Shown: positions 1-64,000 of the stretch, piece after piece | How the letters are laid out: the number at the start of each line of letters is the position of its first letter | Numbering within the stretch: position 1 is the stretch's first letter | DNA from: Shigella phage SHSML-45 | Reading direction: 5' to 3' (one strand) | Length of the DNA: 64,000 nucleotides | Sequence record: KX130863 | Program-made: the position numbers and the translations under genes | The notes under the pieces: generated by a model | Database searches by the model: none | Told to the model about the DNA's origin: nothing | What the model saw: only the letters and a program-made list of their open reading frames with translations

Positions 1-327
1 TATCTTTAGATAAACCAGCTTGTCTCTCCGCTTCAGTAGCAGAAGCAGCAGATTGGGTTGCTGAAGCCTCAGAAGCATCAGCATGAATACCTGCTTGAAT
101 TTCTGAATCTTTAGCTTTATTCTCAGAATCTTTAGCTGCTATTTCAGAGTCTTTAGCAGCAGCAGCAGATCCTGCAGCGGCCTCAACAGCCGCTGTTAGT
201 TCACCAGCAGTAATAGAACTAATAGAATTACCTAAAACTACTGTGTATTTAGGATATTTACTAGCAGTAGTTGTAGTGTCATCTATGTTCAGAATCTGCT
301 GTACAATAATTTTAGTTTTAAGTGCCA
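1..327 (-). CDS. L-shaped tail fibre protein (pb1-like), N-terminal part; gene continues beyond window edge
   Basis: Minus-strand ATG at 325-327 directly after the p132-like stop; translation [35 protein letters not shown]..., Ala/Ser/Lys-rich repeats; position downstream of p132/pb4 as in T5. Partial. Confidence 0.5.
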
Positions 328-750
328 TTATTGAGTTACCCCATCACTGATAAATACTTTACCCTCCATTATACGAAAAGAGCTAATAGCTGATCCTATG
401 ACATCTCGTGTCATAATTATATCATAATAACCAGCAAAACGTTGTCTTGGGTTATACTTATCACGTTCTTTAGATGCTTTTTCACCAATATTAGTAACGT
501 CTGCAACGGAAAGACTAATTGCAGCAGCACCTTGAGCAGCATCAATAACACGAGTTTTAAAGTTAGCTAGAACCTCGGCGTTCTCATATAAACTAGATTT
601 AATAGTTCCTCGGAGTGAATACCCCGTCAAGTTAACAGGAACTTCTGTTGGTGGATATACACTATCATCAACATCCATAAATTGCATGATAAGACCATAA
701 GGTACTTTTTCATCAACAACAATATCAATAACTCGGTTTTCTGTACTCAT
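328..750 (-). CDS. small tail protein, p132-like (140 aa)
   Basis: 140-aa ORF immediately downstream of the pb4-like gene; size and position match T5 p132. Confidence 0.5.
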
Positions 751-755
751 TATAA

Positions 756-2828
756 TTACCTTATATGGATATACCCACTATTTAGGTCTATCTTCATCTT
801 GTAGTATGCTTCAGGGTTCCCTGATAATGCAGCATTTCTATCGTAGATTATATTAACACCGATTTGCGATAAGAAGGCATTTCCTGCCACAATCTTATCC
901 GCAGTAACAGTCCCATTAACAATCATATTGCCATGAAGAACCATTGCAGGGTTAATCCATCCAGTCCCGTTCCATTGACGGGTAAATGCTGTTTGTGGAG
1001 CATTACTGTTAAATTGTGTTAGAACATCGTATTTAACCGGAGGTTTTCCAAAGTTATTTTGGAAGAATGCGTTAGCTTGTCCATCATCCCAACCACCTAG
1101 TCCCGGAATACCCATAGAGTACATCCCCGGACCACGCTGTCCATCATGTCCTATAGTACCTTCAGTACCACTCCACTGCACCACATCAGACCAGCTAGTA
1201 CCTTCAAGAAGTTTGTTAGTAACTGGATCAAGTGTACCCGTAGTCGCATAGATATTTTGTGTCATATCTGTACGATTAGGTGGAGTTTTTGACCAACCAG
1301 GAGGTGGATAATCTTGTTCTAGTGGTTTAGCGGGTAGAGATGTTGCTAACTTATAAACAAATACTGTCTGTTTACCTTGTAAACCAGTTCCAATATCTAC
1401 GTCACCATTTGGTGTTCCAATTACTACACCACTAGAGATACGCAAAGTAGTACCATCATAACGTATCCATTGTGTAGCGTTACCAATGTCTAGTTTAGCT
1501 TTGGCAGAGGTATTATCCATACCCATCCAAATACCTGAGTTATTATCCCCCCAAGATTTACCTTGAGTGTAAATTGCTGGATTATCCTTACCTGATAAGT
1601 TAGTCATGATAAAGTTCGCAGCATTAATATCTCTAGTAATTACTTTACCATCAACGTTAACAACACGGTTTATAGGGTCAAAAGAAATAGGTGCTTTTCC
1701 TTCTTCATCCAGCAGACCAATGTTAATAGCACCAGTAGCTGCGTCGATTAAGAATGTCTGTCTCCAGATTTCTCCATCTTTCATGCTGCCCTTAATAAAG
1801 GCATAATTAACATCAATACCCGTCTCATTGACAAAGCTGTTGTCTAGAGGAGTATCTTCATTCAATATAAATGTTACAGGAGCTGATTCTGTTATATCTT
1901 GTTTATTTGGTCCCCAGGCAATTGATGATACCTTAAAAGTATGCTCAACTTTCCATGGGAATGATATAATCGTTGCAGCTCTAGCAGCCCCAACGTTTAT
2001 CTTTTGAGCTTTAGTCCAACCAGTCTTAGCATATTCTTCGGAGTTTATATAAGTAACCAGAAATTCACGGACATTAGCACCAGCACCACGTTCCCAGTCC
2101 CACTCTATTCTAACATCATATCGTTCCTTACCATCTGCAATTCGTGCAGCTTTAAAGGCAATGTTAGTAGGTGCAGTAGGTGGTACGAAATTATAAGCTA
2201 CAGTGAAAACGCTAGGATACTCATAATAACCAGATGAGTCAACGGTAACACCATCTGGCATCGTAACTTGACCAGATATTCTGATCTTATAATCACCAAC
2301 AGGAACACCACCAAATTTGATAGTAGGTCCCAGCGCGCCTATATAATACTTAACCCATTCACTATCTTCTGATGCAGTACTTTTTAATTCAATAGTGCAG
2401 TAACTAGCTTCACCAGCAGTCTCTACAACAACTATTGGAGCACCAACACCCACGTCGACGGGTTCTGATTCAGATCTTGCTGCAACAATTATTGGCTTCT
2501 CCTTTGTTCTAAAGTTAGTTTCATTAGAGAGGTTGATACCAATTTTTGCATTTAAAAGTTCTGAGTCGATAATTGAGTCATAGAAAGCCCCCTGAATCTC
2601 ATAGGAGGTAGAGGGGGTTAGATTATTAATCATTACGAAGAAAGTATCTATACCGGTGTAATCACGTCTATCTATACTTTCTCCTATTTTTAACCAAAAA
2701 GATCTACCAATAACATCATAATCAGTATAAATGGAGTGCTGGACATAAGCCAAAGTATATCCAGTCATTATACTATTTAAGACCATTTTGGCTGGTGCAT
2801 TATTTGAAATCATTAAATGGATGCCCAC
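756..2828 (-). CDS. baseplate/tail-tip protein pb4-like (690 aa)
   Basis: Large ORF between hub and p132-like genes; size and order as T5 pb4; beta-rich Gly/Thr composition typical of tail tip proteins. Confidence 0.6.
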
Positions 2829-5662
2829 TCCACAGACTGTTCTCCATCATCCCCTTCGGCCCTAATACGAAAATACAATTTTCTATTTATACCTAGAGCA
2901 CCACTATTCTGGAGAGCAAAGTCTGCCTTATTATACGTTAATAAATAGTCATAAGTATACTGATTTTCAATACGTACACTTCTTAACATCCTATTTTGTG
3001 AATCGTGTATTTCAAGGGTATAAAATATACTCTCTATTATATCTTCTTCAGGTATTCTATCCCAGGCTAGTTTCACATCTGGGCCAACAAACTCAGTTAC
3101 ATCTCCAGAAGCAGTATTAGTTACCCTAAAATTAGATACTACACTAAGGTTTTTAGCGGAGTTAAGTTCTATGGACAGAGTCACCGGAGAACTTCTTCTA
3201 CCATTAATATCCACTGCCCTTATCTCAAATATAGCCAGACCTGCTGGTTCCCCAATTATTTCTTGGATCATACGTTCGTTAGGATTGGTCTCTAACTGTT
3301 GTACTATGTAAGGTTCGGCATGGCCTGAGTGCACAATAGAGTAATAAACTACATTATTGGTTAGACTCGGAAGCCAGGATAACTCACCATTTTTACCTAT
3401 AGAGCCTACTAAACCGCCAGGAGTAGGGGTATACTTAAAGTCTCTAGGAGGAAGGACATTATTACTAATATCGGGAATATCATTACCGCTATTATCAACC
3501 TGCTCAGAGTTGATGAATACATCTTCTCCATACTCCTGTAGAGTAACATTTATCTTTCCTTCCCTAGAGTTTTCCACTTCGTCTACTAGGAAGTACTTCT
3601 TATCCCACCCATAACGGTCGTATGTAAATGCAATAGCATCATTAGGCTCAATACCAATGAATTGATATGGCAATGAGAAAGAAAGTGTTCTTGAGTATCT
3701 GGATTTCTTAAGTTCCCTATCAGCAAAACTTCTTGCAGTATAGTAATTAGTAATATTAGCAAAAGATAGTTGTAATTTTTTATCTAGGTTCTTGTCCTGT
3801 TCCTTATACTTGGAGTTATAGAATGTAATGGAATTAGTTTTCCAGCTAAGAGCTGGATCTACGATAGATGCTTGAACTGAGTTGAATTTATTTCTACCAG
3901 TAGTATCAGATAGCTCCAAATCACCGTAAGTATCTAGAAAATTAATCTCTAATGGAGTATTAGAGTATTTTTCTACAGTAACCCTATACTGGCCAGATAA
4001 ATTGTTAATAGCCCCACCATAGGACTCTAACAAACCTTGCACATTTTTAAATACTGATTCAGATGTATCCAGAATAGTATTCATTTGTACTATTTGTCTA
4101 TTTTCTGCTAGTGGATCAGTCCATCCAACGTATCTCCAATATGGCTGCCAAGATACCTGATAGGATTCATCTATAATATCTAAAATAGCTGCTTCCTGTA
4201 TTAGTTGCTGAAGGGGGAACTGATCAATGGTAATATTAGCGCCATATCTATCAGAGGTTAAGTAATCAAGTGTTTGCCAAATACCATTTAAACTAGTACT
4301 ATTAGCAGTTACTCTACCATCAGAATGGTAGACTTTTACCTTTTTACCTTGAATTTCAGCACTAACTTCTGGAATCTCAGTTCTGTTTTCATTAATAGTA
4401 AAACGCACTACGGCATAAGCAGTATCAAGTAGCTTATATCTAGCATCCCAGTATTCAGGCCCATTACCATTCATATTTTGAAGATAGAACCCACGTTCTT
4501 TAGCTATATCTACTAGTACTTCAGAAGCCGTTTGGTCAGATTTTCCATGATACGTCCAAATTCTTATGTCCCCATTACCATCATTATACTTATATTCCTG
4601 CCCATGCACGGAAGGGCTACTAGAGGGTGTTCCTGACGCTATTCTTTGCATGGTGTCCCCAGCCACTTTTTTAACACCAAAGCAGGTTCTGGAAGAACTA
4701 TCATTATCATTCATACAAATCATAGGGTTATCGCCAAAGGAAAAATCAAGAAAACCGTCTATCTCCCCTTCAGCAAAGGCATATACTACATAAACTATAT
4801 TAGGATTGTGTAGTTCTGTATCCGCAAAAATAGGTATTCCTGGTATTTTCTGCACGCCATAAACTACTGGTATATATTTAGCAGCAAGGTTAAAATCTAT
4901 ATCTACTTCCTTAGTAACAGTTTCATAGTACTTTTTAAGGCTATAGCTTCTAGATAAGCCAAATAGTTTTTTCTTTGATTTTAGCTTATACCTTTCTTCC
5001 TGTACTTGGTACTTTGCTAGTATAGATATACTTTTATTAGCATGAAAGAACCCATAGTCTTCTTGGTACTCAGGTCTTTTAGCCCCGTTAGATGGAACTA
5101 ATTGTCCCGCTACAACTTCAAGCCCCCTATGGGAAGCGTCATCAGTATATCTACCATTAACTCTATCAAAGTCATAGAATTGGTTAGAACAATTCCAGGT
5201 AATTGTAGAGGTTCCTACTCCAGAGGTACTAATGTTATCTTTAATGCCCCCTCCAGTAATCCTCCCCCTAAAATATAGTAAAGGACCATTTGTATCTGGG
5301 TCTACTGGTAGAATAGAACCATCCTCAGTAATAATTGCTTGATGAATTGATACGGTTCTATCTAAGAAGGATACACCATTTTGTACTAGTTTTAGTACTT
5401 CATCCTGTGCTGTACCAGTAATAGTAAAAGATAGACTACCAATAGATAAATCTCTATTTTGTTTGTGTGAGCTAATAGACTTAACTTTACCCGCCTGGTA
5501 TAAGATGCCATTATATAGTACATCCCTAAAATAATCAGTTAAATAAATAAAAGCAGTACTAGTACCAGTAGAGCCAGGTAACTCTAGAGAAATTAGACTA
5601 GCAGTTTTTATTCTGCTATTATTTTTTAAGTAGTTTCTAGCACTATCTAGTATTTTTTTCAT
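2813..5662 (-). CDS. baseplate hub protein pb3-like (949 aa)
   Basis: 949-aa ORF directly after the distal tail protein gene; same length as T5 pb3; overlapping start/stop coupling with neighbours. Confidence 0.7.
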   Translation of the reverse strand: MKKILDSARNYLKNNSRIKTASLISLELPGSTGTSTAFIYLTDYFRDVLYNGILYQAGKVKSISSHKQNRDLSIGSLSFTITGTAQDEVLKLVQNGVSFLDRTVSIHQAIITEDGSILPVDPDTNGPLLYFRGRITGGGIKDNISTSGVGTSTITWNCSNQFYDFDRVNGRYTDDASHRGLEVVAGQLVPSNGAKRPEYQEDYGFFHANKSISILAKYQVQEERYKLKSKKKLFGLSRSYSLKKYYETVTKEVDIDFNLAAKYIPVVYGVQKIPGIPIFADTELHNPNIVYVVYAFAEGEIDGFLDFSFGDNPMICMNDNDSSSRTCFGVKKVAGDTMQRIASGTPSSSPSVHGQEYKYNDGNGDIRIWTYHGKSDQTASEVLVDIAKERGFYLQNMNGNGPEYWDARYKLLDTAYAVVRFTINENRTEIPEVSAEIQGKKVKVYHSDGRVTANSTSLNGIWQTLDYLTSDRYGANITIDQFPLQQLIQEAAILDIIDESYQVSWQPYWRYVGWTDPLAENRQIVQMNTILDTSESVFKNVQGLLESYGGAINNLSGQYRVTVEKYSNTPLEINFLDTYGDLELSDTTGRNKFNSVQASIVDPALSWKTNSITFYNSKYKEQDKNLDKKLQLSFANITNYYTARSFADRELKKSRYSRTLSFSLPYQFIGIEPNDAIAFTYDRYGWDKKYFLVDEVENSREGKINVTLQEYGEDVFINSEQVDNSGNDIPDISNNVLPPRDFKYTPTPGGLVGSIGKNGELSWLPSLTNNVVYYSIVHSGHAEPYIVQQLETNPNERMIQEIIGEPAGLAIFEIRAVDINGRRSSPVTLSIELNSAKNLSVVSNFRVTNTASGDVTEFVGPDVKLAWDRIPEEDIIESIFYTLEIHDSQNRMLRSVRIENQYTYDYLLTYNKADFALQNSGALGINRKLYFRIRAEGDDGEQSVEWASI

Positions 5663-6273
5663 AAACTTTCCCGTAAATTTAATGAGATGCCGGAATATGT
5701 TCCGTTATTATTTAATGTAGATCCGAAAGCATCACCATTCATGAGTTTTGTTCTAAATAGTATCCCATTAAATACTGGTTTTTCAGCTCCAGTAGTAGTT
5801 ACAAATAAATCAGGATATACGTTAATAGACCATGAATTACCAGATCTATTAAATGATGTTATTTTATAAACTTTTGGGTGATTGGATAGTTTAAATAAAT
5901 CACCTGGTTTAGGGATACCAGTAAGAACACCTTTTGTATCCATAGTAATATTGGAGCCCTTTTGTCCTGCGGGTATATTTACTAAGTTAGTATTACCCCT
6001 AACCCTAAAAGCCTCATACTGAGGTAATATAACATCAATGTAGCCTCCTGTCCTTTTGTACTCTAGAATAAAAGCATCTAGAACACTATATTCATCTGGA
6101 AATAGTTCTGGGTAGGAAATATTTATACCCCAGTATTGAGCGGATACCTTAACTTCGTTAACTTTACCATTAGGTAACTCATCACGAATTACTGGGTCAT
6201 TATCAATCAGGTTAACACTTTCGAATCCTAATCCTGAAAGTTCTGGATTCGTGTATGGGTCTGGTAGTCTCAT
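5659..6273 (-). CDS. distal tail protein pb9-like (Dit, 204 aa)
   Basis: 204-aa ORF immediately downstream of the tape measure gene, the canonical Dit position; size matches T5 pb9. Confidence 0.6.
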   Translation of the reverse strand: MRLPDPYTNPELSGLGFESVNLIDNDPVIRDELPNGKVNEVKVSAQYWGINISYPELFPDEYSVLDAFILEYKRTGGYIDVILPQYEAFRVRGNTNLVNIPAGQKGSNITMDTKGVLTGIPKPGDLFKLSNHPKVYKITSFNRSGNSWSINVYPDLFVTTTGAEKPVFNGILFRTKLMNGDAFGSTLNNNGTYSGISLNLRESL

Positions 6274-6337
6274 AGTTAATTTCTCCTCTTAATAACAATA
6301 TTATAATAGGATTGGAAAATTTTATCAAGAAATTTTT

Positions 6338-6375
6338 ATTTTTCCATAAAGAAAAGGAGGACATAAAGTCCTCCT
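6338..6375 (-). terminator. rho-independent terminator after the tape measure gene
   Basis: Hairpin AGGAGGA-CATAAAG-TCCTCCT (6355-6375) followed on the minus strand by a U-rich tract. Confidence 0.6.
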
Positions 6376-6381
6376 CCAGTA

Positions 6382-9300
6382 TTAAGAATTACCAAGTGAT
6401 TTCAGGGTGGTTCCATTCTCATTAAGAGCCTGTTCCACGGCATCTCTTAAAGCAGTGCTGTTATTCGATGCAAAATCTCTAAAGCTAGCAGCATCCATTG
6501 TGCTAATATTCAGAATGATTGGTCTTCCAGAGGTAGTCTTTGATCCATCGGAAAGCTGATCATTAGGTGTAGCTTTCATAGGAACCATAGGAGTAATTAC
6601 CTCGGTACCGTGCTCACCCATTTGATAACTAACTCCAGGGTACATCATACCGCCCTCAGCACGCGGAACAAATGAGTTGGCATTACCAATACCTTTATCA
6701 CCGCGTAGGTAGGATAGTTCTCCTGAACTAGCTTGCATAGATACATCAACATTTTTCTGTCGCTCACCTAGAGTTAAGTACTGAGTAGTATCTGCCCCAG
6801 AATCCGCAATAGAAGACATGCCAGATGCAGAAGATGCTTGAGCAAGAGCTAGGGCACCTGCCAAACCTGCTGCCACCATTAAAGGAATAGAGAACGGGTA
6901 TGGTACAGCTGTTGCTGCTTGCATTACTGCTACTGCAGTTTGGATGATGATCTGCTTCTTAGCTGCGTCTTGTTGAATCTTCAGCTTTTCAGCTTCCAAC
7001 TTCTTCAACTTAGCTTTAGATGCTTCAGATTTACCATCTCGTTTCTGTTCTGCTGCAATAGCCTGATCAATCGCACTAACTTGTTGGCTAGTACTATATT
7101 GAATCATCGAGGCTACAGTCTGCATACCTGCTGCGATCGTGGAAGTAGTATCTAGAGATCCCTGAGAGAACTGAATCATAGCATTAGTTAAGTTACCCAT
7201 ACTTTGTGCTACTGCAGTTGCTTCAGAATTTAGCTCAGATAGCTTAGAGATTGCCTGATCATAAGAAGCCATTCTATTTCCCATATCAGCAAAATCTTTG
7301 TCTTCCCCGGATAGACCAGTTGTAGGAGTATAAGTAGCTCCAACAGAAGATCCAACAGAAGCTTGCATCTCCGCATTTCTCTGTGCCCTTAAACCTGCTA
7401 GTTGTGCCCTAGTTTCAGCTATCTTTTTATTATATTCCGCTTGTGCTGCAGCATTACCTAATGTTTTCTGCTTTAAGTCTTCATATAATTTTAGCTGTTC
7501 CTGTAAGCGCTCCGCATTTCCCATTAATGGTTTAGTAGTAAATTGTCTTTGCTGTTCTTCCTCTCTACCAGCAGCCATTGAAGCAATCTGATCTTGGCGG
7601 AATTTCCAGATTTCACGTTCAATTTGGGCTTGAGCACGTCTAGACTGTTCCGCCTCTTTCTGTTTATCAGCTTGTTTTGTATACCATTCGTACTTCTCTT
7701 TTTCAACGGTCAATTCAAGATTTAACTGTGCTAGACGATACTGAGTATCTGTCATAGTACGGTTATTTAAGAGAGCTATCTCACGATCTACACCCAGGAT
7801 TTTATCTGTATAATCCTTAACCTTCTTCTGGGCCTCCATACCCTGATTAGTAAGCTTAAGTTTCTCCAGCTGAATTTTTTCAATTTCTTTCTCAACAGCT
7901 TTATTTCCCTGGTTTGTTTGAAGAACACGGCGTAAAGCAGCTTCTTGCTCTTCTAACTGTTGGAGTTCTAAACGCCTACCGGCTTCCTGTGCTTTTTCTT
8001 TATCCTTAGTTTGGTTATATACATCAGCTATCTTCTGTTGAACTGCTAACTGGTTCTTAGTCTCATTACCAGTTAGTTTAACGTACTCAGATAAGGCCTG
8101 AGACGCAGTTTTCATTTCGGACAGAGTGTTGTAGCCTAGATTAAGATTTTTAACGTACTCATCAGCACTCTTACCAGTACCTAGAGATAGAGATTCTATG
8201 TTTTTTATAGCATCTGCTAAAGTAGCACTAGTTTTAGCAGCAGTATCTGTATTCTGAGCAACGTTCTGTATATCATTAGCTAAGTCACTAGCAGTTTTCT
8301 TAGTCTGATTGTACGCTTTCTGCTGCTCAGTTAGTCCTTTTAATACAGTAGAGTTAAAATCGTATACAGCATCAGGATCAGTAGTATCTCTCTGTAGATT
8401 AATTTGCTTCTGAAACTCTGGACTAGCCTTTGCAGCAGCGGCTCCAGCAGCTTGATACGCTGATTTCCAAGCATTGAGATTCTCTGTAGAATCCTCTACT
8501 TCCTTACCAAGTCTAGTTACTTGTAGACCCATAGCTGCAGTTTCTGCTACAAATTGCTTATTGGCCTCCGAAGCACCTGCTGCTGCAAGACCAACAGGAA
8601 TACCTTCACCAACTTGACGTATAGCTAATTTTGTATAGAAATCTGCTTGTTCCATTCGTTTATCAAACTCAGATTTTAGCTTATTACGCTTATCAAGAGA
8701 TTCCTTATACATATCTAGAGCTTTATTATAGCCTTCTTCAGAAGCAGCTAAACTTAAAGCAACAGCACCAACGTTGGTAGGGTCTATCTGTCTATTAGTT
8801 TTTTCTTGAGCTCTAGCTGCTTCAGCAGATACAGAAGCCTGAGAAGTATAAAATACTGTGTTGATAGCATCAATTACTGGCCCTAAGTATTTAGCAGCAG
8901 CCTGCTGAATCTTTCTCAGTGCGGCATCAGCATTAGCGGCAAATTGCTCCCACGGAGTTGCACGTAAAACTTCATCTAAGTAACCAAAACGTTTAGTAGA
9001 CTCTGCTATAACAGCATTAGCATACGCCTGCTGTTTCTGGAAAGTAGTAAGACTATTAACGTTATAAGTTATACCCGTATTAGCAGCATTCAACTGTTTA
9101 ACATAGTCAGCATACGCGTCATTAAGACGGATAGTAACACCAAGTTCATCCAGAAGTTCGATTTCTTGTTTAGATACACCTTTGATTACACGGTTAAGTG
9201 CATCAGTCATATCTACACCAAGAACAGCAGCAGCACGACGAGCTACTAGACCAAATTTATTAAGTTGTTCAGCATCAAAACCGTATGCAGAAGCAGAGGA

Positions 9301-10062
9301 TGCTTGTCTCATAGCTTCTTCAAAGGAAATAGCGTACCCAGCTGCCTCTTGTAGTGACCTAGCTAGGGACTGAACAGGGGTACCTGTCTGAGTACCTACT
9401 ATAACACCAAATTTTTCTAGACGATTTAGCTGGTCACCTAGTTTAAGTTGTTCGAATGCAGATTGCAAAACGAAGATGTTGGAAGCAAGAGCTGCGTACA
9501 TAATAGGTAAACTACCACCTATCTTAGCCATTGCTGCAAAATCACGAGTTGCACCGCGTGCTGAACCAGAAGTATTACCAATAGCCCTAGAAGCTCTACC
9601 AGCAGCACCAGTAGTATCGTTAAAGCCTTTAGTTGTGCCACCTAAAGCTCTATTAGTATCGTATAACCTATCTTGAACTTTCTCTGTTGCAGCTGCAACA
9701 TCATTACCCATTGCTTTAACAGATTTAGAAACTCCGTCGAATCCAATTTCTAGCTTATCTGTTACTTCAATAAGTTGGATAGCCAGGTAATCTAGCTTAT
9801 CACCAATACCATCAATAGATTTAGTGATACCAGCCATACCCCTACTAGCCTGCATTTTAGTAAGACTTTTTGCTGCTCTATCTGCCGCCCTCTCAATGGA
9901 GTATAGAGTTTTGGGCATTTTACCTAACTGCTCATTTGTCAGTTCGGAAGCAGCAGCAGCATTTTCTAACGCATCAGATACGTTTTCAATAGACTTTGCA
10001 GTACGAGTTGCCCCCTTCTGTTTAACGTCTATTAGTAGTTCTCGTATTAGCTTATCAGTCAT
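6382..10062 (-). CDS. tail tape measure protein pb2-like (1226 aa)
   Basis: Very long ORF, Ala/Gln/Lys-rich with extended coiled-coil character (QQ/EE/KK repeats), located between tail tube and Dit genes. Confidence 0.9.
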   Translation of the reverse strand: MTDKLIRELLIDVKQKGATRTAKSIENVSDALENAAAASELTNEQLGKMPKTLYSIERAADRAAKSLTKMQASRGMAGITKSIDGIGDKLDYLAIQLIEVTDKLEIGFDGVSKSVKAMGNDVAAATEKVQDRLYDTNRALGGTTKGFNDTTGAAGRASRAIGNTSGSARGATRDFAAMAKIGGSLPIMYAALASNIFVLQSAFEQLKLGDQLNRLEKFGVIVGTQTGTPVQSLARSLQEAAGYAISFEEAMRQASSASAYGFDAEQLNKFGLVARRAAAVLGVDMTDALNRVIKGVSKQEIELLDELGVTIRLNDAYADYVKQLNAANTGITYNVNSLTTFQKQQAYANAVIAESTKRFGYLDEVLRATPWEQFAANADAALRKIQQAAAKYLGPVIDAINTVFYTSQASVSAEAARAQEKTNRQIDPTNVGAVALSLAASEEGYNKALDMYKESLDKRNKLKSEFDKRMEQADFYTKLAIRQVGEGIPVGLAAAGASEANKQFVAETAAMGLQVTRLGKEVEDSTENLNAWKSAYQAAGAAAAKASPEFQKQINLQRDTTDPDAVYDFNSTVLKGLTEQQKAYNQTKKTASDLANDIQNVAQNTDTAAKTSATLADAIKNIESLSLGTGKSADEYVKNLNLGYNTLSEMKTASQALSEYVKLTGNETKNQLAVQQKIADVYNQTKDKEKAQEAGRRLELQQLEEQEAALRRVLQTNQGNKAVEKEIEKIQLEKLKLTNQGMEAQKKVKDYTDKILGVDREIALLNNRTMTDTQYRLAQLNLELTVEKEKYEWYTKQADKQKEAEQSRRAQAQIEREIWKFRQDQIASMAAGREEEQQRQFTTKPLMGNAERLQEQLKLYEDLKQKTLGNAAAQAEYNKKIAETRAQLAGLRAQRNAEMQASVGSSVGATYTPTTGLSGEDKDFADMGNRMASYDQAISKLSELNSEATAVAQSMGNLTNAMIQFSQGSLDTTSTIAAGMQTVASMIQYSTSQQVSAIDQAIAAEQKRDGKSEASKAKLKKLEAEKLKIQQDAAKKQIIIQTAVAVMQAATAVPYPFSIPLMVAAGLAGALALAQASSASGMSSIADSGADTTQYLTLGERQKNVDVSMQASSGELSYLRGDKGIGNANSFVPRAEGGMMYPGVSYQMGEHGTEVITPMVPMKATPNDQLSDGSKTTSGRPIILNISTMDAASFRDFASNNSTALRDAVEQALNENGTTLKSLGNS

Positions 10063-10074
10063 GTTTTATTTTTC

Positions 10075-10108
10075 CCAATAAAAAAGCTCTGGGCATATCA
10101 CCCAGAGC
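10075..10108 (-). terminator. rho-independent terminator immediately upstream of the tape measure start
   Basis: Hairpin GCTCTGGG-CATATCA-CCCAGAGC (10086-10108) followed on the minus strand by a T-run; shares flanking sequence with the 15074-15097 terminator. Confidence 0.6.
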
Positions 10109-10145
10109 CAAGCCTCATCGTGGAACGCCCCATTGGAGGAAACTT

Positions 10146-10637
10146 TTACCGTGCTCGAGATTTAGCATGTGGCTTAACGTTAGGTATTCTACCGTTTTGC
10201 GGCTTATGCTTCTCAGCACGTTTACGTGCAGCGTCTACAGCTTTAGCATCAAATATATTGATAATGTGTAGAACAAATTCTTTTTCTATAGGATCAGTAA
10301 TCCCATAAATATCAAATAAAACACCTAAAGCAGCCTTGTCTTTACCTATAAAGATAGGGAAGTCACCAGGTATGAAACAGTCAACTAGACTATTATAAAT
10401 ATTCATACTAATAGCTACAATAGGTGGAAAGTCTTCAAGTTCAACAGGCATAGCCTTAGGATCAGGTTCTATACCCATTGACTCACAAAGTATTAAATAT
10501 TGTTGTTTAGTCATTTTAGATGCTGAGCTTTTAATACACTTATCGGCAAAATCAGCAACAGCATCTAGTAGTTCTTTACGCTTTTGAGCTACGAAAAGTG
10601 TCGAGGTGGAACACTGTCTGGTTGATCCAAGAATCAA
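10146..10637 (-). CDS. hypothetical protein, tail assembly chaperone position (163 aa; true start may be internal)
   Basis: ORF between tail tube and tape measure genes; overlaps upstream ORF by 62 nt in a different frame. Confidence 0.4.
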   Translation of the reverse strand: MILGSTRQCSTSTLFVAQKRKELLDAVADFADKCIKSSASKMTKQQYLILCESMGIEPDPKAMPVELEDFPPIVAISMNIYNSLVDCFIPGDFPIFIGKDKAALGVLFDIYGITDPIEKEFVLHIINIFDAKAVDAARKRAEKHKPQNGRIPNVKPHAKSRAR

Positions 10638-10995
10638 ACGCAGCAGAGTTCTGCATAAGCATTACAGCATTATCATGACTAAATGGAACTTCAGTAGTAG
10701 GATCAGCATCTGTTTCAATCAGCATCAGCTTTTCAACGTCGCCTACAGTCAAACCAGTCCAACCTTTAATTGCAGCATCAACGAAAGCTTCAATAAACTT
10801 ATCGTCATCCTGTACTTGTATCAGCGTACCATTAACCCATTCGTCACGTTTAGCAGAAGAAATAACACGTTTAGAGGTAGCACGAGACATATAGTTAAGT
10901 TCTAGCTTAAAGTTCGGCATACCTGGGTATGAAAGAGTAATAGTGCGGGTATCAAGAGTAATATCTTTTAAATTAATCATTTTTAATTTCTCCAA
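10576..10995 (-). CDS. hypothetical protein, tail assembly chaperone position (139 aa)
   Basis: ORF between tail tube and tape measure genes, canonical chaperone location in siphophages. Confidence 0.45.
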   Translation of the reverse strand: MEKLKMINLKDITLDTRTITLSYPGMPNFKLELNYMSRATSKRVISSAKRDEWVNGTLIQVQDDDKFIEAFVDAAIKGWTGLTVGDVEKLMLIETDADPTTEVPFSHDNAVMLMQNSAAFDSWINQTVFHLDTFRSSKA

Positions 10996-11875
10996 AGAAA
11001 TCTATTCTCACGGGGTCTGAAGAAGCAGTAGGTATAATATCCCACTCAACTTTATACACATCTGAGAAATCTAGGCGTTTTGTAATACGTGCTAAAGGGA
11101 ATGTTATAGAAACATACTTATTTTTAATAATTAGTGGAGTTCTTGTTTCAGGGTCTAGATTCAAGGACTTATCTCCTACCAATCTCTTAACGTAATAGAA
11201 AGCTAGTGTTGCGGAAGCATTCATTTCATTGACATAAGCTCGTTTATTAGTATAAACTTTGTTTATATCAAATATACTTCTATCTTCTCTCCAAGAACAT
11301 TGTTGTTGGAAGGACATAGATGCTGAAATTAATGCCGGCAGCGGCGCGCTATTAGTATACACAGCTGGAGGACTATACGGAAGTACTTCACCTTGTGTAA
11401 TTGTATATCCATCACGGAAAGTAGATACTTCAGAGAATTTTCCAGACTCAATACCAACATTTAGAATTGGTACACTCTTATCTAGAGAAAAATCAACTGT
11501 TGATACATAACAGTTTTCGAAATAAATACAGCTATTATTATAATTAATAATATACATATTGAACATAATAGGTTCAATATTGGGAGTATTTCTTGGCAAA
11601 AATAAAGAATTTCCCTCGCGCGTGAATCCCATCCAATCAAAGAAATTAGATTCAATAAGCGTAGTACTGAAATTTATTGCCAATGAAATAGATGAAGGAT
11701 CTTGAGCATTAATAATAGAGTCTGCATAGTTAGTACGATTATGGATAGTACGTCTAAGAGTCTTAAACTCTTGAAAAGACGTACTAGCATCATAATTAGA
11801 GAGGGCATCGAAATGATACCCCCTACCATCGTACTCAATAACTATTTTAGACTCTCGCATGAGAGAATAAAACAT
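10973..11875 (-). CDS. tail-associated hypothetical protein (300 aa)
   Basis: ORF immediately downstream of the tail tube gene within the tail module. Confidence 0.4.
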   Translation of the reverse strand: MFYSLMRESKIVIEYDGRGYHFDALSNYDASTSFQEFKTLRRTIHNRTNYADSIINAQDPSSISLAINFSTTLIESNFFDWMGFTREGNSLFLPRNTPNIEPIMFNMYIINYNNSCIYFENCYVSTVDFSLDKSVPILNVGIESGKFSEVSTFRDGYTITQGEVLPYSPPAVYTNSAPLPALISASMSFQQQCSWREDRSIFDINKVYTNKRAYVNEMNASATLAFYYVKRLVGDKSLNLDPETRTPLIIKNKYVSITFPLARITKRLDFSDVYKVEWDIIPTASSDPVRIDFFGEIKND

Positions 11876-11879
11876 TTAA

Positions 11880-13274
11880 TTAACCACCTGTTACAGTAAT
11901 CTGTTTAGTACCTTTAACTCCAGAACCATCCTTAGCAGTAGCTTCTACAGTTACTTCACCAGTTTTAGTGGTGTCCGCAGTTAATAGGCCAGATTCTGGA
12001 TCAATTGTAGCTGCATCACCGGCAGTGATAGCCCAAGTAACTTCCTTATTCTTTGCGGAAGAAGGAGTAACTTCAACACTCATTTGAAGAGTAGCCGAGT
12101 TATTTACTGTAGTAACATCACCAGCAGATTTAACAGTGATTGCGGTTACAGCATTAGTAGCACCATCACCATTAACAATCAAGTTATTAATAGTTGTTTT
12201 GGTATATTTACTAGAGAAGCCTAAGTAACCTTCATCACCAGCATCCAGATCAGATGGAATAGCTTTAAACTCTACTGAAGTACCCAGTACATCATCAGTT
12301 TCAATAGTAGGAATATTAACGTGTGCTTGTTTAGCTACCAGAATAGCCGCAGGACGTTCTTCATCGTACTCACCACCAAGTACTAGAGCAATTTCGAAGC
12401 GGTTAACTACCTTCAGAGTTTTGATAAGATCTTTATACAGCTCCATAGAACCAAGAGATTTATCATTCAGATAAGCAGTTAATGAGCCAGTTAGTTCAAA
12501 TGCGCCAGTAAATGAACCGATCGGAATATTTACACGGGACATAATATTCGGGGTTAGATACGTGATGTTATTATTAATGGTGAAAGTACCACCAGTAATA
12601 GGTATGTCATAAGACTTATTGGTATCCATGTCCTTGATCTTCAAGATCGTTAGTTTGTTCTTAATATAAGAACCCTGGATAGTCATATAAGTTTCATCAT
12701 CAATACCTATTTCATCCGGATCAAATGGTTGCGCATCCAGAGGAATAAGCTGATTACCATTACCAGACCAAGTTACACGACCAATATCTTCGATATCAAC
12801 GTTAACCTCTGCCTGATTAATCTGACAGGAATCAATATAACTCCATGCTTTATCAGTCAGAATATAAATATGTAACATTGCTAACTCATGATAGGAGTTA
12901 TCTTTGAAGTTAACCATGAAGTTAGTTGTGTTATTGTGTGCCCCTGTATTACCTTCTAAGTTAATAGCTTTACCGCTAGAAAGTGCATGCCATAACATAT
13001 AGTCAGGAACAATTTGTTTGCTAGTAGTTTTATCTTTATACGGTAGGATGTAAGTAGAAAAACTCCACTCAGCTGCGTTTAAAGAGTCGTTAAAACGTTT
13101 AGAACCACGAGTTGGACGCGGACCAGCTTCATTAACAGTAATATCTGTTGAGTTACTGTCCTGACCCCAAGAAATATCATCCTGAACTAGAATCTCTTGC
13201 GTGTTGGTCTTATTATGACCAGTCTTAACCGTAGACACGAAGATTCGAGTATTACGTAATAGTTGTAAAGACAT
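11880..13274 (-). CDS. tail tube protein pb6-like (464 aa) with C-terminal Ig-like domain
   Basis: 464 aa, same length as T5 pb6; C-terminus (KEVTWAITAGDAATIDPESGLLTADTTKTGEVTVEATAKDGSG) looks like a bacterial Ig-like (Big_2-type) domain. Confidence 0.75.
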   Translation of the reverse strand: MSLQLLRNTRIFVSTVKTGHNKTNTQEILVQDDISWGQDSNSTDITVNEAGPRPTRGSKRFNDSLNAAEWSFSTYILPYKDKTTSKQIVPDYMLWHALSSGKAINLEGNTGAHNNTTNFMVNFKDNSYHELAMLHIYILTDKAWSYIDSCQINQAEVNVDIEDIGRVTWSGNGNQLIPLDAQPFDPDEIGIDDETYMTIQGSYIKNKLTILKIKDMDTNKSYDIPITGGTFTINNNITYLTPNIMSRVNIPIGSFTGAFELTGSLTAYLNDKSLGSMELYKDLIKTLKVVNRFEIALVLGGEYDEERPAAILVAKQAHVNIPTIETDDVLGTSVEFKAIPSDLDAGDEGYLGFSSKYTKTTINNLIVNGDGATNAVTAITVKSAGDVTTVNNSATLQMSVEVTPSSAKNKEVTWAITAGDAATIDPESGLLTADTTKTGEVTVEATAKDGSGVKGTKQITVTGG

Positions 13275-13300
13275 TTAATTATTTTCTCCTAATCTGTAAC

Positions 13301-13786
13301 TTATCTGCGAAGTGACCTACGTGGAGGCTGATACCTCACTGTTACATTTATTTCTGCTAAACCATATGGGGCCAGTAGACCCTCATCTGTACTAACTGAT
13401 GTAATGATCATATCAGTTGCCTCACATGGGAAGGTCGATCCATTAGGTTTACTAACAGTATATTCTAAATTTCCACCTGTGTCAATAACGGTTTTTATAT
13501 CCGCTACGAGTTTTTCAAGTTGCTCTTGAATGTCTGTTTTCTCTTTATCGTACACCAGGATTGGAAGTTCTAAAAACATCCACTGTTGGCCTGAAGGAAG
13601 ATACTGCCCAGTTTCAGTTCCGATATGAACTGCTACATAAGGAAACTCTCGTATTTCCTCAAATTTATAAGTTTGACGAGAAACGTTTCCGTATAGATTA
13701 TTAAAATATTCGTCAGGTTGAGAACCATCCATTTGTTTAGAGATTCGGTCAACCATAGCTTGTGCAATACTTGTTCTATGATCCAT
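13301..13786 (-). CDS. tail completion / tail terminator-like protein (161 aa)
   Basis: Position between neck genes and tail tube gene. Confidence 0.4.
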   Translation of the reverse strand: MDHRTSIAQAMVDRISKQMDGSQPDEYFNNLYGNVSRQTYKFEEIREFPYVAVHIGTETGQYLPSGQQWMFLELPILVYDKEKTDIQEQLEKLVADIKTVIDTGGNLEYTVSKPNGSTFPCEATDMIITSVSTDEGLLAPYGLAEINVTVRYQPPRRSLRR

Positions 13787-13789
13787 TTA

Positions 13790-14557
13790 TTAGGTTCCTT
13801 GATTAACCTTAATTTTATATCTGGAGTGAATCAGGTCTCTTGCAGCTTTTGCTATAGCCTCACCAATAAGTTTTTGTGGGTTTCTAGCGCCAGGATAAGG
13901 TCGTAGAGATAATCTTCTATATGTAGATACTGCAGGATTAAATACTGAATATGGACGTACCATATAATTATATGTAACATTTAATTCAGGAGCACCTTTG
14001 CTAGTTCCAGCATCTCTAAGCATAACATCTTTAACTTTTAGAGAATTTGCAAAACGACCTGTTCTAAATTTAAGTGGAGCTCCTGCTTTTTTCATATCCT
14101 TTATTAAGTATTCTTTAGCAACCAATTCCAGAATAACCTTCATATTACTATTTGATACAAAACGGCCAGAAGCACCTGTTACTGCACCAGAATATCCATC
14201 TTCTACGTCTCTAGGATCCCCAAAGTTTACTTGAACTCTGCCAGTAGAACGTTTTTTACCTACAGAGGATTTTTTACCAGCGGTTGCTTGAATAAGACTT
14301 TCTAAAGCACCTAAATCTCCAGAAAGATCTAAACTAGAGGATACAGCTTTTAATATAGAAGCTGTTCTAATGTTAAGGAGATCTTGTGATACAGGTTTTG
14401 AGAATTTAAAAGATACCTGAGCAACAGTACCATCTCTAGTAGGATCTTTCAGTCCTGTTTCAACAGAATATACAACAGTATTCTTATTGTTCTCGGAACG
14501 TCCAACATTATCTAGCTGCTCCTTAATAATTTGTGTAGCTAAATCAGAAAGAGACAT
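13790..14557 (-). CDS. neck / head completion protein (255 aa)
   Basis: Position between head-tail adaptor and tail completion genes; start-stop coupled to neighbours. Confidence 0.4.
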   Translation of the reverse strand: MSLSDLATQIIKEQLDNVGRSENNKNTVVYSVETGLKDPTRDGTVAQVSFKFSKPVSQDLLNIRTASILKAVSSSLDLSGDLGALESLIQATAGKKSSVGKKRSTGRVQVNFGDPRDVEDGYSGAVTGASGRFVSNSNMKVILELVAKEYLIKDMKKAGAPLKFRTGRFANSLKVKDVMLRDAGTSKGAPELNVTYNYMVRPYSVFNPAVSTYRRLSLRPYPGARNPQKLIGEAIAKAARDLIHSRYKIKVNQGT

Positions 14558-15069
14558 TATACTCTCCTGTAAACTTCAATAATAGTACGAATATGCTCTG
14601 GAATACCAGACTTAGTATTATTAAAAGTAACTGTTTCTCCACCAATTGTTTTAGCTTGGCGATAATCCTGTTTGTGCCAATGATCTACTAGCATACATGC
14701 TGCAAGTTTGAGATCCTCAGGTATTGGATTAAATCCACCTTGTGTGTATTCTACATCCATATAACCTTCTGGAGGGTTAAATTTAAGAAGTATAACCCCA
14801 TCAGAATACAACTTATACTGTTCGGGATCTATCTCCTTGTCGTTAATAGTCATTTTGGTTACTGAAGTAGCCGAGGGAGAACTTAAGAAGTATTTTTTAC
14901 GAGTAGGTTTTGTATTGATTAACTGGTCTACCGCATCAGCATCATCCATACCTAGGAGGCTAGTAATCAGCGCATTGGCAGCAGTAATCATCATTTCTAC
15001 TCCAGATTCTAGTTCAGGTCGTTTTAACCCGCCGTATAATCTATAGTCTTCAGCTGTGATTATTTGCAT
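14557..15069 (-). CDS. head-tail adaptor-like protein (170 aa)
   Basis: First gene downstream of the major capsid gene and its terminator. Confidence 0.45.
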   Translation of the reverse strand: MQIITAEDYRLYGGLKRPELESGVEMMITAANALITSLLGMDDADAVDQLINTKPTRKKYFLSSPSATSVTKMTINDKEIDPEQYKLYSDGVILLKFNPPEGYMDVEYTQGGFNPIPEDLKLAACMLVDHWHKQDYRQAKTIGGETVTFNNTKSGIPEHIRTIIEVYRRV

Positions 15070-15073
15070 TTAT

Positions 15074-15097
15074 TTTTCCCAATAAAAAAGGAGAGCC
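15074..15097 (-). terminator. rho-independent terminator after the major capsid gene
   Basis: Hairpin GGAGAGC-CGAA-GCTCTCC (15080-15097) followed on the minus strand by TTTTTTATT. Confidence 0.7.
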
Positions 15098-15128
15098 GAA
15101 GCTCTCCTTATCGGCTGAAAAGCCTGTA

Positions 15129-16505
15129 TTAAGATGCAGCGTAAGCACCAGATACAACGCCATTTGCAAAGTAACGTTGCAGGTTAACACGCTGAGTAAC
15201 GTAGTATGCGTCACGCTGTTTACCAGCTTGGCGCTCACGTTCAACAGTAACAGCACGCTGACGTGGCATTACGAAGTTATCTTTATAAACAATAACTGCG
15301 AACTCTTTATCAACCGCTTTAGCTGGGAAGTATTCAGAAACTACAACTGGCAGACCATAAATACGACCAACCTGACCCTGCAGTTTAACAGCATCGTTAC
15401 CAACCTGTGCAACATCCTGCCATTCTTCATCTTCCAGCAGATCGTAGTAAGCATCCATAGATACGATCAGTACCAGTTTGCTCAATTTCAGACCATGACG
15501 GCCAAGTTTACGACGCAGTTTAGAAATAGTTTTAGCAGTTACCAAAACAGTACCATCAGCTTTAGCTTCAGTAGTAACTTTAGCACCATCTTCACTAGCA
15601 AGAGTCAACAGACCTTTCGGCTGACCAGTACCATTACCAGTCATGAACGCTTCTTCGATAGAAACGGCATGTGCTTCGATCAGACGCTTACGCAGCAGAG
15701 GCAGCAGGGAGAAGATTGCATCTTCTTCAGTTTCATCAGTGATGAAGGACTTAGCAGCCAGCTTGTAAGTTTTGAAACTAATCTCAGTCAGAGTACCTTT
15801 AACTTCGTCACCAACAGTTTCGTCAGTACCGAATTTGGAAGCATCTACCCAAGTAGCTTTTCCAGCTTCTGGTTCAACCAGCATAGTAAGAATTTTGCTG
15901 GACATTGGCAGTTCATCGAACAGTGCGCCAACTACTAATTCTTTCTGCAGGTCACGGATAATACGAGTGGAGAAGATAGTTTCATATGCTTCGCTAGACA
16001 TAGAAACGGAAGAAGAACCATTAACAGCCTTAACGTGGGCTTTACCATGTTCAGTTTCAAATACATCCTTCTCCATCATATAAGACAGAAGAACCAGTTT
16101 TTCAACTTCATCTTCAAAAGCTTCCTGAGTACCATACAGTGCTTTAGCTACGCTATCACCGACGAAGGAACGTCCTTCACGAGCTGCCAGCAGAGATTTG
16201 ATTTCGTCCTGAAGACCAACAATAGTTTCCTGCTGCTTTTCTACAGTCTGTGCGAACAGTTCTGCACTCTTTTTAGATTTTTCATCCAGGGACTTAACCA
16301 GTTCCAGAGCTTCTTCTAGCTTCTGACGATCTTCGCCAACTGCTTTAGAAACCAGATCATTCATACGAGCCAGTTCTTTTTCTTCCTGCTCTTTGCGCAT
16401 ACGTTCAGCTTCAGCAGCTTTCTGAGCAGCGGTCAGACCTTCCAGAGATTTAGCCAGATCACCCAGACCAAGTTCTTCTTTCAGCTTATTAATATCAATA
16501 GTCAT
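15129..16505 (-). CDS. major capsid protein pb8-like (458 aa) with N-terminal scaffold-like delta domain
   Basis: 458 aa as T5 pb8; N-terminal ~150 aa is charged and coiled-coil-like (KLKEELGLGDLAKSLEG..., EKSKKSAELFAQTVEKQQETIVGLQDEIK); follows the prohead protease gene; strong terminator hairpin downstream. Confidence 0.85.
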   Translation of the reverse strand: MTIDINKLKEELGLGDLAKSLEGLTAAQKAAEAERMRKEQEEKELARMNDLVSKAVGEDRQKLEEALELVKSLDEKSKKSAELFAQTVEKQQETIVGLQDEIKSLLAAREGRSFVGDSVAKALYGTQEAFEDEVEKLVLLSYMMEKDVFETEHGKAHVKAVNGSSSVSMSSEAYETIFSTRIIRDLQKELVVGALFDELPMSSKILTMLVEPEAGKATWVDASKFGTDETVGDEVKGTLTEISFKTYKLAAKSFITDETEEDAIFSLLPLLRKRLIEAHAVSIEEAFMTGNGTGQPKGLLTLASEDGAKVTTEAKADGTVLVTAKTISKLRRKLGRHGLKLSKLVLIVSMDAYYDLLEDEEWQDVAQVGNDAVKLQGQVGRIYGLPVVVSEYFPAKAVDKEFAVIVYKDNFVMPRQRAVTVERERQAGKQRDAYYVTQRVNLQRYFANGVVSGAYAAS

Positions 16506-16522
16506 TTTTAAATAATTCTCCG

Positions 16523-17155
16523 TTATTCTTTAACGTAGCCTAAAGCTATCGCAAGTTTTTCTAGTTCAGAAAGATTACGTTCTTGAGCTGGGACAGCTTT
16601 AGAACTTATTGCAGTAAAAGATTTACGCCATTCAGTATAATCATGGCCATTCATGCTCTTAGCGAGATTGAATGTTGAGTCCTGATTACAAGGTACAGAA
16701 ACTACCGAAACTTCGTATAGTTCTAAATCTTTAATAATAAATATATCAGTAGCTTCATCCCACTCTGCATCTAGGCAGCGGAATCCGATACTAAAAGTTT
16801 TCAGTACACCGTTTTTAATTAGTGAAAAGATAGCCGGGTCAGAACTTTCATAGATCTCGCATTCTATTTCGAGACCCATTTCAGTAGGGTTAAGATCAAT
16901 ACACTTACCGATTGGACGACGATGATCGTGTCCGAAAAGAATAATCGGGTTTTTCATATAGTTAGTAAGTGCATTAGATGTTTTCCACGCAGAAGCAGGA
17001 ATTACATCACCAGCGCGATCTTTACTAATTGTATTAGCGAATCCACGGATTTTTACAACGCCCTCTTTGGATTCGCTATCAATAGATTTAATATAAGCAT
17101 CTAAATGAACGGGTGCTGATTTTAACTTGTTATAGTCAATAGCAGCTTGTGTCAT
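16523..17155 (-). CDS. prohead protease pb11-like (210 aa)
   Basis: 210-aa ORF immediately upstream of the major capsid gene; size and position match T5 pb11. Confidence 0.7.
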   Translation of the reverse strand: MTQAAIDYNKLKSAPVHLDAYIKSIDSESKEGVVKIRGFANTISKDRAGDVIPASAWKTSNALTNYMKNPIILFGHDHRRPIGKCIDLNPTEMGLEIECEIYESSDPAIFSLIKNGVLKTFSIGFRCLDAEWDEATDIFIIKDLELYEVSVVSVPCNQDSTFNLAKSMNGHDYTEWRKSFTAISSKAVPAQERNLSELEKLAIALGYVKE

Positions 17156-17158
17156 TTA

Positions 17159-17653
17159 TTAGCCTCCAGGAACAGTAGGATTAACTGTCACAGCACATGT
17201 AGCAGAGTCCTTGCTTACTTGCTTACTATCTGTTACAGTTACTTTATAGGCTCCAGAATCCTCCGTAGCTGCTGCAGGCTTAGTATAGGTAGCTCCTGAA
17301 GCACCAGGAATAGGAGAACCATCTTTAGTCCATGTATAAGTATATGGACCAGTACCACCAGTTGCAGTAACAGAAAGTGTTAATGCTGCTCCCTCTTCAA
17401 CTGACATGCTCGCAGTTAAATCTTTAGAAAGAGTTAAGGGTGGAGCCGGTGGAGCAGGAGGAACTGCTTTACCATAAGCCTCTACAAATTTCTTCCATAC
17501 TTTACGGTTAGTATGCGCAGATGAAAGCCCTAGTTCTCTACGCAGAAAAGCATAGCTAGGAACATATTTATGCGCAGCAACCGTAGCAAAGAAGATATGA
17601 GATTCTGGCAGTTTTTCACCAAAAATGGTCTTTAGACCATTATAATCAATCAT
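17159..17653 (-). CDS. capsid decoration protein pb10-like (164 aa) with Ig-like domain
   Basis: 164 aa; C-terminal half (LTLSVTATGGTGPYTYTWTKDGSPIPGASGATYTKPAAATEDSGAYKVTVTD) resembles an Ig-like domain; located between portal and protease genes. Confidence 0.6.
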   Translation of the reverse strand: MIDYNGLKTIFGEKLPESHIFFATVAAHKYVPSYAFLRRELGLSSAHTNRKVWKKFVEAYGKAVPPAPPAPPLTLSKDLTASMSVEEGAALTLSVTATGGTGPYTYTWTKDGSPIPGASGATYTKPAAATEDSGAYKVTVTDSKQVSKDSATCAVTVNPTVPGG

Positions 17654-18867
17654 TCTTTATCTCCCTCGGTGGAACCTTGAGGTCTACCACCTTCTTGACC
17701 AGATACACCTGTTGCAGAACCAGCAACGTTAGCAGGAATACGAATCCTATCCATCTGCTCATCATCTAAAGGTTCAAGGTTCAGCTCTAAACGAGCTTCG
17801 TTACCAGTCATAATACCATTATTAACCAATGAGGTTAAATGTTTAGCCTCAGCTTCTTTATCTGGTGTTAATGCAGCTACCTCCTTAGTATTAGGGGTAA
17901 TCTTATAACCAAAAAAGAAAGTAAGAGAACTAGTCAGTTTGTTCAGCATAGGAATGATAGTCATATAATAGAACAATTCGATGTTTGGTCGAATATTCGC
18001 ATTATTACCACCATCAAGTAGTACTTGCGGAACTCCAAAGGCTAGACAAATAGATTTATTAAATCCTTCGATGTCTTCCTTAAAGTCTAGATCTTTAAAA
18101 GAGGATATTTGGGAGTACGGTTTAGCTTTCATACCACCATCTAGAATCAGGACAGAAGACTGACCCGTACTAGGATTATAATCGAGTTGTAATTCTTCTT
18201 GTTTACGCTCACGCAATTTCTTGTTCAGGATTTCATCCGTCTCAAGAATAAGACCAATCACGGTTCCGTTATCGAGGAATTTCTCTTTAAAGTTAAGCAT
18301 CTTAGAACGCTTCTCAAGAGAATCAATAACAGTAGCAACACGAGATTGTCCAGAAATTTGAGAGTTTGTGCCACACACGTAACTGTTATCCTTTATAAAG
18401 ATAATCTCATCTACGCGATAGTCTATCTGATTATTAAATGTAAATTTTTTGATAAACTTATTGGCATCTGCCTCGACCTGCATAAGAGCAGCCGGGACAT
18501 GGTAAAGCGATGTGCCATCCCAATAGATGTATGCACAACCTTCAAAAAGTAGGTCAGTGACTACAAGTCTACGGAATGTGCTTATATCCATGAATGGATT
18601 AGGTCGTACATTTAAGAGAGTGTCTAGAGTCTTTGTTTTGACGCCATTAGCGTACGTAACAATATTATATTTATCTCCGACAGTATAAGAACACTCCGCC
18701 GCACTATCTATAACCATATTAGCAGTTCTATTGAGAATCTCAATTTTACTGTAGGCTTGTCCAGTGGTAAAAGGCTTACGGTTAGTGCGATGACTAACTG
18801 GTTCCATGTCTCTTATAATACGTTGACCCGGATTTAACTTTTCAGTAATCCAGCTTTTTAAACCCAT
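17650..18867 (-). CDS. portal protein (405 aa)
   Basis: Position between terminase and head genes; size close to the T5 portal. Confidence 0.7.
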   Translation of the reverse strand: MGLKSWITEKLNPGQRIIRDMEPVSHRTNRKPFTTGQAYSKIEILNRTANMVIDSAAECSYTVGDKYNIVTYANGVKTKTLDTLLNVRPNPFMDISTFRRLVVTDLLFEGCAYIYWDGTSLYHVPAALMQVEADANKFIKKFTFNNQIDYRVDEIIFIKDNSYVCGTNSQISGQSRVATVIDSLEKRSKMLNFKEKFLDNGTVIGLILETDEILNKKLRERKQEELQLDYNPSTGQSSVLILDGGMKAKPYSQISSFKDLDFKEDIEGFNKSICLAFGVPQVLLDGGNNANIRPNIELFYYMTIIPMLNKLTSSLTFFFGYKITPNTKEVAALTPDKEAEAKHLTSLVNNGIMTGNEARLELNLEPLDDEQMDRIRIPANVAGSATGVSGQEGGRPQGSTEGDKE

Positions 18868-19319
18868 TATAAGAACCTTGCGAATCCTGATTTTATTTCA
18901 GTCTTGACTTGTGTCTTTTCTTGAGGATTCTGTAATTTGTCTTTCTGCTTTTGAACCCACACTTTTTGCTTATTAGCAGAAAATAAAGGAGGTTCTTTCG
19001 TGTAAACCTTATGTAATAGTTGGTGATGGTGCTGGCACAATGTTACCACGTCCCTAACTAACTCATGCTCATATTTCTTGTAGAATGCTTCCCTATTTGA
19101 AAGGACGATATTCTCATCAGTGAAATCCAGCTGGAGTTCTTTAGCAAATTTTTTTATTAGCTGAGATATAGTATGATAGTGATGAAGTTCTAGGTCTTCA
19201 CTACTACCACATATAGCACAGCAACCATCCTTACTATACCTAGATTTTATACCATCCCTCATTATGGAAATGGCATCACGTTTGTACTTAGTATTAGTGG
19301 CCATACTCCTCCAATCCAA
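18867..19319 (-). CDS. HNH endonuclease (150 aa)
   Basis: Cys/His motif CAICGSSEDLELHHYH ... CQHHHQLLH typical of the HNH fold; sits between terminase and portal genes. Confidence 0.7.
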   Translation of the reverse strand: MDWRSMATNTKYKRDAISIMRDGIKSRYSKDGCCAICGSSEDLELHHYHTISQLIKKFAKELQLDFTDENIVLSNREAFYKKYEHELVRDVVTLCQHHHQLLHKVYTKEPPLFSANKQKVWVQKQKDKLQNPQEKTQVKTEIKSGFARFL

Positions 19320-19968
19320 AGCTATTTAGAAAGATTACTATATCCTCAGGAGCAACATTAAAAAATTCCGTGCTTCCTGTAAAATTAGAAAACCCACAGT
19401 TTTTATTATAATATTCTCTGTGAACTTCCTTTTCTAAATCTAAAGCAGTCTCTCTATCTGGCAGATGATACATGGTGAACAAGTACAGGTCAGAAAATCC
19501 AGATTCTCTTTTAACTTCATTCAACCGTTTCTCGGGATATAAGCTTATGCCTACTTTAGTACCGCTAGAGAAGGACATGATATAGAGGAATCCACCATTC
19601 TCCCACTTAAGAGAACAATAAGGACATCTCTTACCTTGAGTCAATCCATCTAAGGTAATGAAACAGTCATGCCCATTATTGCAGCGTAGATGTAGTTTTG
19701 TTTTAGCATTAGTATAGCTGCTTAACAGAGTATACCCTATATTAGATATTCTGTTACTAACTTCATCTAACGATATTGTATTATTGGAGCAGTGTGGACA
19801 ACCTCTCCTCATATGGAGTATAGAATGTGGTGTTGCTTCCCAAACGTGTGCTCTCTGGCATTTAAATACTGTTTTTGTACGTTGGTTTACATATTCACCG
19901 ACAATTTGGATTCCACGATCAGCTAATCTAATATTTATATCTTTTATTGTTAGCTTTTGTCGACCCAT
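19294..19968 (-). CDS. putative homing-endonuclease-like protein, T5orf172/GIY-YIG-related, with zinc ribbons (224 aa)
   Basis: Two CPxC zinc-ribbon motifs (CPHCSNN, CPYCSLK), GFLYIM...KVGIS core, C-terminal GSTEFFNV shared with a paralog at 50118-50816. Confidence 0.5.
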   Translation of the reverse strand: MGRQKLTIKDINIRLADRGIQIVGEYVNQRTKTVFKCQRAHVWEATPHSILHMRRGCPHCSNNTISLDEVSNRISNIGYTLLSSYTNAKTKLHLRCNNGHDCFITLDGLTQGKRCPYCSLKWENGGFLYIMSFSSGTKVGISLYPEKRLNEVKRESGFSDLYLFTMYHLPDRETALDLEKEVHREYYNKNCGFSNFTGSTEFFNVAPEDIVIFLNSFGLEEYGH

Positions 19969-20139
19969 AGAATCTCCTACACCCCATGTAGAGTATTAAT
20001 TTTTCTTGTTTACGTTCTATTATGGGAGAAGTTCTCCCGATCAATGAATATAGTATACATAATCGTATCGAATTTGTAAAGGGGATTTTAAAATACAGGA
20101 ATGGGATACCAACTGAGTAGTATCCCATCCTATACTTAT

Positions 20140-21456
20140 TTATTTACCACGGGAAATAGAGTAAATTCCATAGCGGAGCGCATCACAAAGGTGAGAGTTA
20201 GCATCATGACGTGGTTTTTCACGTGATAATTTCTCTTCACCCTCTTGGAAATCCCACTTATAGTTCTGCAATGCATGGATTAATGAGGAACATGAAGCAT
20301 CTACAATAATCTTGCCCTGCTGGAATAGTGCTTGCAAGCATGCTAGACCATCTAGGACAGATTTTTTAGCTGGAGCTGATGCAATTTCATGCTCATAAGC
20401 TAAGTCCTGTCGGAACTGGGCTGCTGCAGAGTCAACAAAAATACGATCAACTTTATAACGATCTATACAGTGCTGAATATAAGCAGCATGCTGAGCTGTA
20501 GTTTTCTCCGCCTGCTGGTACTCTTCTAGTACATAGTAAGTATCCGTGTCGTAATGATATTTAATAGTAAGAACTGCTGTAGGATCACGATAACCAACGT
20601 CAATACCAAGCAACGTTTCAAATGCTTCATCATCTTTAAAGAAGTGACGCATACCTTTGAGATCTTTAACATGATCTATAGCATTAAAGGTATCAAATAT
20701 CTGTCCTTCGAATACAGAGAAGTCAGCCTCGTATTCTTGGCGGAAGTAGTTTTTACTAACTGTACGACGTGCTTCCTCAATGTCATTCAGATCAGCACGT
20801 GGGTTATCACGATATGTACCATGAATAGATACCCAGTTAGGTAGTGTCTCGTTAAATCCTTTCTCATAAAACTCTTTGAACCAGTTACCACCACGAGGGG
20901 TAGAAATGAAAAGAGCCTTAGAGTTTGGTTTATCTAGGGTTGGACGAAGCTGAATATCGAATGCAGCACCACCAACGTCAGAGATTGCGGCTTCATCAAA
21001 GATGATGAAATCATAGGAACGACCAACTGCGGAGTCAGCCTGAGCAGCAGAAGCTAATTTGAACAGAGAACCGTTGGCCAGCTCAATTTCTTTATCTTTG
21101 GCATTCTCACGCTCAGTCTGCAATCCATATTTTTTAATTAGACCACGAATCTGTGACCAACCGATGTTTGCTAGTGAGTAGTTAGGTGCAACTACCAGCA
21201 CTTTTACATTAGGTTCTAGCAGTTTTAGGAACCCAAGTGTATATGCGATAAATGACTTACCTACACGACGTGATACACAAGCAGTTACGAAACGATGTCT
21301 AGGGTCTTCTAGGGCATTAATAATTGCTATTTGAGGACCATTAGGTGTAATACCTTCTTGTGCTAGTATTCCCGAAACAGGTAGACGAAAGAAACGCTTA
21401 TCTATTCCGAAATCAATAACATCTACTGTGTTAACATAGGGTCTTGACACTTCCAT
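20140..21456 (-). CDS. terminase large subunit (438 aa)
   Basis: Walker A-like VSRRVGKSF and Walker B-like FIIFDEAA motifs; nuclease-like C-terminal half; 438 aa as T5 TerL. Confidence 0.85.
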   Translation of the reverse strand: MEVSRPYVNTVDVIDFGIDKRFFRLPVSGILAQEGITPNGPQIAIINALEDPRHRFVTACVSRRVGKSFIAYTLGFLKLLEPNVKVLVVAPNYSLANIGWSQIRGLIKKYGLQTERENAKDKEIELANGSLFKLASAAQADSAVGRSYDFIIFDEAAISDVGGAAFDIQLRPTLDKPNSKALFISTPRGGNWFKEFYEKGFNETLPNWVSIHGTYRDNPRADLNDIEEARRTVSKNYFRQEYEADFSVFEGQIFDTFNAIDHVKDLKGMRHFFKDDEAFETLLGIDVGYRDPTAVLTIKYHYDTDTYYVLEEYQQAEKTTAQHAAYIQHCIDRYKVDRIFVDSAAAQFRQDLAYEHEIASAPAKKSVLDGLACLQALFQQGKIIVDASCSSLIHALQNYKWDFQEGEEKLSREKPRHDANSHLCDALRYGIYSISRGK

Positions 21457-21938
21457 TACTTCTTACCTCCAGTAGCTAGGGAAGTAATTAAGTCCATGTA
21501 GTTTTGATCCCCAGCTCCAGCAATAATATTATTCTGGATGTTAGTCTGATTAGCAGGAGCTCGAACGGCAGCTTTAGCTTTTTCTAACTCCACCATCATT
21601 TTCATTTCTTCCATCTTCATTTTGTGAGCTTTCCAGAGAATATCCATAATATCCTGGTCAGATCCCATACCCGTTTCTTCAAGTTCTTCCAGCTTACGCT
21701 TGATAACCTCATCAAGAACTCCAAACAACTTGTCACGGTTGCGGAACCCACTTTCCATAAAGATATCATTGAGGTAGTTCTTAACTTCCCCACGATTCAT
21801 AATATCCCTGAATGCAATTTCCGACATACCAAGACTACGGGCAGCCATGCGTACATCGCTACCGCACTGTAAATAAGCCTCGATTACATCCATGCCTTCA
21901 GGGGACATAAGATCTGGTACTAATACATCATTTGCCAT
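21456..21938 (-). CDS. terminase small subunit-like protein (160 aa)
   Basis: Small ORF directly upstream of and start-stop coupled to the large terminase gene; N-terminal HTH-like segment. Confidence 0.55.
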
Positions 21939-21948
21939 ATTTCCTCCT

Positions 21949-23706
21949 TTAGGTAAGGCGTTGAACTGTTACTCTTAGTCTAGGCAGGAAAACTGCACTA
22001 CCTAAACTCACGTGCATAACTACCCCTAGCTCTACATTTCCATTTCCCAGGTTTTTAACGGTGTATATAAAACTATTCCTGCTTAGAGCATTATTAGGGG
22101 TGTATCTAAAAGCTGCTGTAGTATGAAAAGGTACTAGGTAGCCCACAGGTAGCGTTAGAATCTGGTGGAATATTGCATCTCCATTACCATAACTATGCGC
22201 TTTTCTTCCTTGTACTTGAAACACCCTATCATTCCATGTATTAGCAGGAACACCTGCACAGTTAAGGTTACCGGATATAACTTCAGTAGTAAGAATAACT
22301 GTAGCATTACCGCCAGGGATACCTAACCCAATAGTTGATAAACCAACATACCTGTCGCCAGTTCCGGGATAGTAAGGAGTAATATCATCTCCCATATAAG
22401 AACTACCCACATTTCCACCAAAAAGTCGTAGTGGAACTGCTGAGGGTCCCCAAACAACTCCATGCTCATTACCAATAGTATTATCGTTAGAGTTTACATA
22501 CCACTGTTTACCTACTCCGAACTTATAAATGCTAATCTGTGATTTAGCTCCTCCATAATCTACAGGAGACCACAATCCTCCATTACTAGACCCTACAAGT
22601 TCACATCTTGCCGTGGTATCACCAAAAACTCCAGTATACGCTGCGTTATTTCCGATGAATTCCATATCTGGCCTATAGCCTAAGTTACCAAAAGCATTCT
22701 GGTTAATAAACTTATACCCGGTATTAGGGAGACTCACCCCTTTAATTATGAAATTAGAAGGAGATATAAGAATATCAGAACCAGTAAAGGGGTTGCCGGA
22801 AATACTCATACCACCATTCGAGTACCTTAAATTAAGAACATACCAAATAACCTTAGTAGGAGTTATATTATACCAATCCTGTATTACTGTAGGGTTGCCA
22901 GACTGATTGGCCAGATTAGTAGTAGACCCTCTACAAACAAATCTGTTCCCGCCGTCGTGGTACATAGTATTTACATTGCCTGGGAGCCCTTGTCTAACCC
23001 CACCATATCCACGTATATTAGAATTGCAGACATAAAACCAATCATGCCCTCTATGCGCTGCTCCTAGAGGCGACATCCATCCAGGATCCCAATAGTACGG
23101 GTTATTCCCATCTACAGGTACTGTGCTACTGTTAGTAGGAAACCCTAATTGTGCAAAAGCTTCTGCAACAGTAACACCTACAGGAGCTCCCGCACCAGGC
23201 CTAACTATACCATGGTAGGTACTATGTAACGTAGTACCACCTGTGCCACTCCTAGAGATAGATTCTTCGTGCCCTATCGAGGGGTTATAATTATAAGTTC
23301 CAGATGCGAGGCTGTTACCAAATGCAAATCCACTGGTTTGAGAAACACTAGCAAAAGATCTAAAGGGACCTGCTTGAGTAGCAACTATAGTTTGACCAAC
23401 TTTACTCTGAGTACCATTAAGAAAAGCCCTATGAGTACCATTAATCTCAATAGCAGTTAGTATAACTCTACCTGGGTCGTTGGATTTAATATTTATTATG
23501 TCAGAGGGCATCTGACAGACAAAAAACCCATTCCCGGCATCCCCTAATCCTGCCTCATAAGTACCATCAACTAGAACAAATGGCATATCACTATGAAAAA
23601 TACTATTATTATTTGGACTATAGTGACGATTAATGTCACCCCCAGATTCAGTATTTAAAGATAGTACGGTCTTACCATCGCTATATTTTCCAGCGAAAAA
23701 ACCCAT
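21949..23706 (-). CDS. receptor-binding protein pb5-like (585 aa)
   Basis: Gly/Asn/Thr-rich beta-type protein encoded divergently from a lipoprotein gene, the arrangement of T5 oad/llp; 585 aa (T5 pb5 is longer, suggesting a different receptor class). Confidence 0.65.
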
Positions 23707-23731
23707 ATAATCTCCTATTATAAAAATGTAT

Positions 23732-23760
23732 TTGCTTTCATCCCTCTATTTTGCTATAAT
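23732..23760 (+). promoter_or_regulatory. sigma70-type promoter for the Llp-like gene
   Basis: TTGCTT (23732-23737), 17-nt spacer, TATAAT (23755-23760), AT-rich upstream; GGAGAG RBS before ATG at 23792. Confidence 0.65.
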
Positions 23761-23791
23761 AAATTCATAAATTAGAAATGGAGAGATAAAT

Positions 23792-24058
23792 ATGAAAAAG
23801 TTTGTAATTGCACTAGTTGCCGCAGTTATGTTATCTGGTTGTGCACCTGCTCCCAAACCATTTTGTACTGGATTTGTAAAATCTTTTGGAGGTGCCGGAG
23901 AAGAACATTACGGCCTCAAGGTTCAAAAAGTTCGTATTAAGGGAGATCGCTTTCCAGTAGTACAGCTCCGTACTAAGTTTGGGTGGTGGGATCTCAGTCA
24001 GTTTGACCTTAAATACGGTGATTGTAAATTTAAACTAGAGCAATCTAATTACTTGTAA
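23792..24058 (+). CDS. llp: lipoprotein Llp-like (lytic conversion / receptor-blocking), 88 aa
   Basis: Signal peptide plus lipobox (VMLSGC) at the N-terminus; encoded divergently beside the receptor-binding protein gene. Confidence 0.65.
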   Translation: MKKFVIALVAAVMLSGCAPAPKPFCTGFVKSFGGAGEEHYGLKVQKVRIKGDRFPVVQLRTKFGWWDLSQFDLKYGDCKFKLEQSNYL

Positions 24059-24235
24059 TTAGTATAAAGCAAAAAGACATCCAAGTAAACTAAATTTTTT
24101 ATTTCTTGGACGGTATACTGGCAGAAAACACTACATAAGAAAAGTAGAAGTCCTTCTAGGAGTTCACAGGCACGGTTGGTTATGCCCAAATTATAAAATA
24201 TTTTAAAATACCACATTTATAGGAGCATGAAAGAT

Positions 24236-24364
24236 ATGTCAAACAAAAGAAAGAGCAGACGTGGAGAAGTGTACGATAGCTGGATTAATAGCTTTGGATT
24301 CGGAACTATCCTATTCTTTATTTTCGTAGGTTTTTGGTTAGCAGCTATGGCGGGGTGGATTTAA
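24236..24364 (+). CDS. small membrane protein (42 aa)
   Basis: AGGAG RBS before ATG; basic N-terminus then hydrophobic helix (GTILFFIFVGFWLAAMAGWI); below the ORF-track size cutoff. Confidence 0.45.
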   Translation: MSNKRKSRRGEVYDSWINSFGFGTILFFIFVGFWLAAMAGWI

Positions 24365-24471
24365 TGGAATGGGTAATTATTGCATTACTAGGGATTGTGA
24401 TTATCGGGCAATGTATTTTAGATATTCACTTAGCTAGAATTGAAACTTTATTACTGGAGAAGCGTAAATGA
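24364..24471 (+). CDS. small membrane protein (35 aa)
   Basis: ATG overlaps the preceding stop (TAATG); hydrophobic N-terminus MEWVIIALLGIVIIG. Confidence 0.4.
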   Translation: MEWVIIALLGIVIIGQCILDIHLARIETLLLEKRK

Positions 24472-24662
24472 TGGAAGTAGTAGCTACATTAATAGTATTA
24501 GTAGTTTGGGCAGCTTTCATTATTTCTTACACCGCGTATGTTCGCCTAAAAACTCTAGAAGCTCAGGTAAAACAGCAACAATTTGCTATAGAAAAAGTAG
24601 TAGAACTGCAACGTTGTGATAGTACCCGTATTCTGCAAATTGAGAGGGAATTAGATGTTTAG
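24468..24662 (+). CDS. small membrane protein (64 aa)
   Basis: ATGA start/stop overlap with the upstream ORF; one predicted TM helix then charged tail. Confidence 0.5.
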   Translation: MMEVVATLIVLVVWAAFIISYTAYVRLKTLEAQVKQQQFAIEKVVELQRCDSTRILQIERELDV

Positions 24663-24900
24663 TATTATAATTGCTTTTATTATCGGGGTAATCGCGGGAG
24701 TTTTCGGAATGACTGCGGCTATTAACAAGCATCGTAAGTATACTGCGGAAGTATCGCGGGAGATTGCGGAAAGGGAGCGGAAGTTTGAAGAGAAACGTGC
24801 GGAGTTTGAGCGGGAGTGGAATGATGGTTCTCGGGCGTCGCGGAAGAGATTTCGTGAGTTTAGACCTGAACATAGGTTTGATGACCCTTCTATGCGCTAA
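24655..24900 (+). CDS. small membrane protein with Arg/Glu-rich tail (81 aa)
   Basis: Overlaps the upstream ORF; N-terminal TM helix (IIIAFIIGVIAGVFGMTAAI), highly charged C-terminus. Confidence 0.5.
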   Translation: MFSIIIAFIIGVIAGVFGMTAAINKHRKYTAEVSREIAERERKFEEKRAEFEREWNDGSRASRKRFREFRPEHRFDDPSMR

Positions 24901-24942
24901 TTGGGAAATCTCGAAATTTCATAAGATTACACATGGGGGTTC

Positions 24943-25482
24943 ATGGTGAAGAATAATCTAAATATACAGGAAATACAAGAAGTATTTGCTTATGATCCCG
25001 AAACTGGAGTTTTTACCTGGAAAAGAGGCAATCGTAAGGGTAAAGAAGCAGGTACTTTAAATAGGGGATATAGGCAGCTTAAGTATCGAGGGTTTAAAGC
25101 TTATGCACATCAAGTAGCTTTTGTTATTATGGAGAATAGATGGCCAGCGGAATGTGTAGACCACATAGATAGGAATAAACTAAATAATAGATGGTCAAAT
25201 TTAAGAGAGGCTTCAATTACAGAGAATAATCATAATGGCAGAATCTCAAGAGCATCATCAGGCTATCTAAATGTTACATGGCATAAAGAACTTCAGAAGT
25301 GGATGGTAAGATTACATGATAAACAGGGGCTGATAAGGGGTACTACTAAGTACTTTCCCTATAGCGGATTAGAAGATGCCGTAAATTATGCAAATTTACT
25401 AAGAAGGACATTTCATGGTGACTTTGCAATACAGGAGATGTTCAAAGGAAGTATACCAGACGTTGCCCAATTAAACAGTTAA
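24943..25482 (+). CDS. HNH homing endonuclease (179 aa)
   Basis: Motif AHQVAFVIMENRWPAECVDHIDRNKLNNRWSNLREAS typical of phage HNH homing endonucleases; paralogs throughout the window. Confidence 0.75.
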   Translation: MVKNNLNIQEIQEVFAYDPETGVFTWKRGNRKGKEAGTLNRGYRQLKYRGFKAYAHQVAFVIMENRWPAECVDHIDRNKLNNRWSNLREASITENNHNGRISRASSGYLNVTWHKELQKWMVRLHDKQGLIRGTTKYFPYSGLEDAVNYANLLRRTFHGDFAIQEMFKGSIPDVAQLNS

Positions 25483-25529
25483 TTAGCGCTAAAATGACTT
25501 TTGCCAAATTCTTTGGATTACGTACGCGT

Positions 25530-25550
25530 GGGTGGGTGCAGTGGGTTGGG
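25530..25550 (+). other. G-quadruplex-type motif
   Basis: Four GGG tracts with short loops (GGGTGGGTGCAGTGGGTTGGG) in an intergenic region. Confidence 0.4.
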
Positions 25551-25603
25551 CGAAAATACTTAGTCTGCTAACCGCCACCCCCGTTACTATTACCATGCTA
25601 ACT

Positions 25604-25640
25604 GTTTCATCCTGCAACCATTTTAATTGCAGGATGAAAC
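25604..25640. terminator. perfect 14-bp stem hairpin between convergent genes
   Basis: GTTTCATCCTGCAA...TTGCAGGATGAAAC followed on the plus strand by a T-rich stretch; lies between the plus-strand HNH gene and the minus-strand dmp-like gene. Confidence 0.5.
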
Positions 25641-25657
25641 TATTTCAACTTTAATTA

Positions 25658-26392
25658 TTACGCGACTTTTAGTTTCTCAATATATTGTTGCGGGCTGCAA
25701 CTATATTCTGCGCGTTCTTCCTCGGTCATACTTTCCCAACATAATTGCAGGCGGTCGGCTAGGAATTGATAATCATTATCATCGTCGAGCGATTCATCAA
25801 TAAAGGTTTCACCTATCAATGTAACCCCAATCGATAGAATATCGTTAATAGCTTGCGCGTCCAGCGTTTTAAATCCGTATGACGCCGCCGCTGATAGCAC
25901 GCCTTTATGATCATCAATCATCGTAAAATCAGCGTTTGGATATAGCTGTTTAAATAATTCAAAATAATAAGATTTATATACCGCGTCCTTACTGTGGTAT
26001 ATCTCGCTAACTTTATCAGCCTCAAAATATTTGTGTAGTGTATCACGGGAAAACACGCGGATATTACTATCACCACGACCGCGCAACCCTTGTTTACGCA
26101 AATAATAATAGTCCGACTTGCTCATTAGTCGAGCGGTGCAAATAATGTTTAAAGTATTTGCGTCATTCATGCACTGGCGCATATATGTAACAAGGGGCAA
26201 TAGTGTATCTTGCATTATTAAATCATGTTTGCAGGCTTCATTTTTATACTTATTTAAATCTAAATTGCCCTCGCTATCAAAGCAAGGCGCTACACGATGA
26301 AACGAATTAACGATAGTGCCGTCCAGATCCCAGATCATGACGCGGGAAATATGCGGGAAATTACGGGTAATATTCGTTTTAACTTGATTCAT
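25658..26392 (-). CDS. dmp: 5-prime-deoxyribonucleotidase Dmp-like (HAD superfamily), 244 aa
   Basis: N-terminal HAD motif IWDLDGT; 244 aa as T5 Dmp; adjacent to the A1-like gene. Confidence 0.6.
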   Translation of the reverse strand: MNQVKTNITRNFPHISRVMIWDLDGTIVNSFHRVAPCFDSEGNLDLNKYKNEACKHDLIMQDTLLPLVTYMRQCMNDANTLNIICTARLMSKSDYYYLRKQGLRGRGDSNIRVFSRDTLHKYFEADKVSEIYHSKDAVYKSYYFELFKQLYPNADFTMIDDHKGVLSAAASYGFKTLDAQAINDILSIGVTLIGETFIDESLDDDNDYQFLADRLQLCWESMTEEERAEYSCSPQQYIEKLKVA

Positions 26393-26420
26393 TTTATTAC
26401 GTTCTCCATTTGAGGGATTA

Positions 26421-26454
26421 GATTAATTCAGCATTACCCGCTAGTAAATAGCGG
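26421..26454. promoter_or_regulatory. conserved palindromic motif upstream of the dmp-like gene
   Basis: CATTACCCGCTAGTAAATAGCGGGTAATAATAAA with an 8-bp inverted repeat; related copy at 30323-30352. Confidence 0.5.
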
Positions 26455-26472
26455 GTAATAATAAATTAACTA

Positions 26473-26865
26473 TTAAAGGCCATACGCAAGCGCGTCAGCG
26501 ATAAAACTAACATCCTCACCTGATACATAGGAACGAATACCCGCACAAGTATATACTTTTGCACTCATCAATTGATCATCTAGGCAAGCGGGGCAAGGCG
26601 CAACCACTGCGAAAGCTAAACCGGATTTTACCGCGTCGATGATAGTCGTTTCTTGTTTCATCGTGTCAACATAAACGCCTGCGGCCTTAATGTAACTACT
26701 TGCGCGGCCTTGCGTATAGGCGAAAGTAGTGATCTGTAAAGCGTCGTTAAATTCGATTAAATCATCGACAACATGCCCCGCCTCGACGTGATAACGTTCG
26801 CCATTAGAATAAACCAGAACAATAGAAGATTGAGCGCGGTCAAATGGAATATTTTGCTTTTTCAT
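26473..26865 (-). CDS. hypothetical pre-early protein (130 aa)
   Basis: ORF with RBS, GC-richer codon usage like neighbours; no recognisable motif. Confidence 0.45.
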   Translation of the reverse strand: MKKQNIPFDRAQSSIVLVYSNGERYHVEAGHVVDDLIEFNDALQITTFAYTQGRASSYIKAAGVYVDTMKQETTIIDAVKSGLAFAVVAPCPACLDDQLMSAKVYTCAGIRSYVSGEDVSFIADALAYGL

Positions 26866-26886
26866 ATTTATATAACTCCAATTAGT

Positions 26887-27396
26887 TTAATAAGGGATAT
26901 TAAATTCTTTACACTTTGATTTAACCCATTCTAAAAGAATAGATAAATCATAATTGCCTTTTGAAACATATTTATTTGTTATAGGGTTTTTAATTTTTGC
27001 CCTGTAATATTCTCCCGCTATGGGATCAACTTTATCAAGATAAATATATTTCGGTAGTTTATTACGCCTTTTATAATCACTCTTATTTGTCATATTAACA
27101 GCATGAGTAACTAGGCGTAAATTATTTATATCGTTGTTAACGGGGTAAGAAATTATTTTATGATCTATATCTAAATCAGGGTTAATTTCTTTATTAAATA
27201 AAACCCAAATTAAACGATGAGCTTTATATAATTCACCATTAATCATTACATCATAATAGCCTGTCTGATTTAATGTTCCCGCTACACTTCCAGCTTTCAC
27301 ACCGGGCTTACTTATTTTCCATCGTAAAAATGATGGGCTAGATTCATCATAATAAACATTCTCGTTAACTTCATTAAAATCTATTTCTTTTGCCAT
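26887..27396 (-). CDS. HNH homing endonuclease (169 aa)
   Basis: Motif YKAHRLIWVLFNKEINPDLDIDHKI...NLRLVTHAVN shared with other HNH paralogs. Confidence 0.7.
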   Translation of the reverse strand: MAKEIDFNEVNENVYYDESSPSFLRWKISKPGVKAGSVAGTLNQTGYYDVMINGELYKAHRLIWVLFNKEINPDLDIDHKIISYPVNNDINNLRLVTHAVNMTNKSDYKRRNKLPKYIYLDKVDPIAGEYYRAKIKNPITNKYVSKGNYDLSILLEWVKSKCKEFNIPY

Positions 27397-27466
27397 TTAT
27401 AATCCTCCAATTAATATTGTCTCACTAATTGGAGGATTTAGGCAAATAAGATTTTAATTTATTGGC

Positions 27467-29134
27467 TTACTGTACAAAAAATTTACCGTTTTTAAAGTCA
27501 ATCAAAGTGCGCTGACCGTTTGCATAGGTAATAATATGCGTTTGCGTCCAGCTTGACGCGCCAACGTTGTAGCCCATATCAAGCGACCCCGCCACGCCAG
27601 CGGTATAAACGCCGCCGTAAATGCTAGCCGTATGAGTATGACCAGTGTTAAGGCGTCCCAACTTTTTAAACTGCTTAGGATTGCCCCGACTGCCGTTAAT
27701 GCCATTGTGACCGTGTACGCCGCATTCAATGCCAGCGATTTTAAATGATTGGTCTGTCGTCAGGAAAATAGCGTTAAATTCGCAACCTGCGACACTACGC
27801 AAGGCGTAATCTAGAACGTTAAAGGTATCATCCTTTTCAGCAATAGCGGCGTAAATCGCGGCATTTAGACGGTGATACAATTCCGCGTTTGCGGGATCGT
27901 CTTTAATGTTTGCGTTACGATCATCTAGCCAGCGTGAAAGAGCTAAATCGTGATTCGATTCAACAATAATTGTCTGCGAAAAATCGCGTTCCATTGACTC
28001 CAGCACGCGTCCAGTATCGATAAGATCATCCAGAACTTTATCACGTCCGGCGGCGTACTGTTTAGCAAGGAATACACCACTTGCGCGGTTATGATGATTG
28101 CGCGATGTAAAATCATGCACATCATGAATAAACTGATATTTCGGTTTAAGAATATCAAGCAAGCTGTTTTCACTAGCCCATGACGCAGCGGCGCAATCAT
28201 CATCTAATTTTTCGGCGTGAATATCGCCATATTGCAAGCCTAGAACATGATCGGATGTTTCAAAACATCCGGTAGGCATAGCGCAAACATTCAAATCGTA
28301 GAACATGCCGCTTTCGTCCATTGTTTCAAGCTGGCGGCAATAAAATTCTCCGTCGTCGTCAAATTCTACTAGCAAAGCGCCGAAATTATGTAAAGCCTCG
28401 GCCTTTTGCCCTGCTTTCTGCTGAATGTAGTTTTTAAGCGTAGCCGTTCCGGTTGAGTACATACGGCGCACTACTTCACCTTTTAACGCTGGCACACTTT
28501 CAGCGGTGATTTTAGCATGACCGATTGCCAGACCTTCAATATTTAAAGCCGTGGCGGTTTCTGCGAATCCTGAAAGCGGATAATCTGCCGTTGGTAAAAC
28601 GTTAATTTCAGCCATGAAAGCAAAGCGGCGATTATTCAGGAAAACATTTTTATCGCAAATATATTTATCGAAAGCTGAATCATATTTGATTCCTTCGCTA
28701 CCTTCGCCGTTTTGGAATCCATTTTTATTATAAATGAATTTACTAACCAGCAATTCAGCACCGATATATTCAGCGAATTTTTCCAGACTTGCTAAAAAGT
28801 TTTTATGCGGGAAAGTATTATTTTGAATCGACGTTAGAATAAAACGGCGACCGGATTTAACTTCCCATTGTTCGACGGTACTAGAAACAATCCCCGCCGC
28901 TTCGGGGCGATCATCATTTTTAATCGCCTTTTCAGCTTTTGCCGCTTTCGGTTTCGCTGGCTTATTTGCTTCCAACCAGTCACAAATTGCGGTCGAATGT
29001 TTCGGCGTATCATAAACAGCTTTTGAAATATCGTCGCAAACTTCCAATTTAGTAGCGCGTAAACGCTTACCGTAGAAGTTAAAATCTGCGGCCATTTTCA
29101 AAATTTGAGCTTGTTTTTCTGCGGAAATAACCAT
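27467..29134 (-). CDS. A1: A1-like pre-early protein, metallophosphoesterase-type (555 aa)
   Basis: 555 aa (T5 A1 is about this size); C-terminal His-rich metal-binding motifs (GHNGINGSRGNP...GHTHTASIYGG); sits between dmp-like and A2-sized genes. Confidence 0.6.
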   Translation of the reverse strand: MVISAEKQAQILKMAADFNFYGKRLRATKLEVCDDISKAVYDTPKHSTAICDWLEANKPAKPKAAKAEKAIKNDDRPEAAGIVSSTVEQWEVKSGRRFILTSIQNNTFPHKNFLASLEKFAEYIGAELLVSKFIYNKNGFQNGEGSEGIKYDSAFDKYICDKNVFLNNRRFAFMAEINVLPTADYPLSGFAETATALNIEGLAIGHAKITAESVPALKGEVVRRMYSTGTATLKNYIQQKAGQKAEALHNFGALLVEFDDDGEFYCRQLETMDESGMFYDLNVCAMPTGCFETSDHVLGLQYGDIHAEKLDDDCAAASWASENSLLDILKPKYQFIHDVHDFTSRNHHNRASGVFLAKQYAAGRDKVLDDLIDTGRVLESMERDFSQTIIVESNHDLALSRWLDDRNANIKDDPANAELYHRLNAAIYAAIAEKDDTFNVLDYALRSVAGCEFNAIFLTTDQSFKIAGIECGVHGHNGINGSRGNPKQFKKLGRLNTGHTHTASIYGGVYTAGVAGSLDMGYNVGASSWTQTHIITYANGQRTLIDFKNGKFFVQ

Positions 29135-29230
29135 GATAATAAAACTCCGTTAAAGGGATTAAAAACTTTTGTTATTGGCAATATTGCCAGATATAACGCC
29201 TTGAATAATAGGCGTTATAATTTGCAACAT

Positions 29231-29428
29231 TTAACTAATCGGCATTAGGCTAGAACTAACACCACAAGCAACGGCGGCAATAAAACAAAGTAAGCCCAAA
29301 CGCTTAGCTAATTTAGATTTACGTTTAAAATAATATGAATCTAAATCATTTTGAAAATAAGCGAACAATAATGAGGCCGCCATAATAAATAAGCCTAGAA
29401 TTAAAGATTCAGTAGGAAAGAAAATCAT
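29231..29428 (-). CDS. small membrane protein (65 aa)
   Basis: Two hydrophobic helices flanking a basic loop (KRKSKLAKR). Confidence 0.4.
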   Translation of the reverse strand: MIFFPTESLILGLFIMAASLLFAYFQNDLDSYYFKRKSKLAKRLGLLCFIAAVACGVSSSLMPIS

Positions 29429-29517
29429 TTTTAAAACTCCTGATTTAAGGGAAGAAAATAACTATCGCTAAACAGTTATATTATTGCCCTCCCACTAGGA
29501 AGGGCAAGGTATAACTA

Positions 29518-29934
29518 TTATTCACCTGCGGCTTGTTTTACTTCATCGGCAACGCCTAACAGTTGCGCCACGGCGTCCAGTGTTTCCAATTTTGCACTTT
29601 CCAGTGATGCCAGATCGTCAACGTCTTTGATAATGCCTGAATCGATGGCATGTTTTGCAATAACACGCACATAATGCGCTTTACGGATGGAACTACCACC
29701 GCCAACTTTACGCGGCTTATCGCTTTTCTGATACGCTTTCGCGCTGGTCAATTTTGAGCGAACAGACACGGGGGAGGCCGCGCCAACTGTTTTCGCAATT
29801 TCTTTCAGGCCGTCGCTGTTGGCGAACTCTAATCCGTTTTCATTAATTAGCTGTTGATACATGGTAACAGCCTGCTGGGTGTTTTCTTCATTCCAAGCAA
29901 ATTTTGCGGTTTTTTCGGTTTTAACGTTAGCCAT
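29518..29934 (-). CDS. A2-like pre-early protein (138 aa)
   Basis: Size and position immediately upstream of the A1-like gene match T5 A2; basic central region. Weak assignment. Confidence 0.4.
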   Translation of the reverse strand: MANVKTEKTAKFAWNEENTQQAVTMYQQLINENGLEFANSDGLKEIAKTVGAASPVSVRSKLTSAKAYQKSDKPRKVGGGSSIRKAHYVRVIAKHAIDSGIIKDVDDLASLESAKLETLDAVAQLLGVADEVKQAAGE

Positions 29935-30035
29935 GATTGTAACTCCTATCGATTTAATTTAAGGGATAAGATTAACATAATGTTAATCGTTATATACCCC
30001 GAACTACTGGGGTATATAAAAGTAACACTATAAAC

Positions 30036-30287
30036 TTATGCTACAGCTTCCCATTTTTCATTGCGCTGGGCAACCTTTACAACGTCGCCGGATTTAACCC
30101 GAACGTTATAAACGGTTTTCCCGTTGTTACTCCGTTCCGTTTCAGCGTATACCGCATCAATTACATCAAACGGCATAAGCGCCGCGCCTTTAATGCGCTC
30201 GGCCTTTCCGGTTAATTCGTCCGTTTTAGTAACGAAAGGAATAAAAACGGATTGACCAATTTTTGGCGCATTAGTAACGTTTTTCAT
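30036..30287 (-). CDS. hypothetical protein (83 aa)
   Basis: ORF preceded by a conserved palindromic upstream motif also found before the dmp-like gene. Confidence 0.45.
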   Translation of the reverse strand: MKNVTNAPKIGQSVFIPFVTKTDELTGKAERIKGAALMPFDVIDAVYAETERSNNGKTVYNVRVKSGDVVKVAQRNEKWEAVA

Positions 30288-30322
30288 GGTATAAACTCCA
30301 ATTTATTCAGTGGATTGTTCCG

Positions 30323-30352
30323 CATTACCTGCTAGAAAGTAACAGGTAATAA
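30323..30352. promoter_or_regulatory. conserved palindromic motif upstream of ORF 30036-30287
   Basis: CATTACCTGCTAGAAAGTAACAGGTAATAA, same architecture as the copy at 26421-26454. Confidence 0.5.
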
Positions 30353-30485
30353 GAAAAAATCCGCTCGCCAATATAATCAATTTAAAGAACTCCACTCAGG
30401 CCGCTATATCCCAGTTAGGGGGCGGGACACATTATGGTAAGTGCCGACCGTCAAATTTTATCAAGTTATCGCTCTTATCGAACTG

Positions 30486-30509
30486 GGTACATCTTAAAGC
30501 CTATCGGCT
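30486..30509. repeat. 24-bp inverted repeat, left copy
   Basis: GGTACATCTTAAAGCCTATCGGC matches the reverse complement of 30752-30775 with one mismatch. Confidence 0.65.
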
Positions 30510-30515
30510 AGGGTG

Positions 30516-30719
30516 TCAAACAGTTTTTTGCAGTTTTTTATGATTTTCTTTCAGGTCAATCATAATATTGCGCCAGATCATTTCTAAACCTTGCTGGCGG
30601 CCTTTCTTGTACTGCGCAAATCGGTATTTTACGGATTGCTGGGCTATTGTCAACAATTTTTTTGTTTCGCTATCTAGTGCCTTGCTAGGCTTGCCAGTTA
30701 TTAAAAGCGTTTGTTTCAT
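30516..30719 (-). CDS. small basic protein (67 aa), possibly DNA-binding
   Basis: Lys/Arg/Gln-rich; bracketed exactly by a 24-bp inverted repeat pair. Confidence 0.4.
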   Translation of the reverse strand: MKQTLLITGKPSKALDSETKKLLTIAQQSVKYRFAQYKKGRQQGLEMIWRNIMIDLKENHKKLQKTV

Positions 30720-30751
30720 ATCGTCGATTCCTTATAATATATAAGTTTACC

Positions 30752-30775
30752 GCCGATAGGCTTTAAGATATACCC
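30752..30775. repeat. 24-bp inverted repeat, right copy
   Basis: GCCGATAGGCTTTAAGATATACC; partner of 30486-30509; lies in the upstream region of ORF 30516-30719. Confidence 0.65.
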
Positions 30776-30896
30776 AATTTTTAAAGAGCGTGGCGGTAAA
30801 CTTCCCGCCGTGTAGTTCGTCATTGCCGCCCTACGAGATAAATAATAGCAAATACCAAAAATGGCGCAACCTTATTTTTGTAAAGAAACGTAAGTT

Positions 30897-31238
30897 TTAC
30901 GCCTTTCTATAGTCCCCCTTATTTTGGTTGTTTTCGGCTTGAGTTACTAACCGTAAGTTATCAATAAAATTATTACTAGGGTTACGATCAATATGATCAA
31001 TTACTAGTTTGCTATCTATTTTATAGTTAAATAATAACCACACAATACGATGCGCTAGGTAACGCTCTTTATTGAGCTGTACAGACCAATAGCCATCCTT
31101 TCTTTTAGTGCCTGCTACCCCATGAAAGGCGCAACCGGGGCGGGATACTTTCCACCGTAGGCAACTGGGACTAGTTTCATCATAGTAAAGATTATCTAGC
31201 ACGGTTTCTAAATCAATATCTTTTGTTAACTCAATCAT
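30897..31238 (-). CDS. HNH homing endonuclease (113 aa)
   Basis: Motif AHRIVWLLFNYKIDSKLVIDHIDRNPSNNFIDNLRLVTQAEN. Confidence 0.7.
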   Translation of the reverse strand: MIELTKDIDLETVLDNLYYDETSPSCLRWKVSRPGCAFHGVAGTKRKDGYWSVQLNKERYLAHRIVWLLFNYKIDSKLVIDHIDRNPSNNFIDNLRLVTQAENNQNKGDYRKA

Positions 31239-31573
31239 TAATATTCTCCTATTAGTTTCATTTGGTTATTATATTATACCAAAATTATTAGCAATGTGGC
31301 TAATACAGTTTCACCGGACGCCGTCCAGCTATTGCCTAAGTTTAAAGGAAACGGGCGCGCGAATACCACAAAACAAAGCAGATAGGCAAGTAATTTTTTC
31401 ATATATATTTGCTTTGCCCTACTTGACAAAATCTAAAAAGCTCGTGGTAGCGATAAACGGCTTATCACCTTATGATGGGATGGCTAAAAACTTCATCGCG
31501 TTCTAGGGCGTTTTAGGCGCATTCTAGCCTTGTTGATAACTTATCCCCAGAAGCAAAAATGAAATTTTCCTAG

Positions 31574-31616
31574 TTATCCACTTGACTTTTATTTTCCAGT
31601 GGATAACTACTTATTT
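31574..31616. promoter_or_regulatory. inverted pair of DnaA-box-like sites
   Basis: TTATCCACT at 31574-31582 and its complement AGTGGATAA at 31608-31616; one mismatch to the TTATCCACA consensus. Confidence 0.5.
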
Positions 31617-31835
31617 TATGAAATAAATTAATTGACTTTTGTTTGTTAGTATGTATTGAGAGAATAGTAGGCTTATAATTGCTAGGATGATAATAATGCT
31701 GGTGGATTGTAACAGCCTGAACTATTAGCAGACTACTAATCCCGTAAAATCTCATTAGCCAACTAACTATTACATAATATATAATATATACATAAATTAA
31801 TAAGAAATAATAACGATAAGAAACTATCGGCCTAA

Positions 31836-31965
31836 GTGAGAAACACTATCATTTAAGTTATCCACAAGTTTATTAACAGCACTTTTTGACTTGACACGAT
31901 AGGCGGCGATATAAGGACTTTTACACAGACTTATCCACAGGTTATCCTACTGTATAAATATACAG
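31836..31965. repeat. left arm of ~130-bp imperfect inverted repeat, containing two DnaA boxes
   Basis: TTATCCACA at 31858-31866 and 31931-31939; reverse complement of 35225-35354 matches with few mismatches over the outer ~60 bp and inner ~42 bp. Confidence 0.7.
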
Positions 31966-32231
31966 GGTAAAAAGGTAGTGTTAACAACTGCAATCAATTT
32001 TAAGCGGCCTAAATCGCATTCTAACGAGCAAAACGCTGTAGGGTAATATTAAAGTAAAGCCTTCACCAGTCGCCCTGGTGGCTCCGCCGTGTTTTGCTCT
32101 TTACTATACCGCTGCGCAGTTAGCATAAAACTAGGCGTTAGGCAAGGAAAATAAAAAGGTAAAATAAACGTTGCCCCTAGAAAGAAAATACCTTTATCAT
32201 TCTCCTACCGATTAACGAGGGAGGCCAACAA

Positions 32232-33218
32232 ATGAGGCTATATAAACCAGATAACGCAACCGTCTTAAAAGGTGCATTGCGCAACCTGCTGGACGGTAGC
32301 AGAACAACCAGCATTAAACACTTTGTTAACAAGGCCGAAGATATTCACCAAAATTTTTTTGATGATTTCGATGCCTATGATATGAGTAGTTTTTTGCAAC
32401 TGTATAAGCAGGGGGCAACGATTATCTTGTATAATCGGGATAATCACCTGCTTACTAGCAGGGGGCCGGATACCGATTTCATAATTGTAAAAGGTAGCAC
32501 AGTAAAAGCCTATGATACTGGGGCGGGCTTAGAAGTTTTTTCAATAGAAAACTATGAAGCCAACCCCAATGATCTTTATGACGTTGAAAACTTTCTTGAT
32601 TCATTTTGGCGTTATTTATCCGTTGGCTGGAATCGGTCAATTGGTGACGGGTATCGTCTGGCGGCTGTAATGGCTTTTGATGATAACGGTAATTTTTTGC
32701 TACCGCCGGAATTATATGATCGTGTATATGAAGGCGATATTGTTGACGCCGGATTCTCTTTCGAAAGAGAAGAAAGTATTGGCAATATAGAAAAACATGC
32801 TGTAAATTCTAACACTCAAAGCGTTAATACTCAAATCACTGAAAATAAAGGAAAAAACACCATGACCAAGATCGCTAATATTGTTGCCGCTAATAAATCC
32901 GCTGTTGTAAACGCTGCAAAACTGGAAGCGGGTAAAATTGCACTGACTCAAATTACGAAAGTAGCGGCGAAAAAAGCACCGTTTATGATTAAAGGTTATA
33001 TTGATACACCTATCGGTCGAGTAGTGATTGCCAACCTGCTGAGCGTAGCGGTTGACCAGTACGCCCCAAGTAACCAAAAGGCGAAAGCGGTAGCAGGGGC
33101 AGCTATGGAAGCGGCAATGCTGGAAATGGTGCAAAGTTTTAACATCGCTGAAATGATTGATGAAATGGTGAAAGGTATTGATATTTCTACTTTTACCACT
33201 AGCACCGAAAGCGAGTAA
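32232..33218 (+). CDS. hypothetical protein (328 aa)
   Basis: Long plus-strand ORF inside the inverted-repeat-bracketed segment; Ala/Lys-rich helical C-terminal third; no recognised motif. Confidence 0.55.
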   Translation: MRLYKPDNATVLKGALRNLLDGSRTTSIKHFVNKAEDIHQNFFDDFDAYDMSSFLQLYKQGATIILYNRDNHLLTSRGPDTDFIIVKGSTVKAYDTGAGLEVFSIENYEANPNDLYDVENFLDSFWRYLSVGWNRSIGDGYRLAAVMAFDDNGNFLLPPELYDRVYEGDIVDAGFSFEREESIGNIEKHAVNSNTQSVNTQITENKGKNTMTKIANIVAANKSAVVNAAKLEAGKIALTQITKVAAKKAPFMIKGYIDTPIGRVVIANLLSVAVDQYAPSNQKAKAVAGAAMEAAMLEMVQSFNIAEMIDEMVKGIDISTFTTSTESE

Positions 33219-33283
33219 TAATATTAAGCGGGGATTGTTACCCCGCTTTACTATTCCCTTGTTAACTAATAGGAGGCTAATAA

Positions 33284-33778
33284 ATGGCTGCGGAAAAATA
33301 TGGCTTCTCACTGGGAGAAGTGAGCACGGCAAAACATGATATGATCATTTTGGTCGATTGTCATACTGGCTATTGCGGAGAAGGCTGGACGGAGGAACAT
33401 TTTGTTCCCGCTGGCTGTGATCTGGACGCTTTCGCAAACGAACACGCATATGATAATGCTTCTCGTTTCGGTAGTGATGGGGAAGAAGATGAAGAAACAG
33501 GGGAATGGATTGAAAATGATAATGTATACGCGAGTCTTTATCATTATCAATTGAGTAAGTCCGGTACTTATGTAAATGGTGGCGATCCTATTAATACCGT
33601 TATGAAACTAATTATTAAACACGGTGGCGCGGAAATAATTGGTAACAAGGCGTTATTATATGCAAATCGATTAAAACAGCTTGTTTATATTCCTGATAAT
33701 TCCCGTTGGGATGAATATGCCGTTTTACAGAAAGAACTAAAACGCTGTTTCGGCGTGGAAACATTAGAAATAGTCTAA
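33284..33778 (+). CDS. hypothetical protein (164 aa)
   Basis: ORF with AGGAGG RBS 8 nt upstream; acidic central stretch (DGEEDEETGEW). Confidence 0.55.
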   Translation: MAAEKYGFSLGEVSTAKHDMIILVDCHTGYCGEGWTEEHFVPAGCDLDAFANEHAYDNASRFGSDGEEDEETGEWIENDNVYASLYHYQLSKSGTYVNGGDPINTVMKLIIKHGGAEIIGNKALLYANRLKQLVYIPDNSRWDEYAVLQKELKRCFGVETLEIV

Positions 33779-34037
33779 TGTAAAGTTTTGTAAAGGTCGC
33801 CTATTATGGCGGCCTTTTTTGTTATAATGCCTTTACACCGAAACGGTGGACTGAAAATTTTCCCTGATTTCTAGGAGGCGTTAAAATGGTTATTTTTCGA
33901 TCTATTCTGGCTAGTATCTTGGGCGCTATTTTATCACTGTTTGCAATAGCTTTCGGAGTTCACGTGGTTATTATTGGAGCAGGTATCGCGGGGTTTTCTT
34001 ACTTGTTAGGCTGTATGACTGGTAAAGGGGAATAAAA

Positions 34038-34250
34038 ATGTTAAAGAATGTTTCCCTTGCCCGTTCCAAAGGTTTTAAGCTGGTGGATGTTAACACGTTC
34101 GAGCGTCCAGATTGTAAAATCGAATATGTAGCACGCAACAAAAACGCTTTCCGTGTTACAGAAAAGAAATTTGACAAGCGCGGCAATTTGGTAGCCGAAA
34201 CGGTTAAACACTTTGCCACCTTTTACGCTGCATTTCGTGGGGTATTATGA
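34038..34250 (+). CDS. hypothetical protein (70 aa)
   Basis: ORF start-coupled to an upstream small hydrophobic ORF (33887-34035). Confidence 0.4.
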   Translation: MLKNVSLARSKGFKLVDVNTFERPDCKIEYVARNKNAFRVTEKKFDKRGNLVAETVKHFATFYAAFRGVL

Positions 34251-34365
34251 TAGCGCAAATTAAAACAGCGTTTCGTTTCTGGGGAGTGATCCTCAGCGTA
34301 TGTTTTGGCATAGTTATTATTAGCCAGCTAATGATCATTGTTGCAATCGCAGGGGAAATGCTATC

Positions 34366-34710
34366 ATGGTAATTTATGAGGGCAATCGTTTTGTTACTAA
34401 TTGCCGTCCGGCATTATTAGCAAACTATTTAAACCAGCTTTCACCAGTTTATAAAGGCGTGGTTAATATCTATGAAGGCAAAGCACATTATAAAATTTCT
34501 GCCGTTGTCACCCGTGAACTAGCGTTTCAATTTTTAACTTTTGGGTCTTGTGACGTTCAGGTTATGGGGGAAGCGTTAATAGCAGAAAATGAAAATGAAT
34601 TTACTGACATTTTCCGCAAAGTATGTACGGAGCGCCTGATTATGAAAGGCGCATATATTCAATCCACTGCTGAAAGTATTGAAACAGCATTTCGAAAAAT
34701 TGCACAATGA
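34366..34710 (+). CDS. hypothetical protein (114 aa)
   Basis: ORF overlapping the stop of an upstream small hydrophobic ORF. Confidence 0.45.
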   Translation: MVIYEGNRFVTNCRPALLANYLNQLSPVYKGVVNIYEGKAHYKISAVVTRELAFQFLTFGSCDVQVMGEALIAENENEFTDIFRKVCTERLIMKGAYIQSTAESIETAFRKIAQ

Positions 34711-34837
34711 ATAGCTGGTGGCGAAAAACACAAAGCCATAAATCTAATAATACCGCTGGGAAGCATTCCCAGCGTTTACGATTTGGTAATGGCTTCACAA
34801 TGATATTGATAATCATTCTCATTCTAGGAGCAATGGC

Positions 34838-35077
34838 ATGGCTGTAAGAATTTTACGATATGTAGAACGTAAAGAAACCGATATTATGCAACATCATTTA
34901 ACTGATGGGCAATACGCGCAATTTTTAGAAATGCAGAAAAGCGGAGCTGATACAGCAACGCTAGGAGCGTGGATCAACTCAGTTTCAACGTGTACGCATT
35001 TTGATTCATACGGGTATACGCCAGCCGAAACCGTCCAGATCTTTGACGACTACGAGAAAGAATACATAACAGACTAA
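34838..35077 (+). CDS. hypothetical protein (79 aa)
   Basis: ORF with GGAG RBS; last gene before the right inverted-repeat arm. Confidence 0.45.
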   Translation: MAVRILRYVERKETDIMQHHLTDGQYAQFLEMQKSGADTATLGAWINSVSTCTHFDSYGYTPAETVQIFDDYEKEYITD

Positions 35078-35224
35078 TAATAACGGGGCGCAACTATCGG
35101 CCCCGCTTTTTCTGGCCTTCCTCAAATTTCCCCTTATTAAAGTACCTCCTCCAAAATTAAAACGCTTAGAATGCGTTTGAGAGCGTTTTAGACCTATATT
35201 AGAGTTATTCACTACGTAGGAATA

Positions 35225-35354
35225 CTGTATAAATATACAGTAGGATAACCTGTGGATAAGTCTGTTGAAAACGCCTCAAAATCGCTAGGGTTTTGTCAAG
35301 TCAAATCGTGCTGTTAATAAACCTGTGGATAACTTAAATAACAGTGTTTCTCAC
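35225..35354. repeat. right arm of ~130-bp imperfect inverted repeat, containing two DnaA boxes
   Basis: TGTGGATAA at 35251-35259 and 35325-35333; inverted partner of 31836-31965. Confidence 0.7.
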
Positions 35355-35510
35355 TTCCCTTTCTAAATGCGAATCATTCTCAGTATGTGACTCATTCGTA
35401 TTCAACTCTGTAAATGATAACCGTTCTCATTCCCCTTTCTAAACGCGAATCATTATCATTCGCATTCAACTTCTCAAATGCGAATCAATCTCATTATCAT
35501 TCGCATTCAG
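35345..35510. repeat. imperfect tandem direct repeats
   Basis: Recurring units CCCTTTCTAAA(T/C)GCGAATCATT and TCATTCGCATTCA read directly in the sequence. Confidence 0.6.
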
Positions 35511-35515
35511 GCGAG

Positions 35516-35531
35516 CAGGGCAATTGCCCTG
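35516..35531. repeat. perfect 16-bp palindrome CAGGGCAATTGCCCTG
   Basis: Self-complementary sequence immediately before the first GTGCAAATCCGA copy. Confidence 0.7.
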
Positions 35532-35566
35532 CGCTTTTGTGCAAATCCGACATTTGCCCCCATGGA

Positions 35567-36106
35567 TTACGCGTGGGCGTGTATGTGCAAATCCGACCCA
35601 TTTTTGGTAGTGTGCAAATCCGACCCTAAAATTTCATCCCTCCATTTTACTAGAAATTCTAGATCATATGAACACTTAGACTGAGTACCATTACTAGTAG
35701 GAACATAAGCCCGGTAATAATCACCCTTTGAGGTAGTTCTAGCAACACGAATATATTTTGGAAGATTGGTTGTTTTACTGTTGGTATTTTTGCGATTTCT
35801 AGCATTTTTATAGTCTGGTATTTGTCTTAGATTCTCAGGAGAATTATTAGTGGGATCCTGATCTATATGATCTACCTGCAACTCGGGATCAATACTGCCG
35901 TTATGCAGGCAGAAAACAATCCGAGAAACTGCTAGGGTTCCCACCCCAGATACAAAGACCACATAAGACTTCCTACCTTTTCCGTCGTCCCTTAAAGTGC
36001 CTGTATGTTTTCTTTTAGGTAATCTACTCAGCCCACTGGGACTTGATGGGTCAATAAAAAATAAGTCTTTCATTTGTGCATATTCGATAGGTATATATCT
36101 TGACAT
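35567..36106 (-). CDS. HNH homing endonuclease (about 179 aa from internal start)
   Basis: Motif LAVSRIVFCLHNGSIDPELQVDHIDQDPTNNSPENLR; GGAGG RBS before ATG at 36106; the track ORF extends to 36160. Confidence 0.65.
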   Translation of the reverse strand: MSRYIPIEYAQMKDLFFIDPSSPSGLSRLPKRKHTGTLRDDGKGRKSYVVFVSGVGTLAVSRIVFCLHNGSIDPELQVDHIDQDPTNNSPENLRQIPDYKNARNRKNTNSKTTNLPKYIRVARTTSKGDYYRAYVPTSNGTQSKCSYDLEFLVKWRDEILGSDLHTTKNGSDLHIHAHA

Positions 36107-36180
36107 AATAAAATTCCTCCTATGAAGTAATATTATAACAAAATTTTCGAAAGTGTGCAAGTGAAATTTTTATATTTGAA

Positions 36181-36207
36181 AATAACCGCCCTCCCTATAA
36201 CCGCCCT
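36181..36207 (+). repeat. direct repeat AATAAC(C/T)GCCCTCCCTATAACCGCCCT, copy 1
   Basis: Near-identical 27-bp sequence recurs at 36706-36732; each copy is followed by a GTGCAAATCCGA motif. Confidence 0.65.
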
Positions 36208-36705
36208 ATTCGAATCCTGTGGGATATGTGCAAATCCGACACGGTTTTTCTAGGATTAAGATGTGCGAATCCAATGAAATTTTTGTGACTTCGATGAGAG
36301 GGTGTGTGATTGTGTGAGTTTGGGGAGAAGTTGAGAGAGCGAGAGAAATTTAGAGGCTAGAAGGATGTGGGCGCAGGATTGGTGCGGAGCACCTGATTTG
36401 CGGGGATTTTGGGGAAGAGTTGAGATAATTTGGGAAGATTTGAGATAGGTGCAGAAAAAGTAAAATTTTATTAGCAAAATGGGGCAAAATAGCTTGACAA
36501 GTGGAAATTCTTGTGGATCTAAAAACTCAGGCAATCATGGGCCTTCGGCCCGAAATAATGCTGCTATTTTCGGGAGATTATATGTTCCTAAAAACTTAGG
36601 CATTTGTGCAAATCCGACCAGTTTTTAAACTCCTGTCAGTGTGCAAATCCGATAGCAATTTCCAGAAATGTGTTTTGGAAAAATGTCTTCTAGAAATAAC
36701 TGCCC

Positions 36706-36732
36706 TCCCTATAACCGCCCTGTATAGAAAAC
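36706..36732 (+). repeat. direct repeat AATAAC(C/T)GCCCTCCCTATAACCGCCCT, copy 2
   Basis: Matches 36181-36207 with one mismatch. Confidence 0.65.
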
Positions 36733-37234
36733 CGGCCTAAGATATGTGACGTTGGTGAGAAACTGCCCTAGAATGCGTGCAAATCCGATGAATATTTTTG
36801 TGTGATCTCTAGAATTTGTGCTTATCAATTTCCTAGAAACTTAGGAGTCTAGAAGAAAGTGTTGTGCCATCCTAGCAGATGAGCGGCAACCGGTGTATCA
36901 TCTTGAACGTTAATTTATCTATTCAACAGTATTAGTTTTTATATAAGTATAAGATCCCCAGGGTTCTCATATAGAGCTTTGCCCCCACCAGAAGGTCTCG
37001 TGATGTTTCTAGTAATCTTTATTAAATTACCTGTTGACTTGTCCTGTCGCTCCGTAACCTACGCTACAAGTCAGTAATTTAAGATTCCTGAACCACCACA
37101 CCTTCTGTGTGGCAACTCTAAATGGTTAATTCTATTAACTCATAGAGTTATGATAACATACATTTAGCTATCTGTCAACGAGAGTTTGTATTTGAGTCTC
37201 GGTACAGGTATTGTGCACCGAGACATGCAGAGTA

Positions 37235-38119
37235 CTATAATAATTCTTGGTATGCTTTCTGATACGCCTCAGTATCTGTAGGTGTATCTTTTGCTAACGC
37301 AATTAGTTCATCCGTTATCTGAATATTCGTATTATAACGTTGGTGGAACTCGTCTGGAATTTCTAGATATCTATTTATGAATGCTGCAGCAAGCGGTGTA
37401 ACTAACCCAATTTCTAGAGATAACTTAACTTGTTTCTCATAAATTAAATATTGAGAATCAGACGGTATTGGTGGGGTTACATCAATTTTTTCTGGTTCTT
37501 TTTCTGGTAGCAATGGATTGTTATACAATGCTTCATCTGGAAGCACAGATTTACGCTCTTTAAATATATAAGTTTCTAGATCAGATGCTTTAGACCCTGA
37601 ATACACAGCAAAAACGCTAGCTTTACCTTGAGATGCCCTAACTGGTAAGTAACTAGTAGGGTAGCTCCTTAATGCATCGTGGAATGGACTTCCTGAGTAT
37701 TTGTATGTATCCCCATAGAGATCATCAATATTCATTCGTTCATCTTCAAAGATATGGAAAGAGCTAAATGATGGGATAGTAAAGTATTCCATCTGTAATC
37801 CATAAACTAAGAAACGATGTGCGTATGCACTGATTTTTAAGACTGTAAATGCTTTCTCACCTTCTTTATAGGAATTGCCTTTTGAAGTAACTTGGTAACG
37901 TTTACAAAACATCTCTACTAGACGTTTCTCATTAATACCAAGAGTGGAGTACAGTCGTCCATTTAATCCTATAAGTGCATCGAACATAAATGCTAGTTTA
38001 TCTTTTTCTTCTTGGGATAGTTCTGGAAATGGCAATACTTTGGCATTAGGAACACTATTGTTCTCTTTAGGTTTTGTTTTACCAGCATTTTGTCTTAGTT
38101 TATCTTTAAAGTTATACAT
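37235..38119 (-). CDS. hypothetical protein (294 aa)
   Basis: First long minus-strand ORF after the repeat region; no recognised motif. Confidence 0.55.
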   Translation of the reverse strand: MYNFKDKLRQNAGKTKPKENNSVPNAKVLPFPELSQEEKDKLAFMFDALIGLNGRLYSTLGINEKRLVEMFCKRYQVTSKGNSYKEGEKAFTVLKISAYAHRFLVYGLQMEYFTIPSFSSFHIFEDERMNIDDLYGDTYKYSGSPFHDALRSYPTSYLPVRASQGKASVFAVYSGSKASDLETYIFKERKSVLPDEALYNNPLLPEKEPEKIDVTPPIPSDSQYLIYEKQVKLSLEIGLVTPLAAAFINRYLEIPDEFHQRYNTNIQITDELIALAKDTPTDTEAYQKAYQELL

Positions 38120-38198
38120 TATTATCTCCCGTTTTTAAGGTCTGGATGACCTTCTTTTTATTTTAGAGCCTCCGTAGAGGCTCATATATTAGGAATTA

Positions 38199-38810
38199 TT
38201 AATCCTTTTTACTCTCATTAATAACAGCCCCCAATGCTTCCATAATTGCATCTTCTAGACTTCCATGTTTATCAGGATTACTAAAATGAATAGTATAAAC
38301 AGAATTCCTAGAAACTCCAGCATCCGCAGGTGCTACGCTTCGCATATCAGATTCAAAAGCTTCTTGGGTATGTTGCAGCTGTACAGAAGGGCCGTAATCT
38401 TCACCAAACTTATATGACTGTGTGTTACTTACCACACCCCCACAAGGAACATTGTGCATATCCGACATTAATCTTTTATCAGAATTATTTAACATTGCAA
38501 TTGGCCCAGACTGCCATGGATCTCTAATAGTCACTGGAGTACTAGGGCGGTTCACCTCAGTCTTCACAAGTTTGTACCCTGCATCGATTAGTGCATTAAT
38601 CAGGTTATCCGCCGGGATGCGAGCCGTACCAAAAATCTTACGAGCATCTTCGAGCTTACCTTCAAGATCTTTACATGCTCTAAGGTCAGTGTGTGCAAAT
38701 GTTAGCTTCATAGATTTGAATTGTACAGTAGCAGTTAAATCTTTAAAGCTATAATCCCATGTGTTCAGTTCATGGTCTGGTACTACTTGAATAGGTTGTT
38801 GTGTAAACAT
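38199..38810 (-). CDS. hypothetical protein (203 aa)
   Basis: ORF start-stop coupled to the downstream small membrane protein genes. Confidence 0.5.
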   Translation of the reverse strand: MFTQQPIQVVPDHELNTWDYSFKDLTATVQFKSMKLTFAHTDLRACKDLEGKLEDARKIFGTARIPADNLINALIDAGYKLVKTEVNRPSTPVTIRDPWQSGPIAMLNNSDKRLMSDMHNVPCGGVVSNTQSYKFGEDYGPSVQLQHTQEAFESDMRSVAPADAGVSRNSVYTIHFSNPDKHGSLEDAIMEALGAVINESKKD

Positions 38811-38994
38811 TATTTATTCTCCAGTTTGTCTAACAGTTTATGGGCTGCTAGGTTATATTGCTCAAGTTCACGATTAAGGATTTGGTTTTCACACTTTAGC
38901 TCTAGATTCTTATTATTAAGAATATTGCAGATCAGTAGAAGTGCTAATATAACTAGCAAGGAACCTACAAGTATTAAAAGAAAAAGAGTTTCCA

Positions 38995-39228
38995 TTATTT
39001 AATTCCCATGTAACGTTTGAGATATATGACGAAGTCTTCTGCTGTATGCTCCACACTACCTTGAGCTACAAACAACTTTAAAGCCTCACGCTGTAATTTA
39101 AGAGCAGCTAACTCACCACGTAATTTTGTTATATCTTCCGCTAGTTCTCTAGCTCTGCGCATAATAGCAAATGATACAAATGTTACAATAAATAACATAA
39201 CTGCTAAAATAATTACTATGATCTCCAT
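38995..39228 (-). CDS. small membrane protein (77 aa)
   Basis: N-terminal TM helix (IIVIILAVMLFIVTFVSFAIM) then charged helical tail. Confidence 0.45.
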   Translation of the reverse strand: MEIIVIILAVMLFIVTFVSFAIMRRARELAEDITKLRGELAALKLQREALKLFVAQGSVEHTAEDFVIYLKRYMGIK

Positions 39229-39498
39229 ATTAACATCCAGCTTTTATCATATATTTGGGCATGTTCTACTAATTCATTTATTGATGTAGAATTATCGTAG
39301 ATACCCTCTAGTAAACGTTTTCTGTCAAATTTATCAACCAAATACTCCGCGCCATTTATCACTACCATATACAGCTCTGGAACTAAGGGGTGTTTGTTTG
39401 GTATTGGACGACTACCTAAGTCTATTTCATTTTTACCCCACTCTGTTTTAAACAGTCTGTTACTAAGTGCTGCTAGTGGGTTTGACCATACAATATAG

Positions 39499-40047
39499 CT
39501 ACTCACTACTTATCTCCATTCTTAGCTTTGAAAACTTATTATACCAAACTATATGATTATCGTCAATTACAAATTTATGGTAACATGCTGGTACGGTATA
39601 AGTTCCATAATCCGTGACACGCTGCACAACCTTGTGTGCACACAGTCGACAACCATGCCCTTCTAAATGAGATCTAGCAGTTTGCCAGTAATAACCCTTA
39701 TGGTCTGGACAATAGATCTCGACTTGCTGTTGCATTGTTTTATAATTTACACGCTCATACCCAAAGAAAGCCCCGTGAGCTGCAATGGCTTTCTTGATAA
39801 ATATAAGGTTTAGCGCCTCTTGCTGAAAATCGGGATGTAGCTGTTTAATCTTAGTTCTATTAATAGATCCATCCGATTTGATGAACCTATTTATTGGAAA
39901 GTTGTTAGCTTCCTCGATTAATAGTTCATTTACTTTCTCTCTCATATTAGATACTCTCACAACTAAGATGGAAACATTCGTAAGCATCTCCAGTAAACTC
40001 TTTATCTTGTAGTATACACTTAGCCTGGTCTTCTGGTACTCCAACAT
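39499..40047 (-). CDS. hypothetical Cys/His-containing protein (182 aa)
   Basis: ORF with CPDHKGYYW...GHGCRLCAH possible metal-binding motifs. Confidence 0.4.
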   Translation of the reverse strand: MLEYQKTRLSVYYKIKSLLEMLTNVSILVVRVSNMREKVNELLIEEANNFPINRFIKSDGSINRTKIKQLHPDFQQEALNLIFIKKAIAAHGAFFGYERVNYKTMQQQVEIYCPDHKGYYWQTARSHLEGHGCRLCAHKVVQRVTDYGTYTVPACYHKFVIDDNHIVWYNKFSKLRMEISSE

Positions 40048-40205
40048 CTAATAATTGTTGTTTACTTGGCTTTTCAGCGAATACTTTTACAAAATACTCA
40101 CCATCCTGATTATACTCATTTATATCTCTAGTAAGGACATATACTTGCATTTGAAGTTCCTTGAAACATAAAAGGCCAGAACAATTAAGTCCTGGCCTCC
40201 TAAAA

Positions 40206-40643
40206 TTAATGAAGTTGTTTACCACTTCTTAACATAGTGGCCGTTTCCATAAGACCTAGCGTAGCATCACGCTTATTGATCTGTTTACCAAGTTCATCAG
40301 TACGTTTACTGATGTAAGCATTAATAGCCATATTCATAGCTGTAGCGAGATCTTCTTTGGTTATCTCTTCATCGTCTAAAGCTAATTTAGCCAAAGAATC
40401 AAATGTGCTAGAGAGTCCTATAAGATCTGAGGTTTCTCCCGCCAAAATAGGATTAATATTATCTACTGTTACTTCTAGCATGGAGTTGACAATATCTTCA
40501 CCGTCTATTAGACCAGTTTCAATATTACTCTCCCACTCCTTCATCTGCTCCAATAATGGATTTTTCTTTTCTGTCATGGTAGAGGTTTCCTGTGTCAGTC
40601 GGTAAGAAGGATGATTGAGCTTTAGGCGGATGTTGCTTAGCAA
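40206..40643 (-). CDS. hypothetical protein (145 aa)
   Basis: ORF in a compact run of overlapping minus-strand early-type genes. Confidence 0.4.
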   Translation of the reverse strand: MLSNIRLKLNHPSYRLTQETSTMTEKKNPLLEQMKEWESNIETGLIDGEDIVNSMLEVTVDNINPILAGETSDLIGLSSTFDSLAKLALDDEEITKEDLATAMNMAINAYISKRTDELGKQINKRDATLGLMETATMLRSGKQLH

Positions 40644-41282
40644 TCCAGTTAAGAATCAGCACGCGACTAGGAACAATATCGGTGTTATACCAAAAATCGT
40701 GAACCCATTGACGAGCATCTTCAAACTTACCAAATTTATATGCTTTCTTAAACAATTCAAATCCAAAACAATCTGGTGTAAAGTCTACTTCGCGATATTG
40801 AATTACTTTAGAACCAGTTAGGTCTTGGATCGCTGCATTAATTTCTGTATGCGAGAACTTTGTTTCATGAAACTTATTAAAGAATCGGTAGTTGAAGCGT
40901 CCGTTCGTTTCGACAAACAACTGGATGAAAAGATCGTTAAATTGGTTATCAAACCAGTAATTCTGTAGTTGTTGTAGTGCTGTCATTTACGAACTCCGTT
41001 AATTGCCGTGATAATGCCTTCATACATAAAAGGAAGTAACCAAGAAGTATAGAATATATTTTCCGTTATTCCTAGATGTCGAAAAAGTATATTAAATAAT
41101 GCTGTTAGAAATACAATCTGAGGCAGTAATACAAAATACTCAGTTACAATCTTTGGTGCCTGATAAACAAGACGTTTTATCATTGTTTTTAAGTCTCCTT
41201 ATTACTTTGGCCTGCTCCACAATAATGAAAACTGCGAGCACTAATAGTGCTATTAGCCCCGCAGTAATTGGTACTAAATCAA

Positions 41283-41672
41283 TCATGGGAGACGCCATAC
41301 GTAATTAGCTGTCTGTAGAACTTCGGAAACATCATCATGTTGCATCACTACAGACGTTGGAGAGTAACTATTCGCCAGTTCTGTACGAACCATCTCACGT
41401 TCTTCTCCAGTTTCAATATTTTTAACAACCACCTTCATTTTGAGAGGTGTCAGTTCAGAGAGCGGTTTCCAAGAGTCCTCAATTGCAATTCCTACCTTTT
41501 TCTCGATTACCATGAGAACTTCTAGTGTGTCATCTGGAATACTAATATTATTATTTACAAACTGTAACAGCTCATGCAAAGTATTTAATTCGTTAAAATT
41601 AAGTTTCATCTTTAAGAATATCCTCAACCATATCACAGGACTGTTGCAATTCGTCAGCAATACGCTTAACAT
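41283..41672 (-). CDS. hypothetical protein (129 aa)
   Basis: ORF in a compact minus-strand gene run. Confidence 0.4.
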   Translation of the reverse strand: MLSVLLTNCNSPVIWLRIFLKMKLNFNELNTLHELLQFVNNNISIPDDTLEVLMVIEKKVGIAIEDSWKPLSELTPLKMKVVVKNIETGEEREMVRTELANSYSPTSVVMQHDDVSEVLQTANYVWRLP

Positions 41673-42636
41673 CGGTCTTCGTCACTTTACCAATTAACAT
41701 CACCAGTAGCATAGAAAGTATAATAAGTGGAACTGGAATAACAAATAATGCTACCTTAGCTATATTCTTCGGTGCCCATGTATGGTACTTAGTAACTAGA
41801 ACTCCTACCACGATTAGGTAAAATGCTAGAATAAACATCATCATTTTTTAATCTCCGTGATTATCTGTGTGCGCATTACTTTAGCAGGTAATTTATTATT
41901 CCCAACTATTGCTTCTATATTATTTAATTTTTCCTTAAGAATATCCGAGCGTCTTTGGGCTATTTCAATATCTTGCTCTAGCAAACGGTGGTGTAGTCCA
42001 TCGTTAGTAATAAGCATATTTTCCATGCTTTTTCGTGCATTCACAATCCCAATAACTCCGCCAATCGCTACTAGCGTAGTAAGAATTAGTAACCCAATAA
42101 GAATTTCAATCAACATTAAATATCCTTACATTTTTCATTGTTTGGAACTAGTTTACACAACTCCACATTTAACTCGTGGATAGAATTGTCTAGTTCTTCT
42201 AAACGTGTGTGAAGAGAAACTATACTATATATTAACACTCCTAAAAGGAATGACAGCATAAAAATGGATAGTCTTTCCATTATTTCTTACCTTTCAGTTG
42301 TTTAACTTCACGCTCAAAGCTAGCTGCTCGGCGTTCTGCCACTGCTTGATGCTCCTTAGCAAAGCGTGCCTCTTGTTTTGCTAAGTTAAAGGCCATAGCG
42401 TTCTTGTTAAGAGAATCGTACATCTTTTTCATTGCTGGGATGGACATTTTCATCAGTTGCCCCTCAAATCCTTGCATGTCGAGGAGAATTGCTAATACAT
42501 TGGCCATTTCAGTCTTGGTAAGGTTAGAGGCGTCGAAGTCTTTAGTCATGTTTTCCATTAGAATTTCCTCTCTCATTAATTTATGAACTTATTATACAGA
42601 ATTTTAAGGCTTAAAGCAACTGAATTTTTTAATTAC

Positions 42637-43068
42637 TTACCAATCGTTAACGAAACCTGAGAACTCAGAAGCAAAAACTTTTTCAAATTTTTCTGCAATT
42701 TCAGGATGATCTTTACAGATTAACTCAATACATGCTTCTGGAGCTATTCCTTCGTCTTCAGGATCACCGTAATATTTGTCCCAAAGATCATCAGGGATGA
42801 TGTGCTCTGCCAAATCTTGGAAAGAGATTAGCTGATAACGTTCTGCTTCCTCGGGGATAAGGATTTCACAAAGATCTTTATCTATATCACTACGGTAATC
42901 AGCAATTAGCAAGGCATTGCAAGCATGGCACTCCCAAACCATCAAGCGTTCAGAAATAGGATTAGACTTATCCTGAACGTAAGACTGAAACAGGGGTCGG
43001 AAAGTAGCTTTGACTTGTTCAAACTTATCTGCTGCTGCGAAAACTAGAGCCTTATCAACTTTGTTCAT
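42637..43068 (-). CDS. hypothetical protein (143 aa)
   Basis: ORF with acidic composition. Confidence 0.45.
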   Translation of the reverse strand: MNKVDKALVFAAADKFEQVKATFRPLFQSYVQDKSNPISERLMVWECHACNALLIADYRSDIDKDLCEILIPEEAERYQLISFQDLAEHIIPDDLWDKYYGDPEDEGIAPEACIELICKDHPEIAEKFEKVFASEFSGFVNDW

Positions 43069-43235
43069 TTTATCTCCTTCTCATCAATTTATAGAGTAAT
43101 TATACAGAAACTTAGGCATTTTAGCAAATAAAACTTTTAATTAAAATGCCTAATCCTGTACTAATAGCAATACAAATGATTATAAGTATTGCTACTGCTT
43201 GTATGATTCGTTTAATAATAGCCTCAGCTATATAC

Positions 43236-43757
43236 TTAGACATTTAACATCCAGCTAATTTTATCGTGGGAAGTATACCTACCACTCATGATGTCTTCCA
43301 GTCGTACTGGTGATTTTGCATACTCTACACAAACGTTAATATAACGGGGATCTCCCATTAATTCAAAGTGAGTATGCCCATGTAAGTTCTTCTTACCCCT
43401 CAGCTCTCCTGGATGTACTGGAGCATGGGAAAGCCAGAAGTTTTTATATTTAACTAGTGATTGTACATTATCTACAACTCCTGCTAAGTCTTTGAAAGAT
43501 AATCCTTCTCGCTCTAAGTCGTGGTTCCCCAAAACCAGTGTAGTTCTAACATTGCTAAAGAGTTTTCCGAACTTCTCCAAACCATTTCTAGATACAAATG
43601 CATCTCCTAAAATATAAAATACTGTACGCTTATCTTTCATGGATGTAATAGTATCCATAATAAATTCATCATGCTCTTCCATAGTAGAGAAGATTGGCCT
43701 GAATTTAGTAATATTTGCATGTCCTAAATGGAGATCACTCCAAAAGCAAACTTTCAT
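43236..43757 (-). CDS. metallophosphoesterase (calcineurin-like fold), 173 aa
   Basis: Motifs DLHLGH, GDAF, GNHD and GHTH characteristic of the metallophosphatase fold. Confidence 0.65.
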   Translation of the reverse strand: MKVCFWSDLHLGHANITKFRPIFSTMEEHDEFIMDTITSMKDKRTVFYILGDAFVSRNGLEKFGKLFSNVRTTLVLGNHDLEREGLSFKDLAGVVDNVQSLVKYKNFWLSHAPVHPGELRGKKNLHGHTHFELMGDPRYINVCVEYAKSPVRLEDIMSGRYTSHDKISWMLNV

Positions 43758-44633
43758 TTAAAGAATCCTCTGTACACCACAGCTATTATTTTTGTCAGTG
43801 GTAAATGTTGTGATTTTGCCAGTTTCATCATTAACCTGCGCAACCGTCAACTGCCCGTTGAAAACACCGCCAGTATCAAGATAAACACGGTTCTGGTATA
43901 AAATCGGGTAAGGTACTCCAGTATGTCCGTGAAACACGAAATCTACTCCTTTAACTGGAGGTATTTCTACTGTGTATTTTTCTTTAAACCCAGAATAACG
44001 CTGGAAATAGGGGTGTTCCTCACCATTTTTAGACAAGTGGAAGCCTATCTCTTGGATTACATCTCGATCCCATAAGTATGGTTCAACATGGTATCCAGGA
44101 TGGTCATGTGGGTCTTCCTTAGCTGCTTCTACTTGTGCAATAAGGTTATCCCATACTGGGGTTTCTACCTCATTACCACATTCTTTATACGTGAATGGTA
44201 CACCACCATGAACAACACCATACTTCTTACCACGATGCAGCACAGTCAGGAATACTGGAAGTTTTTCAGCCATGTCTTCGGCAATATTTTTAATGATATC
44301 TGTATCTAGTTCATTCATAGCCCACATACCACCGTTATACATCCAGTTAGCCCAATCCCCTACAATCATAAACTGGTCATGATTTCCACGAACGCTACAG
44401 AAACGTGGATTATACAGGAATTTGGCTAAAACTTGTAGGTTTTGTGTGCCTCGGTCAATTAAGTCCCCTACACATACAACGCAATCTTTCTTGCCGTTAT
44501 AGCCAGCTAATTGTAGTGCATCTTCTAGTAAATCGTTGCATCCATGAATATCACCAACAAAGAATAAGTTAACATCATCAGGTACTACTAGTGTTTTATG
44601 CACATTAAATTCTTTTTTCATAATTATTCCCAA
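43758..44633 (-). CDS. Ser/Thr protein phosphatase, PPP family (291 aa)
   Basis: Canonical PPP motifs GDIHGC, GDLIDRG and RGNHD in correct order and spacing. Confidence 0.8.
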   Translation of the reverse strand: MGIIMKKEFNVHKTLVVPDDVNLFFVGDIHGCNDLLEDALQLAGYNGKKDCVVCVGDLIDRGTQNLQVLAKFLYNPRFCSVRGNHDQFMIVGDWANWMYNGGMWAMNELDTDIIKNIAEDMAEKLPVFLTVLHRGKKYGVVHGGVPFTYKECGNEVETPVWDNLIAQVEAAKEDPHDHPGYHVEPYLWDRDVIQEIGFHLSKNGEEHPYFQRYSGFKEKYTVEIPPVKGVDFVFHGHTGVPYPILYQNRVYLDTGGVFNGQLTVAQVNDETGKITTFTTDKNNSCGVQRIL

Positions 44634-44873
44634 ATAACATTTAAAATAGTTGTACCATAGTTATTAGATAGTTTGAGAGTATAACCCTCTTTATAAATGG
44701 CTTTTATGGCCTCATAACTAATTTCATCACGGTTAAACTGCACATAAGAACCACCACATTCTACAGAAGATATAATCCGTCTTTTAACGTATCTATACGG
44801 TTTCTTTCTGCTCTTGAGAAGAGCAGCTCTATTAACTCTAGCTAAATGTTTTGCTTGCTCTGCTAACATTTAA

Positions 44874-45251
44874 TTATCTCCAATGGTTAGTATGTTTTTC
44901 AGCCTCTTCATCATTAGGCTCAAATACTACGTGGCAATCTACAGCTTCCCAAAAGGCTTCACGGATTAAGGAGTTCTTAGCTGAAATATCTAACTCTTCC
45001 CACTCCTCTAAAGTCTCTAGGTCTGTATCAACTTCGGTATCACAGCCAACCAAACCCAGAGACACAACAAGAGTAAGACGATCTTCACGTTCTTCGGGAT
45101 AAACCTCAGCATACTCCCAAGCAGCTTCTTCAACATAATATTGTTGTTCCTTTTCTGGAAGTGACTTATACTTTTCCTCTGTAATACCCATCTCAACAGC
45201 GCGAGTACCACAAACTACGTTATTATTAATAATTAGATATGCATAGTTCAT
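44874..45251 (-). CDS. hypothetical acidic protein (125 aa)
   Basis: ORF, Glu-rich. Confidence 0.4.
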   Translation of the reverse strand: MNYAYLIINNNVVCGTRAVEMGITEEKYKSLPEKEQQYYVEEAAWEYAEVYPEEREDRLTLVVSLGLVGCDTEVDTDLETLEEWEELDISAKNSLIREAFWEAVDCHVVFEPNDEEAEKHTNHWR

Positions 45252-45378
45252 TGGAATACTCCTATTTCTTGTAGTGCGTAGATAGCCTTCTCATCAATTT
45301 ATATAAGTATTATACCAAAATTTTTAGCAAAAAGCAAGTAAAATAAAAGCCTGATCCGCTAAGATCAGGCTTGGTTTA

Positions 45379-45675
45379 TTAATCCTCTGGATTATCATCC
45401 AGGAAATTTTTAATAGCTTCGTGCATAGTTTCTTTACGAAGCTGACGTCCAATCAAAATATGGTTAGCTTCTACTCGACCATTAGGTAAGCGATCTGCCA
45501 GAACTACTACAGGAACTTGGCGTACACCAAATTTCTGCATTAATTCTGTATTATCAGTCTCTTTATGGACTTCCAAATTATATTCATTGACTACTTTATC
45601 AAACACAGGTTCGAAAAGAGCACAAGGACGACACGTGGAACCTTTTAATAAATAAATAACTTTGCTCATATACAC
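45379..45675 (-). CDS. thioredoxin/glutaredoxin-fold protein (98 aa)
   Basis: N-terminal CxxC motif (GSTCRPCALFEPVF) in a ~100-aa protein. Confidence 0.5.
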   Translation of the reverse strand: MYMSKVIYLLKGSTCRPCALFEPVFDKVVNEYNLEVHKETDNTELMQKFGVRQVPVVVLADRLPNGRVEANHILIGRQLRKETMHEAIKNFLDDNPED

Positions 45676-45682
45676 TCCTATT

Positions 45683-46222
45683 TTACTTGTTAAGCTCTTC
45701 TAAATCTGGTATATATCCAAGAAACTCCTCAATTAAAGCGTACTCCCCAGCAATCTCCTGTCTAGACTTATTTGCTAAGTCTACTGCCAGAGCTAAGTCT
45801 TCATAATTGAAAGTTCCTTTCATACGTTTTCGGCCTGTTTCATCCGTAATTTGAACTCTCCATTTCTGCCTATCTTTAGCCCACATAACATTTGCATATC
45901 CAGATTTGGACTTTCTATGCTTCTTATTACGACAATTTTGTGGTTTAGATGCAGAACGTAAGTTTTTCCATCGGTTATTTTGTGGATTTCTATCTATGTG
46001 ATCCACAAATTCAGGTATATATCCTTCCATATATAGGAAGGCCCATCTATGGGCTCCCTGCCTCTCCCCTTCCACCATTATCATTATGTAATCATTGTTG
46101 TATAGAGTTCCAGCTTCCATTCCCCTCTTTACATACTGATTATTACCATCTATCTTCCAGGTAAATATCCCGGTTTCTGGGTTATATTCTAGTAATTCTT
46201 TTAGTCTTTCTTGAGTAATCAC
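45683..46222 (-). CDS. HNH homing endonuclease (179 aa)
   Basis: Motif AHRWAFLYMEGYIPEFVDHIDRNPQNNRWKNLRSAS, close paralog of 24943-25482. Confidence 0.75.
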   Translation of the reverse strand: MITQERLKELLEYNPETGIFTWKIDGNNQYVKRGMEAGTLYNNDYIMIMVEGERQGAHRWAFLYMEGYIPEFVDHIDRNPQNNRWKNLRSASKPQNCRNKKHRKSKSGYANVMWAKDRQKWRVQITDETGRKRMKGTFNYEDLALAVDLANKSRQEIAGEYALIEEFLGYIPDLEELNK

Positions 46223-46623
46223 AATTTATTAATGGCCTCTAAGAAGTTTTTCATGCACTTAACAGTTGCGGTGCTCAGATCAAGATTTACACCCAAACAC
46301 TCGGTTAATGCTTCCTGATAAGGAGCCTTTAATCTGCCTTCTGGGACTTCTACCTTCTTATATTCTTTATTTTTGACCTTTTTAATCATAGTCTCTAGTA
46401 CAAGAAGCGGTAATTTAGCACCTTCAATATCAGTACCCAAAAGTTCAGTTAAAATTTTATTAAGATCAAGACGAGTTAACTTTTTGCCCTTAGACATAGT
46501 AGTTCCTGCCTTCTTCTCAAGTTTTTTACGCTCTGGTGAATCGAGGTCACGTAATGCGATGTTCAACTCATATGGAGCCATGTTATAATGTTCCGCCATT
46601 TGAGTGTAGAAACGATCAGACAT
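46219..46623 (-). CDS. hypothetical protein (134 aa)
   Basis: ORF start-stop coupled to the HNH gene. Confidence 0.4.
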   Translation of the reverse strand: MSDRFYTQMAEHYNMAPYELNIALRDLDSPERKKLEKKAGTTMSKGKKLTRLDLNKILTELLGTDIEGAKLPLLVLETMIKKVKNKEYKKVEVPEGRLKAPYQEALTECLGVNLDLSTATVKCMKNFLEAINKL

Positions 46624-46698
46624 AATATATACCTCTCTTAACTAATTTATGTATATATTATATAATAACTAGGGCTAAAAGTCAACTACTTTTTTATC

Positions 46699-47115
46699 TT
46701 AATCTACTACATGTATAAATCTTTTCCTAACTAGATACATAGTTATTGGGTAAATTGAGTACATAAGTATCGGGGAGAAAAGGGTGAAATACGCTGTAAC
46801 TCCCCCAGCTAACATCAAAGGTATTAATGCTAGAGTAAGGGCCATAAGAATCATACCGAATGAAACAGCCAAAGCTATGGATATAGGATTCTCTAGTTCC
46901 ATCCATAACCAACAATATTTCGTATCTCTATGGCAATTGCATTTACAAACGCCGAATGAACCCATAATTATATACTCTAGTCCGTGAATAACCTTTATTA
47001 ATAAGCTATTTCGGGTAGTTAATGCAAGGATAGTAAAGACTATCATTAAAACGAATACTACTAGACTTATTTTCCAGATACCTAGCAGCATCATAGTGAA
47101 TAGTTCTGCAAACAT
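46699..47115 (-). CDS. multi-pass membrane protein (138 aa)
   Basis: Several hydrophobic helices; immediately downstream of the endolysin terminator. Confidence 0.45.
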   Translation of the reverse strand: MFAELFTMMLLGIWKISLVVFVLMIVFTILALTTRNSLLIKVIHGLEYIIMGSFGVCKCNCHRDTKYCWLWMELENPISIALAVSFGMILMALTLALIPLMLAGGVTAYFTLFSPILMYSIYPITMYLVRKRFIHVVD

Positions 47116-47156
47116 GGCTTTCTCCTATCTTCAAAAATTATTAAAGCCCCCTTTGC

Positions 47157-47181
47157 CTAAAAAGGCGGGAATACTCCCGCC
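47157..47181 (-). terminator. rho-independent terminator after the endolysin gene
   Basis: Hairpin GGCGGGAATACTCCCGCC (47164-47181) followed on the minus strand by a T-run. Confidence 0.6.
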
Positions 47182-47190
47182 GTATCTTAC

Positions 47191-47604
47191 TTAAATCAAT
47201 TCTATATGTGGGCCATCAAAAGTACCACGTTGGATTTCATCCTTATAACTTCCGTTCTGGTTCCAATCACCACCCCATCTAATCTTTACCCCTAGCTCTT
47301 CTGCTGCCTTAAAGAAGGCATCTGCCACTAATTTGAATGATTCTAAATCATTCCAATCAATCTTCCCATTTTTAAGAGGAGCAAAGTCAACGGCCAGCCC
47401 TTGTACGTGTTTTGACTTGCTCGGGTCTTTTAAAAACGAGGTTCCATTCTTAATATTTTGGGCGCTTTGTTCTAAGGAACGTAATCCTTCTGTAATCGTA
47501 AAATCATATGGGCTTAATTCTAAAGCTCTATGAGTTACTCTTACTAAATCTGGATGAACACCCTTTAATCTATCTAAACTTCTTTTACCAAATTTAAAAC
47601 TCAT
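47191..47604 (-). CDS. lys: endolysin, L-alanyl-D-glutamate peptidase type (137 aa)
   Basis: 137 aa as T5 endolysin; metal-binding peptidase motifs (HVQGLAVDF, GGDWN, DGPHIEL); adjacent to a holin-like gene. Confidence 0.75.
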   Translation of the reverse strand: MSFKFGKRSLDRLKGVHPDLVRVTHRALELSPYDFTITEGLRSLEQSAQNIKNGTSFLKDPSKSKHVQGLAVDFAPLKNGKIDWNDLESFKLVADAFFKAAEELGVKIRWGGDWNQNGSYKDEIQRGTFDGPHIELI

Positions 47605-48257
47605 ATTGATCTACCTAAAGATCTCTGTTGTGGGGAACAGAGCTTTGTTAAATACTCGTTAAATTTCTCAGAATCGGCTGCATCTACAGGATTATCTTTC
47701 CAAGCAATACCAATATATCCAGCATAGATATTGTTTAGATTGAAATAGGGACAAGTGTATATGTAATTAAAAGTAACGTTCTTAAACGCAGGTATATTTA
47801 ACCCCATGTATTTATTTACTTTTACACTTAAATCCGATGCGTAGTTAAAGCCTTCCAAGTGACGTCTATATAGCTCAGACGTTTTATTTACCGCTTTATC
47901 GGCCAAGTCAGCCCTATCTAATTGCGCATTGCTTTCCCATGCAATAATGTTAGAATAATCATTAATGGCATCGGGTTTATACTTGACGACAAAAACAGCA
48001 TCCGCACCCGTTTGAGAAAAGAGTACCATGCTCTTTTCTCTAGCTACATTAGGAAAGTTATCTATCCTTTGAGTTTGAACATCCTGTAGAACCGCAGACG
48101 TGGAGAAAGTCTTTAAGAATGACATCACCTCGCTAGTATTACTAACAAATAAGAAAATAATGACAGCAACTAAGATAGTTAGCAGACGTTTAAGAAGCGA
48201 TGCTGGATCTTTCGCTTCTTGGAGCAGTACCGTTAATAATTGTAAGAACTTTTCCAA
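47601..48257 (-). CDS. holin-like membrane protein (218 aa)
   Basis: N-terminal hydrophobic helix (LLTILVAVIIFLFV); directly upstream of and overlapping the endolysin gene; size matches T5 holin. Confidence 0.55.
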   Translation of the reverse strand: MEKFLQLLTVLLQEAKDPASLLKRLLTILVAVIIFLFVSNTSEVMSFLKTFSTSAVLQDVQTQRIDNFPNVAREKSMVLFSQTGADAVFVVKYKPDAINDYSNIIAWESNAQLDRADLADKAVNKTSELYRRHLEGFNYASDLSVKVNKYMGLNIPAFKNVTFNYIYTCPYFNLNNIYAGYIGIAWKDNPVDAADSEKFNEYLTKLCSPQQRSLGRSI

Positions 48258-48412
48258 TTGTAACCTCCTCTAACCAGTACCATTATACTAATTTTGGAGG
48301 AAAATTACAATGTGTTTTTAAAGATCACTTCTGGAGCACAAAATTATGTCGTTGTCAAGAAGAATTTTAGATAAAAGAAAAGCCAGGGTACTTAACCCTG
48401 GCTTAAAATTAC

Positions 48413-49012
48413 TTACTCTTCGTTGTGCTCCTCGGATTGAGGTAACTGAGCTTTATTATATTGCTCAGATCGATATTTTGCCAAGATTTCAGTACGCTTA
48501 TGAATTTCCTTGCTATCTAGATAGATATTTTTGTTGTCTTTTACCATCTCGTCGATTTCATCTATTGAGAAGAACGGATAGTAGACATCTAGCATCATAT
48601 CTTCTACAAACTTGTTGTAAGATTCATAGGCTTTCTTGATTTCTTGACCTTTCTCACAGAACCCGCCAGAGAACGTGTGCCCCATTAGCGTAGCATGTGG
48701 ATGTACTACCCATCCATGACAAGATAGGAAAATTGTGCAGTAAGCAGAAGCACTAGGACCAATCAGGTGTCCTATAACTGTTCCACGGCAATTAGCAATT
48801 AAGTTAGATAACTGTGCAGCAGTATCAACATAACCACCTGGACCATTAATCATCAGATTAATTTCGTCGTCCTCATTTGCCTGCATAAGTACCATTGATA
48901 AATCACGGTATTCATCCGGTGGGCCTAATTCTTCATCAAAGAAAAAGGTATACTCGTTAGATTGGCGAATGGAGTGAAACAGGTTAGTCTTTTCTTCTTT
49001 TTTATTAGTCAT
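48413..49012 (-). CDS. hypothetical protein, possibly ClpP-like peptidase fold (199 aa)
   Basis: Segment MINGPGGYVDTAAQLSNLIANCRGTVIGHLIGPSASAY resembles the ClpP core; weak, unverified. Confidence 0.35.
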   Translation of the reverse strand: MTNKKEEKTNLFHSIRQSNEYTFFFDEELGPPDEYRDLSMVLMQANEDDEINLMINGPGGYVDTAAQLSNLIANCRGTVIGHLIGPSASAYCTIFLSCHGWVVHPHATLMGHTFSGGFCEKGQEIKKAYESYNKFVEDMMLDVYYPFFSIDEIDEMVKDNKNIYLDSKEIHKRTEILAKYRSEQYNKAQLPQSEEHNEE

Positions 49013-49024
49013 AGCGATCCTTGA

Positions 49025-49777
49025 TTATCCAACTAGTGGTTCTAGCTCTAAGTCACAGAAGTTATAAACTTCTAGTTTAAGGTTATTGATACCATCGAAT
49101 TTATTAACTAATTCGTGAGTAATATATTTTGCAGGAATACCACTTTCAGATGGATGATCTGATTTAATAGTGAACTTCTGCTCAGCGGGTACTACATTTA
49201 CTATCAAAGAATCCATATCTAAATGGTTTGTTTCTCTGAGTAACTCTCCTTCATTGGGGAATCTAACATCTGTTATTACGGCGACATCTGGGTCGTCTTT
49301 AGCGATGGATTGCTCCAGAATTATGAGCCAAATGCGTTCATGCACCAGCTGCCTTCCTAGCTCTGTCCCTACGAGCTGTAACATTTTTCTCGGAGAAATA
49401 AATAAACTATAAAGACCATCTTCTTTACTCTCTGAGATAAGTTGTTGAGGATTAAGATATTTTTCCTCAAAAATAGGCCAAACGTACGAGAAGTCTTCAA
49501 ACTTATCGATACCATACTTAACCCACACATCTCTAGCTCGCTCCAACTGAGATTGTGTGACCGTAAACCATTGGTCAATTTCTTTTCCCCTGCGCTCTCC
49601 TAGAAACTCTGGAGTTACCCCGAGGATTACGGATGCAAGCTCATAAACTGGTTTAGCAAAACTGTAACGACGGGGTAAACACGTTGGATACGTGTCATTA
49701 CACCAATCGATAATTAATTTTGCAACGGTATCTTTTCCTGCACCTGCCTCGCCATGTAAACCTACTAATACTGACAT
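49025..49777 (-). CDS. deoxynucleoside monophosphate kinase-like P-loop protein (250 aa)
   Basis: N-terminal Walker A GEAGAGKDT; 250 aa as T5 dNMP kinase. Confidence 0.55.
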   Translation of the reverse strand: MSVLVGLHGEAGAGKDTVAKLIIDWCNDTYPTCLPRRYSFAKPVYELASVILGVTPEFLGERRGKEIDQWFTVTQSQLERARDVWVKYGIDKFEDFSYVWPIFEEKYLNPQQLISESKEDGLYSLFISPRKMLQLVGTELGRQLVHERIWLIILEQSIAKDDPDVAVITDVRFPNEGELLRETNHLDMDSLIVNVVPAEQKFTIKSDHPSESGIPAKYITHELVNKFDGINNLKLEVYNFCDLELEPLVG

Positions 49778-50130
49778 TAATCTTTCCTATTGTTAATGGG
49801 TGGATAGTAAATTAAGCAACGTTTTTCTTGTAAATCTTGGCGATAAAAGCAAACCATACTAGTCAATCGTGAGATATATGAATATTCTGCCTCGCGGCAT
49901 TTTGCCAACATATTCCAATCTTTATATGGTACGACTACTACTACGCCATCCTCCCCATTTGTAGCTAATTTCTTTTCGAATTTGAAATCAAAGCTACAAG
50001 GTTGAAGTCCTTTAGGCCAGTCCACATGAGCTGTTGGTAGTTCATGGGTAGGTTCTGGCTTTATTTCTTGTGCACAGCCTGTGATTGTGATTGCGGCTGC
50101 GAGCAGTATTCCAAGTTTTATTTTGTGCAT
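49777..50130 (-). CDS. lipoprotein (117 aa)
   Basis: Signal peptide with lipobox (ITGC); Pro-rich segment after the lipobox; several Cys. Confidence 0.55.
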   Translation of the reverse strand: MHKIKLGILLAAAITITGCAQEIKPEPTHELPTAHVDWPKGLQPCSFDFKFEKKLATNGEDGVVVVVPYKDWNMLAKCREAEYSYISRLTSMVCFYRQDLQEKRCLIYYPPINNRKD

Positions 50131-50816
50131 CTACGCACCTCATAATGTGTTTCTATGTATTGTTCCACTTCTACTGGAGAAACATTGAAAAACTCTGTAC
50201 TTCCACTAAACCCCCCATAACTGCATCTTTTATTTTTATAGACACTATGTAGGTCAGCTTCGATCTTAGCTGTTTCTTCCTTAGAACCCTTGCCACAAAT
50301 ATAGTAAGATGATACTCTCAGATCTTTAAAACCACTACAAGACTTAACTTCTAGAAGTCTTTTCTGCACACTCTTACTTATACCTATTTTTATGCCTTTA
50401 TCTGAAACAAATATGTATAAAAATCCTTGTGTATCCCAAGCTGTTTTGGCACAATTTGGGCACCCACTATGGTGTAAAACGTGGTTAGTGGTTGTCTCCC
50501 ACTGATGGGAACATGTATTACATAAAAACTTTAGCTTAGAAGTAGAATTAGTATATTCACTTAGTAATACGATTTTTCTAGGACTGAGGAGTGAGTTAAT
50601 CCTGTCTTTGGTTAACTTTTCATTGCCTGCACATTTTGGGCATCCTCTACCTTTATTTCTGACATTTGTAGGGGCTGTTAACCATGTATTAGAGCATATA
50701 AGACACTTAAATTGTGTCTTTGTCTTATTATGTTCATATTCCCCTACTAATCTTACTGTCCTACCTTGAGCTTCTAAATCTTTATTAAAGATTTCTTTAT
50801 TTATTTTTACGCTCAT
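50118..50816 (-). CDS. putative homing-endonuclease-like protein, T5orf172/GIY-YIG-related, with zinc ribbons (232 aa)
   Basis: CPKC and CPNC zinc-ribbon motifs, GFLYIF...KIGIS core, C-terminal GSTEFFNV; paralog of 19294-19968. Confidence 0.5.
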   Translation of the reverse strand: MSVKINKEIFNKDLEAQGRTVRLVGEYEHNKTKTQFKCLICSNTWLTAPTNVRNKGRGCPKCAGNEKLTKDRINSLLSPRKIVLLSEYTNSTSKLKFLCNTCSHQWETTTNHVLHHSGCPNCAKTAWDTQGFLYIFVSDKGIKIGISKSVQKRLLEVKSCSGFKDLRVSSYYICGKGSKEETAKIEADLHSVYKNKRCSYGGFSGSTEFFNVSPVEVEQYIETHYEVRRCTK

Positions 50817-51222
50817 CCCTACAGTACTCCAAGCTACCAGAAAGACATGCTAATCTTTCCTCGAATTCCTTACTCTGCTTTTTAGCAATTAATGTAACCA
50901 ATCCAGGCTTTGCAGCTATAATATCTTGACGACTAAGTGCTTTATCAAGCTGATTAATTTTCTTGTCTAGATCTGCTTGCGAAACATTATTCATTGTGAA
51001 ATACTGATTCATTCGAGTCTCACGAAGTTCACTCTCAGCCCTCACATTATTAAGGGAAGTTTCTAGAGAAGAGATCTTTTTAGTAGCTACTGCAAGATCA
51101 CCTGCTAGAGTCTCAACCTTATTAACTAAGTGATAAGCACCGAATCCGATGCCTATCGCCAAACCAGCTCCCAGGATATACCACTTACCTTGCCATAGAG
51201 AACTAATAAAGTTTTTTATCAT
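50797..51222 (-). CDS. membrane-anchored coiled-coil protein, spanin-like (141 aa)
   Basis: N-terminal TM helix (WYILGAGLAIGIGFGAY) followed by a long charged helical region. Confidence 0.4.
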   Translation of the reverse strand: MIKNFISSLWQGKWYILGAGLAIGIGFGAYHLVNKVETLAGDLAVATKKISSLETSLNNVRAESELRETRMNQYFTMNNVSQADLDKKINQLDKALSRQDIIAAKPGLVTLIAKKQSKEFEERLACLSGSLEYCRDERKNK

Positions 51223-51899
51223 CTTTTCATATTCCTGAATGACGTAACCGTATCAAATCCATGTGCTGCTAGGCGGTCTTTATCAGAAATGGTAATAATA
51301 TCTGGTTCTCCTGTTCCAAGTACGCCCCAGATATATTGTTCAATTCTCTGGTGTAATCGGTATAAGTTGCTTTCAACTTCCTGCCACGGAATACCTGATA
51401 GATGTAGGCGTGGGTTAGTTATAACCTTGAAATACTTATTACTATCTTTATCATTTGGAACTACTGAGTCTAGAACCGCTAAAGGTACTCTTAACTCAGC
51501 TAAGGCTTCTTCAGCTTTAGAGGTAACTTCTTCTTGCCAGGATAGAATAGATTCTTTTGGCTTTCCTCTATTTATATCTAGTAGAGAAAATCCCGTTGAC
51601 CATCCATTCTCTTTCAAAACTTCTAATGCTTTGTCTAGGTTGAAAGTTTTTACTTGAGTATCCAATACATCAATATGGTACATCCAGTAAATCTCTCCTG
51701 CTAGGAAAAACGGTAGAATTTTAAAGTAGCCTTTCTTTTCACCAACACGAGCAATCATACGTTCTTGCATAATCATGTAGTTGCCATCATCTGGAGCCTT
51801 TATTGTTAGCTCTTCAGTTTTACGCTCCCAAGCACGATCGGGGTCAAACAAGCTGTTCTGCAAATCGTATACATCTGCCCATTTACTAATAATTCTCAT
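51219..51899 (-). CDS. hypothetical protein (226 aa)
   Basis: ORF start-stop coupled to neighbours. Confidence 0.45.
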   Translation of the reverse strand: MRIISKWADVYDLQNSLFDPDRAWERKTEELTIKAPDDGNYMIMQERMIARVGEKKGYFKILPFFLAGEIYWMYHIDVLDTQVKTFNLDKALEVLKENGWSTGFSLLDINRGKPKESILSWQEEVTSKAEEALAELRVPLAVLDSVVPNDKDSNKYFKVITNPRLHLSGIPWQEVESNLYRLHQRIEQYIWGVLGTGEPDIITISDKDRLAAHGFDTVTSFRNMKR

Positions 51900-51902
51900 A
51901 GT

Positions 51903-52418
51903 TTATCCTCTAAATCCCTCGTAAATAGCAAATTCACCAAAATACTCGAATCTTAACTCATTAGCAGTTTCTACTGCTTCTTTAAGATCACTAAAGATTC
52001 CGCCATAGATTGTTTTTCTATCTTTAGTAACAGAAACTTGCCACTTATTAGCTCTTTTATTCCAACTTACATTTTTGTAACCTGAAGTATTATTAGAGTA
52101 CTTTGACTTATTGGCATTATTCTGTGATTCAGTAGACTCCCTCAAGTTATCCCAAACATTATTTGTTGGGTTAATATCTTTATGGTCTATGTTTTCTGGT
52201 ATATAACCTTTCTTATATAGAAAGGCTAACTGATGAGCATAGTAAGGTTTTCCATCAATTCTTATAGAAATATACCCATTGGATTTTCCACCAGCTAAAC
52301 ATCCAGCATGTCTGGCATTCCATGCATTATCTAACTCTTTTCTGAACTTCCACCTAAAATTTCCAATATGTTCATCATACTCCAGAATACTTTTTAGGTA
52401 TTCTTGTGTTAATTCCAT
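51903..52418 (-). CDS. HNH homing endonuclease (171 aa)
   Basis: Motif AHQLAFLYKKGYIPENIDHKDINPTNNVWDNLRES. Confidence 0.7.
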   Translation of the reverse strand: MELTQEYLKSILEYDEHIGNFRWKFRKELDNAWNARHAGCLAGGKSNGYISIRIDGKPYYAHQLAFLYKKGYIPENIDHKDINPTNNVWDNLRESTESQNNANKSKYSNNTSGYKNVSWNKRANKWQVSVTKDRKTIYGGIFSDLKEAVETANELRFEYFGEFAIYEGFRG

Positions 52419-52568
52419 AATATAATTGATCCTTTTGCCTCAATCTATAAACATATTATACAATACTTGTGGCATCTGAGCAACTGAAATTTTATTACAA
52501 AAATAGCCCAGTCGCAAAATTGCAGGCTGGGCTTTGTCATTATTATTCTTGCTAGGAGGTGATTATCA

Positions 52569-52958
52569 TCACTCTTGTTTACTTAATTCTCTAGCACGAC
52601 GTAGCGATCCAGCGGTTCTCCATAGTTTAATGTCGTCAACAACTTCTTTGTAGGGAGCAATAGTAAGACCTAGCGGCCCCGCTACCAACAGTCCAAAGAA
52701 ACCAATTACACGCATGTAAAGCAAGCATTCTTTGGGAGTCATTGACTGGACAGCCTGTCTTTCCTCAGCACTGTCGAACTCGTGTTCTTGATAGTCTAAA
52801 CGTAGGTACTTAATAAACCATTCAGCAGAATATTCATCCAGATGACGAATAACTGCAATAGCATAGCCTAAACCAATAATAAACCATGCTGCTACAATGA
52901 ATAAAATAAAGCTCATGATATCTCCAGTTAAAGTTGAGGTCAGCGACCAACTCACCAC
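52569..52958 (-). CDS. membrane protein (129 aa)
   Basis: Two hydrophobic helices. Confidence 0.4.
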   Translation of the reverse strand: MVSWSLTSTLTGDIMSFILFIVAAWFIIGLGYAIAVIRHLDEYSAEWFIKYLRLDYQEHEFDSAEERQAVQSMTPKECLLYMRVIGFFGLLVAGPLGLTIAPYKEVVDDIKLWRTAGSLRRARELSKQE

Positions 52959-54264
52959 TTACCGCACTAAGGGGCACGACTCCCTTATCCGTAACAGTTG
53001 CAGGTGACGCAACTCGGTCCTACGCGAGTTCTTTACTTGCTCTGCATTTCAGCGCGAAACTTTTTCATCTTACGAGTTTTACGGAAGAAGAAGTAAGTAG
53101 CTACTGGCCCGAACAAGGTGTCCATGATAAGCATACCTGACATAATGAATTTGAACATCTTTTCATCGTCAAATTCTGCTAATTCTGGTGGACGATATTT
53201 GTTTATAACATAAAGAATAACATCTTTATTTTTAGAGATATACAGATCATCAATCAGGCTGTAAATCGCGACAACTGCACCAATAACAAACCACAAAGCA
53301 AATGGAGAGATAATCATTTAAGATCCTTTTCATCAATTAGAATAGTAACAAACAATGGTACACAACCTGGGCACAAATCTTTACCAAACTTTTCCATCAC
53401 ATCCCAAAGTGGTAAAGTAATCACACCATTCTTAACTCTAGGATCTGTATACTCAGCTATTCGTTTATTTGCAAAATCAGTAGCTAAATCTGAGTTATGC
53501 TCGTAGCTATAATCAGTCCAGAATTTAACATGATCCTTTCTAAGATATTCTAGTACAGCATCAGTTGCTGGAATCTGTACTAGACTGTTGAGATTTAGCT
53601 CTTTCACGTTCTTCTCTCCGACGTTTGCGTTCTTTCATCATGTAAGCTGCTACAACTTCATGGTAGTAGTCGTTAATGTTACCTTCAGGCAAGAAATGCT
53701 TAATCGTTTCTAGCTGGCAGACAACACGGTAAAGATGTTTATTTGGTAAACATAATTTCATGCCCATAACAAATCCAGAGAAGCCTGGAACACTGAACAT
53801 GGGTTGGGCTTCTACGTTGCCCTCTGGATTGATACTAAGTTCAATCGAGATGCCCATTTTCATGCTATAAAGCTGACAGCCTTCACCATTGCCAAATCTT
53901 GACCAAACAGTGAAGTCCTCATCTATCTGATCTTGGATTTCTTCGACTGCATGTTTAATTCTAGGGTCTAAATTACTCATCTTCACCTTCAAAGCCGCAG
54001 TCATAACGGCAAGTAAAAGAATCAGAACTATTAGTACGTTGAGTAGTGATTTCACCACGTTTACTAACAGTAATAGCCGGAGTAGAGAAGTTTTTATTAG
54101 TATAGATTTCTACTTTGCCATTACGTTCTTTAACATCACGTACTTTACCATATTCGGTGGTAATGCCGTTCTGTTGTATCCTAACACTACCATTTTTCAT
54201 AGAAACTTTGGTAGATGCCAGAGAACCGAAACTAACTGCTGAGATTACTAGAGCAATAATAAAC

Positions 54265-54546
54265 TTATTCATCTTCATCGTCCTCTTTACAGTCACGGCA
54301 TACATCATAATCATTGAAAGAATGTTCGTGAGCTTCACACCACCAAGAACAAGAATCGCACAAGAAAATTTCTGTTTTCTCTATTGACTGTCCAAGCAGT
54401 TCGTCTGCTTCATCTTCTGTGATTTTCAAACTACAAACATCAGCAACACGTTTAACAATCATTTTACCTGCTTCATGATAAGACATACAAGTCCCAACAA
54501 CATCATGCTCAAGTACATGAACAGCACAGTCTAAGTGAGTTTTCAT
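54265..54546 (-). CDS. Cys-rich small protein (93 aa)
   Basis: CDSCSWWCEAHEH...CRDCKE paired-cysteine motifs. Confidence 0.4.
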   Translation of the reverse strand: MKTHLDCAVHVLEHDVVGTCMSYHEAGKMIVKRVADVCSLKITEDEADELLGQSIEKTEIFLCDSCSWWCEAHEHSFNDYDVCRDCKEDDEDE

Positions 54547-54623
54547 TTCAAAGCCCTCTCTATCAATTTATATAAATATTATATCAATAAAGAGGCTCTT
54601 TAGCAAATGAATTATTTACGAAA

Positions 54624-54971
54624 TTAGTCGTAGCACCACCATAAACCACGCTTACGCATGTCATGGTCGCGATTATAATCATAATTTTCTGGATCTTTCA
54701 TCACGCGGTGGAGTTCTTGACGATTCCCTTGACGAACCATTTTATTAGAATGCCACTTAACATTCTTACTAATAGAATTCCAGTTATAACCATCCTTTTT
54801 CTCATTACGAATGGTTGCTTCCTTCATTTCTTTTTTGATGTCGTCCCAAGATTTGGCATAAGTAACACGAATGTAGTAGCCACTTGCTTTGAGGAAAGTA
54901 TATCCCTGGGTGTAATTAGCTTTAGACTTCCACCACTGATCACCAGTTTGTCTACGATAAGTACGGCTCAT
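54624..54971 (-). CDS. hypothetical basic protein (115 aa)
   Basis: ORF, Arg/Lys/Trp-rich. Confidence 0.4.
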   Translation of the reverse strand: MSRTYRRQTGDQWWKSKANYTQGYTFLKASGYYIRVTYAKSWDDIKKEMKEATIRNEKKDGYNWNSISKNVKWHSNKMVRQGNRQELHRVMKDPENYDYNRDHDMRKRGLWWCYD

Positions 54972-55092
54972 ATTACCTCCATTAAGTCTTTTAAATTAAC
55001 CTAATGTGGATGAATTTTATTATACATAAACTATTTTCCTGTACACAGAAAAACCCCAGACTACTTATTCAATAGCTGGGGTTTGTTATTAA

Positions 55093-55407
55093 TTACAGAT
55101 CGGGGCGTTCATCTTCGAAACAGCCTGAGCTAATTCCTTCTCCGAATCCTACAAAGCCATCAAATTCGTCATTTGAGATGCCCATAATCATTGCTTCCAT
55201 TTTCCTAATCTCCGAGATTTTCATGCCTGCTTTACTATTCTTATAGTACTTGCGAGGGTTCCCACACATCCAACAAGAACAGATGCAAGGAGTAGTAGTG
55301 ATAATACCTAACCGTTTAGGGCTTTCTTCATGTGGGAAGACTGTCCAATACTTTTTGCGATTGTTCTTCACACGTTGCCGGTGATGGCGTCTCAATGCTC
55401 GATCCAC
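55093..55407 (-). CDS. small zinc-ribbon protein (104 aa)
   Basis: CICSCWMCGNPRK motif. Confidence 0.4.
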   Translation of the reverse strand: MDRALRRHHRQRVKNNRKKYWTVFPHEESPKRLGIITTTPCICSCWMCGNPRKYYKNSKAGMKISEIRKMEAMIMGISNDEFDGFVGFGEGISSGCFEDERPDL

Positions 55408-55488
55408 ACATTTCTCCTAAAACTTGGGAGATAAATGGAGTTTGCTCGACTACCTTGCGTAGCTGGGAGAAATCGTATCCAAACCCCA

Positions 55489-55857
55489 TTACATCGCCTG
55501 AGTAAATGTACGACTAATAACGTCGTTCTGTTGTTCACGAGTCAGTGCGTTAAAACGTACAGCGTACCCTGAAACACGGATAGTTAATTGAGGGTATTTT
55601 TCAGGATGTTTCTGTGCATCCAAAAGCTGATCACGACTTAACACATTGACATTTAGGTGCTGACCTCCCTCGATTTGAGGAACTACTTCCACCTTGACTT
55701 CACGGAAGGATTCGGGGTCAAAATGTGGTGTGATACCTTCTAGATCCTCAACCAGAACTTTTTGTTTAAGTTCACCATCTTTAGAGTACAGTTGAATAAT
55801 CTGATTATCATGAACAAGATTAATTACGCCAGACTTAAGATTTTGATATGCTTTCAT
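55489..55857 (-). CDS. grcA: autonomous glycyl radical cofactor GrcA-like (about 122 aa)
   Basis: C-terminus [57 protein letters not shown] closely matches recalled E. coli GrcA/YfiD including the RVSGY glycyl radical motif; AGGAG RBS before ATG at 55857; the track ORF extends into the adjacent tRNA. Confidence 0.8.
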
Positions 55858-55870
55858 TAGCTCTCCTGTT

Positions 55871-55946
55871 TGGTAGTTAGTAGTGGATTTGAACCACTGT
55901 AGTCGCTCCGTATGAAGGAGGTGCATAACCACTCTGCCAACTAACT
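55871..55946 (-). tRNA. tRNA, anticodon CAU (Met or Ile2)
   Basis: Cloverleaf read manually: 7-bp acceptor stem, T-arm AGTGG-TTCAAAT-CCACT, anticodon loop TTCATAC, encoded CCA. Confidence 0.7.
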
Positions 55947-56042
55947 ATTATGTTTTACTAGGCTAAGTAAGTATTCTTTATACTCTTTAGACCAACTAGC
56001 TTTTTTAAACTTTCCTGGACGCATAGCCTTAATTCCTAGATT

Positions 56043-56119
56043 TGGTACTCCGGGAGGGATTTAAACCCCCGATCTCTCGGTTATCAGCCGAGTGCTTTAG
56101 ATCGCTAAGCTACCGAAGC
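56043..56119 (-). tRNA. tRNA-Ile (GAU)
   Basis: Anticodon arm CTCGG-CTGATAA-CCGAG; T-arm with TTTAAAT loop; acceptor stem with two G-U pairs; encoded CCA. Confidence 0.6.
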
Positions 56120-56134
56120 ATTAAAATATTTACA

Positions 56135-56425
56135 TCACACACTGTCTAAGTAAGAAGTATAGTGGAATTTAGTTTCTCCAGTATTATCTACTTCTACCTC
56201 AGTTCGTGGTACTTGACGAACCACACCATGAATCATCTTATATCGGATGCCTCTAGCTGGTTCATGATCTTTTGGAAATACTTGTTTAACCGTCACTACT
56301 TTATATTCTTCACGCGGTGTTAGCACTACTACTTGATCACCCTCTTTGATTTTCCAAGAAGATGGAAATTCATAGGTGTATCTTTGACCACCGGTAAGGA
56401 ATATAACAGAAAGATAACGTTTCAT
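56135..56425 (-). CDS. hypothetical protein (96 aa)
   Basis: ORF between tRNA genes. Confidence 0.4.
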   Translation of the reverse strand: MKRYLSVIFLTGGQRYTYEFPSSWKIKEGDQVVVLTPREEYKVVTVKQVFPKDHEPARGIRYKMIHGVVRQVPRTEVEVDNTGETKFHYTSYLDSV

Positions 56426-56502
56426 TTGGTTTCCCTCTCATTAATTTATATAAATATTATAGCAATAAATAAGAGAGAAAGCAAATGAGTTTTTCTTGAA
56501 AT

Positions 56503-56578
56503 TGGTAGCGGGTTCCAGTACTGCCCTGGACTTACTTAGCTTATGAGACTAAGAAGAACTCTATGCCTCCCACCCGCA
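56503..56578 (-). tRNA. tRNA-like, anticodon CAU, atypical T-loop
   Basis: 76 nt fitting standard cloverleaf positions: anticodon arm TTAGT-CTCATAA-GCTAA, T-stem TCCAG/CTGGA with non-canonical loop GGCAGTA, one acceptor mismatch, encoded CCA. Confidence 0.45.
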
Positions 56579-56831
56579 ATTGTTTGGTCATTCTAGGCAG
56601 GACTCGAACCTGCTATCACTTGTGCGGACTTACGAGAACCATTCTTTCACTCGAATCGAACGAGCTTCTGCCCTCGCCAAGTTGGTTTCCCCATCAACCA
56701 CGCTAGAATGTTAGATTGTTTTCAGTGCAAGAGTCCGAGTCTTGGACACGACCGCTTCGCAAGTACATAGGCAGCTTATCATGAGTCAGCACTTCCGAAT
56801 TGCTAGCTCCGTGTTCTGCACTGAAATTCTG

Positions 56832-57179
56832 TTAGTTTAATCGTAAAGTATTATCTACTTCACCATTAATTGTTCGGCATTCCTCTGGGATTGCCGGGGT
56901 GGCCTTGTATTCCCACCACTCAGCACCATCATATTCCCCACGTTCTAGCCAAGTTCCATCGGCAAACCATACATTACCATAAAGTAATTGTCCACCGTAT
57001 CCAGAATCATATTCAAAGTCTAGGTTATTAAGAAAATCCTCAATGTATTCTTCTGTATAACCTAAAGGTAATACCCAAACTTTTTTATCCCCATAATACC
57101 CGAATTCTATTTTAATACACTTAACTTTAGAATTGGTATTTTTTAAGGCGAGTAACAGCTCTTCTTTAGCATTACGCAT
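56832..57179 (-). CDS. hypothetical protein (115 aa)
   Basis: ORF between tRNA genes. Confidence 0.4.
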   Translation of the reverse strand: MRNAKEELLLALKNTNSKVKCIKIEFGYYGDKKVWVLPLGYTEEYIEDFLNNLDFEYDSGYGGQLLYGNVWFADGTWLERGEYDGAEWWEYKATPAIPEECRTINGEVDNTLRLN

Positions 57180-57204
57180 AGTATATTCTCATACTGAATT
57201 ATTT

Positions 57205-57281
57205 TGGCGCGACCGATGGGATTTGAACCCACATTCCCTCCCGTGACAGGGGAGTACCATTACCAAGCCAGCCCCGGTCGC
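57205..57281 (-). tRNA. tRNA-Asp (GUC)
   Basis: Acceptor GCGACCG/CGGTCGC, anticodon arm CTCCC-CTGTCAC-GGGAG, T-loop TTCAAAT, encoded CCA. Confidence 0.75.
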
Positions 57282-57578
57282 ATAATTTATTTACTCAGCT
57301 TTGAGTTTTTCAATAGCTGCATTAAGTTCTTTAAGAAACTCTTTTCGTACATTAAGACGATTGAGACTTACTAGTATATCATGTTTAAGTTCTTCGATGT
57401 ATTTCTTCTCAACTTCAATATTGTTGATAGTGCTATCACGATGAACTTCTAGCTGCGCAATCACATTCTTGGACATGCTTGTTTCCTCAGTTATTAATGA
57501 AAATGGTATCTGTGGCTGAATTCGATGTCAGCAATGATAGCTGGTTGGCTACCGGTTTACTTAACTCTACACAGAATT

Positions 57579-57661
57579 TGGCGGGCCGTGTAGGATTCGA
57601 ACCTACGTTGTCTTTCGACACGGATTAACAATCCGCCGCCAAACCGCTTGGCTAACGACCC
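57579..57661 (-). tRNA. tRNA with anticodon GUU (Asn) and unusually long variable region
   Basis: Anticodon arm GCGGA-TTGTTAA-TCCGT, T-arm GTAGG-TTCGAAT-CCTAC, encoded CCA; 83 nt with a 13-nt variable segment GTCGAAAGACAAC. Confidence 0.55.
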
Positions 57662-57813
57662 TAAATTTATATTGCTGACTAGGATTTTCACCTAGACGGA
57701 GTTAGCACCGTAGCGTGTAGCGGCATACCTCTCCAAACCGTGCCTCATCTTTCAATTACGGAGACAGTGTTCCTACGCGTGCCTGAATTGATTTAACAAT
57801 TCTTTCAGCAAAT

Positions 57814-57889
57814 TGGACGACCGCATGAGATTTGAACTCACATAAAAAGGATTTGCAATCCTTCGCCTAAGCCATTCAGCCAACGGTCG
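57814..57889 (-). tRNA. tRNA-Cys (GCA)
   Basis: Anticodon arm AAGGA-TTGCAAA-TCCTT, T-arm GTGAG-TTCAAAT-CTCAT, encoded CCA. Confidence 0.7.
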
Positions 57890-58406
57890 ATCTATCTTGT
57901 TTTTCGAGATCTTCAAATTCTAGATCATTGAAGTTCCCTAGAGTACGGGTGTAGAACCTATCTCCTGAGTCATAGCCTGATTTACCACAATCATACATTT
58001 TAAATTCACGAAGAGGTGTGAAAATGTGTTCAGAACCACAACACTTAAATCTAACTAATCGTTTCATTAGCTTCTCCAGTTCAATTTATGTAATTATTAT
58101 ATAGAACTTTTGGAAACTAAGCGACTACATTTTTTAAGAATTTGATGCCTTTCTTTTTCTTCTTATATTTCCACGTTAATGGATTTTGTCGATTATGAGC
58201 GCTTGAGATCTTTGTCTCGTCAAAGTTCTTCAATATCATGTAATCACAGGATAATTGTTCTAGTGGAATGTGATCACCGTCAAAAGCGTATACATAAGGC
58301 TGTTGACTAGCACGATAATGATAGACTTTGTTAATTCTACGTTTCAGCGACTTATCCGCGCAGTAAATAAAGAAGTTTTCAGGATGCATCAGCATCTACT
58401 TCAATT

Positions 58407-58490
58407 TGGTGCATCGTGATGGATTTGAACCACCAACCCCGAAGGGCACGGATTTACAGACCGCTGCAATAGACATTCTGCCAACGATGC
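58407..58490 (-). tRNA. tRNA, probable Tyr (GUA), class II with long variable arm
   Basis: Acceptor GCATCGT/ACGATGC, T-arm GGTGG-TTCAAAT-CCATC, anticodon loop CTGTAAA, ~15-nt variable arm; anticodon stem imperfect. Confidence 0.5.
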
Positions 58491-59366
58491 ACATTTAAAA
58501 GTATTCAAATACTAGTTTAAACACTTTTAAATATGTTTCCAAATTAGATAACTATTATACCAAGTTTTAAGGCACTGAGCAAGTCAAATTTCGAAGAACT
58601 TGCTCAGTGCTGTATTAGTTAGTCGAACTTAGGAGTGACAGTTAAGGAGAACGGAAGTTCAAAAACTTCTTCCCCCTCATTACTAACTGTAACTACACGA
58701 CCTTTAAGTTCAGACATTAAAATATCAATATCAGCTTTTGCATCTGGAGCCATGCCAGCTTCAACACATTTAGCTTTAACTTCCGGAAGGAGTTCTACAT
58801 CGTAGAAATAAAGCCATTCAATCTCACCTTCCCAGCCTTCCCAGGATTTACAGATTGCACTTTCAATACCAGTTGCTATAACACGATTTTGCATTCGTTA
58901 ACTCCTTCATCAATTTATATAACTATTATATCAGAAATTTAAAGTAAAAGGCAAGTACATTTTTAAAAATTCTATTCGGAGGAGCTAAACTCCAGATTCT
59001 TCGGCCAAGTCTAGACTAATAAGAGTTATAGCCATAATTGCCGCACCATGTTCTTTTTCCCCGGTGTTTTTAGCAGAGTCTATAATATCCTTAATCTGTT
59101 CGTAATAACTTTTTACTTCTTGTTCAATACCTGCCTCGGCTATCATGCCTTTAGTCATGATTCGTTGCATAGTAATTTCACGGTTAGCCATGATGTTTCT
59201 CCAGCTTCATTTTTAATAGTTTACAAATGAAGTCAACGTCTTCATCTGTGCCTAGATCTCTATCTTCAAGAGTTGCCTTGAAGTTTTTCGTTAGTTCCAT
59301 AAGAACTACTTCTCTAGAACGACGTGTTGGCGGGGGTGGATGTCTATACATCTTATTTCCTTAATT

Positions 59367-59441
59367 TGGTGGGTCGGAGGAGAATCTAACTCCTACTCGT
59401 TAGCTTATGAGGCCACCGCTTTAACTTTAAGCTACCGACCC
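59367..59441 (-). tRNA. tRNA, anticodon CAU (Met or Ile2)
   Basis: Acceptor GGGTCGG/CCGACCC, D-arm GCTT-AAAGTTA-AAGC, anticodon loop CTCATAA, T-arm AGGAG-TTAGATT-CTCCT, encoded CCA. Confidence 0.55.
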
Positions 59442-59447
59442 TATGTT

Positions 59448-59536
59448 TGGCGGAAGAAGGGGGAATCGAACCCACAAGGCTATATTTCAAACCGACAGAT
59501 TAGCAATCTGCTGCAATACCGTTATGCTATTCTTCC
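59448..59536 (-). tRNA. tRNA-Ser (GCU), class II
   Basis: Acceptor GGAAGAA/TTCTTCC, anticodon arm GCAGA-TTGCTAA-TCTGT, long variable arm, T-loop TTCGATT, encoded CCA; 89 nt. Confidence 0.65.
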
Positions 59537-59557
59537 GAATTTATAAGATATATTATA

Positions 59558-60076
59558 TTAGAAATTTAGCTTCATGGCAAGAAAATTTTTCAAGTTTTCG
59601 GTAGACATCTCATCCACATCTATAGGAGAAACAAACCCATTTAATTGTCTAGCAAACTTTTCGCCAGCAGGATCATTATCCCCAACAGCTACCAATTTAA
59701 AAGGTAGTAATTTCAATTGCTTTAATAGCGGTTTTCCTGGAGAAGAACCCAACATTGCTAGAGCAGGATACCCAGCATTATGTAATGCTACAGCCTTAAA
59801 TACAGATTCAGCAATTAATACTACTTTTTCATCCCCATTGAGAGTTTCTAGTCCCCATACACACTGTGTAGTAGAATAAGTAAAATATCTAGCTTCAAAG
59901 GGGCACTTACCATGACCTTTTGGAGCAGAAGGATTATAAGTCTGATAGCCTCTCAACATTCCAGAGAAGTCATACAATGGGACTGTTAGCCATCCTTCTG
60001 GGCTTAACCAGCAGTGATATTTATCTGTATCAAACCCTCTAGATAAGAGATGTTCTGTTAGTTCATCAATAGTCAT
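59558..60076 (-). CDS. Toprim-domain protein (about 172 aa from internal start)
   Basis: Toprim-like signature: conserved Glu in VVLIAESVFKAVAL and DxD in LVAVGDNDPAGEKFARQL; GAGAGG RBS before ATG at 60076. Confidence 0.5.
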   Translation of the reverse strand: MTIDELTEHLLSRGFDTDKYHCWLSPEGWLTVPLYDFSGMLRGYQTYNPSAPKGHGKCPFEARYFTYSTTQCVWGLETLNGDEKVVLIAESVFKAVALHNAGYPALAMLGSSPGKPLLKQLKLLPFKLVAVGDNDPAGEKFARQLNGFVSPIDVDEMSTENLKNFLAMKLNF

Positions 60077-60361
60077 ACTAGATTCCTCTCTCAAATTTAT
60101 AAATATATTATGCAGAGAATTTAGCATTCAAGCAATTGAATTTTTTAACTTTTTAGAGGAAAATCACAGGATGCTTAAGGGTAGCAGGTAAGTGGGTAGA
60201 CCCCAAAATTGTTATCCCCACTTGATTTTCAATGTGATATAGTGTAAAGTATTTGTCATAGCTGAGTGACCAAAGAGACACACTTATCCTCTACCTTAAA
60301 ACAGAAAAGCCCTGCGCTCTCCAGGGAACACAGGGCTTACTTCGAATATTACGTGTGGGAA

Positions 60362-61309
60362 TTACTTGTTACGCATATCCATAATCATCTGGCCATCGTA
60401 ACCAGTGCCAACTACTGTTTGAGGTACACCGCCTTGATATTTCTGAGCACGAATCATTTCAACTTCTAGTTGTTTCCAGCGAATCATCTCAGGAGTAATA
60501 GTACGTTGCAGAGCGGCGTTAGCTTCGGCTTCCTTCTTAGCTGCGTACAGTTTAGCATCTGCATCACGTTCGTTTGCAATAGCTTGGTTGTTACGAGCTT
60601 CACGATCTGCTTCTGCTTGTTTAACCTTCTGCTGTGCTTCTTGTTCAACACGAGCCAACTCAGCTTTCGCAGCATTAACTTGTTCCTCACGAACTTTGGT
60701 ATTCTGTACCTGTTCCACGATTACAGGCGGCAAAGTAATATCCTGAAGGAACACTTGCTTAACTGTGTAACCATAAGGGCGTGCATACTCTTCAACTTCC
60801 TGTTGAATTGCGGTTTGTAATTGAGCCTGGATTTTAGCATCAAACAAATCTTGTGCTTTAGGAACAGACTTACCGAACTCACGAATAGTGGACAGTAATT
60901 TTTCAGTTACATATTTGTCTAATGCTTGATCCTGGGTACCTGCGTTAATACGGTTAATCGGTGCCTTAGAACCATCAAACTGCAACATAACAGTCAGGTC
61001 AACAGTGGATTTAAACTTATCCTGACTAGGAACCTGAAGTTTATCTAATTTTACAGCAATGTCTTTTGTACTAAAAGTATCGAAAGATGCAAATGGGTTT
61101 ACAAGATGAAAACCAGGTAATACAGGATTAGGGTCTACTTTACCCAGAAATGTTTGGGTTTTAACCGTACCATCAGAAACAATAGTATATGAATTAAAAG
61201 CTAGGATTAAACCTGCTAAACCAACTACAGCACCAATACCCCAACGTTTAATAGTGCGAATTACTTTTTGCTCAGAAGTCAGTTCTTTCATATTTTTAGT
61301 ATTAAACAT
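60362..61309 (-). CDS. SPFH/band-7 (stomatin/prohibitin-like) membrane protein (315 aa)
   Basis: N-terminal TM anchor, central SPFH-like region, C-terminal Ala/Glu/Gln-rich coiled coil. Confidence 0.6.
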   Translation of the reverse strand: MFNTKNMKELTSEQKVIRTIKRWGIGAVVGLAGLILAFNSYTIVSDGTVKTQTFLGKVDPNPVLPGFHLVNPFASFDTFSTKDIAVKLDKLQVPSQDKFKSTVDLTVMLQFDGSKAPINRINAGTQDQALDKYVTEKLLSTIREFGKSVPKAQDLFDAKIQAQLQTAIQQEVEEYARPYGYTVKQVFLQDITLPPVIVEQVQNTKVREEQVNAAKAELARVEQEAQQKVKQAEADREARNNQAIANERDADAKLYAAKKEAEANAALQRTITPEMIRWKQLEVEMIRAQKYQGGVPQTVVGTGYDGQMIMDMRNK

Positions 61310-61547
61310 ATATTTCCTTATTATTTAGAAGAGTTAGCTACTACAGTTACTTTAGTTGCAGAAATAAACAGGCTAGCATCCACAGCAAATTCAGGAGCTT
61401 TGATATCTCCATTATGAAATATGACTATACCGGAGACTACTTCAAATGCTAGTGCTGTAACATCGGTGGTATTTACTTGTGAATGTTCACCTACTACTTT
61501 TACTATATATCGTGTTTTCACTTTATTTTCCTAGCAGTTAATAAAAT

Positions 61548-61622
61548 TGGCCGAGGTGACAGGATTCGAACCTGCATAAAGGAATTTAGAAGACTCCTGC
61601 CTCTCCCTTAGACTACACCCCG
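61548..61622 (-). tRNA. tRNA-Arg (UCU)
   Basis: Acceptor CGGGGTG/CACCTCG, anticodon arm GGAGT-CTTCTAA-ATTCC, T-arm GCAGG-TTCGAAT-CCTGT, encoded CCA. Confidence 0.6.
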
Positions 61623-62123
61623 TTTAAGTATTTTTAAGAACTCTCGTAAAAACTCTTAAAAATACAGACGATACCGGGAGAGTCATAAGTCTCACTCATT
61701 AAGTATTTCAAGACAAAATACAGTAACGTCTATTATTTTCCAGTTTAAGTCAAGGTGACTTAGTGGTTATGTCCTGCGGTATACTGAGGACTCGGTTAGG
61801 TTAGGGTCATGACTCCCCACCTTTTGCTGCTACTCAACAGGAGTTATCGCGAATTACCTGTGCTATTGTGCACCATTAGTGACATCTCTCATGTCAGCAT
61901 TTCCCACTTTGTGGATAGCTTGAAAAACTACTCCGATATGGAGAAAGAACTTCACTATCCTAGAATACCTTCTAAAGTTCTTCTTTAGCCTGGACATAGT
62001 TAAATCGTAATAAAACTATTCAGCAGACTGGTTGGTTAGTCTGGAACCAACTACCGCGTGGTTTAGGCAGTGCGCAACTAACCTCGGAAGCTTTTACGTT
62101 AAAAGCACCAGTTATCCAGTTCT

Positions 62124-62195
62124 TACCGACCGTAGGATTCGAACCTACATCTTCCACCAGTTACGGCTTGATAATACCGTTTATACTAGATCGGC
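62124..62195 (-). tRNA. tRNA-like sequence, anticodon undetermined, no encoded CCA
   Basis: Canonical T-arm GTAGG-TTCGAAT-CCTAC and pairable acceptor GCCGATC/GGTCGGT, but no convincing anticodon stem by manual folding. Confidence 0.4.
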
Positions 62196-62308
62196 AGTGT
62201 TACTACATAAGTGATTTCCACACCCCACTATTTATAAATTAGAGAAGAATTACTCTCTAATTTATGAATATATTATACAGAATTTATAAGCATTTAGCAA
62301 ATGAATTT

Positions 62309-62743
62309 TTAGAAAAACTCGCTAGCAATCAAGGCGGCTGTTTTACCATCATAACGCCCCGGAAACTCTGCCTTAATAGTTTTCATTAGGAGAGCTTTGG
62401 TAATACCTGGGTTTAGCTTAACCAATTCTGCAAAATATTTACGAATTTCAGTTTCAGTTAGCTGTTGTAGTGCATAATCATGCTCTAAACGCGCTAAAAG
62501 ATCTAAGTATTCAGCATCAGGAGTATAGTCAACATTCGATTTTTCAGCGGCAATCCGTGTATTCTCAATTGCTTTGAGTTGTGATTTCAACCAGTTAGTA
62601 AACTCCAGCTCAGTTACGCAATCTTTATCAATACGTTGCAGGTCTCCTAGAACCGTACTTAGATGCTTAACTGATACAGCGTCACCACTTTTGCGAGCAG
62701 CTTCAATCAACTCTCGCAGTACATAAAGCATGTTCATGCCCAT
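62309..62743 (-). CDS. hypothetical protein (144 aa)
   Basis: ORF. Confidence 0.45.
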   Translation of the reverse strand: MGMNMLYVLRELIEAARKSGDAVSVKHLSTVLGDLQRIDKDCVTELEFTNWLKSQLKAIENTRIAAEKSNVDYTPDAEYLDLLARLEHDYALQQLTETEIRKYFAELVKLNPGITKALLMKTIKAEFPGRYDGKTAALIASEFF

Positions 62744-62981
62744 TATTTCATCCCCAATGCTTGGTTAAAAGATTGTTCTGTCATAACTACTGAGACTTTG
62801 GCGAAATCAAACTTTTTAGGGTTCGTAGTGATCTCAGCAACGTTGGAAGTTTTAACAGTTTTCGTAGTACGAATACCGCGAGTGCTAACACCAATGACGA
62901 TCAAGTTTTTCATATTTCGCTTCCTCTCATTAATTTATGAAAGTATTATACAGAAGTTTAAGTATTTAAGCAAATAAATTT

Positions 62982-63431
62982 TTAAGTTTTAGTGACAGCA
63001 GGCTTATAAAATGTATGTCCCTTAATCTTAGTTGTTTTCTTAAACTTCTTTGTCCAGTATGGTTTATCTTTACCACTATGGAAGTATAAAGCTCCATGTG
63101 TAGGATCTTGTGGTAAATCAACGTAGTATATCACTCTAGCTAAATTCTTGGCAGTTTGCCAAGCCTCATCGGTTTTATCAACTTTTGGTCTCTTAGATAC
63201 CCAAGAGAACTGGTTAGACTGATATACTACTTTACAGTAGGAATCTGGAAATTTGCCGGAGTTTACACGGTTTTTAGTAACCTGTGCAACCGCCATCATT
63301 CCCTTTATGCCCTCACCACGACTCTCGAAATAGATATTTTTAGCAATGCAATCTATTTCTTTTGCATCGTGCGATGCTTGACTACTAAAGCTGAAGGTAA
63401 GGGCAGCTACTAAAAGCAAAGCTGCCTTCAT
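62982..63431 (-). CDS. secreted cell wall hydrolase, SleB-like (149 aa)
   Basis: N-terminal signal peptide (MKAALLLVAALTFSFSSQA); motif NIYFESRGEG...MAVAQVTKNRV typical of SleB-type hydrolases. Confidence 0.55.
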   Translation of the reverse strand: MKAALLLVAALTFSFSSQASHDAKEIDCIAKNIYFESRGEGIKGMMAVAQVTKNRVNSGKFPDSYCKVVYQSNQFSWVSKRPKVDKTDEAWQTAKNLARVIYYVDLPQDPTHGALYFHSGKDKPYWTKKFKKTTKIKGHTFYKPAVTKT

Positions 63432-63443
63432 TCTTTTTACTCC

Positions 63444-63875
63444 TTAAAATAGATCATATTCTAATCTATTGGGATTTTCTCGGTATCCATAAGACGTAAG
63501 AGTACCCCTCATATACTCTGCGTCAACAGGATTAGATGTTACTAGAACCACTTTTAGTGGTCTTTGACCTAAAAATAGTATATGATCTAATAAGTCTTTT
63601 CCTTGTACCTCTGGATCTCCTAAATCTGAGTCCATAAATAAATAGGATCCTGTGAAACTAAATATATCTGATAGCTCCAGCGCACCTATAACTGTACGAC
63701 AAATAATGGACATTTCAGGTAGATCTCTAACATCGTCTATTAGAATATTGGTCTGCTTCCCAATTTCTGCATTACATAAACCATTTACTAGTTTTTCTCT
63801 TTCCCCTTTAGCTTGTTCGAAAGTGGTGAAGCCAGGAGATACGAAAAACTTTCCACCTAATGTAATGCTATACAC
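63444..63875 (-). CDS. hypothetical protein (143 aa)
   Basis: ORF. Confidence 0.45.
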   Translation of the reverse strand: MYSITLGGKFFVSPGFTTFEQAKGEREKLVNGLCNAEIGKQTNILIDDVRDLPEMSIICRTVIGALELSDIFSFTGSYLFMDSDLGDPEVQGKDLLDHILFLGQRPLKVVLVTSNPVDAEYMRGTLTSYGYRENPNRLEYDLF

Positions 63876-64000
63876 AAAACCCTCGGGGAGGAGTTCTACA
63901 CCTACGGTTTTATTAGTATTAATCCTATTTAACTTAAAATTTGTCTCTCTTAGATTAATAATTCTGTTATCCCACGGTATAGTATTTATATGGTCGATCA

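What the first reader, a model, noticed from the sequence alone, without database searches (positions are those of the whole stretch)
26421..30352. Shared palindromic element upstream of two pre-early-region genes
Sequences at 26421-26454 and 30323-30352 share the pattern CATTACC(C/T)GCTAG-4 nt-TA(A/G)C(A/G)GGTAATAA with an internal 8-bp inverted repeat. Both lie just 5-prime of minus-strand gene starts (dmp-like at 26392, ORF ending 30287). This is consistent with a common operator or regulatory hairpin controlling pre-early expression.
Basis: seen in the sequence. Interest (0 to 1): 0.5.

Follow-up and report, generated by a model that had tools for sequence, protein, structure and literature searches.

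The report
Twin mRNA hairpins in T5-like pre-early operon
The two matching palindromes are real, but they are a pair of related RNA stem-loops sitting between genes of a T5-like phage's first-expressed operon, most likely controlling mRNA cutting or stability rather than acting as a DNA operator; this is an ordinary kind of element.

Summary
The first coordinate was about 11 nt off.

The window is a T5-like phage, 99% identical to Salmonella phage Shivani. Both sites lie in the leftward pre-early operon (hdi, 007, A2, 005, A1, HNH, 002, dmp).
- Site 1 is the ortholog of T5's annotated "palindrome A".
- Site 2 lies about 120-175 nt downstream of the P-D/E20 promoter homolog.

Each site is the tip of a roughly 53-nt, 22-23 bp imperfect stem-loop on the mRNA-sense (minus) strand, at about -24.5 kcal/mol.

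Across 29 variants, 94.6% of cells pair and 8 of 18 pairs show compensatory changes. G·U cells outnumber A·C cells 47 to 8. Loop length varies from 3 to 13 nt. Some relatives replace site 1 with an unrelated hairpin. These results rule out a duplex-DNA operator.

Neither site has a U-tract. In Bas33 RNA-seq, 007 is the most abundant pre-early transcript, and dmp is about half of gene 002. So neither hairpin is an efficient terminator.

Nearly every intercistronic gap of this operon carries such a hairpin, across Demerecviridae.

Best reading: mRNA processing or stability punctuation, by RNase III-type cleavage or as an exonuclease barrier. Function is unproven. Interest is modest.

The parts
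26419..26472 (-). Site 1 extended RNA stem-loop. It has about 23 bp with one mismatch and starts directly after the TAA stop (26475-26473) of the 002-like ORF. It is the ortholog of T5 'palindrome A'.
   Evidence: RNAfold gives -24.5 kcal/mol, z = -6.5. The covariance-model hit is 26470-26421, 69.2 bits. AY587007 carries misc_feature 'palindrome A' at 899-925. The consensus structure has 19 pairs.
26433..26459 (-). Site 1 apical part: a perfect 11-bp stem AUUACCCGCUA/UAGCGGGUAAU with a 5-nt loop.
   Evidence: I13
30309..30365 (-). Site 2 extended RNA stem-loop of about 23 bp. It comprises a lower stem, small internal loops and a 12-bp apical stem. It sits in the 228-nt gap between hdi (T5.008-like) and the T5.007-like ORF, in the leader of the P-D/E20 transcript.
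   Evidence: RNAfold gives -24.6 kcal/mol, z = -5.0. The covariance-model hit is 30364-30312, 75.4 bits. The consensus structure has 18 pairs.
30324..30350 (-). Site 2 apical part: an 11-bp stem AUUACCUGUUA/UAGCAGGUAAU. It contains one U·G pair that would be a C·A mismatch on the + strand. The loop is 5 nt.
30491..30519 (-). Sigma-70 promoter, homolog of T5 P-D/E20 (T5P1): TTGACA, 17 nt, TAAGAT. The inferred start is near 30484, which places site 2 at about +121 to +173.
   Evidence: Promoter scan. T5 annotations. The sequence is the same in T5 and the window. The start site itself is inferred.
30626..30653 (-). Second strong promoter inside the hdi-like ORF (TTGACA, 16 nt, TAAAAT; 11 of 12), the positional homolog of T5 P-H22. 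For its transcripts, site 2 is intercistronic.
25658..26392 (-). dmp (deoxynucleoside-5'-monophosphatase), the last gene of the operon and the gene downstream of site 1.
26473..26865 (-). T5.002-like ORF, upstream of site 1.
30036..30287 (-). T5.007-like ORF, the first gene downstream of site 2.
30516..30719 (-). T5.008/hdi-like ORF, upstream of site 2.
29465..29524 (-). Context: 60-nt window holding the A2|005 intercistronic hairpin (20 bp, no U-tract). It is the positional equivalent of T5 palindrome B. The Shivani record annotates it as a 'terminator'.
29973..30032 (-). Context: 60-nt window holding the 007|A2 intercistronic hairpin (23 bp).
29173..29232 (-). Context: 60-nt window holding the 005|A1 intercistronic hairpin (18 bp).
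27389..27448 (-). Context: 60-nt window holding the A1|HNH hairpin (16 bp), which includes the Shine-Dalgarno sequence of the HNH gene.
25593..25652 (-). Context: 60-nt window holding the hairpin 3' of dmp (17-bp apical stem, 22 bp in all, no U-tract on the mRNA strand).

Best explanation
The two palindromes are paralogous stem-loops of about 53 nt that form in the pre-early polycistronic mRNA, which is the minus strand of the window. One sits in the leader just before the first P-D/E20-driven gene (T5.007-like). The other sits between the 002-like gene and the last gene, dmp.

They belong to a set of U-tract-less hairpins, mostly 18-23 bp, that fill nearly every intercistronic gap of this operon. 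I propose they act after transcription as mRNA punctuation. Either host RNase III cuts them, as in the T7 early operon, or they block 3'-5' exonucleases or 5'-end-dependent decay. Either way the cistron segments would get different half-lives and abundances.

What is shown: existence of the sites, orthology to T5 palindrome A, RNA-sense folding, selection on pairing, absence of terminator tails, and read-through in a related phage.

What is inferred: the processing or stability function, and any role for RNase III.

The sequence shared by the two sites is best explained by duplication or gene conversion between intercistronic cassettes, not by a common sequence-specific ligand.
For: Identity and context.
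- The region is 99% identical to Salmonella phage Shivani's terminal-repeat pre-early region.
- Gene order follows the Shivani, HdH2 and T5 records.

Structure.
- The minus-strand RNA folds at -24.5 and -24.6 kcal/mol (z = -6.5 and -5.0).
- The plus strand reaches only -20.6 and -19.7 kcal/mol.

Covariation.
- On 29 distinct variants of both sites, 94.6% of cells are paired, against 86.0 ± 0.9% in shuffles (0 of 500 shuffles reach the observed value).
- Eight of 18 pairs change on both sides.
- Structures slid by 1-3 columns pair in only 25-58% of cells.
- G·U cells number 47 and A·C cells 8.

Structure is kept while sequence is lost.
- Site 1 is replaced by hairpins of unrelated sequence in the HdH2-type and L034-type phages.
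- The L035-L038 types keep a recognisable but strongly diverged version of the stem with multiple compensatory changes (covariance-model hits of 27-32 bits for L036-L038). The composite helix stays at 21-24 bp in 23 of 25 variants.
- Klebsiella KPN4, Serratia Slocum, Providencia PSTCR5 and Vibrio D30 each have an unrelated GC-rich hairpin just upstream of dmp.

Not terminators.
- The terminator scan does not call either site.
- The 8-nt tails after the stems hold 0-4 U.
- Bas33 carries both hairpins.
- Its RNA-seq TPM values run hdi 1232, [site 2], 007 12199, A2 5207, 005 1171, A1 4925, 003 1143, 002 4425, [site 1], dmp 2218 (PMC13250531 Dataset S1).
- This non-monotonic profile suggests segmental stability differences rather than progressive termination.

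Operon-wide pattern.
- Seven minus-strand hairpins of 16-23 bp lie in the window's pre-early gaps.
- The same holds in the gaps of distant relatives.

Compatibility with RNase III.
- E. coli RNase III substrates typically span two helical turns.
- Internal loops restrict cleavage to one phosphodiester (all three from PMC1540722).
- Here an 11-12 bp apical stem sits on a mismatch or internal loop plus an 8-10 bp lower stem.
Against: - No transcript 5' or 3' ends have been mapped, so no cleavage or decay barrier has been observed.
- I found no paper on RNase III processing of T5 mRNA.
- In Slocum, PSTCR5 and Vibrio D30 the dmp-proximal hairpin is only 9-10 bp. That is too short for RNase III and fits a generic barrier or terminator-like hairpin better.
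- The Bas33 numbers are gene-level maximum group means at 20 min, from another phage. Short genes may be under-counted.
- The roughly 2-fold drop from 002 to dmp is also what a leaky attenuator would give.
- The near-identity of the two apical stems in this phage is not needed by a purely structural role.
- G·T asymmetry cannot separate RNA from single-stranded DNA of the same strand.
Confidence: 0.5

Rival explanations
1. The hairpins are leaky intrinsic terminators or attenuators. They stop a fraction of RNA polymerases, lower dmp expression relative to upstream genes, and tune entry into the operon at site 2. Phage protein A1, which associates with RNA polymerase, might modulate this.
For: - The HdH2 record annotates its different-sequence site-1 counterpart as 'putative transcriptional terminator, -15.40'.
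- Shivani annotates the A2|005 hairpin as a terminator.
- The stems are GC-rich.
- dmp TPM is about half that of gene 002 in Bas33.
- The PSTCR5 counterpart is followed by UCUUUAUACUU.
- A1 is reported to associate with RNA polymerase and to dampen pre-early transcription.
Against: - Neither site has a U-tract, and the same holds in 48 ortholog variants, where the tails hold 0-4 U of 8, mostly 1-3.
- The terminator scan does not call them, although it calls the true U-tract terminators elsewhere in the window.
- The gene right after site 2 is the most abundant pre-early transcript in Bas33.
- Transcript levels rise again downstream of other gaps (005 to A1, 003 to 002). Termination cannot produce that.
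Confidence: 0.15
2. The hairpins are a shared cis-site for a trans-acting RNA-binding factor, a phage pre-early protein or a host protein. The factor recognises the common stem AUUACCYGCUA/UAGCRGGUAAU and jointly controls translation or decay of the first cistron (007) and the last (dmp). This would be a translational operator.
For: - In this phage and many Tequintaviruses the two sites share about 45-50 nt, including flanks (GCKGAA, AAUCC), which is more than structure alone requires.
- Both sit at a similar distance (36-40 nt) from a start codon.
- Pre-early expression is known to be shut off in an A1-dependent way.
Against: - Loops are not conserved in sequence or length (UUUAC, AUAAA, CUUUC, GAAAG, a 13-nt loop in T5).
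- Stem positions covary freely.
- Site 1 is replaced by unrelated hairpins in phages that keep the site-2 type.
- Variants of the two sites do not change in concert across phages.
- The Shine-Dalgarno sequence and start codon lie outside the helix.
Confidence: 0.1
3. The hairpins are generic intercistronic insulators or recombination cassettes. They might keep neighbouring translation-initiation regions from mis-folding, or persist because short palindromes are copied between gaps by recombination, with no dedicated processing role.
For: - Hairpin cassettes are swapped within otherwise conserved flanks.
- Serratia phage Slocum has its own pair of near-identical hairpins (AUGCCCUAGCUUAUAUAGURGGGCAU) in two other gaps of the same operon.
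- HNH homing-endonuclease genes are inserted variably in this region.
Against: Compensatory evolution, retention of the helix (21-24 bp in 23 of 25 site-1 variants and 18-26 bp at site 2 within the T5-like clade), and the family-wide positional conservation of a hairpin before dmp all indicate selection on the structure itself. A structural role of this kind overlaps with the best explanation rather than excluding it.
Confidence: 0.15
4. The palindrome is a duplex-DNA operator bound by a dimeric DNA-binding protein, such as phage A2 or a host repressor, that controls pre-early transcription.
For: - The element is palindromic.
- A2 is annotated as a DNA-binding protein.
- Two copies lie in the same operon.
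Against: - Half-site spacing varies from 3 to 13 nt, and half-site sequence is replaced in relatives.
- Pairing is strand-asymmetric in G·U.
- Neither copy overlaps a -35, -10 or +1 position.
- There is no third copy at the other pre-early promoters.
Confidence: 0.04

Closest known systems
Bacteriophage T5 'palindrome A' (GenBank AY587007, misc_feature 899-925)
   Same: It is orthologous to site 1. It occupies the same 80-nt gap between ORF002 and dmp, has the same stem ATTACCCGCTA/TAGCGGGTAAT, and differs by one loop base.
   Different: The T5 record gives no function and does not link it to a second copy. The T5 counterpart of site 2 (about 4513-4569, with a 13-nt loop) is unannotated in the two T5 records I read.
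RNase III processing signals of the T7 early operon (for example R1.1)
   Same: - Strong sigma-70 promoters drive a polycistronic early mRNA.
- Irregular hairpins of about two helical turns lie in the intercistronic gaps.
- An apical stem of at least 11 bp sits on an internal loop and a lower stem.

Substrate rules come from PMC1540722. The layout of the T7 operon is from my own knowledge.
   Different: - No cleavage has been shown for T5-like phages.
- There is no sequence similarity.
- The proximal and distal box determinants are only partly matched.
- Some distant relatives have stems too short for RNase III.
Intercistronic mRNA-stabilising hairpins and 3'-exonuclease barriers (such as REP elements in malE-malF and puf operon hairpins; from my own knowledge)
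   Same: A stable stem-loop lies immediately 3' of a stop codon inside an operon. It has no U-tract. Segment abundances are unequal.
   Different: The elements are not repeated genome-wide, with only two copies of this sequence family. No 3' ends have been mapped.
Rho-independent terminators
   Same: They share a GC-rich stem-loop. Annotation pipelines have called counterparts terminators.
   Different: There is no U-tract, and substantial read-through occurs.
PeSL (promoter-early stem-loop) cassettes of T4-type phages (from my own knowledge)
   Same: Short repeated intergenic stem-loop modules lie in early regions. They appear to be exchanged between gaps and sit next to mobile HNH genes.
   Different: The elements here carry no attached promoter, and only two copies exist. 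This is a resemblance recalled from memory, not a test.

Membership tests
Duplex-DNA operator | Half-site sequence is conserved at orthologous positions. | tested here: not met
   Site-1 stems are replaced by unrelated sequences in the HdH2-type and L034-type phages, strongly diverged in the L035-L038 types, and unrelated in KPN4, Slocum, PSTCR5 and Vibrio D30. Eight of 18 pairs covary.
Duplex-DNA operator | Spacing between half-sites is fixed. | tested here: not met
   Loops range from 3 to 13 nt among orthologs.
Duplex-DNA operator | The site overlaps or abuts promoter elements. | tested here: not met
   Site 2 lies about +121 to +173 from the P-D/E20-type start. No promoter-like site lies next to site 1.
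Rho-independent terminator | A GC-rich stem-loop is present. | tested here: met
   The apical stems are 11-12 bp, with 5 G-C pairs of 11 at site 1 and 3 G-C pairs plus one U·G at site 2.
Rho-independent terminator | A U-rich tract follows immediately 3' of the stem. | tested here: not met
   The tails are GCUGAAUU / AUCCCUCA at site 1 and GCGGAACA / GAAUAAAU at site 2. Among 48 ortholog variants the 8-nt tail holds 0-4 U. The terminator scan does not call either site.
Rho-independent terminator | Downstream transcript abundance drops strongly. | tested here: not met
   In Bas33, 007 after site 2 has 12199 TPM, the highest of the operon. dmp has 2218 against 4425 for gene 002. The evidence is indirect: another phage and gene-level data.
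E. coli RNase III processing site | A quasi-continuous helix of about two turns (roughly 20-22 bp). | tested here: met
   The window's helices are 23 and 23 bp. Among orthologs, 23 of 25 site-1 variants have 21-24 bp and all 23 site-2 variants have 18-26 bp. The rule comes from PMC1540722.
E. coli RNase III processing site | [quoted passage not shown] | tested here: inconclusive
   An apical stem of 11-12 bp sits above a 1x1 mismatch or small internal loop. This fits only if cleavage occurs at that loop, which is unknown.
E. coli RNase III processing site | Proximal and distal box base-pair determinants (PMC1540722). | tested here: inconclusive
   The bottom four pairs of the apical stem are U·G, A-U, U-A and U-A in nearly all variants. 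So no G-C antideterminant falls at the would-be pb2 or pb4 positions, but pb1 is not G-C. The distal-box UA/UG pairs appear only in some variants.
E. coli RNase III processing site | Cleavage depends on rnc in vivo, or purified enzyme cleaves in vitro. | not testable with these tools
   No end-mapping data were found. A literature search for T5 plus RNase III returned nothing.
Intercistronic stabiliser / exonuclease barrier | A stable hairpin lies directly 3' of the upstream stop codon, within an operon. | tested here: met
   The site-1 helix starts at 26472, directly after the stop at 26475-26473. The same arrangement is seen in KPN4 and Slocum gaps.
Intercistronic stabiliser / exonuclease barrier | Segment stability differs, with 3' ends at the hairpin. 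| not testable with these tools
   Only gene-level TPM values are available. They are non-monotonic along the operon.
Any curated Rfam family | A match at or near the gathering score. | tested here: not met
   cmscan over 24000-36000 at E <= 1 gave no hit overlapping either site.
T5 palindrome A (orthology) | Same intergenic slot and alignable sequence. | tested here: met

The most novel reading that the evidence does not exclude
The U-tract-less hairpins in every intercistronic gap, including this paralogous pair that brackets the P-D/E20 operon, could be the cis-sites through which the pre-early protein A1 shuts off pre-early expression. A1 associates with RNA polymerase. It, or another pre-early factor, might trigger termination or mRNA cleavage at these structures. 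That would give a mechanism to the long-unexplained A1-dependent shutoff.
Probability: 0.07. Interest if true: 0.65.

Novelty: new member of a known kind. Interest (0 to 1): 0.3.

Why it matters
T5 pre-early expression is a classic system that remains poorly understood. The promoters are known, but nothing has been described about how the roughly 5-kb pre-early mRNA is punctuated or shut off.

Three results give a concrete, testable layer of post-transcriptional control:
- Palindrome A has a twin in the P-D/E20 leader.
- Both fold as covarying RNA helices.
- Similar helices occupy almost every gap of the operon across Demerecviridae.

The results also correct database annotations that call such hairpins terminators. 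The practical impact is modest: better annotation, and guidance for engineering T5-like therapeutic phages. It would rise if RNase III or A1 dependence were shown.

Tried and rejected
- **Rfam.** A scan of 24-36 kb at E <= 1 gave nothing at either site.
- **Further copies.** A pattern search with up to 3 mismatches and a covariance-model search with filters off found only the two sites.
- **CTAG motif.** CTAG recurs in many of these hairpins, but it is common genome-wide (301 observed against 253 expected). I made only an informal count and did not pursue it.
- **'AUCC(C)...GGAG...AUG' motif.** It turns up at dmp, A1, 007 and the HNH gene at 31238, and at few other places. I recorded it in passing only.
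- **Literature.** Davison 2015 (PMC4743489) is not held. Davison's preprint discusses the repeat regions and palC-J but not these two hairpins. I found no T5 transcript-end mapping and no RNase III paper.
- **Promoter near site 1.** I looked for one that could make the palindrome an operator. None was found.
- **Proximal and distal box rules.** I tried applying them to the hairpins. They are uninformative without a known cleavage site.

Full report

Yes. None was expected in 100 dinucleotide-preserving shuffles. A looser core pattern with up to 3 mismatches finds only these two places, with 0.01 expected.

The second range is exact.

The inverted repeat is 11 bp rather than 8, and each copy extends to imperfect arms of 21-26 nt (I13 and I7).

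Both copies lie upstream of minus-strand starts. Site 1 is 40 nt before the dmp ATG at 26392. Site 2 is 36 nt before the ATG at 30287.

**2. Where are we?**

The 5.4 kb around the sites is 99.9% identical to Salmonella phage vB_SLGBLB0002 and 99.0% to phage Shivani (Tequintavirus). In Shivani it maps to positions 64-5464 of the terminal repeat, which is the first-step-transfer, pre-early DNA.

On the minus strand the gene order is: hdi/T5.008-like (30516-30719), T5.007-like (30036-30287), A2 (29518-29934), T5.005-like (29231-29428), A1 (27467-29134), an HNH endonuclease (26887-27396), T5.002-like (26473-26865) and dmp (25658-26392).

Site 1 is the ortholog of the T5 feature annotated "palindrome A" in AY587007 (899-925). 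It differs by one loop base. In phage HdH2 the same slot holds a different hairpin, annotated "putative transcriptional terminator".

Site 2 lies downstream of the homolog of the experimentally known promoter P-D/E20 (TTGACA, 17 nt, TAAGAT at 30519-30491). That sequence is shared with T5. With an inferred start near 30484, the site-2 helix occupies about +121 to +173 of a roughly 197-nt leader.

A second promoter, the P-H22 homolog at 30653-30626, lies inside hdi. For its transcripts, site 2 is intercistronic.

**3. DNA site or RNA structure?**

I collected the region from 37 IMG/VR loci of T5-like phages and from annotated records of more distant Demerecviridae.

*Folding.* Both sites fold as long irregular helices on the mRNA-sense strand.
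- The consensus structures have 19 pairs at site 1 and 18 at site 2.
- The window's own versions fold at -24.5 and -24.6 kcal/mol, with z = -6.5 and -5.0.
- The plus strand reaches only -20.6 and -19.7 kcal/mol.

*Covariation.* I aligned 29 distinct variants of the two sites jointly.
- 94.6% of pair cells are standard pairs, against 86.0 ± 0.9% in column shuffles (0 of 500 shuffles reach the observed value).
- Eight of 18 pairs change on both sides.
- Structures slid by 1-3 columns pair in only 25-58% of cells.

*Strand asymmetry.* Wobble pairs are strongly one-sided. There are 47 G·U cells at 8 positions, against 8 A·C cells at 3 positions. The window's own site 2 shows this: it has a U·G pair on the mRNA strand that would be a C·A mismatch on the + strand.

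*Loops.* Loop length and sequence are free. The window has a 5-nt loop, T5's site 2 has a 13-nt loop, and other variants range from 3 to 13 nt.

*Replacement of site 1.* Some relatives replace the site-1 stem outright, for example TCCGGCCCA/TGGGCTGGA in the HdH2 type and CCAGCCCA/TGGGCTGG in the L034 type. The L035-L038 types (TAGCCCACTAAT/ATTAGTGGGCTA, TTGCCAGCTAAT/ATTAGCTGGCAA) are strongly diverged versions of the same stem. The L035 and L036 types differ from each other by three compensatory double substitutions, and the covariance model still hits site 1 in L036-L038 at 27-32 bits. The composite helix stays at 21-24 bp in 23 of 25 variants.

*Distant relatives.* Klebsiella phage KPN4, Serratia phage Slocum, Providencia phage PSTCR5 and Vibrio phage D30 have dmp proteins only 46-61% identical. 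Each has an unrelated GC-rich hairpin in the gap just before dmp. KPN4 and Slocum also have a long hairpin before their T5.007 homolog.

*Conclusion.* These results are what selection on an RNA helix predicts. They are incompatible with a dimeric protein reading fixed half-sites on duplex DNA. One caveat remains: G·T asymmetry alone cannot exclude a hairpin in single-stranded DNA of the same strand. I know of no reason to prefer that reading.

**4. Are the two copies special?**

A covariance model built from both sites scores them at 75.4 and 69.2 bits on the minus strand and 41.5 and 39.6 bits on the plus strand. It finds no third copy in 64 kb; the next hit scores 16.2 bits with E = 0.12. 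Related phages carry at most these two copies.

The similarity covers about 45-50 nt in register. It includes the lower-stem positions and the 3' flank GCKGAA...AAUC. So the two are paralogs.

They are not alone as structures. A 60-nt sliding fold of the window shows a strong minus-strand hairpin in almost every intercistronic gap of this operon:

| Gap | Window containing the hairpin |
|---|---|
| 3' of dmp | 25593-25652 |
| 002 / dmp (site 1) | 26413-26472 |
| A1 / HNH | 27389-27448 |
| 005 / A1 | 29173-29232 |
| A2 / 005 (T5 palindrome B slot) | 29465-29524 |
| 007 / A2 | 29973-30032 |
| hdi / 007 (site 2) | 30309-30368 |

- Their composite helices are 16-23 bp, and all but one (the 007|A2 hairpin, 5 U in its 8-nt tail) lack a U-rich tail.
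- Most of the comparably stable hairpins elsewhere in the window carry classic U-runs.
- The same gap-by-gap pattern appears in KPN4, Slocum, PSTCR5 and Vibrio D30.
- Slocum has its own near-identical pair in two other gaps. This suggests that hairpin cassettes are copied between gaps.

Together with the free replacement of site 1, this makes duplication or gene conversion the best account of the shared sequence. A common sequence-specific ligand is not needed.

**5. What do they do?**

*Not efficient terminators.* There is no U-tract at either site or in 48 ortholog variants, where the 8-nt tail holds 0-4 U. The terminator scan does not call them.

*Read-through in Bas33.* Phage Bas33 (HildyBeyeler) carries both hairpins. 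Gene-level TPM values come from the published RNA-seq (PMC13250531, Dataset S1):

| Position along the operon | TPM |
|---|---|
| hdi | 1232 |
| [site 2] | |
| 007 | 12199 |
| A2 | 5207 |
| 005 | 1171 |
| A1 | 4925 |
| 003 | 1143 |
| 002 | 4425 |
| [site 1] | |
| dmp | 2218 |

- The gene right after site 2 is the most abundant, and dmp is about half of its upstream neighbour.
- Levels fall and rise again along an operon with no annotated internal promoters. That pattern points to segment-specific stability or processing rather than progressive termination.
- The caveats are that this is a different phage, the values are maximum group means at 20 min, and short genes may be under-counted.

*Fit to RNase III.* The architecture is an apical stem of 11-12 bp, then a mismatch or small internal loop, then a lower stem of 8-10 bp, for about two helical turns in all. 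This matches the general requirements for E. coli RNase III substrates: two helical turns, at least 11 bp between the scissile bond and the loop, and internal loops that restrict cleavage (PMC1540722). It also resembles the T7 early operon, which is cut at intercistronic hairpins (my own knowledge). The base-pair determinants are only partly matched and cannot be judged without a known cleavage site.

*Fit to an exonuclease barrier.* The site-1 helix begins directly after the stop codon of the upstream gene. In the most distant relatives it is only 9-10 bp long. Both features fit a 3'-exonuclease barrier as well as, or better than, an RNase III site.

*Position taken.* I commit to [quoted passage not shown] at about 0.5 and leave the enzyme open. 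The rivals are a leaky attenuator (0.15), a shared RNA-binding factor (0.1), a generic insulator or recombination cassette (0.15) and a DNA operator (0.04).

**6. Comparison with what is known, and novelty**

Site 1 is already in GenBank as T5 palindrome A, with no function assigned. Counterparts have been auto-annotated as terminators.

The following appear not to be described in the records and papers I could read:
- site 2 as a twin of palindrome A;
- the RNA-sense covariation;
- the operon-wide and family-wide punctuation pattern.

As a kind of element, an intercistronic mRNA stem-loop in a phage early operon is well known. This is a new member of a known kind and of modest interest. If the hairpins turned out to mediate the A1-dependent shutoff of pre-early expression, the interest would be much higher. 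Nothing here supports that beyond co-location.

Noticed in passing
window 27389-27448 (minus strand): A 16-bp hairpin lies in the A1|HNH gap. Its 3' arm contains the Shine-Dalgarno sequence (GGAGGA) of the HNH homing-endonuclease gene, which starts at 27396. This looks like RBS sequestration that would keep the endonuclease poorly translated from the read-through pre-early transcript.
   Followed up: no
window 25593-25652 (minus strand): A very stable hairpin (17-bp apical stem, -26.7 kcal/mol) lies just 3' of dmp near the physical left end. It has no U-tract on the mRNA strand. T5's record annotates a terminator there on the opposite strand (69-105 +). How the leftward pre-early transcript ends is unclear.
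   Followed up: partly
window 26390-26418, 29132-29159, 30285-30315, 31236-31267 (minus strand): Pre-early genes share a translation-initiation motif, A(U/A)CC(C), 4-12 nt, GGAG, 7-10 nt, AUG. It is seen at dmp, A1, 007 and an HNH gene. The same 'AACCC...GGAG' layout appears before most pre-early genes of KPN4 and Slocum. It is rare elsewhere in the window, with 9 regex hits in total.
   Followed up: partly
window 26441, 29495, 30332; loci L042-L045 intercistronic gaps: The tetranucleotide CUAG sits in or next to the loop of about half of the pre-early intercistronic hairpins across the family, by eye count. CTAG is common in this genome (301 observed against 253 expected), so the significance was not established.
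   Followed up: partly
window 29173-29232; L042 3350-3431; L043 3047-3123: The hairpin upstream of A1 (UAUAACGCC...GGCGUUAUA) and the adjacent palindrome GGCAAU(A/U)UUGCC are conserved in sequence between this phage and Klebsiella phage KPN4. Slocum keeps the GGCAAUUCUGCC part. Unlike the other gap hairpins, this one may be a sequence-specific site governing A1 expression.
   Followed up: no
window 30470-30508 and 30752-30790: A 39-nt inverted repeat (85% complementary) flanks hdi. It corresponds to T5 inverted repeats A and A'. One arm overlaps the P-D/E20 core (GCCGATAGGCTTTAAGAT), so the other arm places a mirror-image copy of the promoter core on the + strand.
   Followed up: no
L043 (Serratia phage Slocum) 3047-3123 and 5416-5484: Slocum has its own pair of near-identical hairpins (ATGCCCTAGCTTATATAGT(G/A)GGGCAT) in two different gaps of the same operon. 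This is an independent case of paralogous intercistronic hairpins.
   Followed up: no
window 30375-30484 (minus strand); L042-L044 leaders: The leader between the P-D/E20-type promoter and site 2 is conserved. Distant relatives share a box (A/C)CGCUCUUUAA(A/C)AAU about 25-45 nt after the -10 element, and it occurs twice in PSTCR5, after two promoter-like sites. The window has GUUCUUUAAAUUGAUU at the matching place. Its function is unknown.
   Followed up: no
Bas33 (L047) genes bas33_0178-0185: Published gene-level TPM values along the pre-early operon are non-monotonic (1232, 12199, 5207, 1171, 4925, 1143, 4425, 2218). The three lowest values inside the operon belong to the shortest genes, and hdi is low because it lies upstream of P-D/E20. 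The pattern could reflect processing into short fragments or a library bias.
   Followed up: partly

What the first reader, a model, noticed from the sequence alone, without database searches (positions are those of the whole stretch)
31836..35354. A 3.3-kb plus-strand gene cassette bracketed by ~130-bp inverted repeats that carry DnaA boxes
Two ~130-bp segments (31836-31965 and 35225-35354) are reverse complements with only a few mismatches, and each carries two TTATCCACA DnaA boxes. The inner ends share a near-palindromic core, CTGTATAAATATACAG, that differs between the arms only at its central AA/TT. They bracket the only sizeable plus-strand gene block in this part of the window (ORFs 32232-33218, 33284-33778, 34038-34250, 34366-34710, 34838-35077), none with a recognisable family. 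In T5 the first-step-transfer region near the injection stop signal is known to hold DnaA boxes and repeats, so this may be the corresponding locus. The arm-plus-core layout also resembles a site-specific inversion or recombination site, and the enclosed genes are candidates for early host-takeover or anti-defence functions.
Basis: partly seen in the sequence, partly recalled or inferred. Interest (0 to 1): 0.75.

Follow-up and report, generated by a model that had tools for sequence, protein, structure and literature searches.

The report
T5-type injection-stop inverted repeats, rediscovered
The two ~130-bp inverted repeats are real, but they are the already-published repeat pair that brackets the accessory early genes in the terminal repeat of T5-like phages; what looks new is that each repeat also ends in a near-perfect binding site for the host SOS repressor LexA.

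Summary
Arms 31834-31965 and 35225-35356 are reverse complements (84% over 134 columns, E 3e-35). They hold all four perfect TTATCCACA boxes in the 64-kb window (0.66 expected).

The window is a T5-like phage, closest to Salmonella phage Shivani. The locus lies in its terminal repeat (about 25537-36519). The arms are the published IRC-spacer-IRD and IRD'-spacer-IRC' repeats (Wang 2005; Davison 2020), including the paired DnaA boxes and the invariant 52-nt spacer. The right arm sits 9.7-9.8 kb from the genome end, where first-step DNA transfer stops. The flagged feature is therefore already known.

The enclosed ORFs are homologs of T5.011, T5.013, T5.014 and T5.015, plus two non-T5 genes. [quoted passage not shown]

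A programmed inversion switch is not supported. There is no recombinase, none of ~30 close relatives shows the other orientation, and the arms do not co-evolve.

- The block is inverted in Sugarlandvirus and in the My1/DU_PP_V lineage, where Davison (2020) described it as replaced.
- The palindromic core is a near-consensus LexA operator (heterology index 0.95 and 4.76; the best E. coli K-12 site scores 2.35). It is conserved across the family and I did not find it described in the literature I could search.

What the arms do remains untested.

The parts
25537..36519 (.). Terminal repeat (single collapsed copy) of a T5-like phage; this is the first-step-transfer DNA
   Evidence: Window 25604-31823, 31776-34252 and 34363-37500 align to Shivani 68-6286, 6301-8777 and 8967-12104. 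Shivani annotates its terminal repeat as 1-11123. The boundaries are extrapolated from those offsets.
31834..31967 (+). Left arm, equivalent to IRC-spacer-IRD of T5 (Repeat Region 2). It lies between the leftward and rightward pre-early operons.
   Evidence: Equivalent to T5 NC_005859 6097-6228 and Davison's 6022-6152 in AY587007.
31858..31878 (+). DnaA box pair 1: TTATCCACA, then AGT, then TTATTAACA
   Evidence: Paired boxes 3 nt apart, as Davison described.
31879..31930 (+). 52-nt spacer. It contains a conserved TTGAC motif and a consensus-type box TTTTACACA at 31919-31927.
   Evidence: Length measured. It matches the invariant 52-bp spacer reported. Conservation profile.
31931..31950 (+). 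DnaA box pair 2: TTATCCACA, then GG, then TTATCCTAC. The second box overlaps the LexA-like half-site.
31948..31967 (+). LexA-operator-like palindrome TACTGTATAAATATACAGGG (heterology index 4.76)
   Evidence: 3 mismatches to the consensus. HI from the regression-recovered matrix.
32171..32200 (+). Promoter-like site (TTGCCC, 18 nt, TATCAT) just upstream of the first gene of the block
   Evidence: [quoted passage not shown] Not tested here.
32232..33218 (+). 328-aa protein, homolog of T5.011 (toxic in E. coli; perturbs the nucleoid)
   Evidence: 77% identical to T5.011. Pfam DUF7566, E 2.3e-112. T5 phenotype.
33284..33778 (+). 164-aa protein of the My1_018 family. It has no T5 homolog and occupies the T5.012 position.
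   Evidence: phrog_6741, E 1e-87. Homologs in BF23, KpGranit, My1 and KEY.
33886..34035 (+). 49-aa hydrophobic protein, T5.013 homolog (two transmembrane segments; lytic/toxic in T5)
   Evidence: 63% identical to T5.013. phrog_5607. T5 phenotype.
34038..34250 (+). 70-aa protein, T5.014 homolog. It carries the RefSeq/PHROG label 'endonuclease nicking abasic sites generated by host Ung'.
   Evidence: 93% identical to T5.014. phrog_4227, E 2.5e-50. The label conflicts with the papers' name T5.015.
34366..34710 (+). 114-aa protein, T5.015 homolog by locus tag. The T5 papers give the name T5.015 to the Ung-dependent nickase.
   Evidence: 86% identical to T5.015. phrog_4379..
34838..35077 (+). 79-aa protein of unknown function, absent from T5
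   Evidence: phrog_12351, E 5e-58. 100% identical in Shivani.
35084..35111 (+). Intrinsic terminator closing the block (CGGGGC...GCCCCG followed by CTTTTT)
   Evidence: Sequence read. Shivani annotates a terminator at the equivalent position, on the opposite strand in that record.
35223..35242 (+). LexA-operator-like palindrome TACTGTATAAATATACAGTA (19/20 to consensus; heterology index 0.95)
35223..35356 (-). Right arm, equivalent to IRD'-spacer-IRC' of T5 (start of Repeat Region 3 / iss). Minus-strand boxes at 35240-48, 35251-59, 35263-71, 35312-20 and 35324-32; 52-nt spacer 35260-35311.
   Evidence: It lies 9.69-9.82 kb from the repeat's left end. T5 annotates iss at 9140-10149.
35335..35624 (+). 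Direct-repeat field to the right of the right arm: 48-nt units at 35335, 35411 and 35446, and GTGCAAATCCGAC units at 35531, 35577 and 35604. It corresponds to the DRE/DRD-type repeats of the T5 iss region.
   Evidence: Families D1, D3 and D4. Davison's description of Repeat Region 3. The unit-by-unit correspondence was not aligned here.

Best explanation
**What it is (shown).** This is the conserved repeat pair IRC-spacer-IRD / IRD'-spacer-IRC' in the terminal repeat of a T5-like phage. The two arms bracket the rightward-transcribed accessory pre-early operon. The right arm sits at about 8% of the genome, where first-step DNA transfer pauses.

**How it most likely works (inferred).** Each arm is a cis-acting landing pad for host DNA-binding proteins that are already in the cell when the DNA arrives.
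- It carries an array of same-orientation DnaA boxes. High-affinity TTATCCACA anchors have weaker partners 2-3 nt away, and two such groups are held 52 nt apart.
- At the block-proximal end there is a very strong LexA operator that overlaps the last DnaA-type box.

Loaded with DnaA, and probably LexA, the right arm would form part of the nucleoprotein block that constitutes the injection stop signal. The left arm is an older, partly decaying duplicate that may cooperate with it, for example by DnaA-DnaA bridging into a ~3.3-kb loop. [quoted passage not shown]

**Status of each step.**
- Shown: the anatomy, its position, and its conservation across the family.
- Predicted: binding of DnaA and LexA.
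- Hypothesis: a role in the stop and restart of transfer. The DnaA part is Davison's (2020); the LexA part is mine.
For: **Identity with the published element.** 96.6% identity to Shivani. Terminal-repeat mapping. The description of the 131-bp repeats, paired DnaA boxes and 52-bp spacer in 25 phages including Shivani. The iss annotation in T5.

**Motif statistics.** 4 perfect DnaA boxes against 0.66 expected. 2 LexA-consensus sites against 0.01 expected. HI 0.95 and 4.76, against a minimum of 2.35 among the 368 potential SOS boxes listed for E. coli K-12, and a minimum of 7.15 over 200 shuffled windows.

**Conservation.**
- In 66 unique arms the best-conserved columns are the boxes and the CTGTATA..TATACAG core, while the spacer varies.
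- Across 789 kb of related loci, sites with HI <= 10 occur only at the arm positions.
- In L044/L045 (A1 ~43% identical) the right arm keeps the full layout. The left site keeps only a LexA-type box, which differs at 3 positions between the two phages yet retains CTGT...ACAG.

**Fit to the biology.**
- The pause does not need phage protein synthesis but is absent in FhuA proteoliposomes, so a pre-existing cellular factor fits.
- The right arm is the better-conserved copy. This matches Davison's view that the left copy is secondary and the viability of the T5 hegG-to-017 deletion.
Against: - No binding or functional experiment exists. The 2023 BF23 paper states that experimental studies are lacking, and a 2026 paper still calls the role proposed.
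- Proteins bound to DNA that has already entered do not obviously stop further entry.
- The LexA-type box does not overlap any identified promoter, which is atypical for SOS operators.
- A2 mutants degrade host DNA yet do not complete transfer, so an SOS signal alone cannot release the block.
- The palindrome could instead be the site of the dimeric phage protein A2. A2 models as a small HTH protein.
- I could not read Heusterspreute 1987, Wang 2005 or Davison 2015, so I cannot be certain the LexA resemblance is undescribed.
Confidence: 0.5

Rival explanations
1. Module boundaries. The arms matter mainly as conserved homology flanking a hypervariable accessory block. Co-infecting T5-like phages swap, lose or flip the block by ordinary homologous recombination within the arms. 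The protein-binding motifs are incidental or serve another purpose.
For: - The block varies greatly while the arms stay conserved. Core-to-core distance ranges from 1.6 to 5.3 kb; 011 is absent from several genomes; T5.012 is replaced here by a 164-aa gene.
- The block is inverted in KpGranit, My1 and DU_PP_V.
- Spacer types are shuffled between left and right arms of different phages.
- HNH homing endonuclease genes sit just outside both arms.
Against: - Homology for recombination does not need specific motifs. Yet conservation is concentrated in the DnaA-type and LexA-type boxes rather than spread evenly.
- These motifs survive where the rest of the arm has decayed.
- This is compatible with the best explanation as a secondary consequence rather than the selected function.
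Confidence: 0.2
2. Transcriptional control or insulation. DnaA and LexA bound at the arms regulate the pre-early operons or act as roadblocks around them. The right arm would stop read-through into the not-yet-injected DNA. The left arm would separate the divergent operons. Expression might be coupled to host SOS or replication state.
For: - LexA and DnaA are both known transcription regulators (established knowledge).
- The left arm lies between divergent promoters, and the right arm just after the operon terminator.
- A minus-strand promoter-like site (TTAACA, 16 nt, TATATT; 31984..31957) has its -10 inside the left LexA-type box.
Against: - The annotated T5 promoters lie outside the arms.
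- The promoter-like match is expected, because the LexA consensus itself is TATA-rich, and its -35 is not conserved in the arm consensus.
- An intrinsic terminator already closes the operon.
Confidence: 0.13
3. The palindromic core is the recognition site of a phage protein (the A2 dimer or the A1-A2 complex) rather than of LexA. The match to the SOS box is coincidence or mimicry.
For: - A2 is reported to be a dimeric double-stranded-DNA-binding protein required to resume transfer.
- A2 and the arms co-occur throughout the family.
- The whole 16-mer is more strictly conserved than chromosomal LexA sites usually are.
Against: - HI 0.95 on a matrix derived from E. coli sites is very unlikely by chance.
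- The variation that does occur (L044 vs L045, My1, DU_PP_V) keeps CTGT/ACAG and changes the tolerant centre, as expected for LexA.
- The core is unchanged where A2 is only 42-65% identical.
Confidence: 0.12
4. Programmed invertible segment: a site-specific recombinase flips the 3.3-kb block between the arms as a phase switch, as in Mu G, P1 C or Salmonella Hin.
For: The segment is bracketed by inverted repeats with a palindromic core. Both orientations exist within the family.
Against: - There is no recombinase family among the ORFs inside or beside the segment.
- Promoter and terminator are both internal, so inversion would not change expression.
- Orientation is uniform in ~30 close relatives and in the records that cover the whole 4.2-kb query in one co-linear place.
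- Arms within a genome are more diverged than orthologs between genomes.
- The asymmetric centre of the core takes every combination of orientations in different genomes, so it does not define polarity.
Confidence: 0.02
5. A replication-origin-like element that uses host DnaA to replicate the first-step DNA or to initiate phage replication.
For: Clustered, phased DnaA boxes resemble oriC.
Against: - T5 origins map near the middle of the genome, and the replication genes are not present during first-step transfer.
- No AT-rich unwinding element was evident next to the boxes on reading the sequence.
Confidence: 0.03

Closest known systems
IRC-spacer-IRD and IRD'-spacer-IRC' repeats of the phage T5 left terminal repeat (named by Wang et al. 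2005; analysed by Davison, bioRxiv 10.1101/866236, 2020; DnaA box first noted by Heusterspreute et al. 1987, as cited there)
   Same: Position in the terminal repeat. ~131-bp inverted pair flanking the T5.011-017-type block. Paired DnaA / DnaA-like boxes. 52-nt spacer. Right copy at the start of the iss repeat field at about 8% of the genome. Shivani, the closest relative of this window, is one of the 25 phages in that study.
   Different: Only details differ. This phage has 2 perfect plus 2-3 degenerate boxes per arm (T5 has 7 in all). The second pair is spaced by 2 nt rather than 3 if the box is read as TTATCCTAC. The block contents differ (164-aa and 79-aa genes here; no T5.012, 016 or 017).
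LexA operators (SOS boxes) of Enterobacteria, consensus TACTGTATATATATACAGTA
   Same: A 20-bp palindrome with CTGT-N8-ACAG. Heterology index 0.95 (right) and 4.76 (left) on the E. coli scale, which is as good as or better than the strongest chromosomal operators.
   Different: It does not overlap an identified promoter. It occurs in a strictly virulent phage. It is fused to a DnaA-type box. It is present as an inverted pair 3.3 kb apart. Binding is untested.
DnaA-box arrays of oriC, datA and DARS
   Same: High-affinity TTATCCACA anchors with weaker same-orientation boxes 2-3 nt away, roughly one helical turn from start to start. This arrangement supports cooperative DnaA oligomers.
   Different: No unwinding element. 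Not at a replication origin. Duplicated in inverted orientation.
Invertible segments of phages and Salmonella (Mu G/Gin, P1 C/Cin, Hin)
   Same: A ~3-kb segment bracketed by inverted repeats. Both orientations are seen among related genomes.
   Different: Those systems use 26-34-bp crossover sites, an adjacent serine recombinase and an enhancer; they show mixed orientations within one population and switch expression. None of these holds here.

Membership tests
T5-family IRC-spacer-IRD / IRD'-spacer-IRC' repeat pair | Lies in the long terminal repeat of a Demerecviridae genome, downstream of dmp-A1-A2 | tested here: met
   A1 is at 27467-29134(-) and A2 at 29518-29934(-).
T5-family IRC-spacer-IRD / IRD'-spacer-IRC' repeat pair | Two ~131-bp copies in inverted orientation that flank the rightward pre-early block | tested here: met
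   The same arrangement is found in 45 of 47 related loci.
T5-family IRC-spacer-IRD / IRD'-spacer-IRC' repeat pair | DnaA / DnaA-like boxes in pairs about 3 nt apart, with two pairs per copy | tested here: met
   The spacings are 3 nt and 2 nt.
T5-family IRC-spacer-IRD / IRD'-spacer-IRC' repeat pair | Invariant 52-bp spacer between the two halves | tested here: met
   31879-31930 and 35260-35311 are each 52 nt.
T5-family IRC-spacer-IRD / IRD'-spacer-IRC' repeat pair | Right copy lies at the first-step-transfer boundary (~7.9% of the genome), followed by direct-repeat fields | tested here: met
   It lies 9.69-9.82 kb from the left end of a ~120-kb genome. Direct repeats at 35335-35624.
Injection stop signal (functional definition) | DNA transfer pauses here in vivo without phage protein synthesis | not testable with these tools
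   Two-step transfer has been verified only for T5 and BF23.
LexA operator (SOS box) | 20-bp palindrome matching TACTG(TA)5CAGTA, with a heterology index in the LexA-binding range | tested here: met
   19/20 and 17/20 matches. HI 0.95 and 4.76, against a LexA-binding class that peaks at 7.34.
LexA operator (SOS box) | Overlaps or adjoins the promoter it represses | tested here: inconclusive
   There is only a weak consensus match on the minus strand at the left arm. The annotated T5 promoters lie elsewhere.
LexA operator (SOS box) | Bound by LexA and released on SOS induction | not testable with these tools
   Needs EMSA or ChIP.
DnaA box cluster | 9-mers matching TTWTNCACA, clustered beyond chance | tested here: met
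   All 4 perfect boxes in the window lie in 264 nt of arm sequence, against 0.66 expected per 64 kb.
DnaA box cluster | Bound by DnaA | not testable with these tools
   The literature states that no experimental test has been done.
Site-specific invertible segment (Gin/Cin/Hin type) | Recombinase gene within or adjacent to the segment | tested here: not met
   No recombinase family in Pfam, PHROG or PADLOC scans of the enclosed and neighbouring ORFs.
Site-specific invertible segment (Gin/Cin/Hin type) | Both orientations present among clonal or closely related genomes | tested here: not met
   One orientation in all ~30 Tequintavirus/Epseptimavirus loci. The other is found only in distant lineages. 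Read-level data are not available.
Site-specific invertible segment (Gin/Cin/Hin type) | Inversion changes which genes are expressed | tested here: not met
   The promoter-like site at 32171-32200 and the terminator at 35084-35111 both lie inside the segment.

The most novel reading that the evidence does not exclude
The inner end of each arm is a functional, very high-affinity LexA operator fused to a DnaA-box array. On this reading, the 50-year-old T5 'injection stop signal' is a composite host-protein roadblock whose release is coupled to the SOS response. [quoted passage not shown] A virulent phage would thus use the host's DNA-damage sensor as a checkpoint confirming that takeover has succeeded before committing the rest of its genome.
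Probability: 0.1. Interest if true: 0.8.

Novelty: already known. Interest (0 to 1): 0.38.

Why it matters
As flagged, the finding re-discovers a published feature of T5-like phages, so it adds nothing beyond showing that a sequence-only reader can spot it.

The element does sit at the centre of an old open problem. Nobody knows why T5 DNA entry stops at 8% or how it restarts, and recent papers still describe the DnaA-box idea as untested.

1. **A predicted LexA operator.** It is stronger than any in the E. coli chromosome and is conserved at the stop site across the family. It names a second candidate host factor, one that can be removed or made uncleavable with standard alleles.
2. **The block is invertible.** It has been inverted, lost or resized without loss of the arms. 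So the arms, not their spacing or the orientation of the genes between them, are the selected unit.

Both are cheap to test with the T5 engineering tools that now exist.

Tried and rejected
1. **Polarity from the core's centre.** From the first 7 genomes I thought the central AA/TT was always in direct orientation in the two arms and could mark inversion crossovers. The 48-locus survey showed (AA,AA), (AA,TT) and (TT,TT) genomes, so I dropped the idea.
2. **Concerted evolution of the arms.** This would be a sign of ongoing exchange. It is rejected: paralogous arms are 0.74 identical and orthologous arms 0.92.
3. **Arms as promoters.** I found only weak consensus matches that are not conserved in the arm consensus. 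The annotated T5 promoters lie outside the arms.
4. **Known RNA families** in 31000-36700: only two sub-threshold chance hits.
5. **Defence or anti-defence families** for the enclosed proteins: none in PADLOC.
7. **Prior mention of LexA at the T5 stop signal.** I found none. Davison 2020 has no occurrence of 'LexA' or 'SOS'. Eight papers hold both 'phage T5' and 'LexA', each with only 1-4 mentions of either term; I opened one and it was unrelated. Davison 2015 is not held in the library.
8. **Exact boundaries of the T5 hegG-to-017 deletion.** I looked for them to prove the left arm is dispensable. They are not given in the main text.
9. **Which protein is the Ung-dependent nickase** (70 aa or 114 aa)? 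The paper gives no length.

Full report

Yes. The repeat finder reports two adjacent inverted pairs: 31834-31896/35294-35356 (63 nt, 92%) and 31914-31980/35210-35276 (67 nt, 81%). A gapped local alignment merges them into a single repeat, 31834-32024 against the reverse complement of 35166-35356 (187 columns, 81%). The tight part is 31834-31965 / 35225-35356. blastn gives 84% over 134 columns, E = 2.6e-35.

The four perfect TTATCCACA boxes (31858+, 31931+, 35251-, 35324-) are the only ones in the 64-kb window, against 0.66 expected. The listed ORFs exist and form the only plus-strand block in the region.

**2. Where are we?**

The 4.2 kb around the locus is 96.6% identical to Salmonella phage Shivani and 84-89% identical to many other T5-like phages. 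529 phage records match. In Shivani, BF23 and T5 the matching stretch lies inside the annotated long terminal repeat.

Aligning the window to Shivani places the repeat at about 25537-36519. The left arm is then 6.30-6.43 kb and the right arm 9.69-9.82 kb from the left genome end. That is about 8% of a ~120-kb genome. The DNA to the left of 25537 continues into genes that lie at the other end of the unique region in permuted assemblies, so the window comes from an assembly with one collapsed copy of the repeat.

**3. It is a published element.**

Davison (bioRxiv 10.1101/866236, 2020) compares 25 T5-like phages, Shivani included. He describes a 131-bp IRC-spacer-IRD in 'Repeat Region 2' and its inverted partner IRD'-spacer-IRC' at the start of 'Repeat Region 3', the injection-stop (iss) region. 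His description includes:
- eight DnaA or DnaA-like boxes arranged in pairs 3 bp apart;
- an invariant 52-bp spacer;
- a highly variable distance between the copies;
- the proposal that membrane-bound DnaA holds the DNA at these sites.

The repeat names come from Wang et al. 2005, and the first DnaA box was noted in 1987, as cited there. In the window the spacers 31879-31930 and 35260-35311 are each exactly 52 nt. T5's RefSeq record annotates 9140-10149 as iss. The function is still untested. A 2023 BF23 paper says experimental studies are lacking, and a 2026 PNAS paper still calls it proposed.

**4. The enclosed genes.**

| Window ORF | Size | Identity | Family |
|---|---|---|---|
| 32232-33218 | 328 aa | T5.011 homolog (77%) | Pfam DUF7566 |
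| 33284-33778 | 164 aa | My1_018 family, absent from T5 | phrog_6741 |
| 33886-34035 | 49 aa | T5.013 homolog (two transmembrane segments) | phrog_5607 |
| 34038-34250 | 70 aa | T5.014 homolog | phrog_4227 |
| 34366-34710 | 114 aa | T5.015 homolog | phrog_4379 |
| 34838-35077 | 79 aa | not in T5 | phrog_12351 |

[quoted passage not shown] A mutant lacking hegG through 017 is viable with small plaques.

In T5 the left arm (6097-6228) lies between hegG (5411-5929) and 011 (6495-). If the deletion runs continuously from hegG to 017, it also removes the left arm. The exact end points are not given in the main text.

**5. Is it an inversion switch?**

I anchored on the conserved A1 protein and fetched 42 loci from IMG/VR, adding six loci from annotated records. 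I normalised all of them to A1 on the minus strand.
- In every Tequintavirus/Epseptimavirus locus (~30; A1 >= 91% identical), in Erwinia phage KEY, and in two distant phages (A1 ~43%), the block is on the plus strand.
- In Klebsiella phage KpGranit (Sugarlandvirus), Pectobacterium phage My1 and DU_PP_V it is on the minus strand with reversed gene order. In KpGranit the 114-aa-like gene is at 3939-3799, the 164-aa-like gene at 4562-4212 and the 011-like gene at 6264-5314. tblastn E-values are 6e-5, 2e-16 and 1e-36.
- The arms bracket the block in all of these genomes.

[quoted passage not shown] At the protein level it is the same block, inverted. A rough neighbour-joining tree of A1+A2 needs at least one inversion event, and two on its topology.

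Everything else argues against a programmed switch:
- there is no recombinase;
- the promoter-like site and the terminator are both internal;
- close relatives show no orientation polymorphism;
- arms within a genome are 0.74 identical while orthologous arms are 0.92 identical, so there is no homogenisation.

**6. The palindromic core is a LexA-type operator.**

Aligning 14 arms, and then 66 unique arms, shows that the best-conserved stretch is GGTTATCCTACTGTATAWWTATACAG(TA). The consensus LexA box for E. coli and Salmonella is TACTGTATATATATACAGTA (PMC8072944). The right-arm core, 35223-35242 TACTGTATAAATATACAGTA, matches it at 19 of 20 positions, and the left-arm core, 31948-31967, at 17 of 20. 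These are the only two sites in the window within 3 mismatches, against 0.01 expected.

To score them on the standard scale I took 141 (sequence, heterology index) pairs for E. coli K-12 from Table S1 of PMC12527982. I recovered the additive matrix by regression (RMSE 6e-5).
- The right core scores HI 0.95. That is lower than any of the 368 potential SOS boxes listed for K-12, where the best is 2.35. TACTGTATGAGCATACAGTA, which I recognise as the recA operator, scores 4.31.
- The left core scores 4.76.
- In 200 shuffled windows the lowest HI was 7.15.
- In 789 kb of related loci, sites with HI <= 10 occur only at the arm positions.

The right-arm box is nearly invariant. In part of the T5 clade the left-arm box has lost a half-site through a CAG->CAA change. 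In the distant L044/L045 the left site has lost its DnaA boxes but keeps a good LexA-type box. That box differs at three positions between the two phages while preserving CTGT...ACAG.

I found no mention of LexA or SOS in Davison 2020, and no paper in the searchable library that links LexA to the T5 stop signal.

**7. Most likely mechanism.**

- Shown: the anatomy, its position at the first-step boundary, and motif-focused conservation across subfamilies.
- Inferred: host DnaA and LexA, both present before any phage protein is made, load onto the arms as they enter. This fits two facts: the pause needs no phage protein synthesis, and it does not occur with FhuA proteoliposomes.
- Hypothesis: this complex is part of the stop signal, and A1/A2 resolve it.

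LexA self-cleavage after A1-driven host DNA breakdown could contribute to release. It cannot be sufficient, because A2 mutants degrade host DNA yet do not complete transfer. A2 itself models as a small helical HTH protein with weak similarity to the GcrA and Myb DNA-binding domains. It remains an alternative ligand for the palindrome.

**8. Verdict.**

The inversion-switch reading is not supported. The LexA-operator identity of the core and the evolutionary inversion of the block are, as far as I can tell, new details. They make the old injection-stop question more directly testable, and that is why the score is not lower.

Noticed in passing
window 34038-34250 and 34366-34710; T5 NC_005859 T5.014 and T5.015: RefSeq and PHROG (phrog_4227) attach 'endonuclease nicking abasic sites generated by host Ung' to the 70-aa T5.014 protein. 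The experimental papers name the nickase T5.015, which is the 114-aa protein in the same record. One of the two labels is probably shifted by one gene.
   Followed up: partly
window 31518-31610: A third cluster of DnaA-like boxes lies ~250 bp left of the left arm: TTATCAACA (31531, -), TTATCCCCA (31541, +), and a 15-nt hairpin palindrome TAGTTATCCACTTGA / TCCAGTGGATAACTA (31571-31609) that carries two inverted TTATCCACT boxes. It probably corresponds to Davison's Repeat Region 1.
   Followed up: no
window 30897-31238 (-) and 35567-36160 (-): HNH homing-endonuclease genes lie outside each arm (HNH_3, E 6.5e-17, for the left one; Shivani annotates both). One is ~600 bp beyond the left arm and the other ~210 bp beyond the right arm. 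The right-hand one lies beyond the predicted stop point, so from the left repeat copy it would enter only in the second step.
   Followed up: partly
window 31957-31958 and 35232-35233; cores in L001-L048: The centre of the LexA-type core is always AA or TT and never the perfect-consensus TA. Each arm can carry either form, independently of the other arm. Perhaps a perfect (TA)5 palindrome is avoided.
   Followed up: partly
arm spacers: window 31879-31930 and 35260-35311; L003 6140-6190; L004-L006 right arms: Two spacer types exist: ...AACAGCACnnTTTGACTTGACA... and ...TACAnnnTTGTAAATTAnnTTGAC.... They are distributed mosaically. T5's left arm carries the type found in the right arms of KEY, KpGranit and My1. 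This suggests past exchange between arms or between phages.
   Followed up: no
window 31806-31832 and 35076-35102: There is a 27-nt direct repeat (81%), AATAATAACG...AACTATCGGCC. One copy lies immediately left of the left arm. The other covers the stop codon of the 79-aa ORF and the start of the operon terminator.
   Followed up: no
window 1-25536: The sequence left of the terminal repeat continues without a break into genes that sit at the far end of the unique region in other records. The window therefore comes from a circularly permuted assembly with one collapsed copy of the terminal repeat.
   Followed up: partly
window 55871-62196: There is a cluster of 10 minus-strand tRNA genes typical of T5-like early regions. 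One is called tRNA-Ser with an unusual ACT anticodon (62123-62196).
   Followed up: no
[not shown]
   Followed up: yes
L047 (IMG/VR contig 3300028294_000071), about 13200-13350 after flipping so that A1 is on the minus strand: The most distant A1-bearing contig (35% identity) has no recognisable arm or LexA-type box. It still has a tight cluster of four DnaA-type boxes upstream of A2.
   Followed up: no

What the first reader, a model, noticed from the sequence alone, without database searches (positions are those of the whole stretch)
35539..36790. Eight same-orientation GTGCAAATCCGA motifs surrounding an HNH endonuclease gene
A 12-nt motif, each copy followed by a T-rich run, recurs eight times in 1.25 kb. 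Three copies sit at the 3-prime end of the HNH gene (35567-36106) and five upstream of it, alongside a 27-bp direct repeat (36181 and 36706). The spacing is irregular and there are no spacer-like unique inserts, so this is not a CRISPR array. It looks like a set of binding sites for a sequence-specific protein, or a repeated promoter or terminator element, into which a homing endonuclease gene has inserted.
Basis: seen in the sequence. Interest (0 to 1): 0.6.

Follow-up and report, generated by a model that had tools for sequence, protein, structure and literature searches.

The report
T5 phage terminal-repeat "DRD" repeats
The repeated 12-base motif is real, but it is the already catalogued "direct repeat D" array at the inner edge of the long terminal repeat of T5-like phages, here interrupted by a homing-endonuclease gene; what it does is still untested.

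Summary
GTGCAAATCCGA occurs 7 times exactly, plus one degenerate copy at 36263, all on the + strand between 35539 and 36788. No exact copy appeared in 100 shuffles.

The window is a T5-like phage, 99.8% identical to Salmonella phage Shivani. The motif is "direct repeat D" (DRD), annotated as copies 1-10 in the T5 GenBank record and discussed by Davison (2020). It lies in the non-coding "injection stop signal" region. Five copies lie inside the terminal repeat, whose right end maps to window 36519. Three lie just outside it, and a tenth lies at 38454.

An HNH cassette (about 35627-36209) has replaced copy 4.

I found the same 13-mer, in the same layout, in Klebsiella, Serratia, Pectobacterium and Vibrio relatives whose proteins are only 33-46% identical. 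It is therefore a selected protein-binding site. It is not a CRISPR array, a promoter or a terminator.

The protein that binds it is unknown. My best guess (about 0.35) is the pre-early protein A2, a predicted Myb-like helix-turn-helix protein whose recognition helix is conserved across the family. It would load A1-A2 at the boundary between first-step and second-step DNA transfer.

Rivals are a packaging or terminus signal, a host-factor roadblock, and origin iterons.

Novelty: already known.

The parts
35539..35550 (+). DRD copy 1 (exact). It follows the palJ hairpin and the CCCTGCGC nick consensus.
   Evidence: ortholog of T5 9672-9686
35585..35596 (+). DRD copy 2 (exact), inside the 3' end of the HNH ORF
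35612..35623 (+). DRD copy 3 (exact), inside the 3' end of the HNH ORF. The left junction of the HNH insertion lies just after it.
35627..36209 (.). Inserted HNH cassette (approximate limits). It replaces about 75-80 bp that hold DRD copy 4 in T5 and Kenya-K20.
   Evidence: alignment A1
35567..36106 (-). HNH homing endonuclease gene (179 aa). Its last 19 codons are read from native DRD3/DRD2 sequence.
   Evidence: Pfam PF13392, E 1.4e-12; translation; annotated as an HNH homing endonuclease in Shivani
36228..36239 (+). DRD copy 5 (exact)
36263..36274 (+). DRD copy 6 (degenerate, GTGCGAATCCAA)
36290..36460 (+). Purine-rich spacer holding T5 'direct repeat A' copies 2 and 3, between DRD clusters A and B
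   Evidence: (D4)
36519..36519 (.). Right end of the terminal repeat (last base). It corresponds to Shivani 11123 and T5 10139, and lies 245 nt after copy 6 and 87 nt before copy 7.
   Evidence: the same terminus is seen in 7 T5-like IMG/VR contigs ending at the T5-type terminus, plus My1 and IME260
36606..36617 (+). DRD copy 7 (exact), outside the terminal repeat
36641..36652 (+). DRD copy 8 (exact)
36777..36788 (+). DRD copy 9 (exact)
38454..38465 (+). DRD copy 10 (GTGCATATCCGA), inside the ORF019-like gene on the - strand
   Evidence: T5 annotates 'direct repeat D copy 10' at 12073-12086. Slocum has a distal exact copy in a different gene and reading frame.
36180..36207 (+). Extra copy of the 28-nt element (two ATAACCGCCCT sub-repeats) at the right edge of the HNH insertion
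36694..36721 (+). Native copy of the 28-nt ATAACCGCCCT element. It is also present in T5, Spivey, Slocum and My1.
35515..35534 (+). palJ hairpin (terminator-like) overlapping the nick consensus CCCTGCGC (T5 major nick 1, 7.9%)
35223..35332 (.). IRD'/IRC' block upstream of the array. It holds a LexA-box-like palindrome (35223-35242) and two exact DnaA boxes (35251, 35324, - strand).
   Evidence: Davison 2020
29518..29934 (-). A2 gene, the candidate reader of the DRD motif (inference)
21456..21938 (-). Putative small terminase subunit, the rival candidate reader

Best explanation
The motif copies are the 'direct repeat D' (DRD) array of a T5-like phage (family Demerecviridae). They lie in the non-coding 'injection stop signal / Repeat Region 3' segment at the inner (right) edge of the long terminal repeat.

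Shown here:
- They are orthologous, copy for copy, to T5 DRD 1-3 and 5-10.
- They form two clusters on either side of the right end of the terminal repeat.
- An HNH homing-endonuclease cassette has replaced copy 4.
- The roughly 15-bp asymmetric unit is kept exactly across genera and subfamilies while the surrounding DNA diverges. It therefore behaves as a selected binding site.

Inferred mechanism: the copies work like iterons, that is, same-orientation sites for a sequence-specific DNA-binding protein that builds a multi-protein complex on this stretch.

The most likely reader is the pre-early protein A2. A2 is a DNA-binding dimer needed, with A1, for second-step DNA transfer.
- Its predicted N-terminal Myb/homeodomain-like helix-turn-helix would read the GTGCRAATCCGAC core.
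- Its conserved basic linker (PRKVGGGSS-RKAHY) would contact the T-run that follows.
- A2 would thereby place the membrane-associated A1-A2 complex on the first DNA that has to move when transfer restarts, and on the matching copy near the right genome end.

Sub-probabilities: it is the known DRD array, about 0.97. It is a protein-binding iteron array, about 0.75.
For: Identity:
- The window region is 99.8% identical to Shivani 9804-11804.
- The T5 record annotates 'direct repeat D' copies 1-9 at the positions where the motif matches and copy 10 at 12073.
- The window aligns copy for copy with T5.
- Davison 2020 lists 'nine DRD repeats' in Repeat Region 3.

Restriction to this place:
- There are 7 exact copies against 0 expected.
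- In T5 1-6500 and 12001-62000, the only match with 1 mismatch or fewer is copy 10.
- Paired motifs in IMG/VR occur in contigs of 96-128 kb, the size of T5-like genomes, plus one unrelated 11.8-kb contig that is a chance duplication.

Selection:
- Klebsiella phage Spivey has 9 copies, and Serratia phage Slocum has 6 plus a distal one.
- Pectobacterium phage My1 and Vibrio phage Rocket24 also carry arrays.
- Rocket24's A1 is only 33% identical and its A2 41%.
- The longest words shared with Rocket24 are the DRD copies, palindrome D and a DnaA box.

Layout:
- The annotated terminal-repeat end lies between the clusters in T5, Shivani, MM-2, Slocum and My1.
- Seven T5-like IMG/VR contigs end at the T5-type terminus about 256-258 nt after the last cluster-A copy, My1 ends 410 nt after it, and IME260 169 nt after it.

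- Davison 2020 cites A2 as a purified DNA-binding dimer that binds A1 and is needed for second-step transfer.
- The AlphaFold2 model has mean pLDDT 84, with three N-terminal helices, a flexible basic linker and a helical C-terminal domain.
- In helix 3, R59, K61 and L62 are invariant in 23 homologs, and VRSKL is kept in the Vibrio phage.
- The rival small terminase has a variable helix 3: SEIAFRDIM versus PVAEVEAQL in Rocket24 and TEVQCRMML in a Pectobacterium phage that carries the same motif.
- Phages with an A1 homolog but no reported A2 (KASIA; RHEph03, A2 not checked) lack the motif in the parts searched.
Against: - No binding data exist for any protein on this motif. The link to A2 rests on location, fold prediction and conservation only.
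- A2 and the motif are both family-wide traits, so their co-occurrence discriminates little.
- A2 is reported as a dimer, yet the site is not palindromic.
- The A2 model does not explain why the terminal-repeat end falls so regularly between the two clusters. A role in packaging or end processing would explain it.
- The first copy starts about 50 bp to the right of the estimated shear point (T5 9618). Cluster A may therefore not be in the cytoplasm during the pause.
- No copy lies near the pre-early promoters.
- Copy number in cluster A varies: 3 in MM-2, 5 here, 6 in T5. Individual copies are therefore dispensable.
- Exact conservation from E. coli phages to Vibrio phages matches the behaviour of the neighbouring DnaA boxes. 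That would also fit a conserved host protein.
Confidence: 0.6

Rival explanations
1. Packaging or terminus signal. The two DRD clusters mark the place where the right end of the terminal repeat is cut from concatemers. They would be bound by the terminase small subunit or another maturation factor, as repeat clusters flank the cut in phage P1 pac and as R sites make up lambda cosB. The left end of T5 DNA enters the cell first, so the right end is probably packaged first (inference from 'last in, first out'). That would make this the packaging initiation site.
For: - The terminal-repeat end lies in the gap between clusters A and B in T5, Shivani, MM-2, Slocum and My1.
- Ten linear genome records end at that same place.
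- The local context GGGGCAAAA..TTGACAAG, then about 24-28 nt, then the end, is shared by three lineages.
- Shewanella phage KASIA has long terminal repeats but no A2, and it carries four same-orientation 11-mers (CTGCACCCNAY) 150-280 bp inside its repeat end.
Against: - The predicted recognition helix of the small terminase (residues 40-47) is not conserved among phages that carry the identical motif.
- No DRD copy lies near the left end of the repeat, at window 25538.
- Two records do not fit: in Kenya-K20 the annotated end falls between copies 1 and 2, and in Vibrio phage Rocket24 it falls before the whole array.
- Copy 10, about 1.7 kb away, has no obvious role in cutting.
Confidence: 0.22
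2. Host-factor roadblock. The DRD copies are sites for a conserved host DNA-binding protein already present in the cell. Together with the DnaA boxes and the LexA-like box nearby, they would form the injection stop signal itself.
For: - The pause needs no phage protein synthesis (established knowledge; summarised in Davison 2020).
- The motif is as invariant across phages of Escherichia, Klebsiella, Serratia, Pectobacterium and Vibrio as the adjacent DnaA boxes are.
- The same region holds two exact DnaA boxes and a 19/20 match to the SOS-box consensus.
Against: - I could not match the motif to any host regulator's site that I know of. That comparison was from memory only; no host genome was available to scan.
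- The array lies to the right of the estimated shear point. Proteins bound inside the cell would favour DNA entry rather than block it.
- Three copies plus copy 10 lie beyond the terminal repeat.
Confidence: 0.13
3. Origin-type iterons. Direct repeats next to DnaA boxes and an A/T-rich, strand-biased stretch could be a replication origin or an initiator-loading site, as in plasmid and lambda origins.
For: - The layout is DnaA-box pairs, then same-orientation repeats, then a purine-rich tract.
- Davison notes the likeness to oriC.
- The reverse complement of the GTGCGAATCC variant (GGATTCGCAC) resembles the herpesvirus UL9 box (GTTCGCAC), which I recall from memory. T5 encodes a UL9-like 'replication origin binding protein'.
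Against: - Davison 2020 cites mapping that places T5 origins near the middle of the genome.
- No initiator gene lies next to the array.
- The UL9 likeness is a 6-7 of 8 match recalled from memory, not a test.
Confidence: 0.05
4. Repeated promoter or terminator elements, or a non-functional relic such as decayed tRNA T-arm sequence.
For: - Each copy is followed by a T-run.
- GTGCRAATCC differs from the tRNA T-arm GTTCRAATCC by one base. The 2-mismatch hits in T5 at 17193 and 21511 read GTTCAAATCC and fall at tRNA-gene ends.
Against: - The unit has no stem before the T-run and no -35/-10 match.
- There is no Rfam hit.
- Exact conservation across subfamilies rules out a decaying relic.
Confidence: 0.03

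Closest known systems
T5 'direct repeat D' (DRD copies 1-10), in GenBank AY587007 and in 'Repeat Region 3' of Davison 2020 (bioRxiv 10.1101/866236)
   Same: Same motif, same order, same neighbours (IRD'/IRC' DnaA boxes, palJ and nick 1, direct repeat A, terminal-repeat end, ORF018/019). The window aligns with it copy for copy.
   Different: Copy 4 is replaced by an HNH cassette. Copy 6 carries two changes and copy 10 carries one. There is an extra copy of the 28-nt ATAACCGCCCT element.
Phage P1 pac site (hexamer clusters on both sides of the cut) and lambda cosB R sites, from established knowledge
   Same: Short same-family repeats are clustered on both sides of, or next to, a genome-end cleavage site.
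   Different: Here the gap is about 340 bp, and the cut is not centred in it. The units are 13-15 bp with no Dam sites. The small terminase helix does not co-vary with the motif. Binding is untested.
Iterons of plasmid and lambda replication origins
   Same: Same-orientation repeats with irregular spacing lie close to DnaA boxes.
   Different: The units are shorter (13-15 bp against 17-22 bp). There is no adjacent initiator gene. Davison 2020 cites mapping of T5 origins elsewhere.
T7 SRL/SRR short-repeat arrays next to the terminal repeat (recalled from Dunn and Studier 1983)
   Same: Arrays of short repeats of unknown function lie at the edge of a direct terminal repeat.
   Different: The T7 arrays are tandem heptamer-based repeats at both edges. 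Here the copies are dispersed 13-mers at one edge only.
Polar barrier sites read by Myb-like proteins (for example Reb1-Ter)
   Different: There is no evidence here for any barrier function.

Membership tests
T5-type DRD array (Demerecviridae terminal-repeat / iss region) | Consensus TGTGCRAATCCGAC, all copies in one orientation | tested here: met
T5-type DRD array (Demerecviridae terminal-repeat / iss region) | Position between the IRD'/IRC' DnaA-box block and the first early genes (ORF018/019 homologs), with copy-for-copy alignment to T5 | tested here: met
T5-type DRD array (Demerecviridae terminal-repeat / iss region) | The array straddles the right end of the long terminal repeat | tested here: met
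   By homology to annotated ends in Shivani and T5 and to record termini. The window's own ends cannot be read, because it comes from a one-repeat assembly.
T5-type DRD array (Demerecviridae terminal-repeat / iss region) | Distal copy 10 inside the ORF019 homolog | tested here: met
   38454, 1 mismatch
CRISPR array | Regularly spaced repeats of 24-48 nt separated by unique spacers of similar length | tested here: not met
   Unit of 12-15 nt; spacings 46, 27, 616, 35, 343, 35 and 136 nt
Terminase recognition site (pac / cosB type) | Repeats next to the genome-end cleavage site | tested here: met
Terminase recognition site (pac / cosB type) | Bound by the small terminase subunit | not testable with these tools
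   Indirect test only: the predicted recognition helix of the small terminase varies while the motif does not. This speaks against membership.
Replication-origin iterons | Direct repeats with DnaA boxes and an adjacent initiator gene, at a mapped origin | tested here: inconclusive
   DnaA boxes lie nearby. There is no initiator gene next to the array. Davison 2020 cites origins mapped elsewhere.
Intrinsic terminator / sigma-70 promoter | G+C-rich hairpin plus T-run, or -35/-10 hexamers, at each copy | tested here: not met
   the only terminator-like hairpin on the + strand (35515-35532) precedes copy 1
HNH homing endonuclease (the inserted gene) | HNH_3 domain, and presence/absence polymorphism between close relatives | tested here: met
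   PF13392, E 1.4e-12; absent from T5, Kenya-K20 and MM-2

The most novel reading that the evidence does not exclude
The DRD array, rather than (or together with) the DnaA-box inverted repeats, is the cis-acting control element of T5 two-step DNA transfer. It would be a family-wide loading platform, conserved from E. coli phages to Vibrio phages, read by the Myb-like helix-turn-helix of A2. Through it the A1-A2 complex would restart transfer, or process and join the terminal repeats.
Probability: 0.3. Interest if true: 0.6.

Novelty: already known. Interest (0 to 1): 0.3.

Why it matters
How T5 stops DNA injection at 8% and restarts it has been open since the 1960s. The cis-acting region is known, but none of its many repeats has an assigned partner.

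The repeat itself is not new. The comparative results here narrow the experiments:
- The 13-mer is as invariant across the family as the DnaA boxes are.
- It brackets the end of the terminal repeat.
- A2 has a conserved DNA-reading helix, whereas the small terminase does not.

A gel shift of A2 on a DRD oligonucleotide is a one-day test of a concrete model.

Tried and rejected
- Rfam scan of 34900-37400: only a sub-threshold PrrF hit (23 bits against a gathering score of 90).
- Promoter and terminator scan: nothing at the repeat units.
- Nick-site hypothesis: T5 nicks 1-3 share CCCTGCGC, but only nick 1 is followed by a DRD copy.
- IMG/VR scan for three GTGCAAAT words: swamped by unrelated tandem repeats and uninformative.
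- L032, an 11.8-kb contig with two copies: a 43-bp tandem duplication inside an unrelated gene, so chance.
- Conservation within Tequintavirus: the whole non-coding region is conserved (DRD columns 93%, other columns 89%). No footprint shows at that depth; only distant relatives show it.
- Phages with an A1 homolog outside the family (RHEph03, KASIA): no motif, so they cannot separate A2 from other readers.
- Davison 2015 (Bacteriophage 5:e1086500) is not held in the library. Wang et al. 2005 and Heusterspreute et al. 1987 could not be read.
- Matches to IHF, CRP, CytR, FadR, Cra, MarA, matS and sigma-54 sites were considered from memory and rejected as poor or inconsistent between copies.

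Full report
**1. The observation**

The 12-mer GTGCAAATCCGA occurs exactly seven times in the 64-kb window. All copies are on the + strand, at 35539, 35585, 35612, 36228, 36606, 36641 and 36777. None occurred in 100 dinucleotide-preserving shuffles.

With up to two mismatches, further + strand copies appear at 36263 (GTGCGAATCCAA), 36076 and 38454. That is justified, because 36263 aligns with T5 copy 6.

A frequency matrix from 218 distinct array copies shows a unit of about 15 bp, T-GTGCRAATCCGA-Y-A. It is followed by a T-run at +18 to +20, where T is 65-73%.

The HNH ORF (35567-36106, - strand) has an HNH_3 domain (E 1.4e-12). Its last 19 codons run through copies 3 and 2 and read GSDLH twice.

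The '27-bp repeat' is 28 nt, at 36180-36207 and 36694-36721.

**2. What the window is**

The region is 99.8% identical to Salmonella phage Shivani 9804-11804 and matches 528 T5-like phage records.

In Shivani the terminal repeat is annotated as 1-11123, which maps its right end to window 36519. The left end maps to window 25538. Terminase, portal and head genes lie to the left of that. The window therefore comes from an assembly that holds one copy of the repeat.

**3. What the motif is**

The T5 record AY587007 annotates 'direct repeat D' copies 1-9 exactly where the motif matches. It annotates copy 10 at 12073-12086, inside ORF019.

[quoted passage not shown] This is the untranslated injection-stop-signal region, which overruns the terminal repeat by 270 bp. 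He assigns the repeats no function.

The window aligns with T5 copy for copy. The feature is therefore already known and named.

**4. The HNH insertion**

Relative to T5 and Kenya-K20, about 583 bp (roughly 35627-36209) replace about 75-80 bp that include copy 4.

The cassette brings the HNH gene, a promoter-like site (36159-36132) and a second copy of the 28-nt ATAACCGCCCT element.

MM-2 shows a separate deletion of copies 2-4. Copy number in cluster A is therefore flexible.

**5. Comparative evidence**

The same 13-mer, in the same orientation and layout, is present in four distant relatives.

| Phage | Host genus |
|---|---|
| Spivey | Klebsiella |
| Slocum | Serratia |
| My1 | Pectobacterium |
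| Rocket24 | Vibrio |

Rocket24's proteins are distant from the window's: A1 33%, A2 41%, small terminase 46% and large terminase 59% identical. The longest words shared between the window's non-coding region and Rocket24 are the DRD copies, palindrome D and a DnaA box.

Within Tequintavirus the whole region is conserved (DRD columns 93%, other columns 89%). No footprint shows at that depth.

Paired motifs in IMG/VR occur in contigs of 96-128 kb, plus one unrelated 11.8-kb contig that is a chance duplication. In T5 1-6500 and 12001-62000 the only copy is copy 10.

Slocum has a distal exact copy in a different gene and reading frame. This argues that copy 10 is kept at the DNA level.

**6. Layout**

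The order is:

1. LexA-like palindrome and DnaA-box pairs (35223-35332).
2. AAATGCGAATCATT-type repeats.
3. The palJ hairpin with the nick consensus CCCTGCGC.
4. Cluster A, copies 1-6.
5. A purine-rich tract.
6. GGGGCAAAA..TTGACAAG, then about 24-28 nt, then the terminal-repeat end.
7. Cluster B, copies 7-9.
8. The early genes, with copy 10 about 1.7 kb further on.

The annotated repeat end lies between the clusters in T5, Shivani, MM-2, Slocum and My1. Seven T5-like IMG/VR contigs, plus My1 and Klebsiella phage IME260, end there too.

Two records differ. In Kenya-K20 the annotated end falls between copies 1 and 2. In Rocket24 it falls before the array.

**7. Mechanism**

No experiment bears on this, so what follows is inference.

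An asymmetric unit, one orientation, irregular spacing (15-46 nt within clusters) and exact conservation point to a protein-binding iteron array. Promoter, terminator, RNA-family and CRISPR readings fail.

I compared two phage candidates.

*A2 (window 29518-29934, - strand)*
- Davison 2020 cites it as a DNA-binding dimer that binds A1 and is required for second-step transfer.
- Its model (pLDDT 84) has an N-terminal three-helix domain.
- Helix 3 (..SVRSKL..) has invariant R59, K61 and L62 and is kept in the Vibrio phage.
- A conserved basic linker follows. It could reach the T-run (inference).

*Small terminase (window 21456-21938, - strand)*
- It has a predicted helix-turn-helix at residues 29-47, though model confidence is lower (mean pLDDT 60, about 75-80 in the N-terminal domain).
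- Its third helix is among the most variable parts of the protein, in phages that share the identical motif.

The regular position of the repeat end between the clusters still favours a packaging or end-processing role. The DnaA-box-like invariance still leaves room for a host factor.

My estimates are:

| Reading | Probability |
|---|---|
| Packaging or terminus signal | about 0.22 |
| Host factor | about 0.13 |
| Origin iterons | about 0.05 |
| Promoter, terminator or relic | about 0.03 |

The remainder is unassigned.

**8. Verdict**

The feature is already known (T5 DRD). Its function remains open.

Interest is modest. The repeat has been annotated since 2005. The family-wide invariance, the A2-versus-terminase comparison and the LexA-like box do, however, give concrete experiments on the two-step injection problem.

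Noticed in passing
window 35223-35242 and 31948-31967: TACTGTATAAATATACAGTA (T5 'palindrome D') matches the LexA SOS-box consensus TACTGTATATATATACAGTA at 19 of 20 positions. A second copy, with CTGT-N8-ACAG intact, lies in the other inverted repeat. Both sit next to exact DnaA boxes, and the palindrome is also kept (twice) in Vibrio phage Rocket24. Davison 2020 does not mention LexA or SOS.
   Followed up: partly
window 25480-25537 compared with 35527-35580: The DNA just left of the terminal repeat's left end (25538) reads GCGC..TTTGCC..GGATTACG..CGCGTGGG. This resembles the nick-1 / DRD1-2 segment. T5 nicks 1 and 2 share CCCTGCGC plus GGATTACG 28-29 nt after the CCCTGCGC motif. The terminal-repeat end annotated for Kenya-K20, whose authors determined termini with PhageTerm, falls right after the second segment.
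   Followed up: partly
window 36470-36560: A conserved TTGACAAG lies 24-28 nt before the terminal-repeat end in T5, Slocum and My1. A conserved GGGCC-TTCG-GGCCC hairpin follows at 36539-36551, just after the end.
   Followed up: no
window 37178-37150 (- strand): A strong sigma-70-like promoter (TTGACA, 17 nt, TATCAT, with a TG extension; 11 of 12 matches) points leftward into the conserved non-coding stretch 36800-37140. No gene is annotated there.
   Followed up: no
This 11-mer is itself conserved in Klebsiella, Serratia and Pectobacterium relatives. The extra copy in the window sits at the right edge of the HNH insertion, which suggests it was carried in with the cassette.
   Followed up: partly
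window 35567-35625: The HNH ORF does not end at the insertion junction. It reads on through native DRD3 and DRD2, giving a tail with GSDLH twice. Copy 10 likewise encodes SDMH in the ORF019-like gene.
   Followed up: yes
DRD motif; T5 L050 17193 and 21511: GTGCRAATCC differs by one base from the tRNA T-arm GTTCRAATCC, with the same A/G variation. From memory, T5 HNH nickases cut within tRNA genes, so the DRD copies might serve as homing targets. This was not tested.
   Followed up: no
L053 1-110 and L054 (Vibrio phage Rocket24): An 8-bp-period tandem array (CTTCTAGA / CATCTATC, about 12 units) lies between the DnaA boxes and the DRD array. The record's terminal repeat ends exactly at it.
   Followed up: no
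L175 6634-6758 (Shewanella phage KASIA): Four same-orientation CTGCACCCNAY 11-mers lie 150-280 bp inside the right end of a 6912-bp terminal repeat. This phage has no A2 homolog.
   Followed up: no
window 35364-35510: The AAATGCGAATCATT(A/C)TCATTCGCATTC repeats contain AATCATTATC, the 3' half of the Fur-box consensus. Over the full 19 bp the match is weak (5 mismatches).
   Followed up: partly
window 24943-25482 (+), 26887-27396 (-), 30897-31238 (-): Further HNH-type ORFs lie in and beside the terminal repeat. 26887-27396 has an HNH_3 domain. The other two show HNH-like sequence patterns (..DHIDRN..) by eye only.
   Followed up: partly
L055 11531-13042 (Rhizobium phage RHEph03): The A1 homolog of this T7-like phage lies in the replication module, between the helicase and ligase genes. 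The KASIA paper reports the same placement there. This suggests that A1 is a general DNA-metabolism enzyme recruited for DNA transfer in T5.
   Followed up: no
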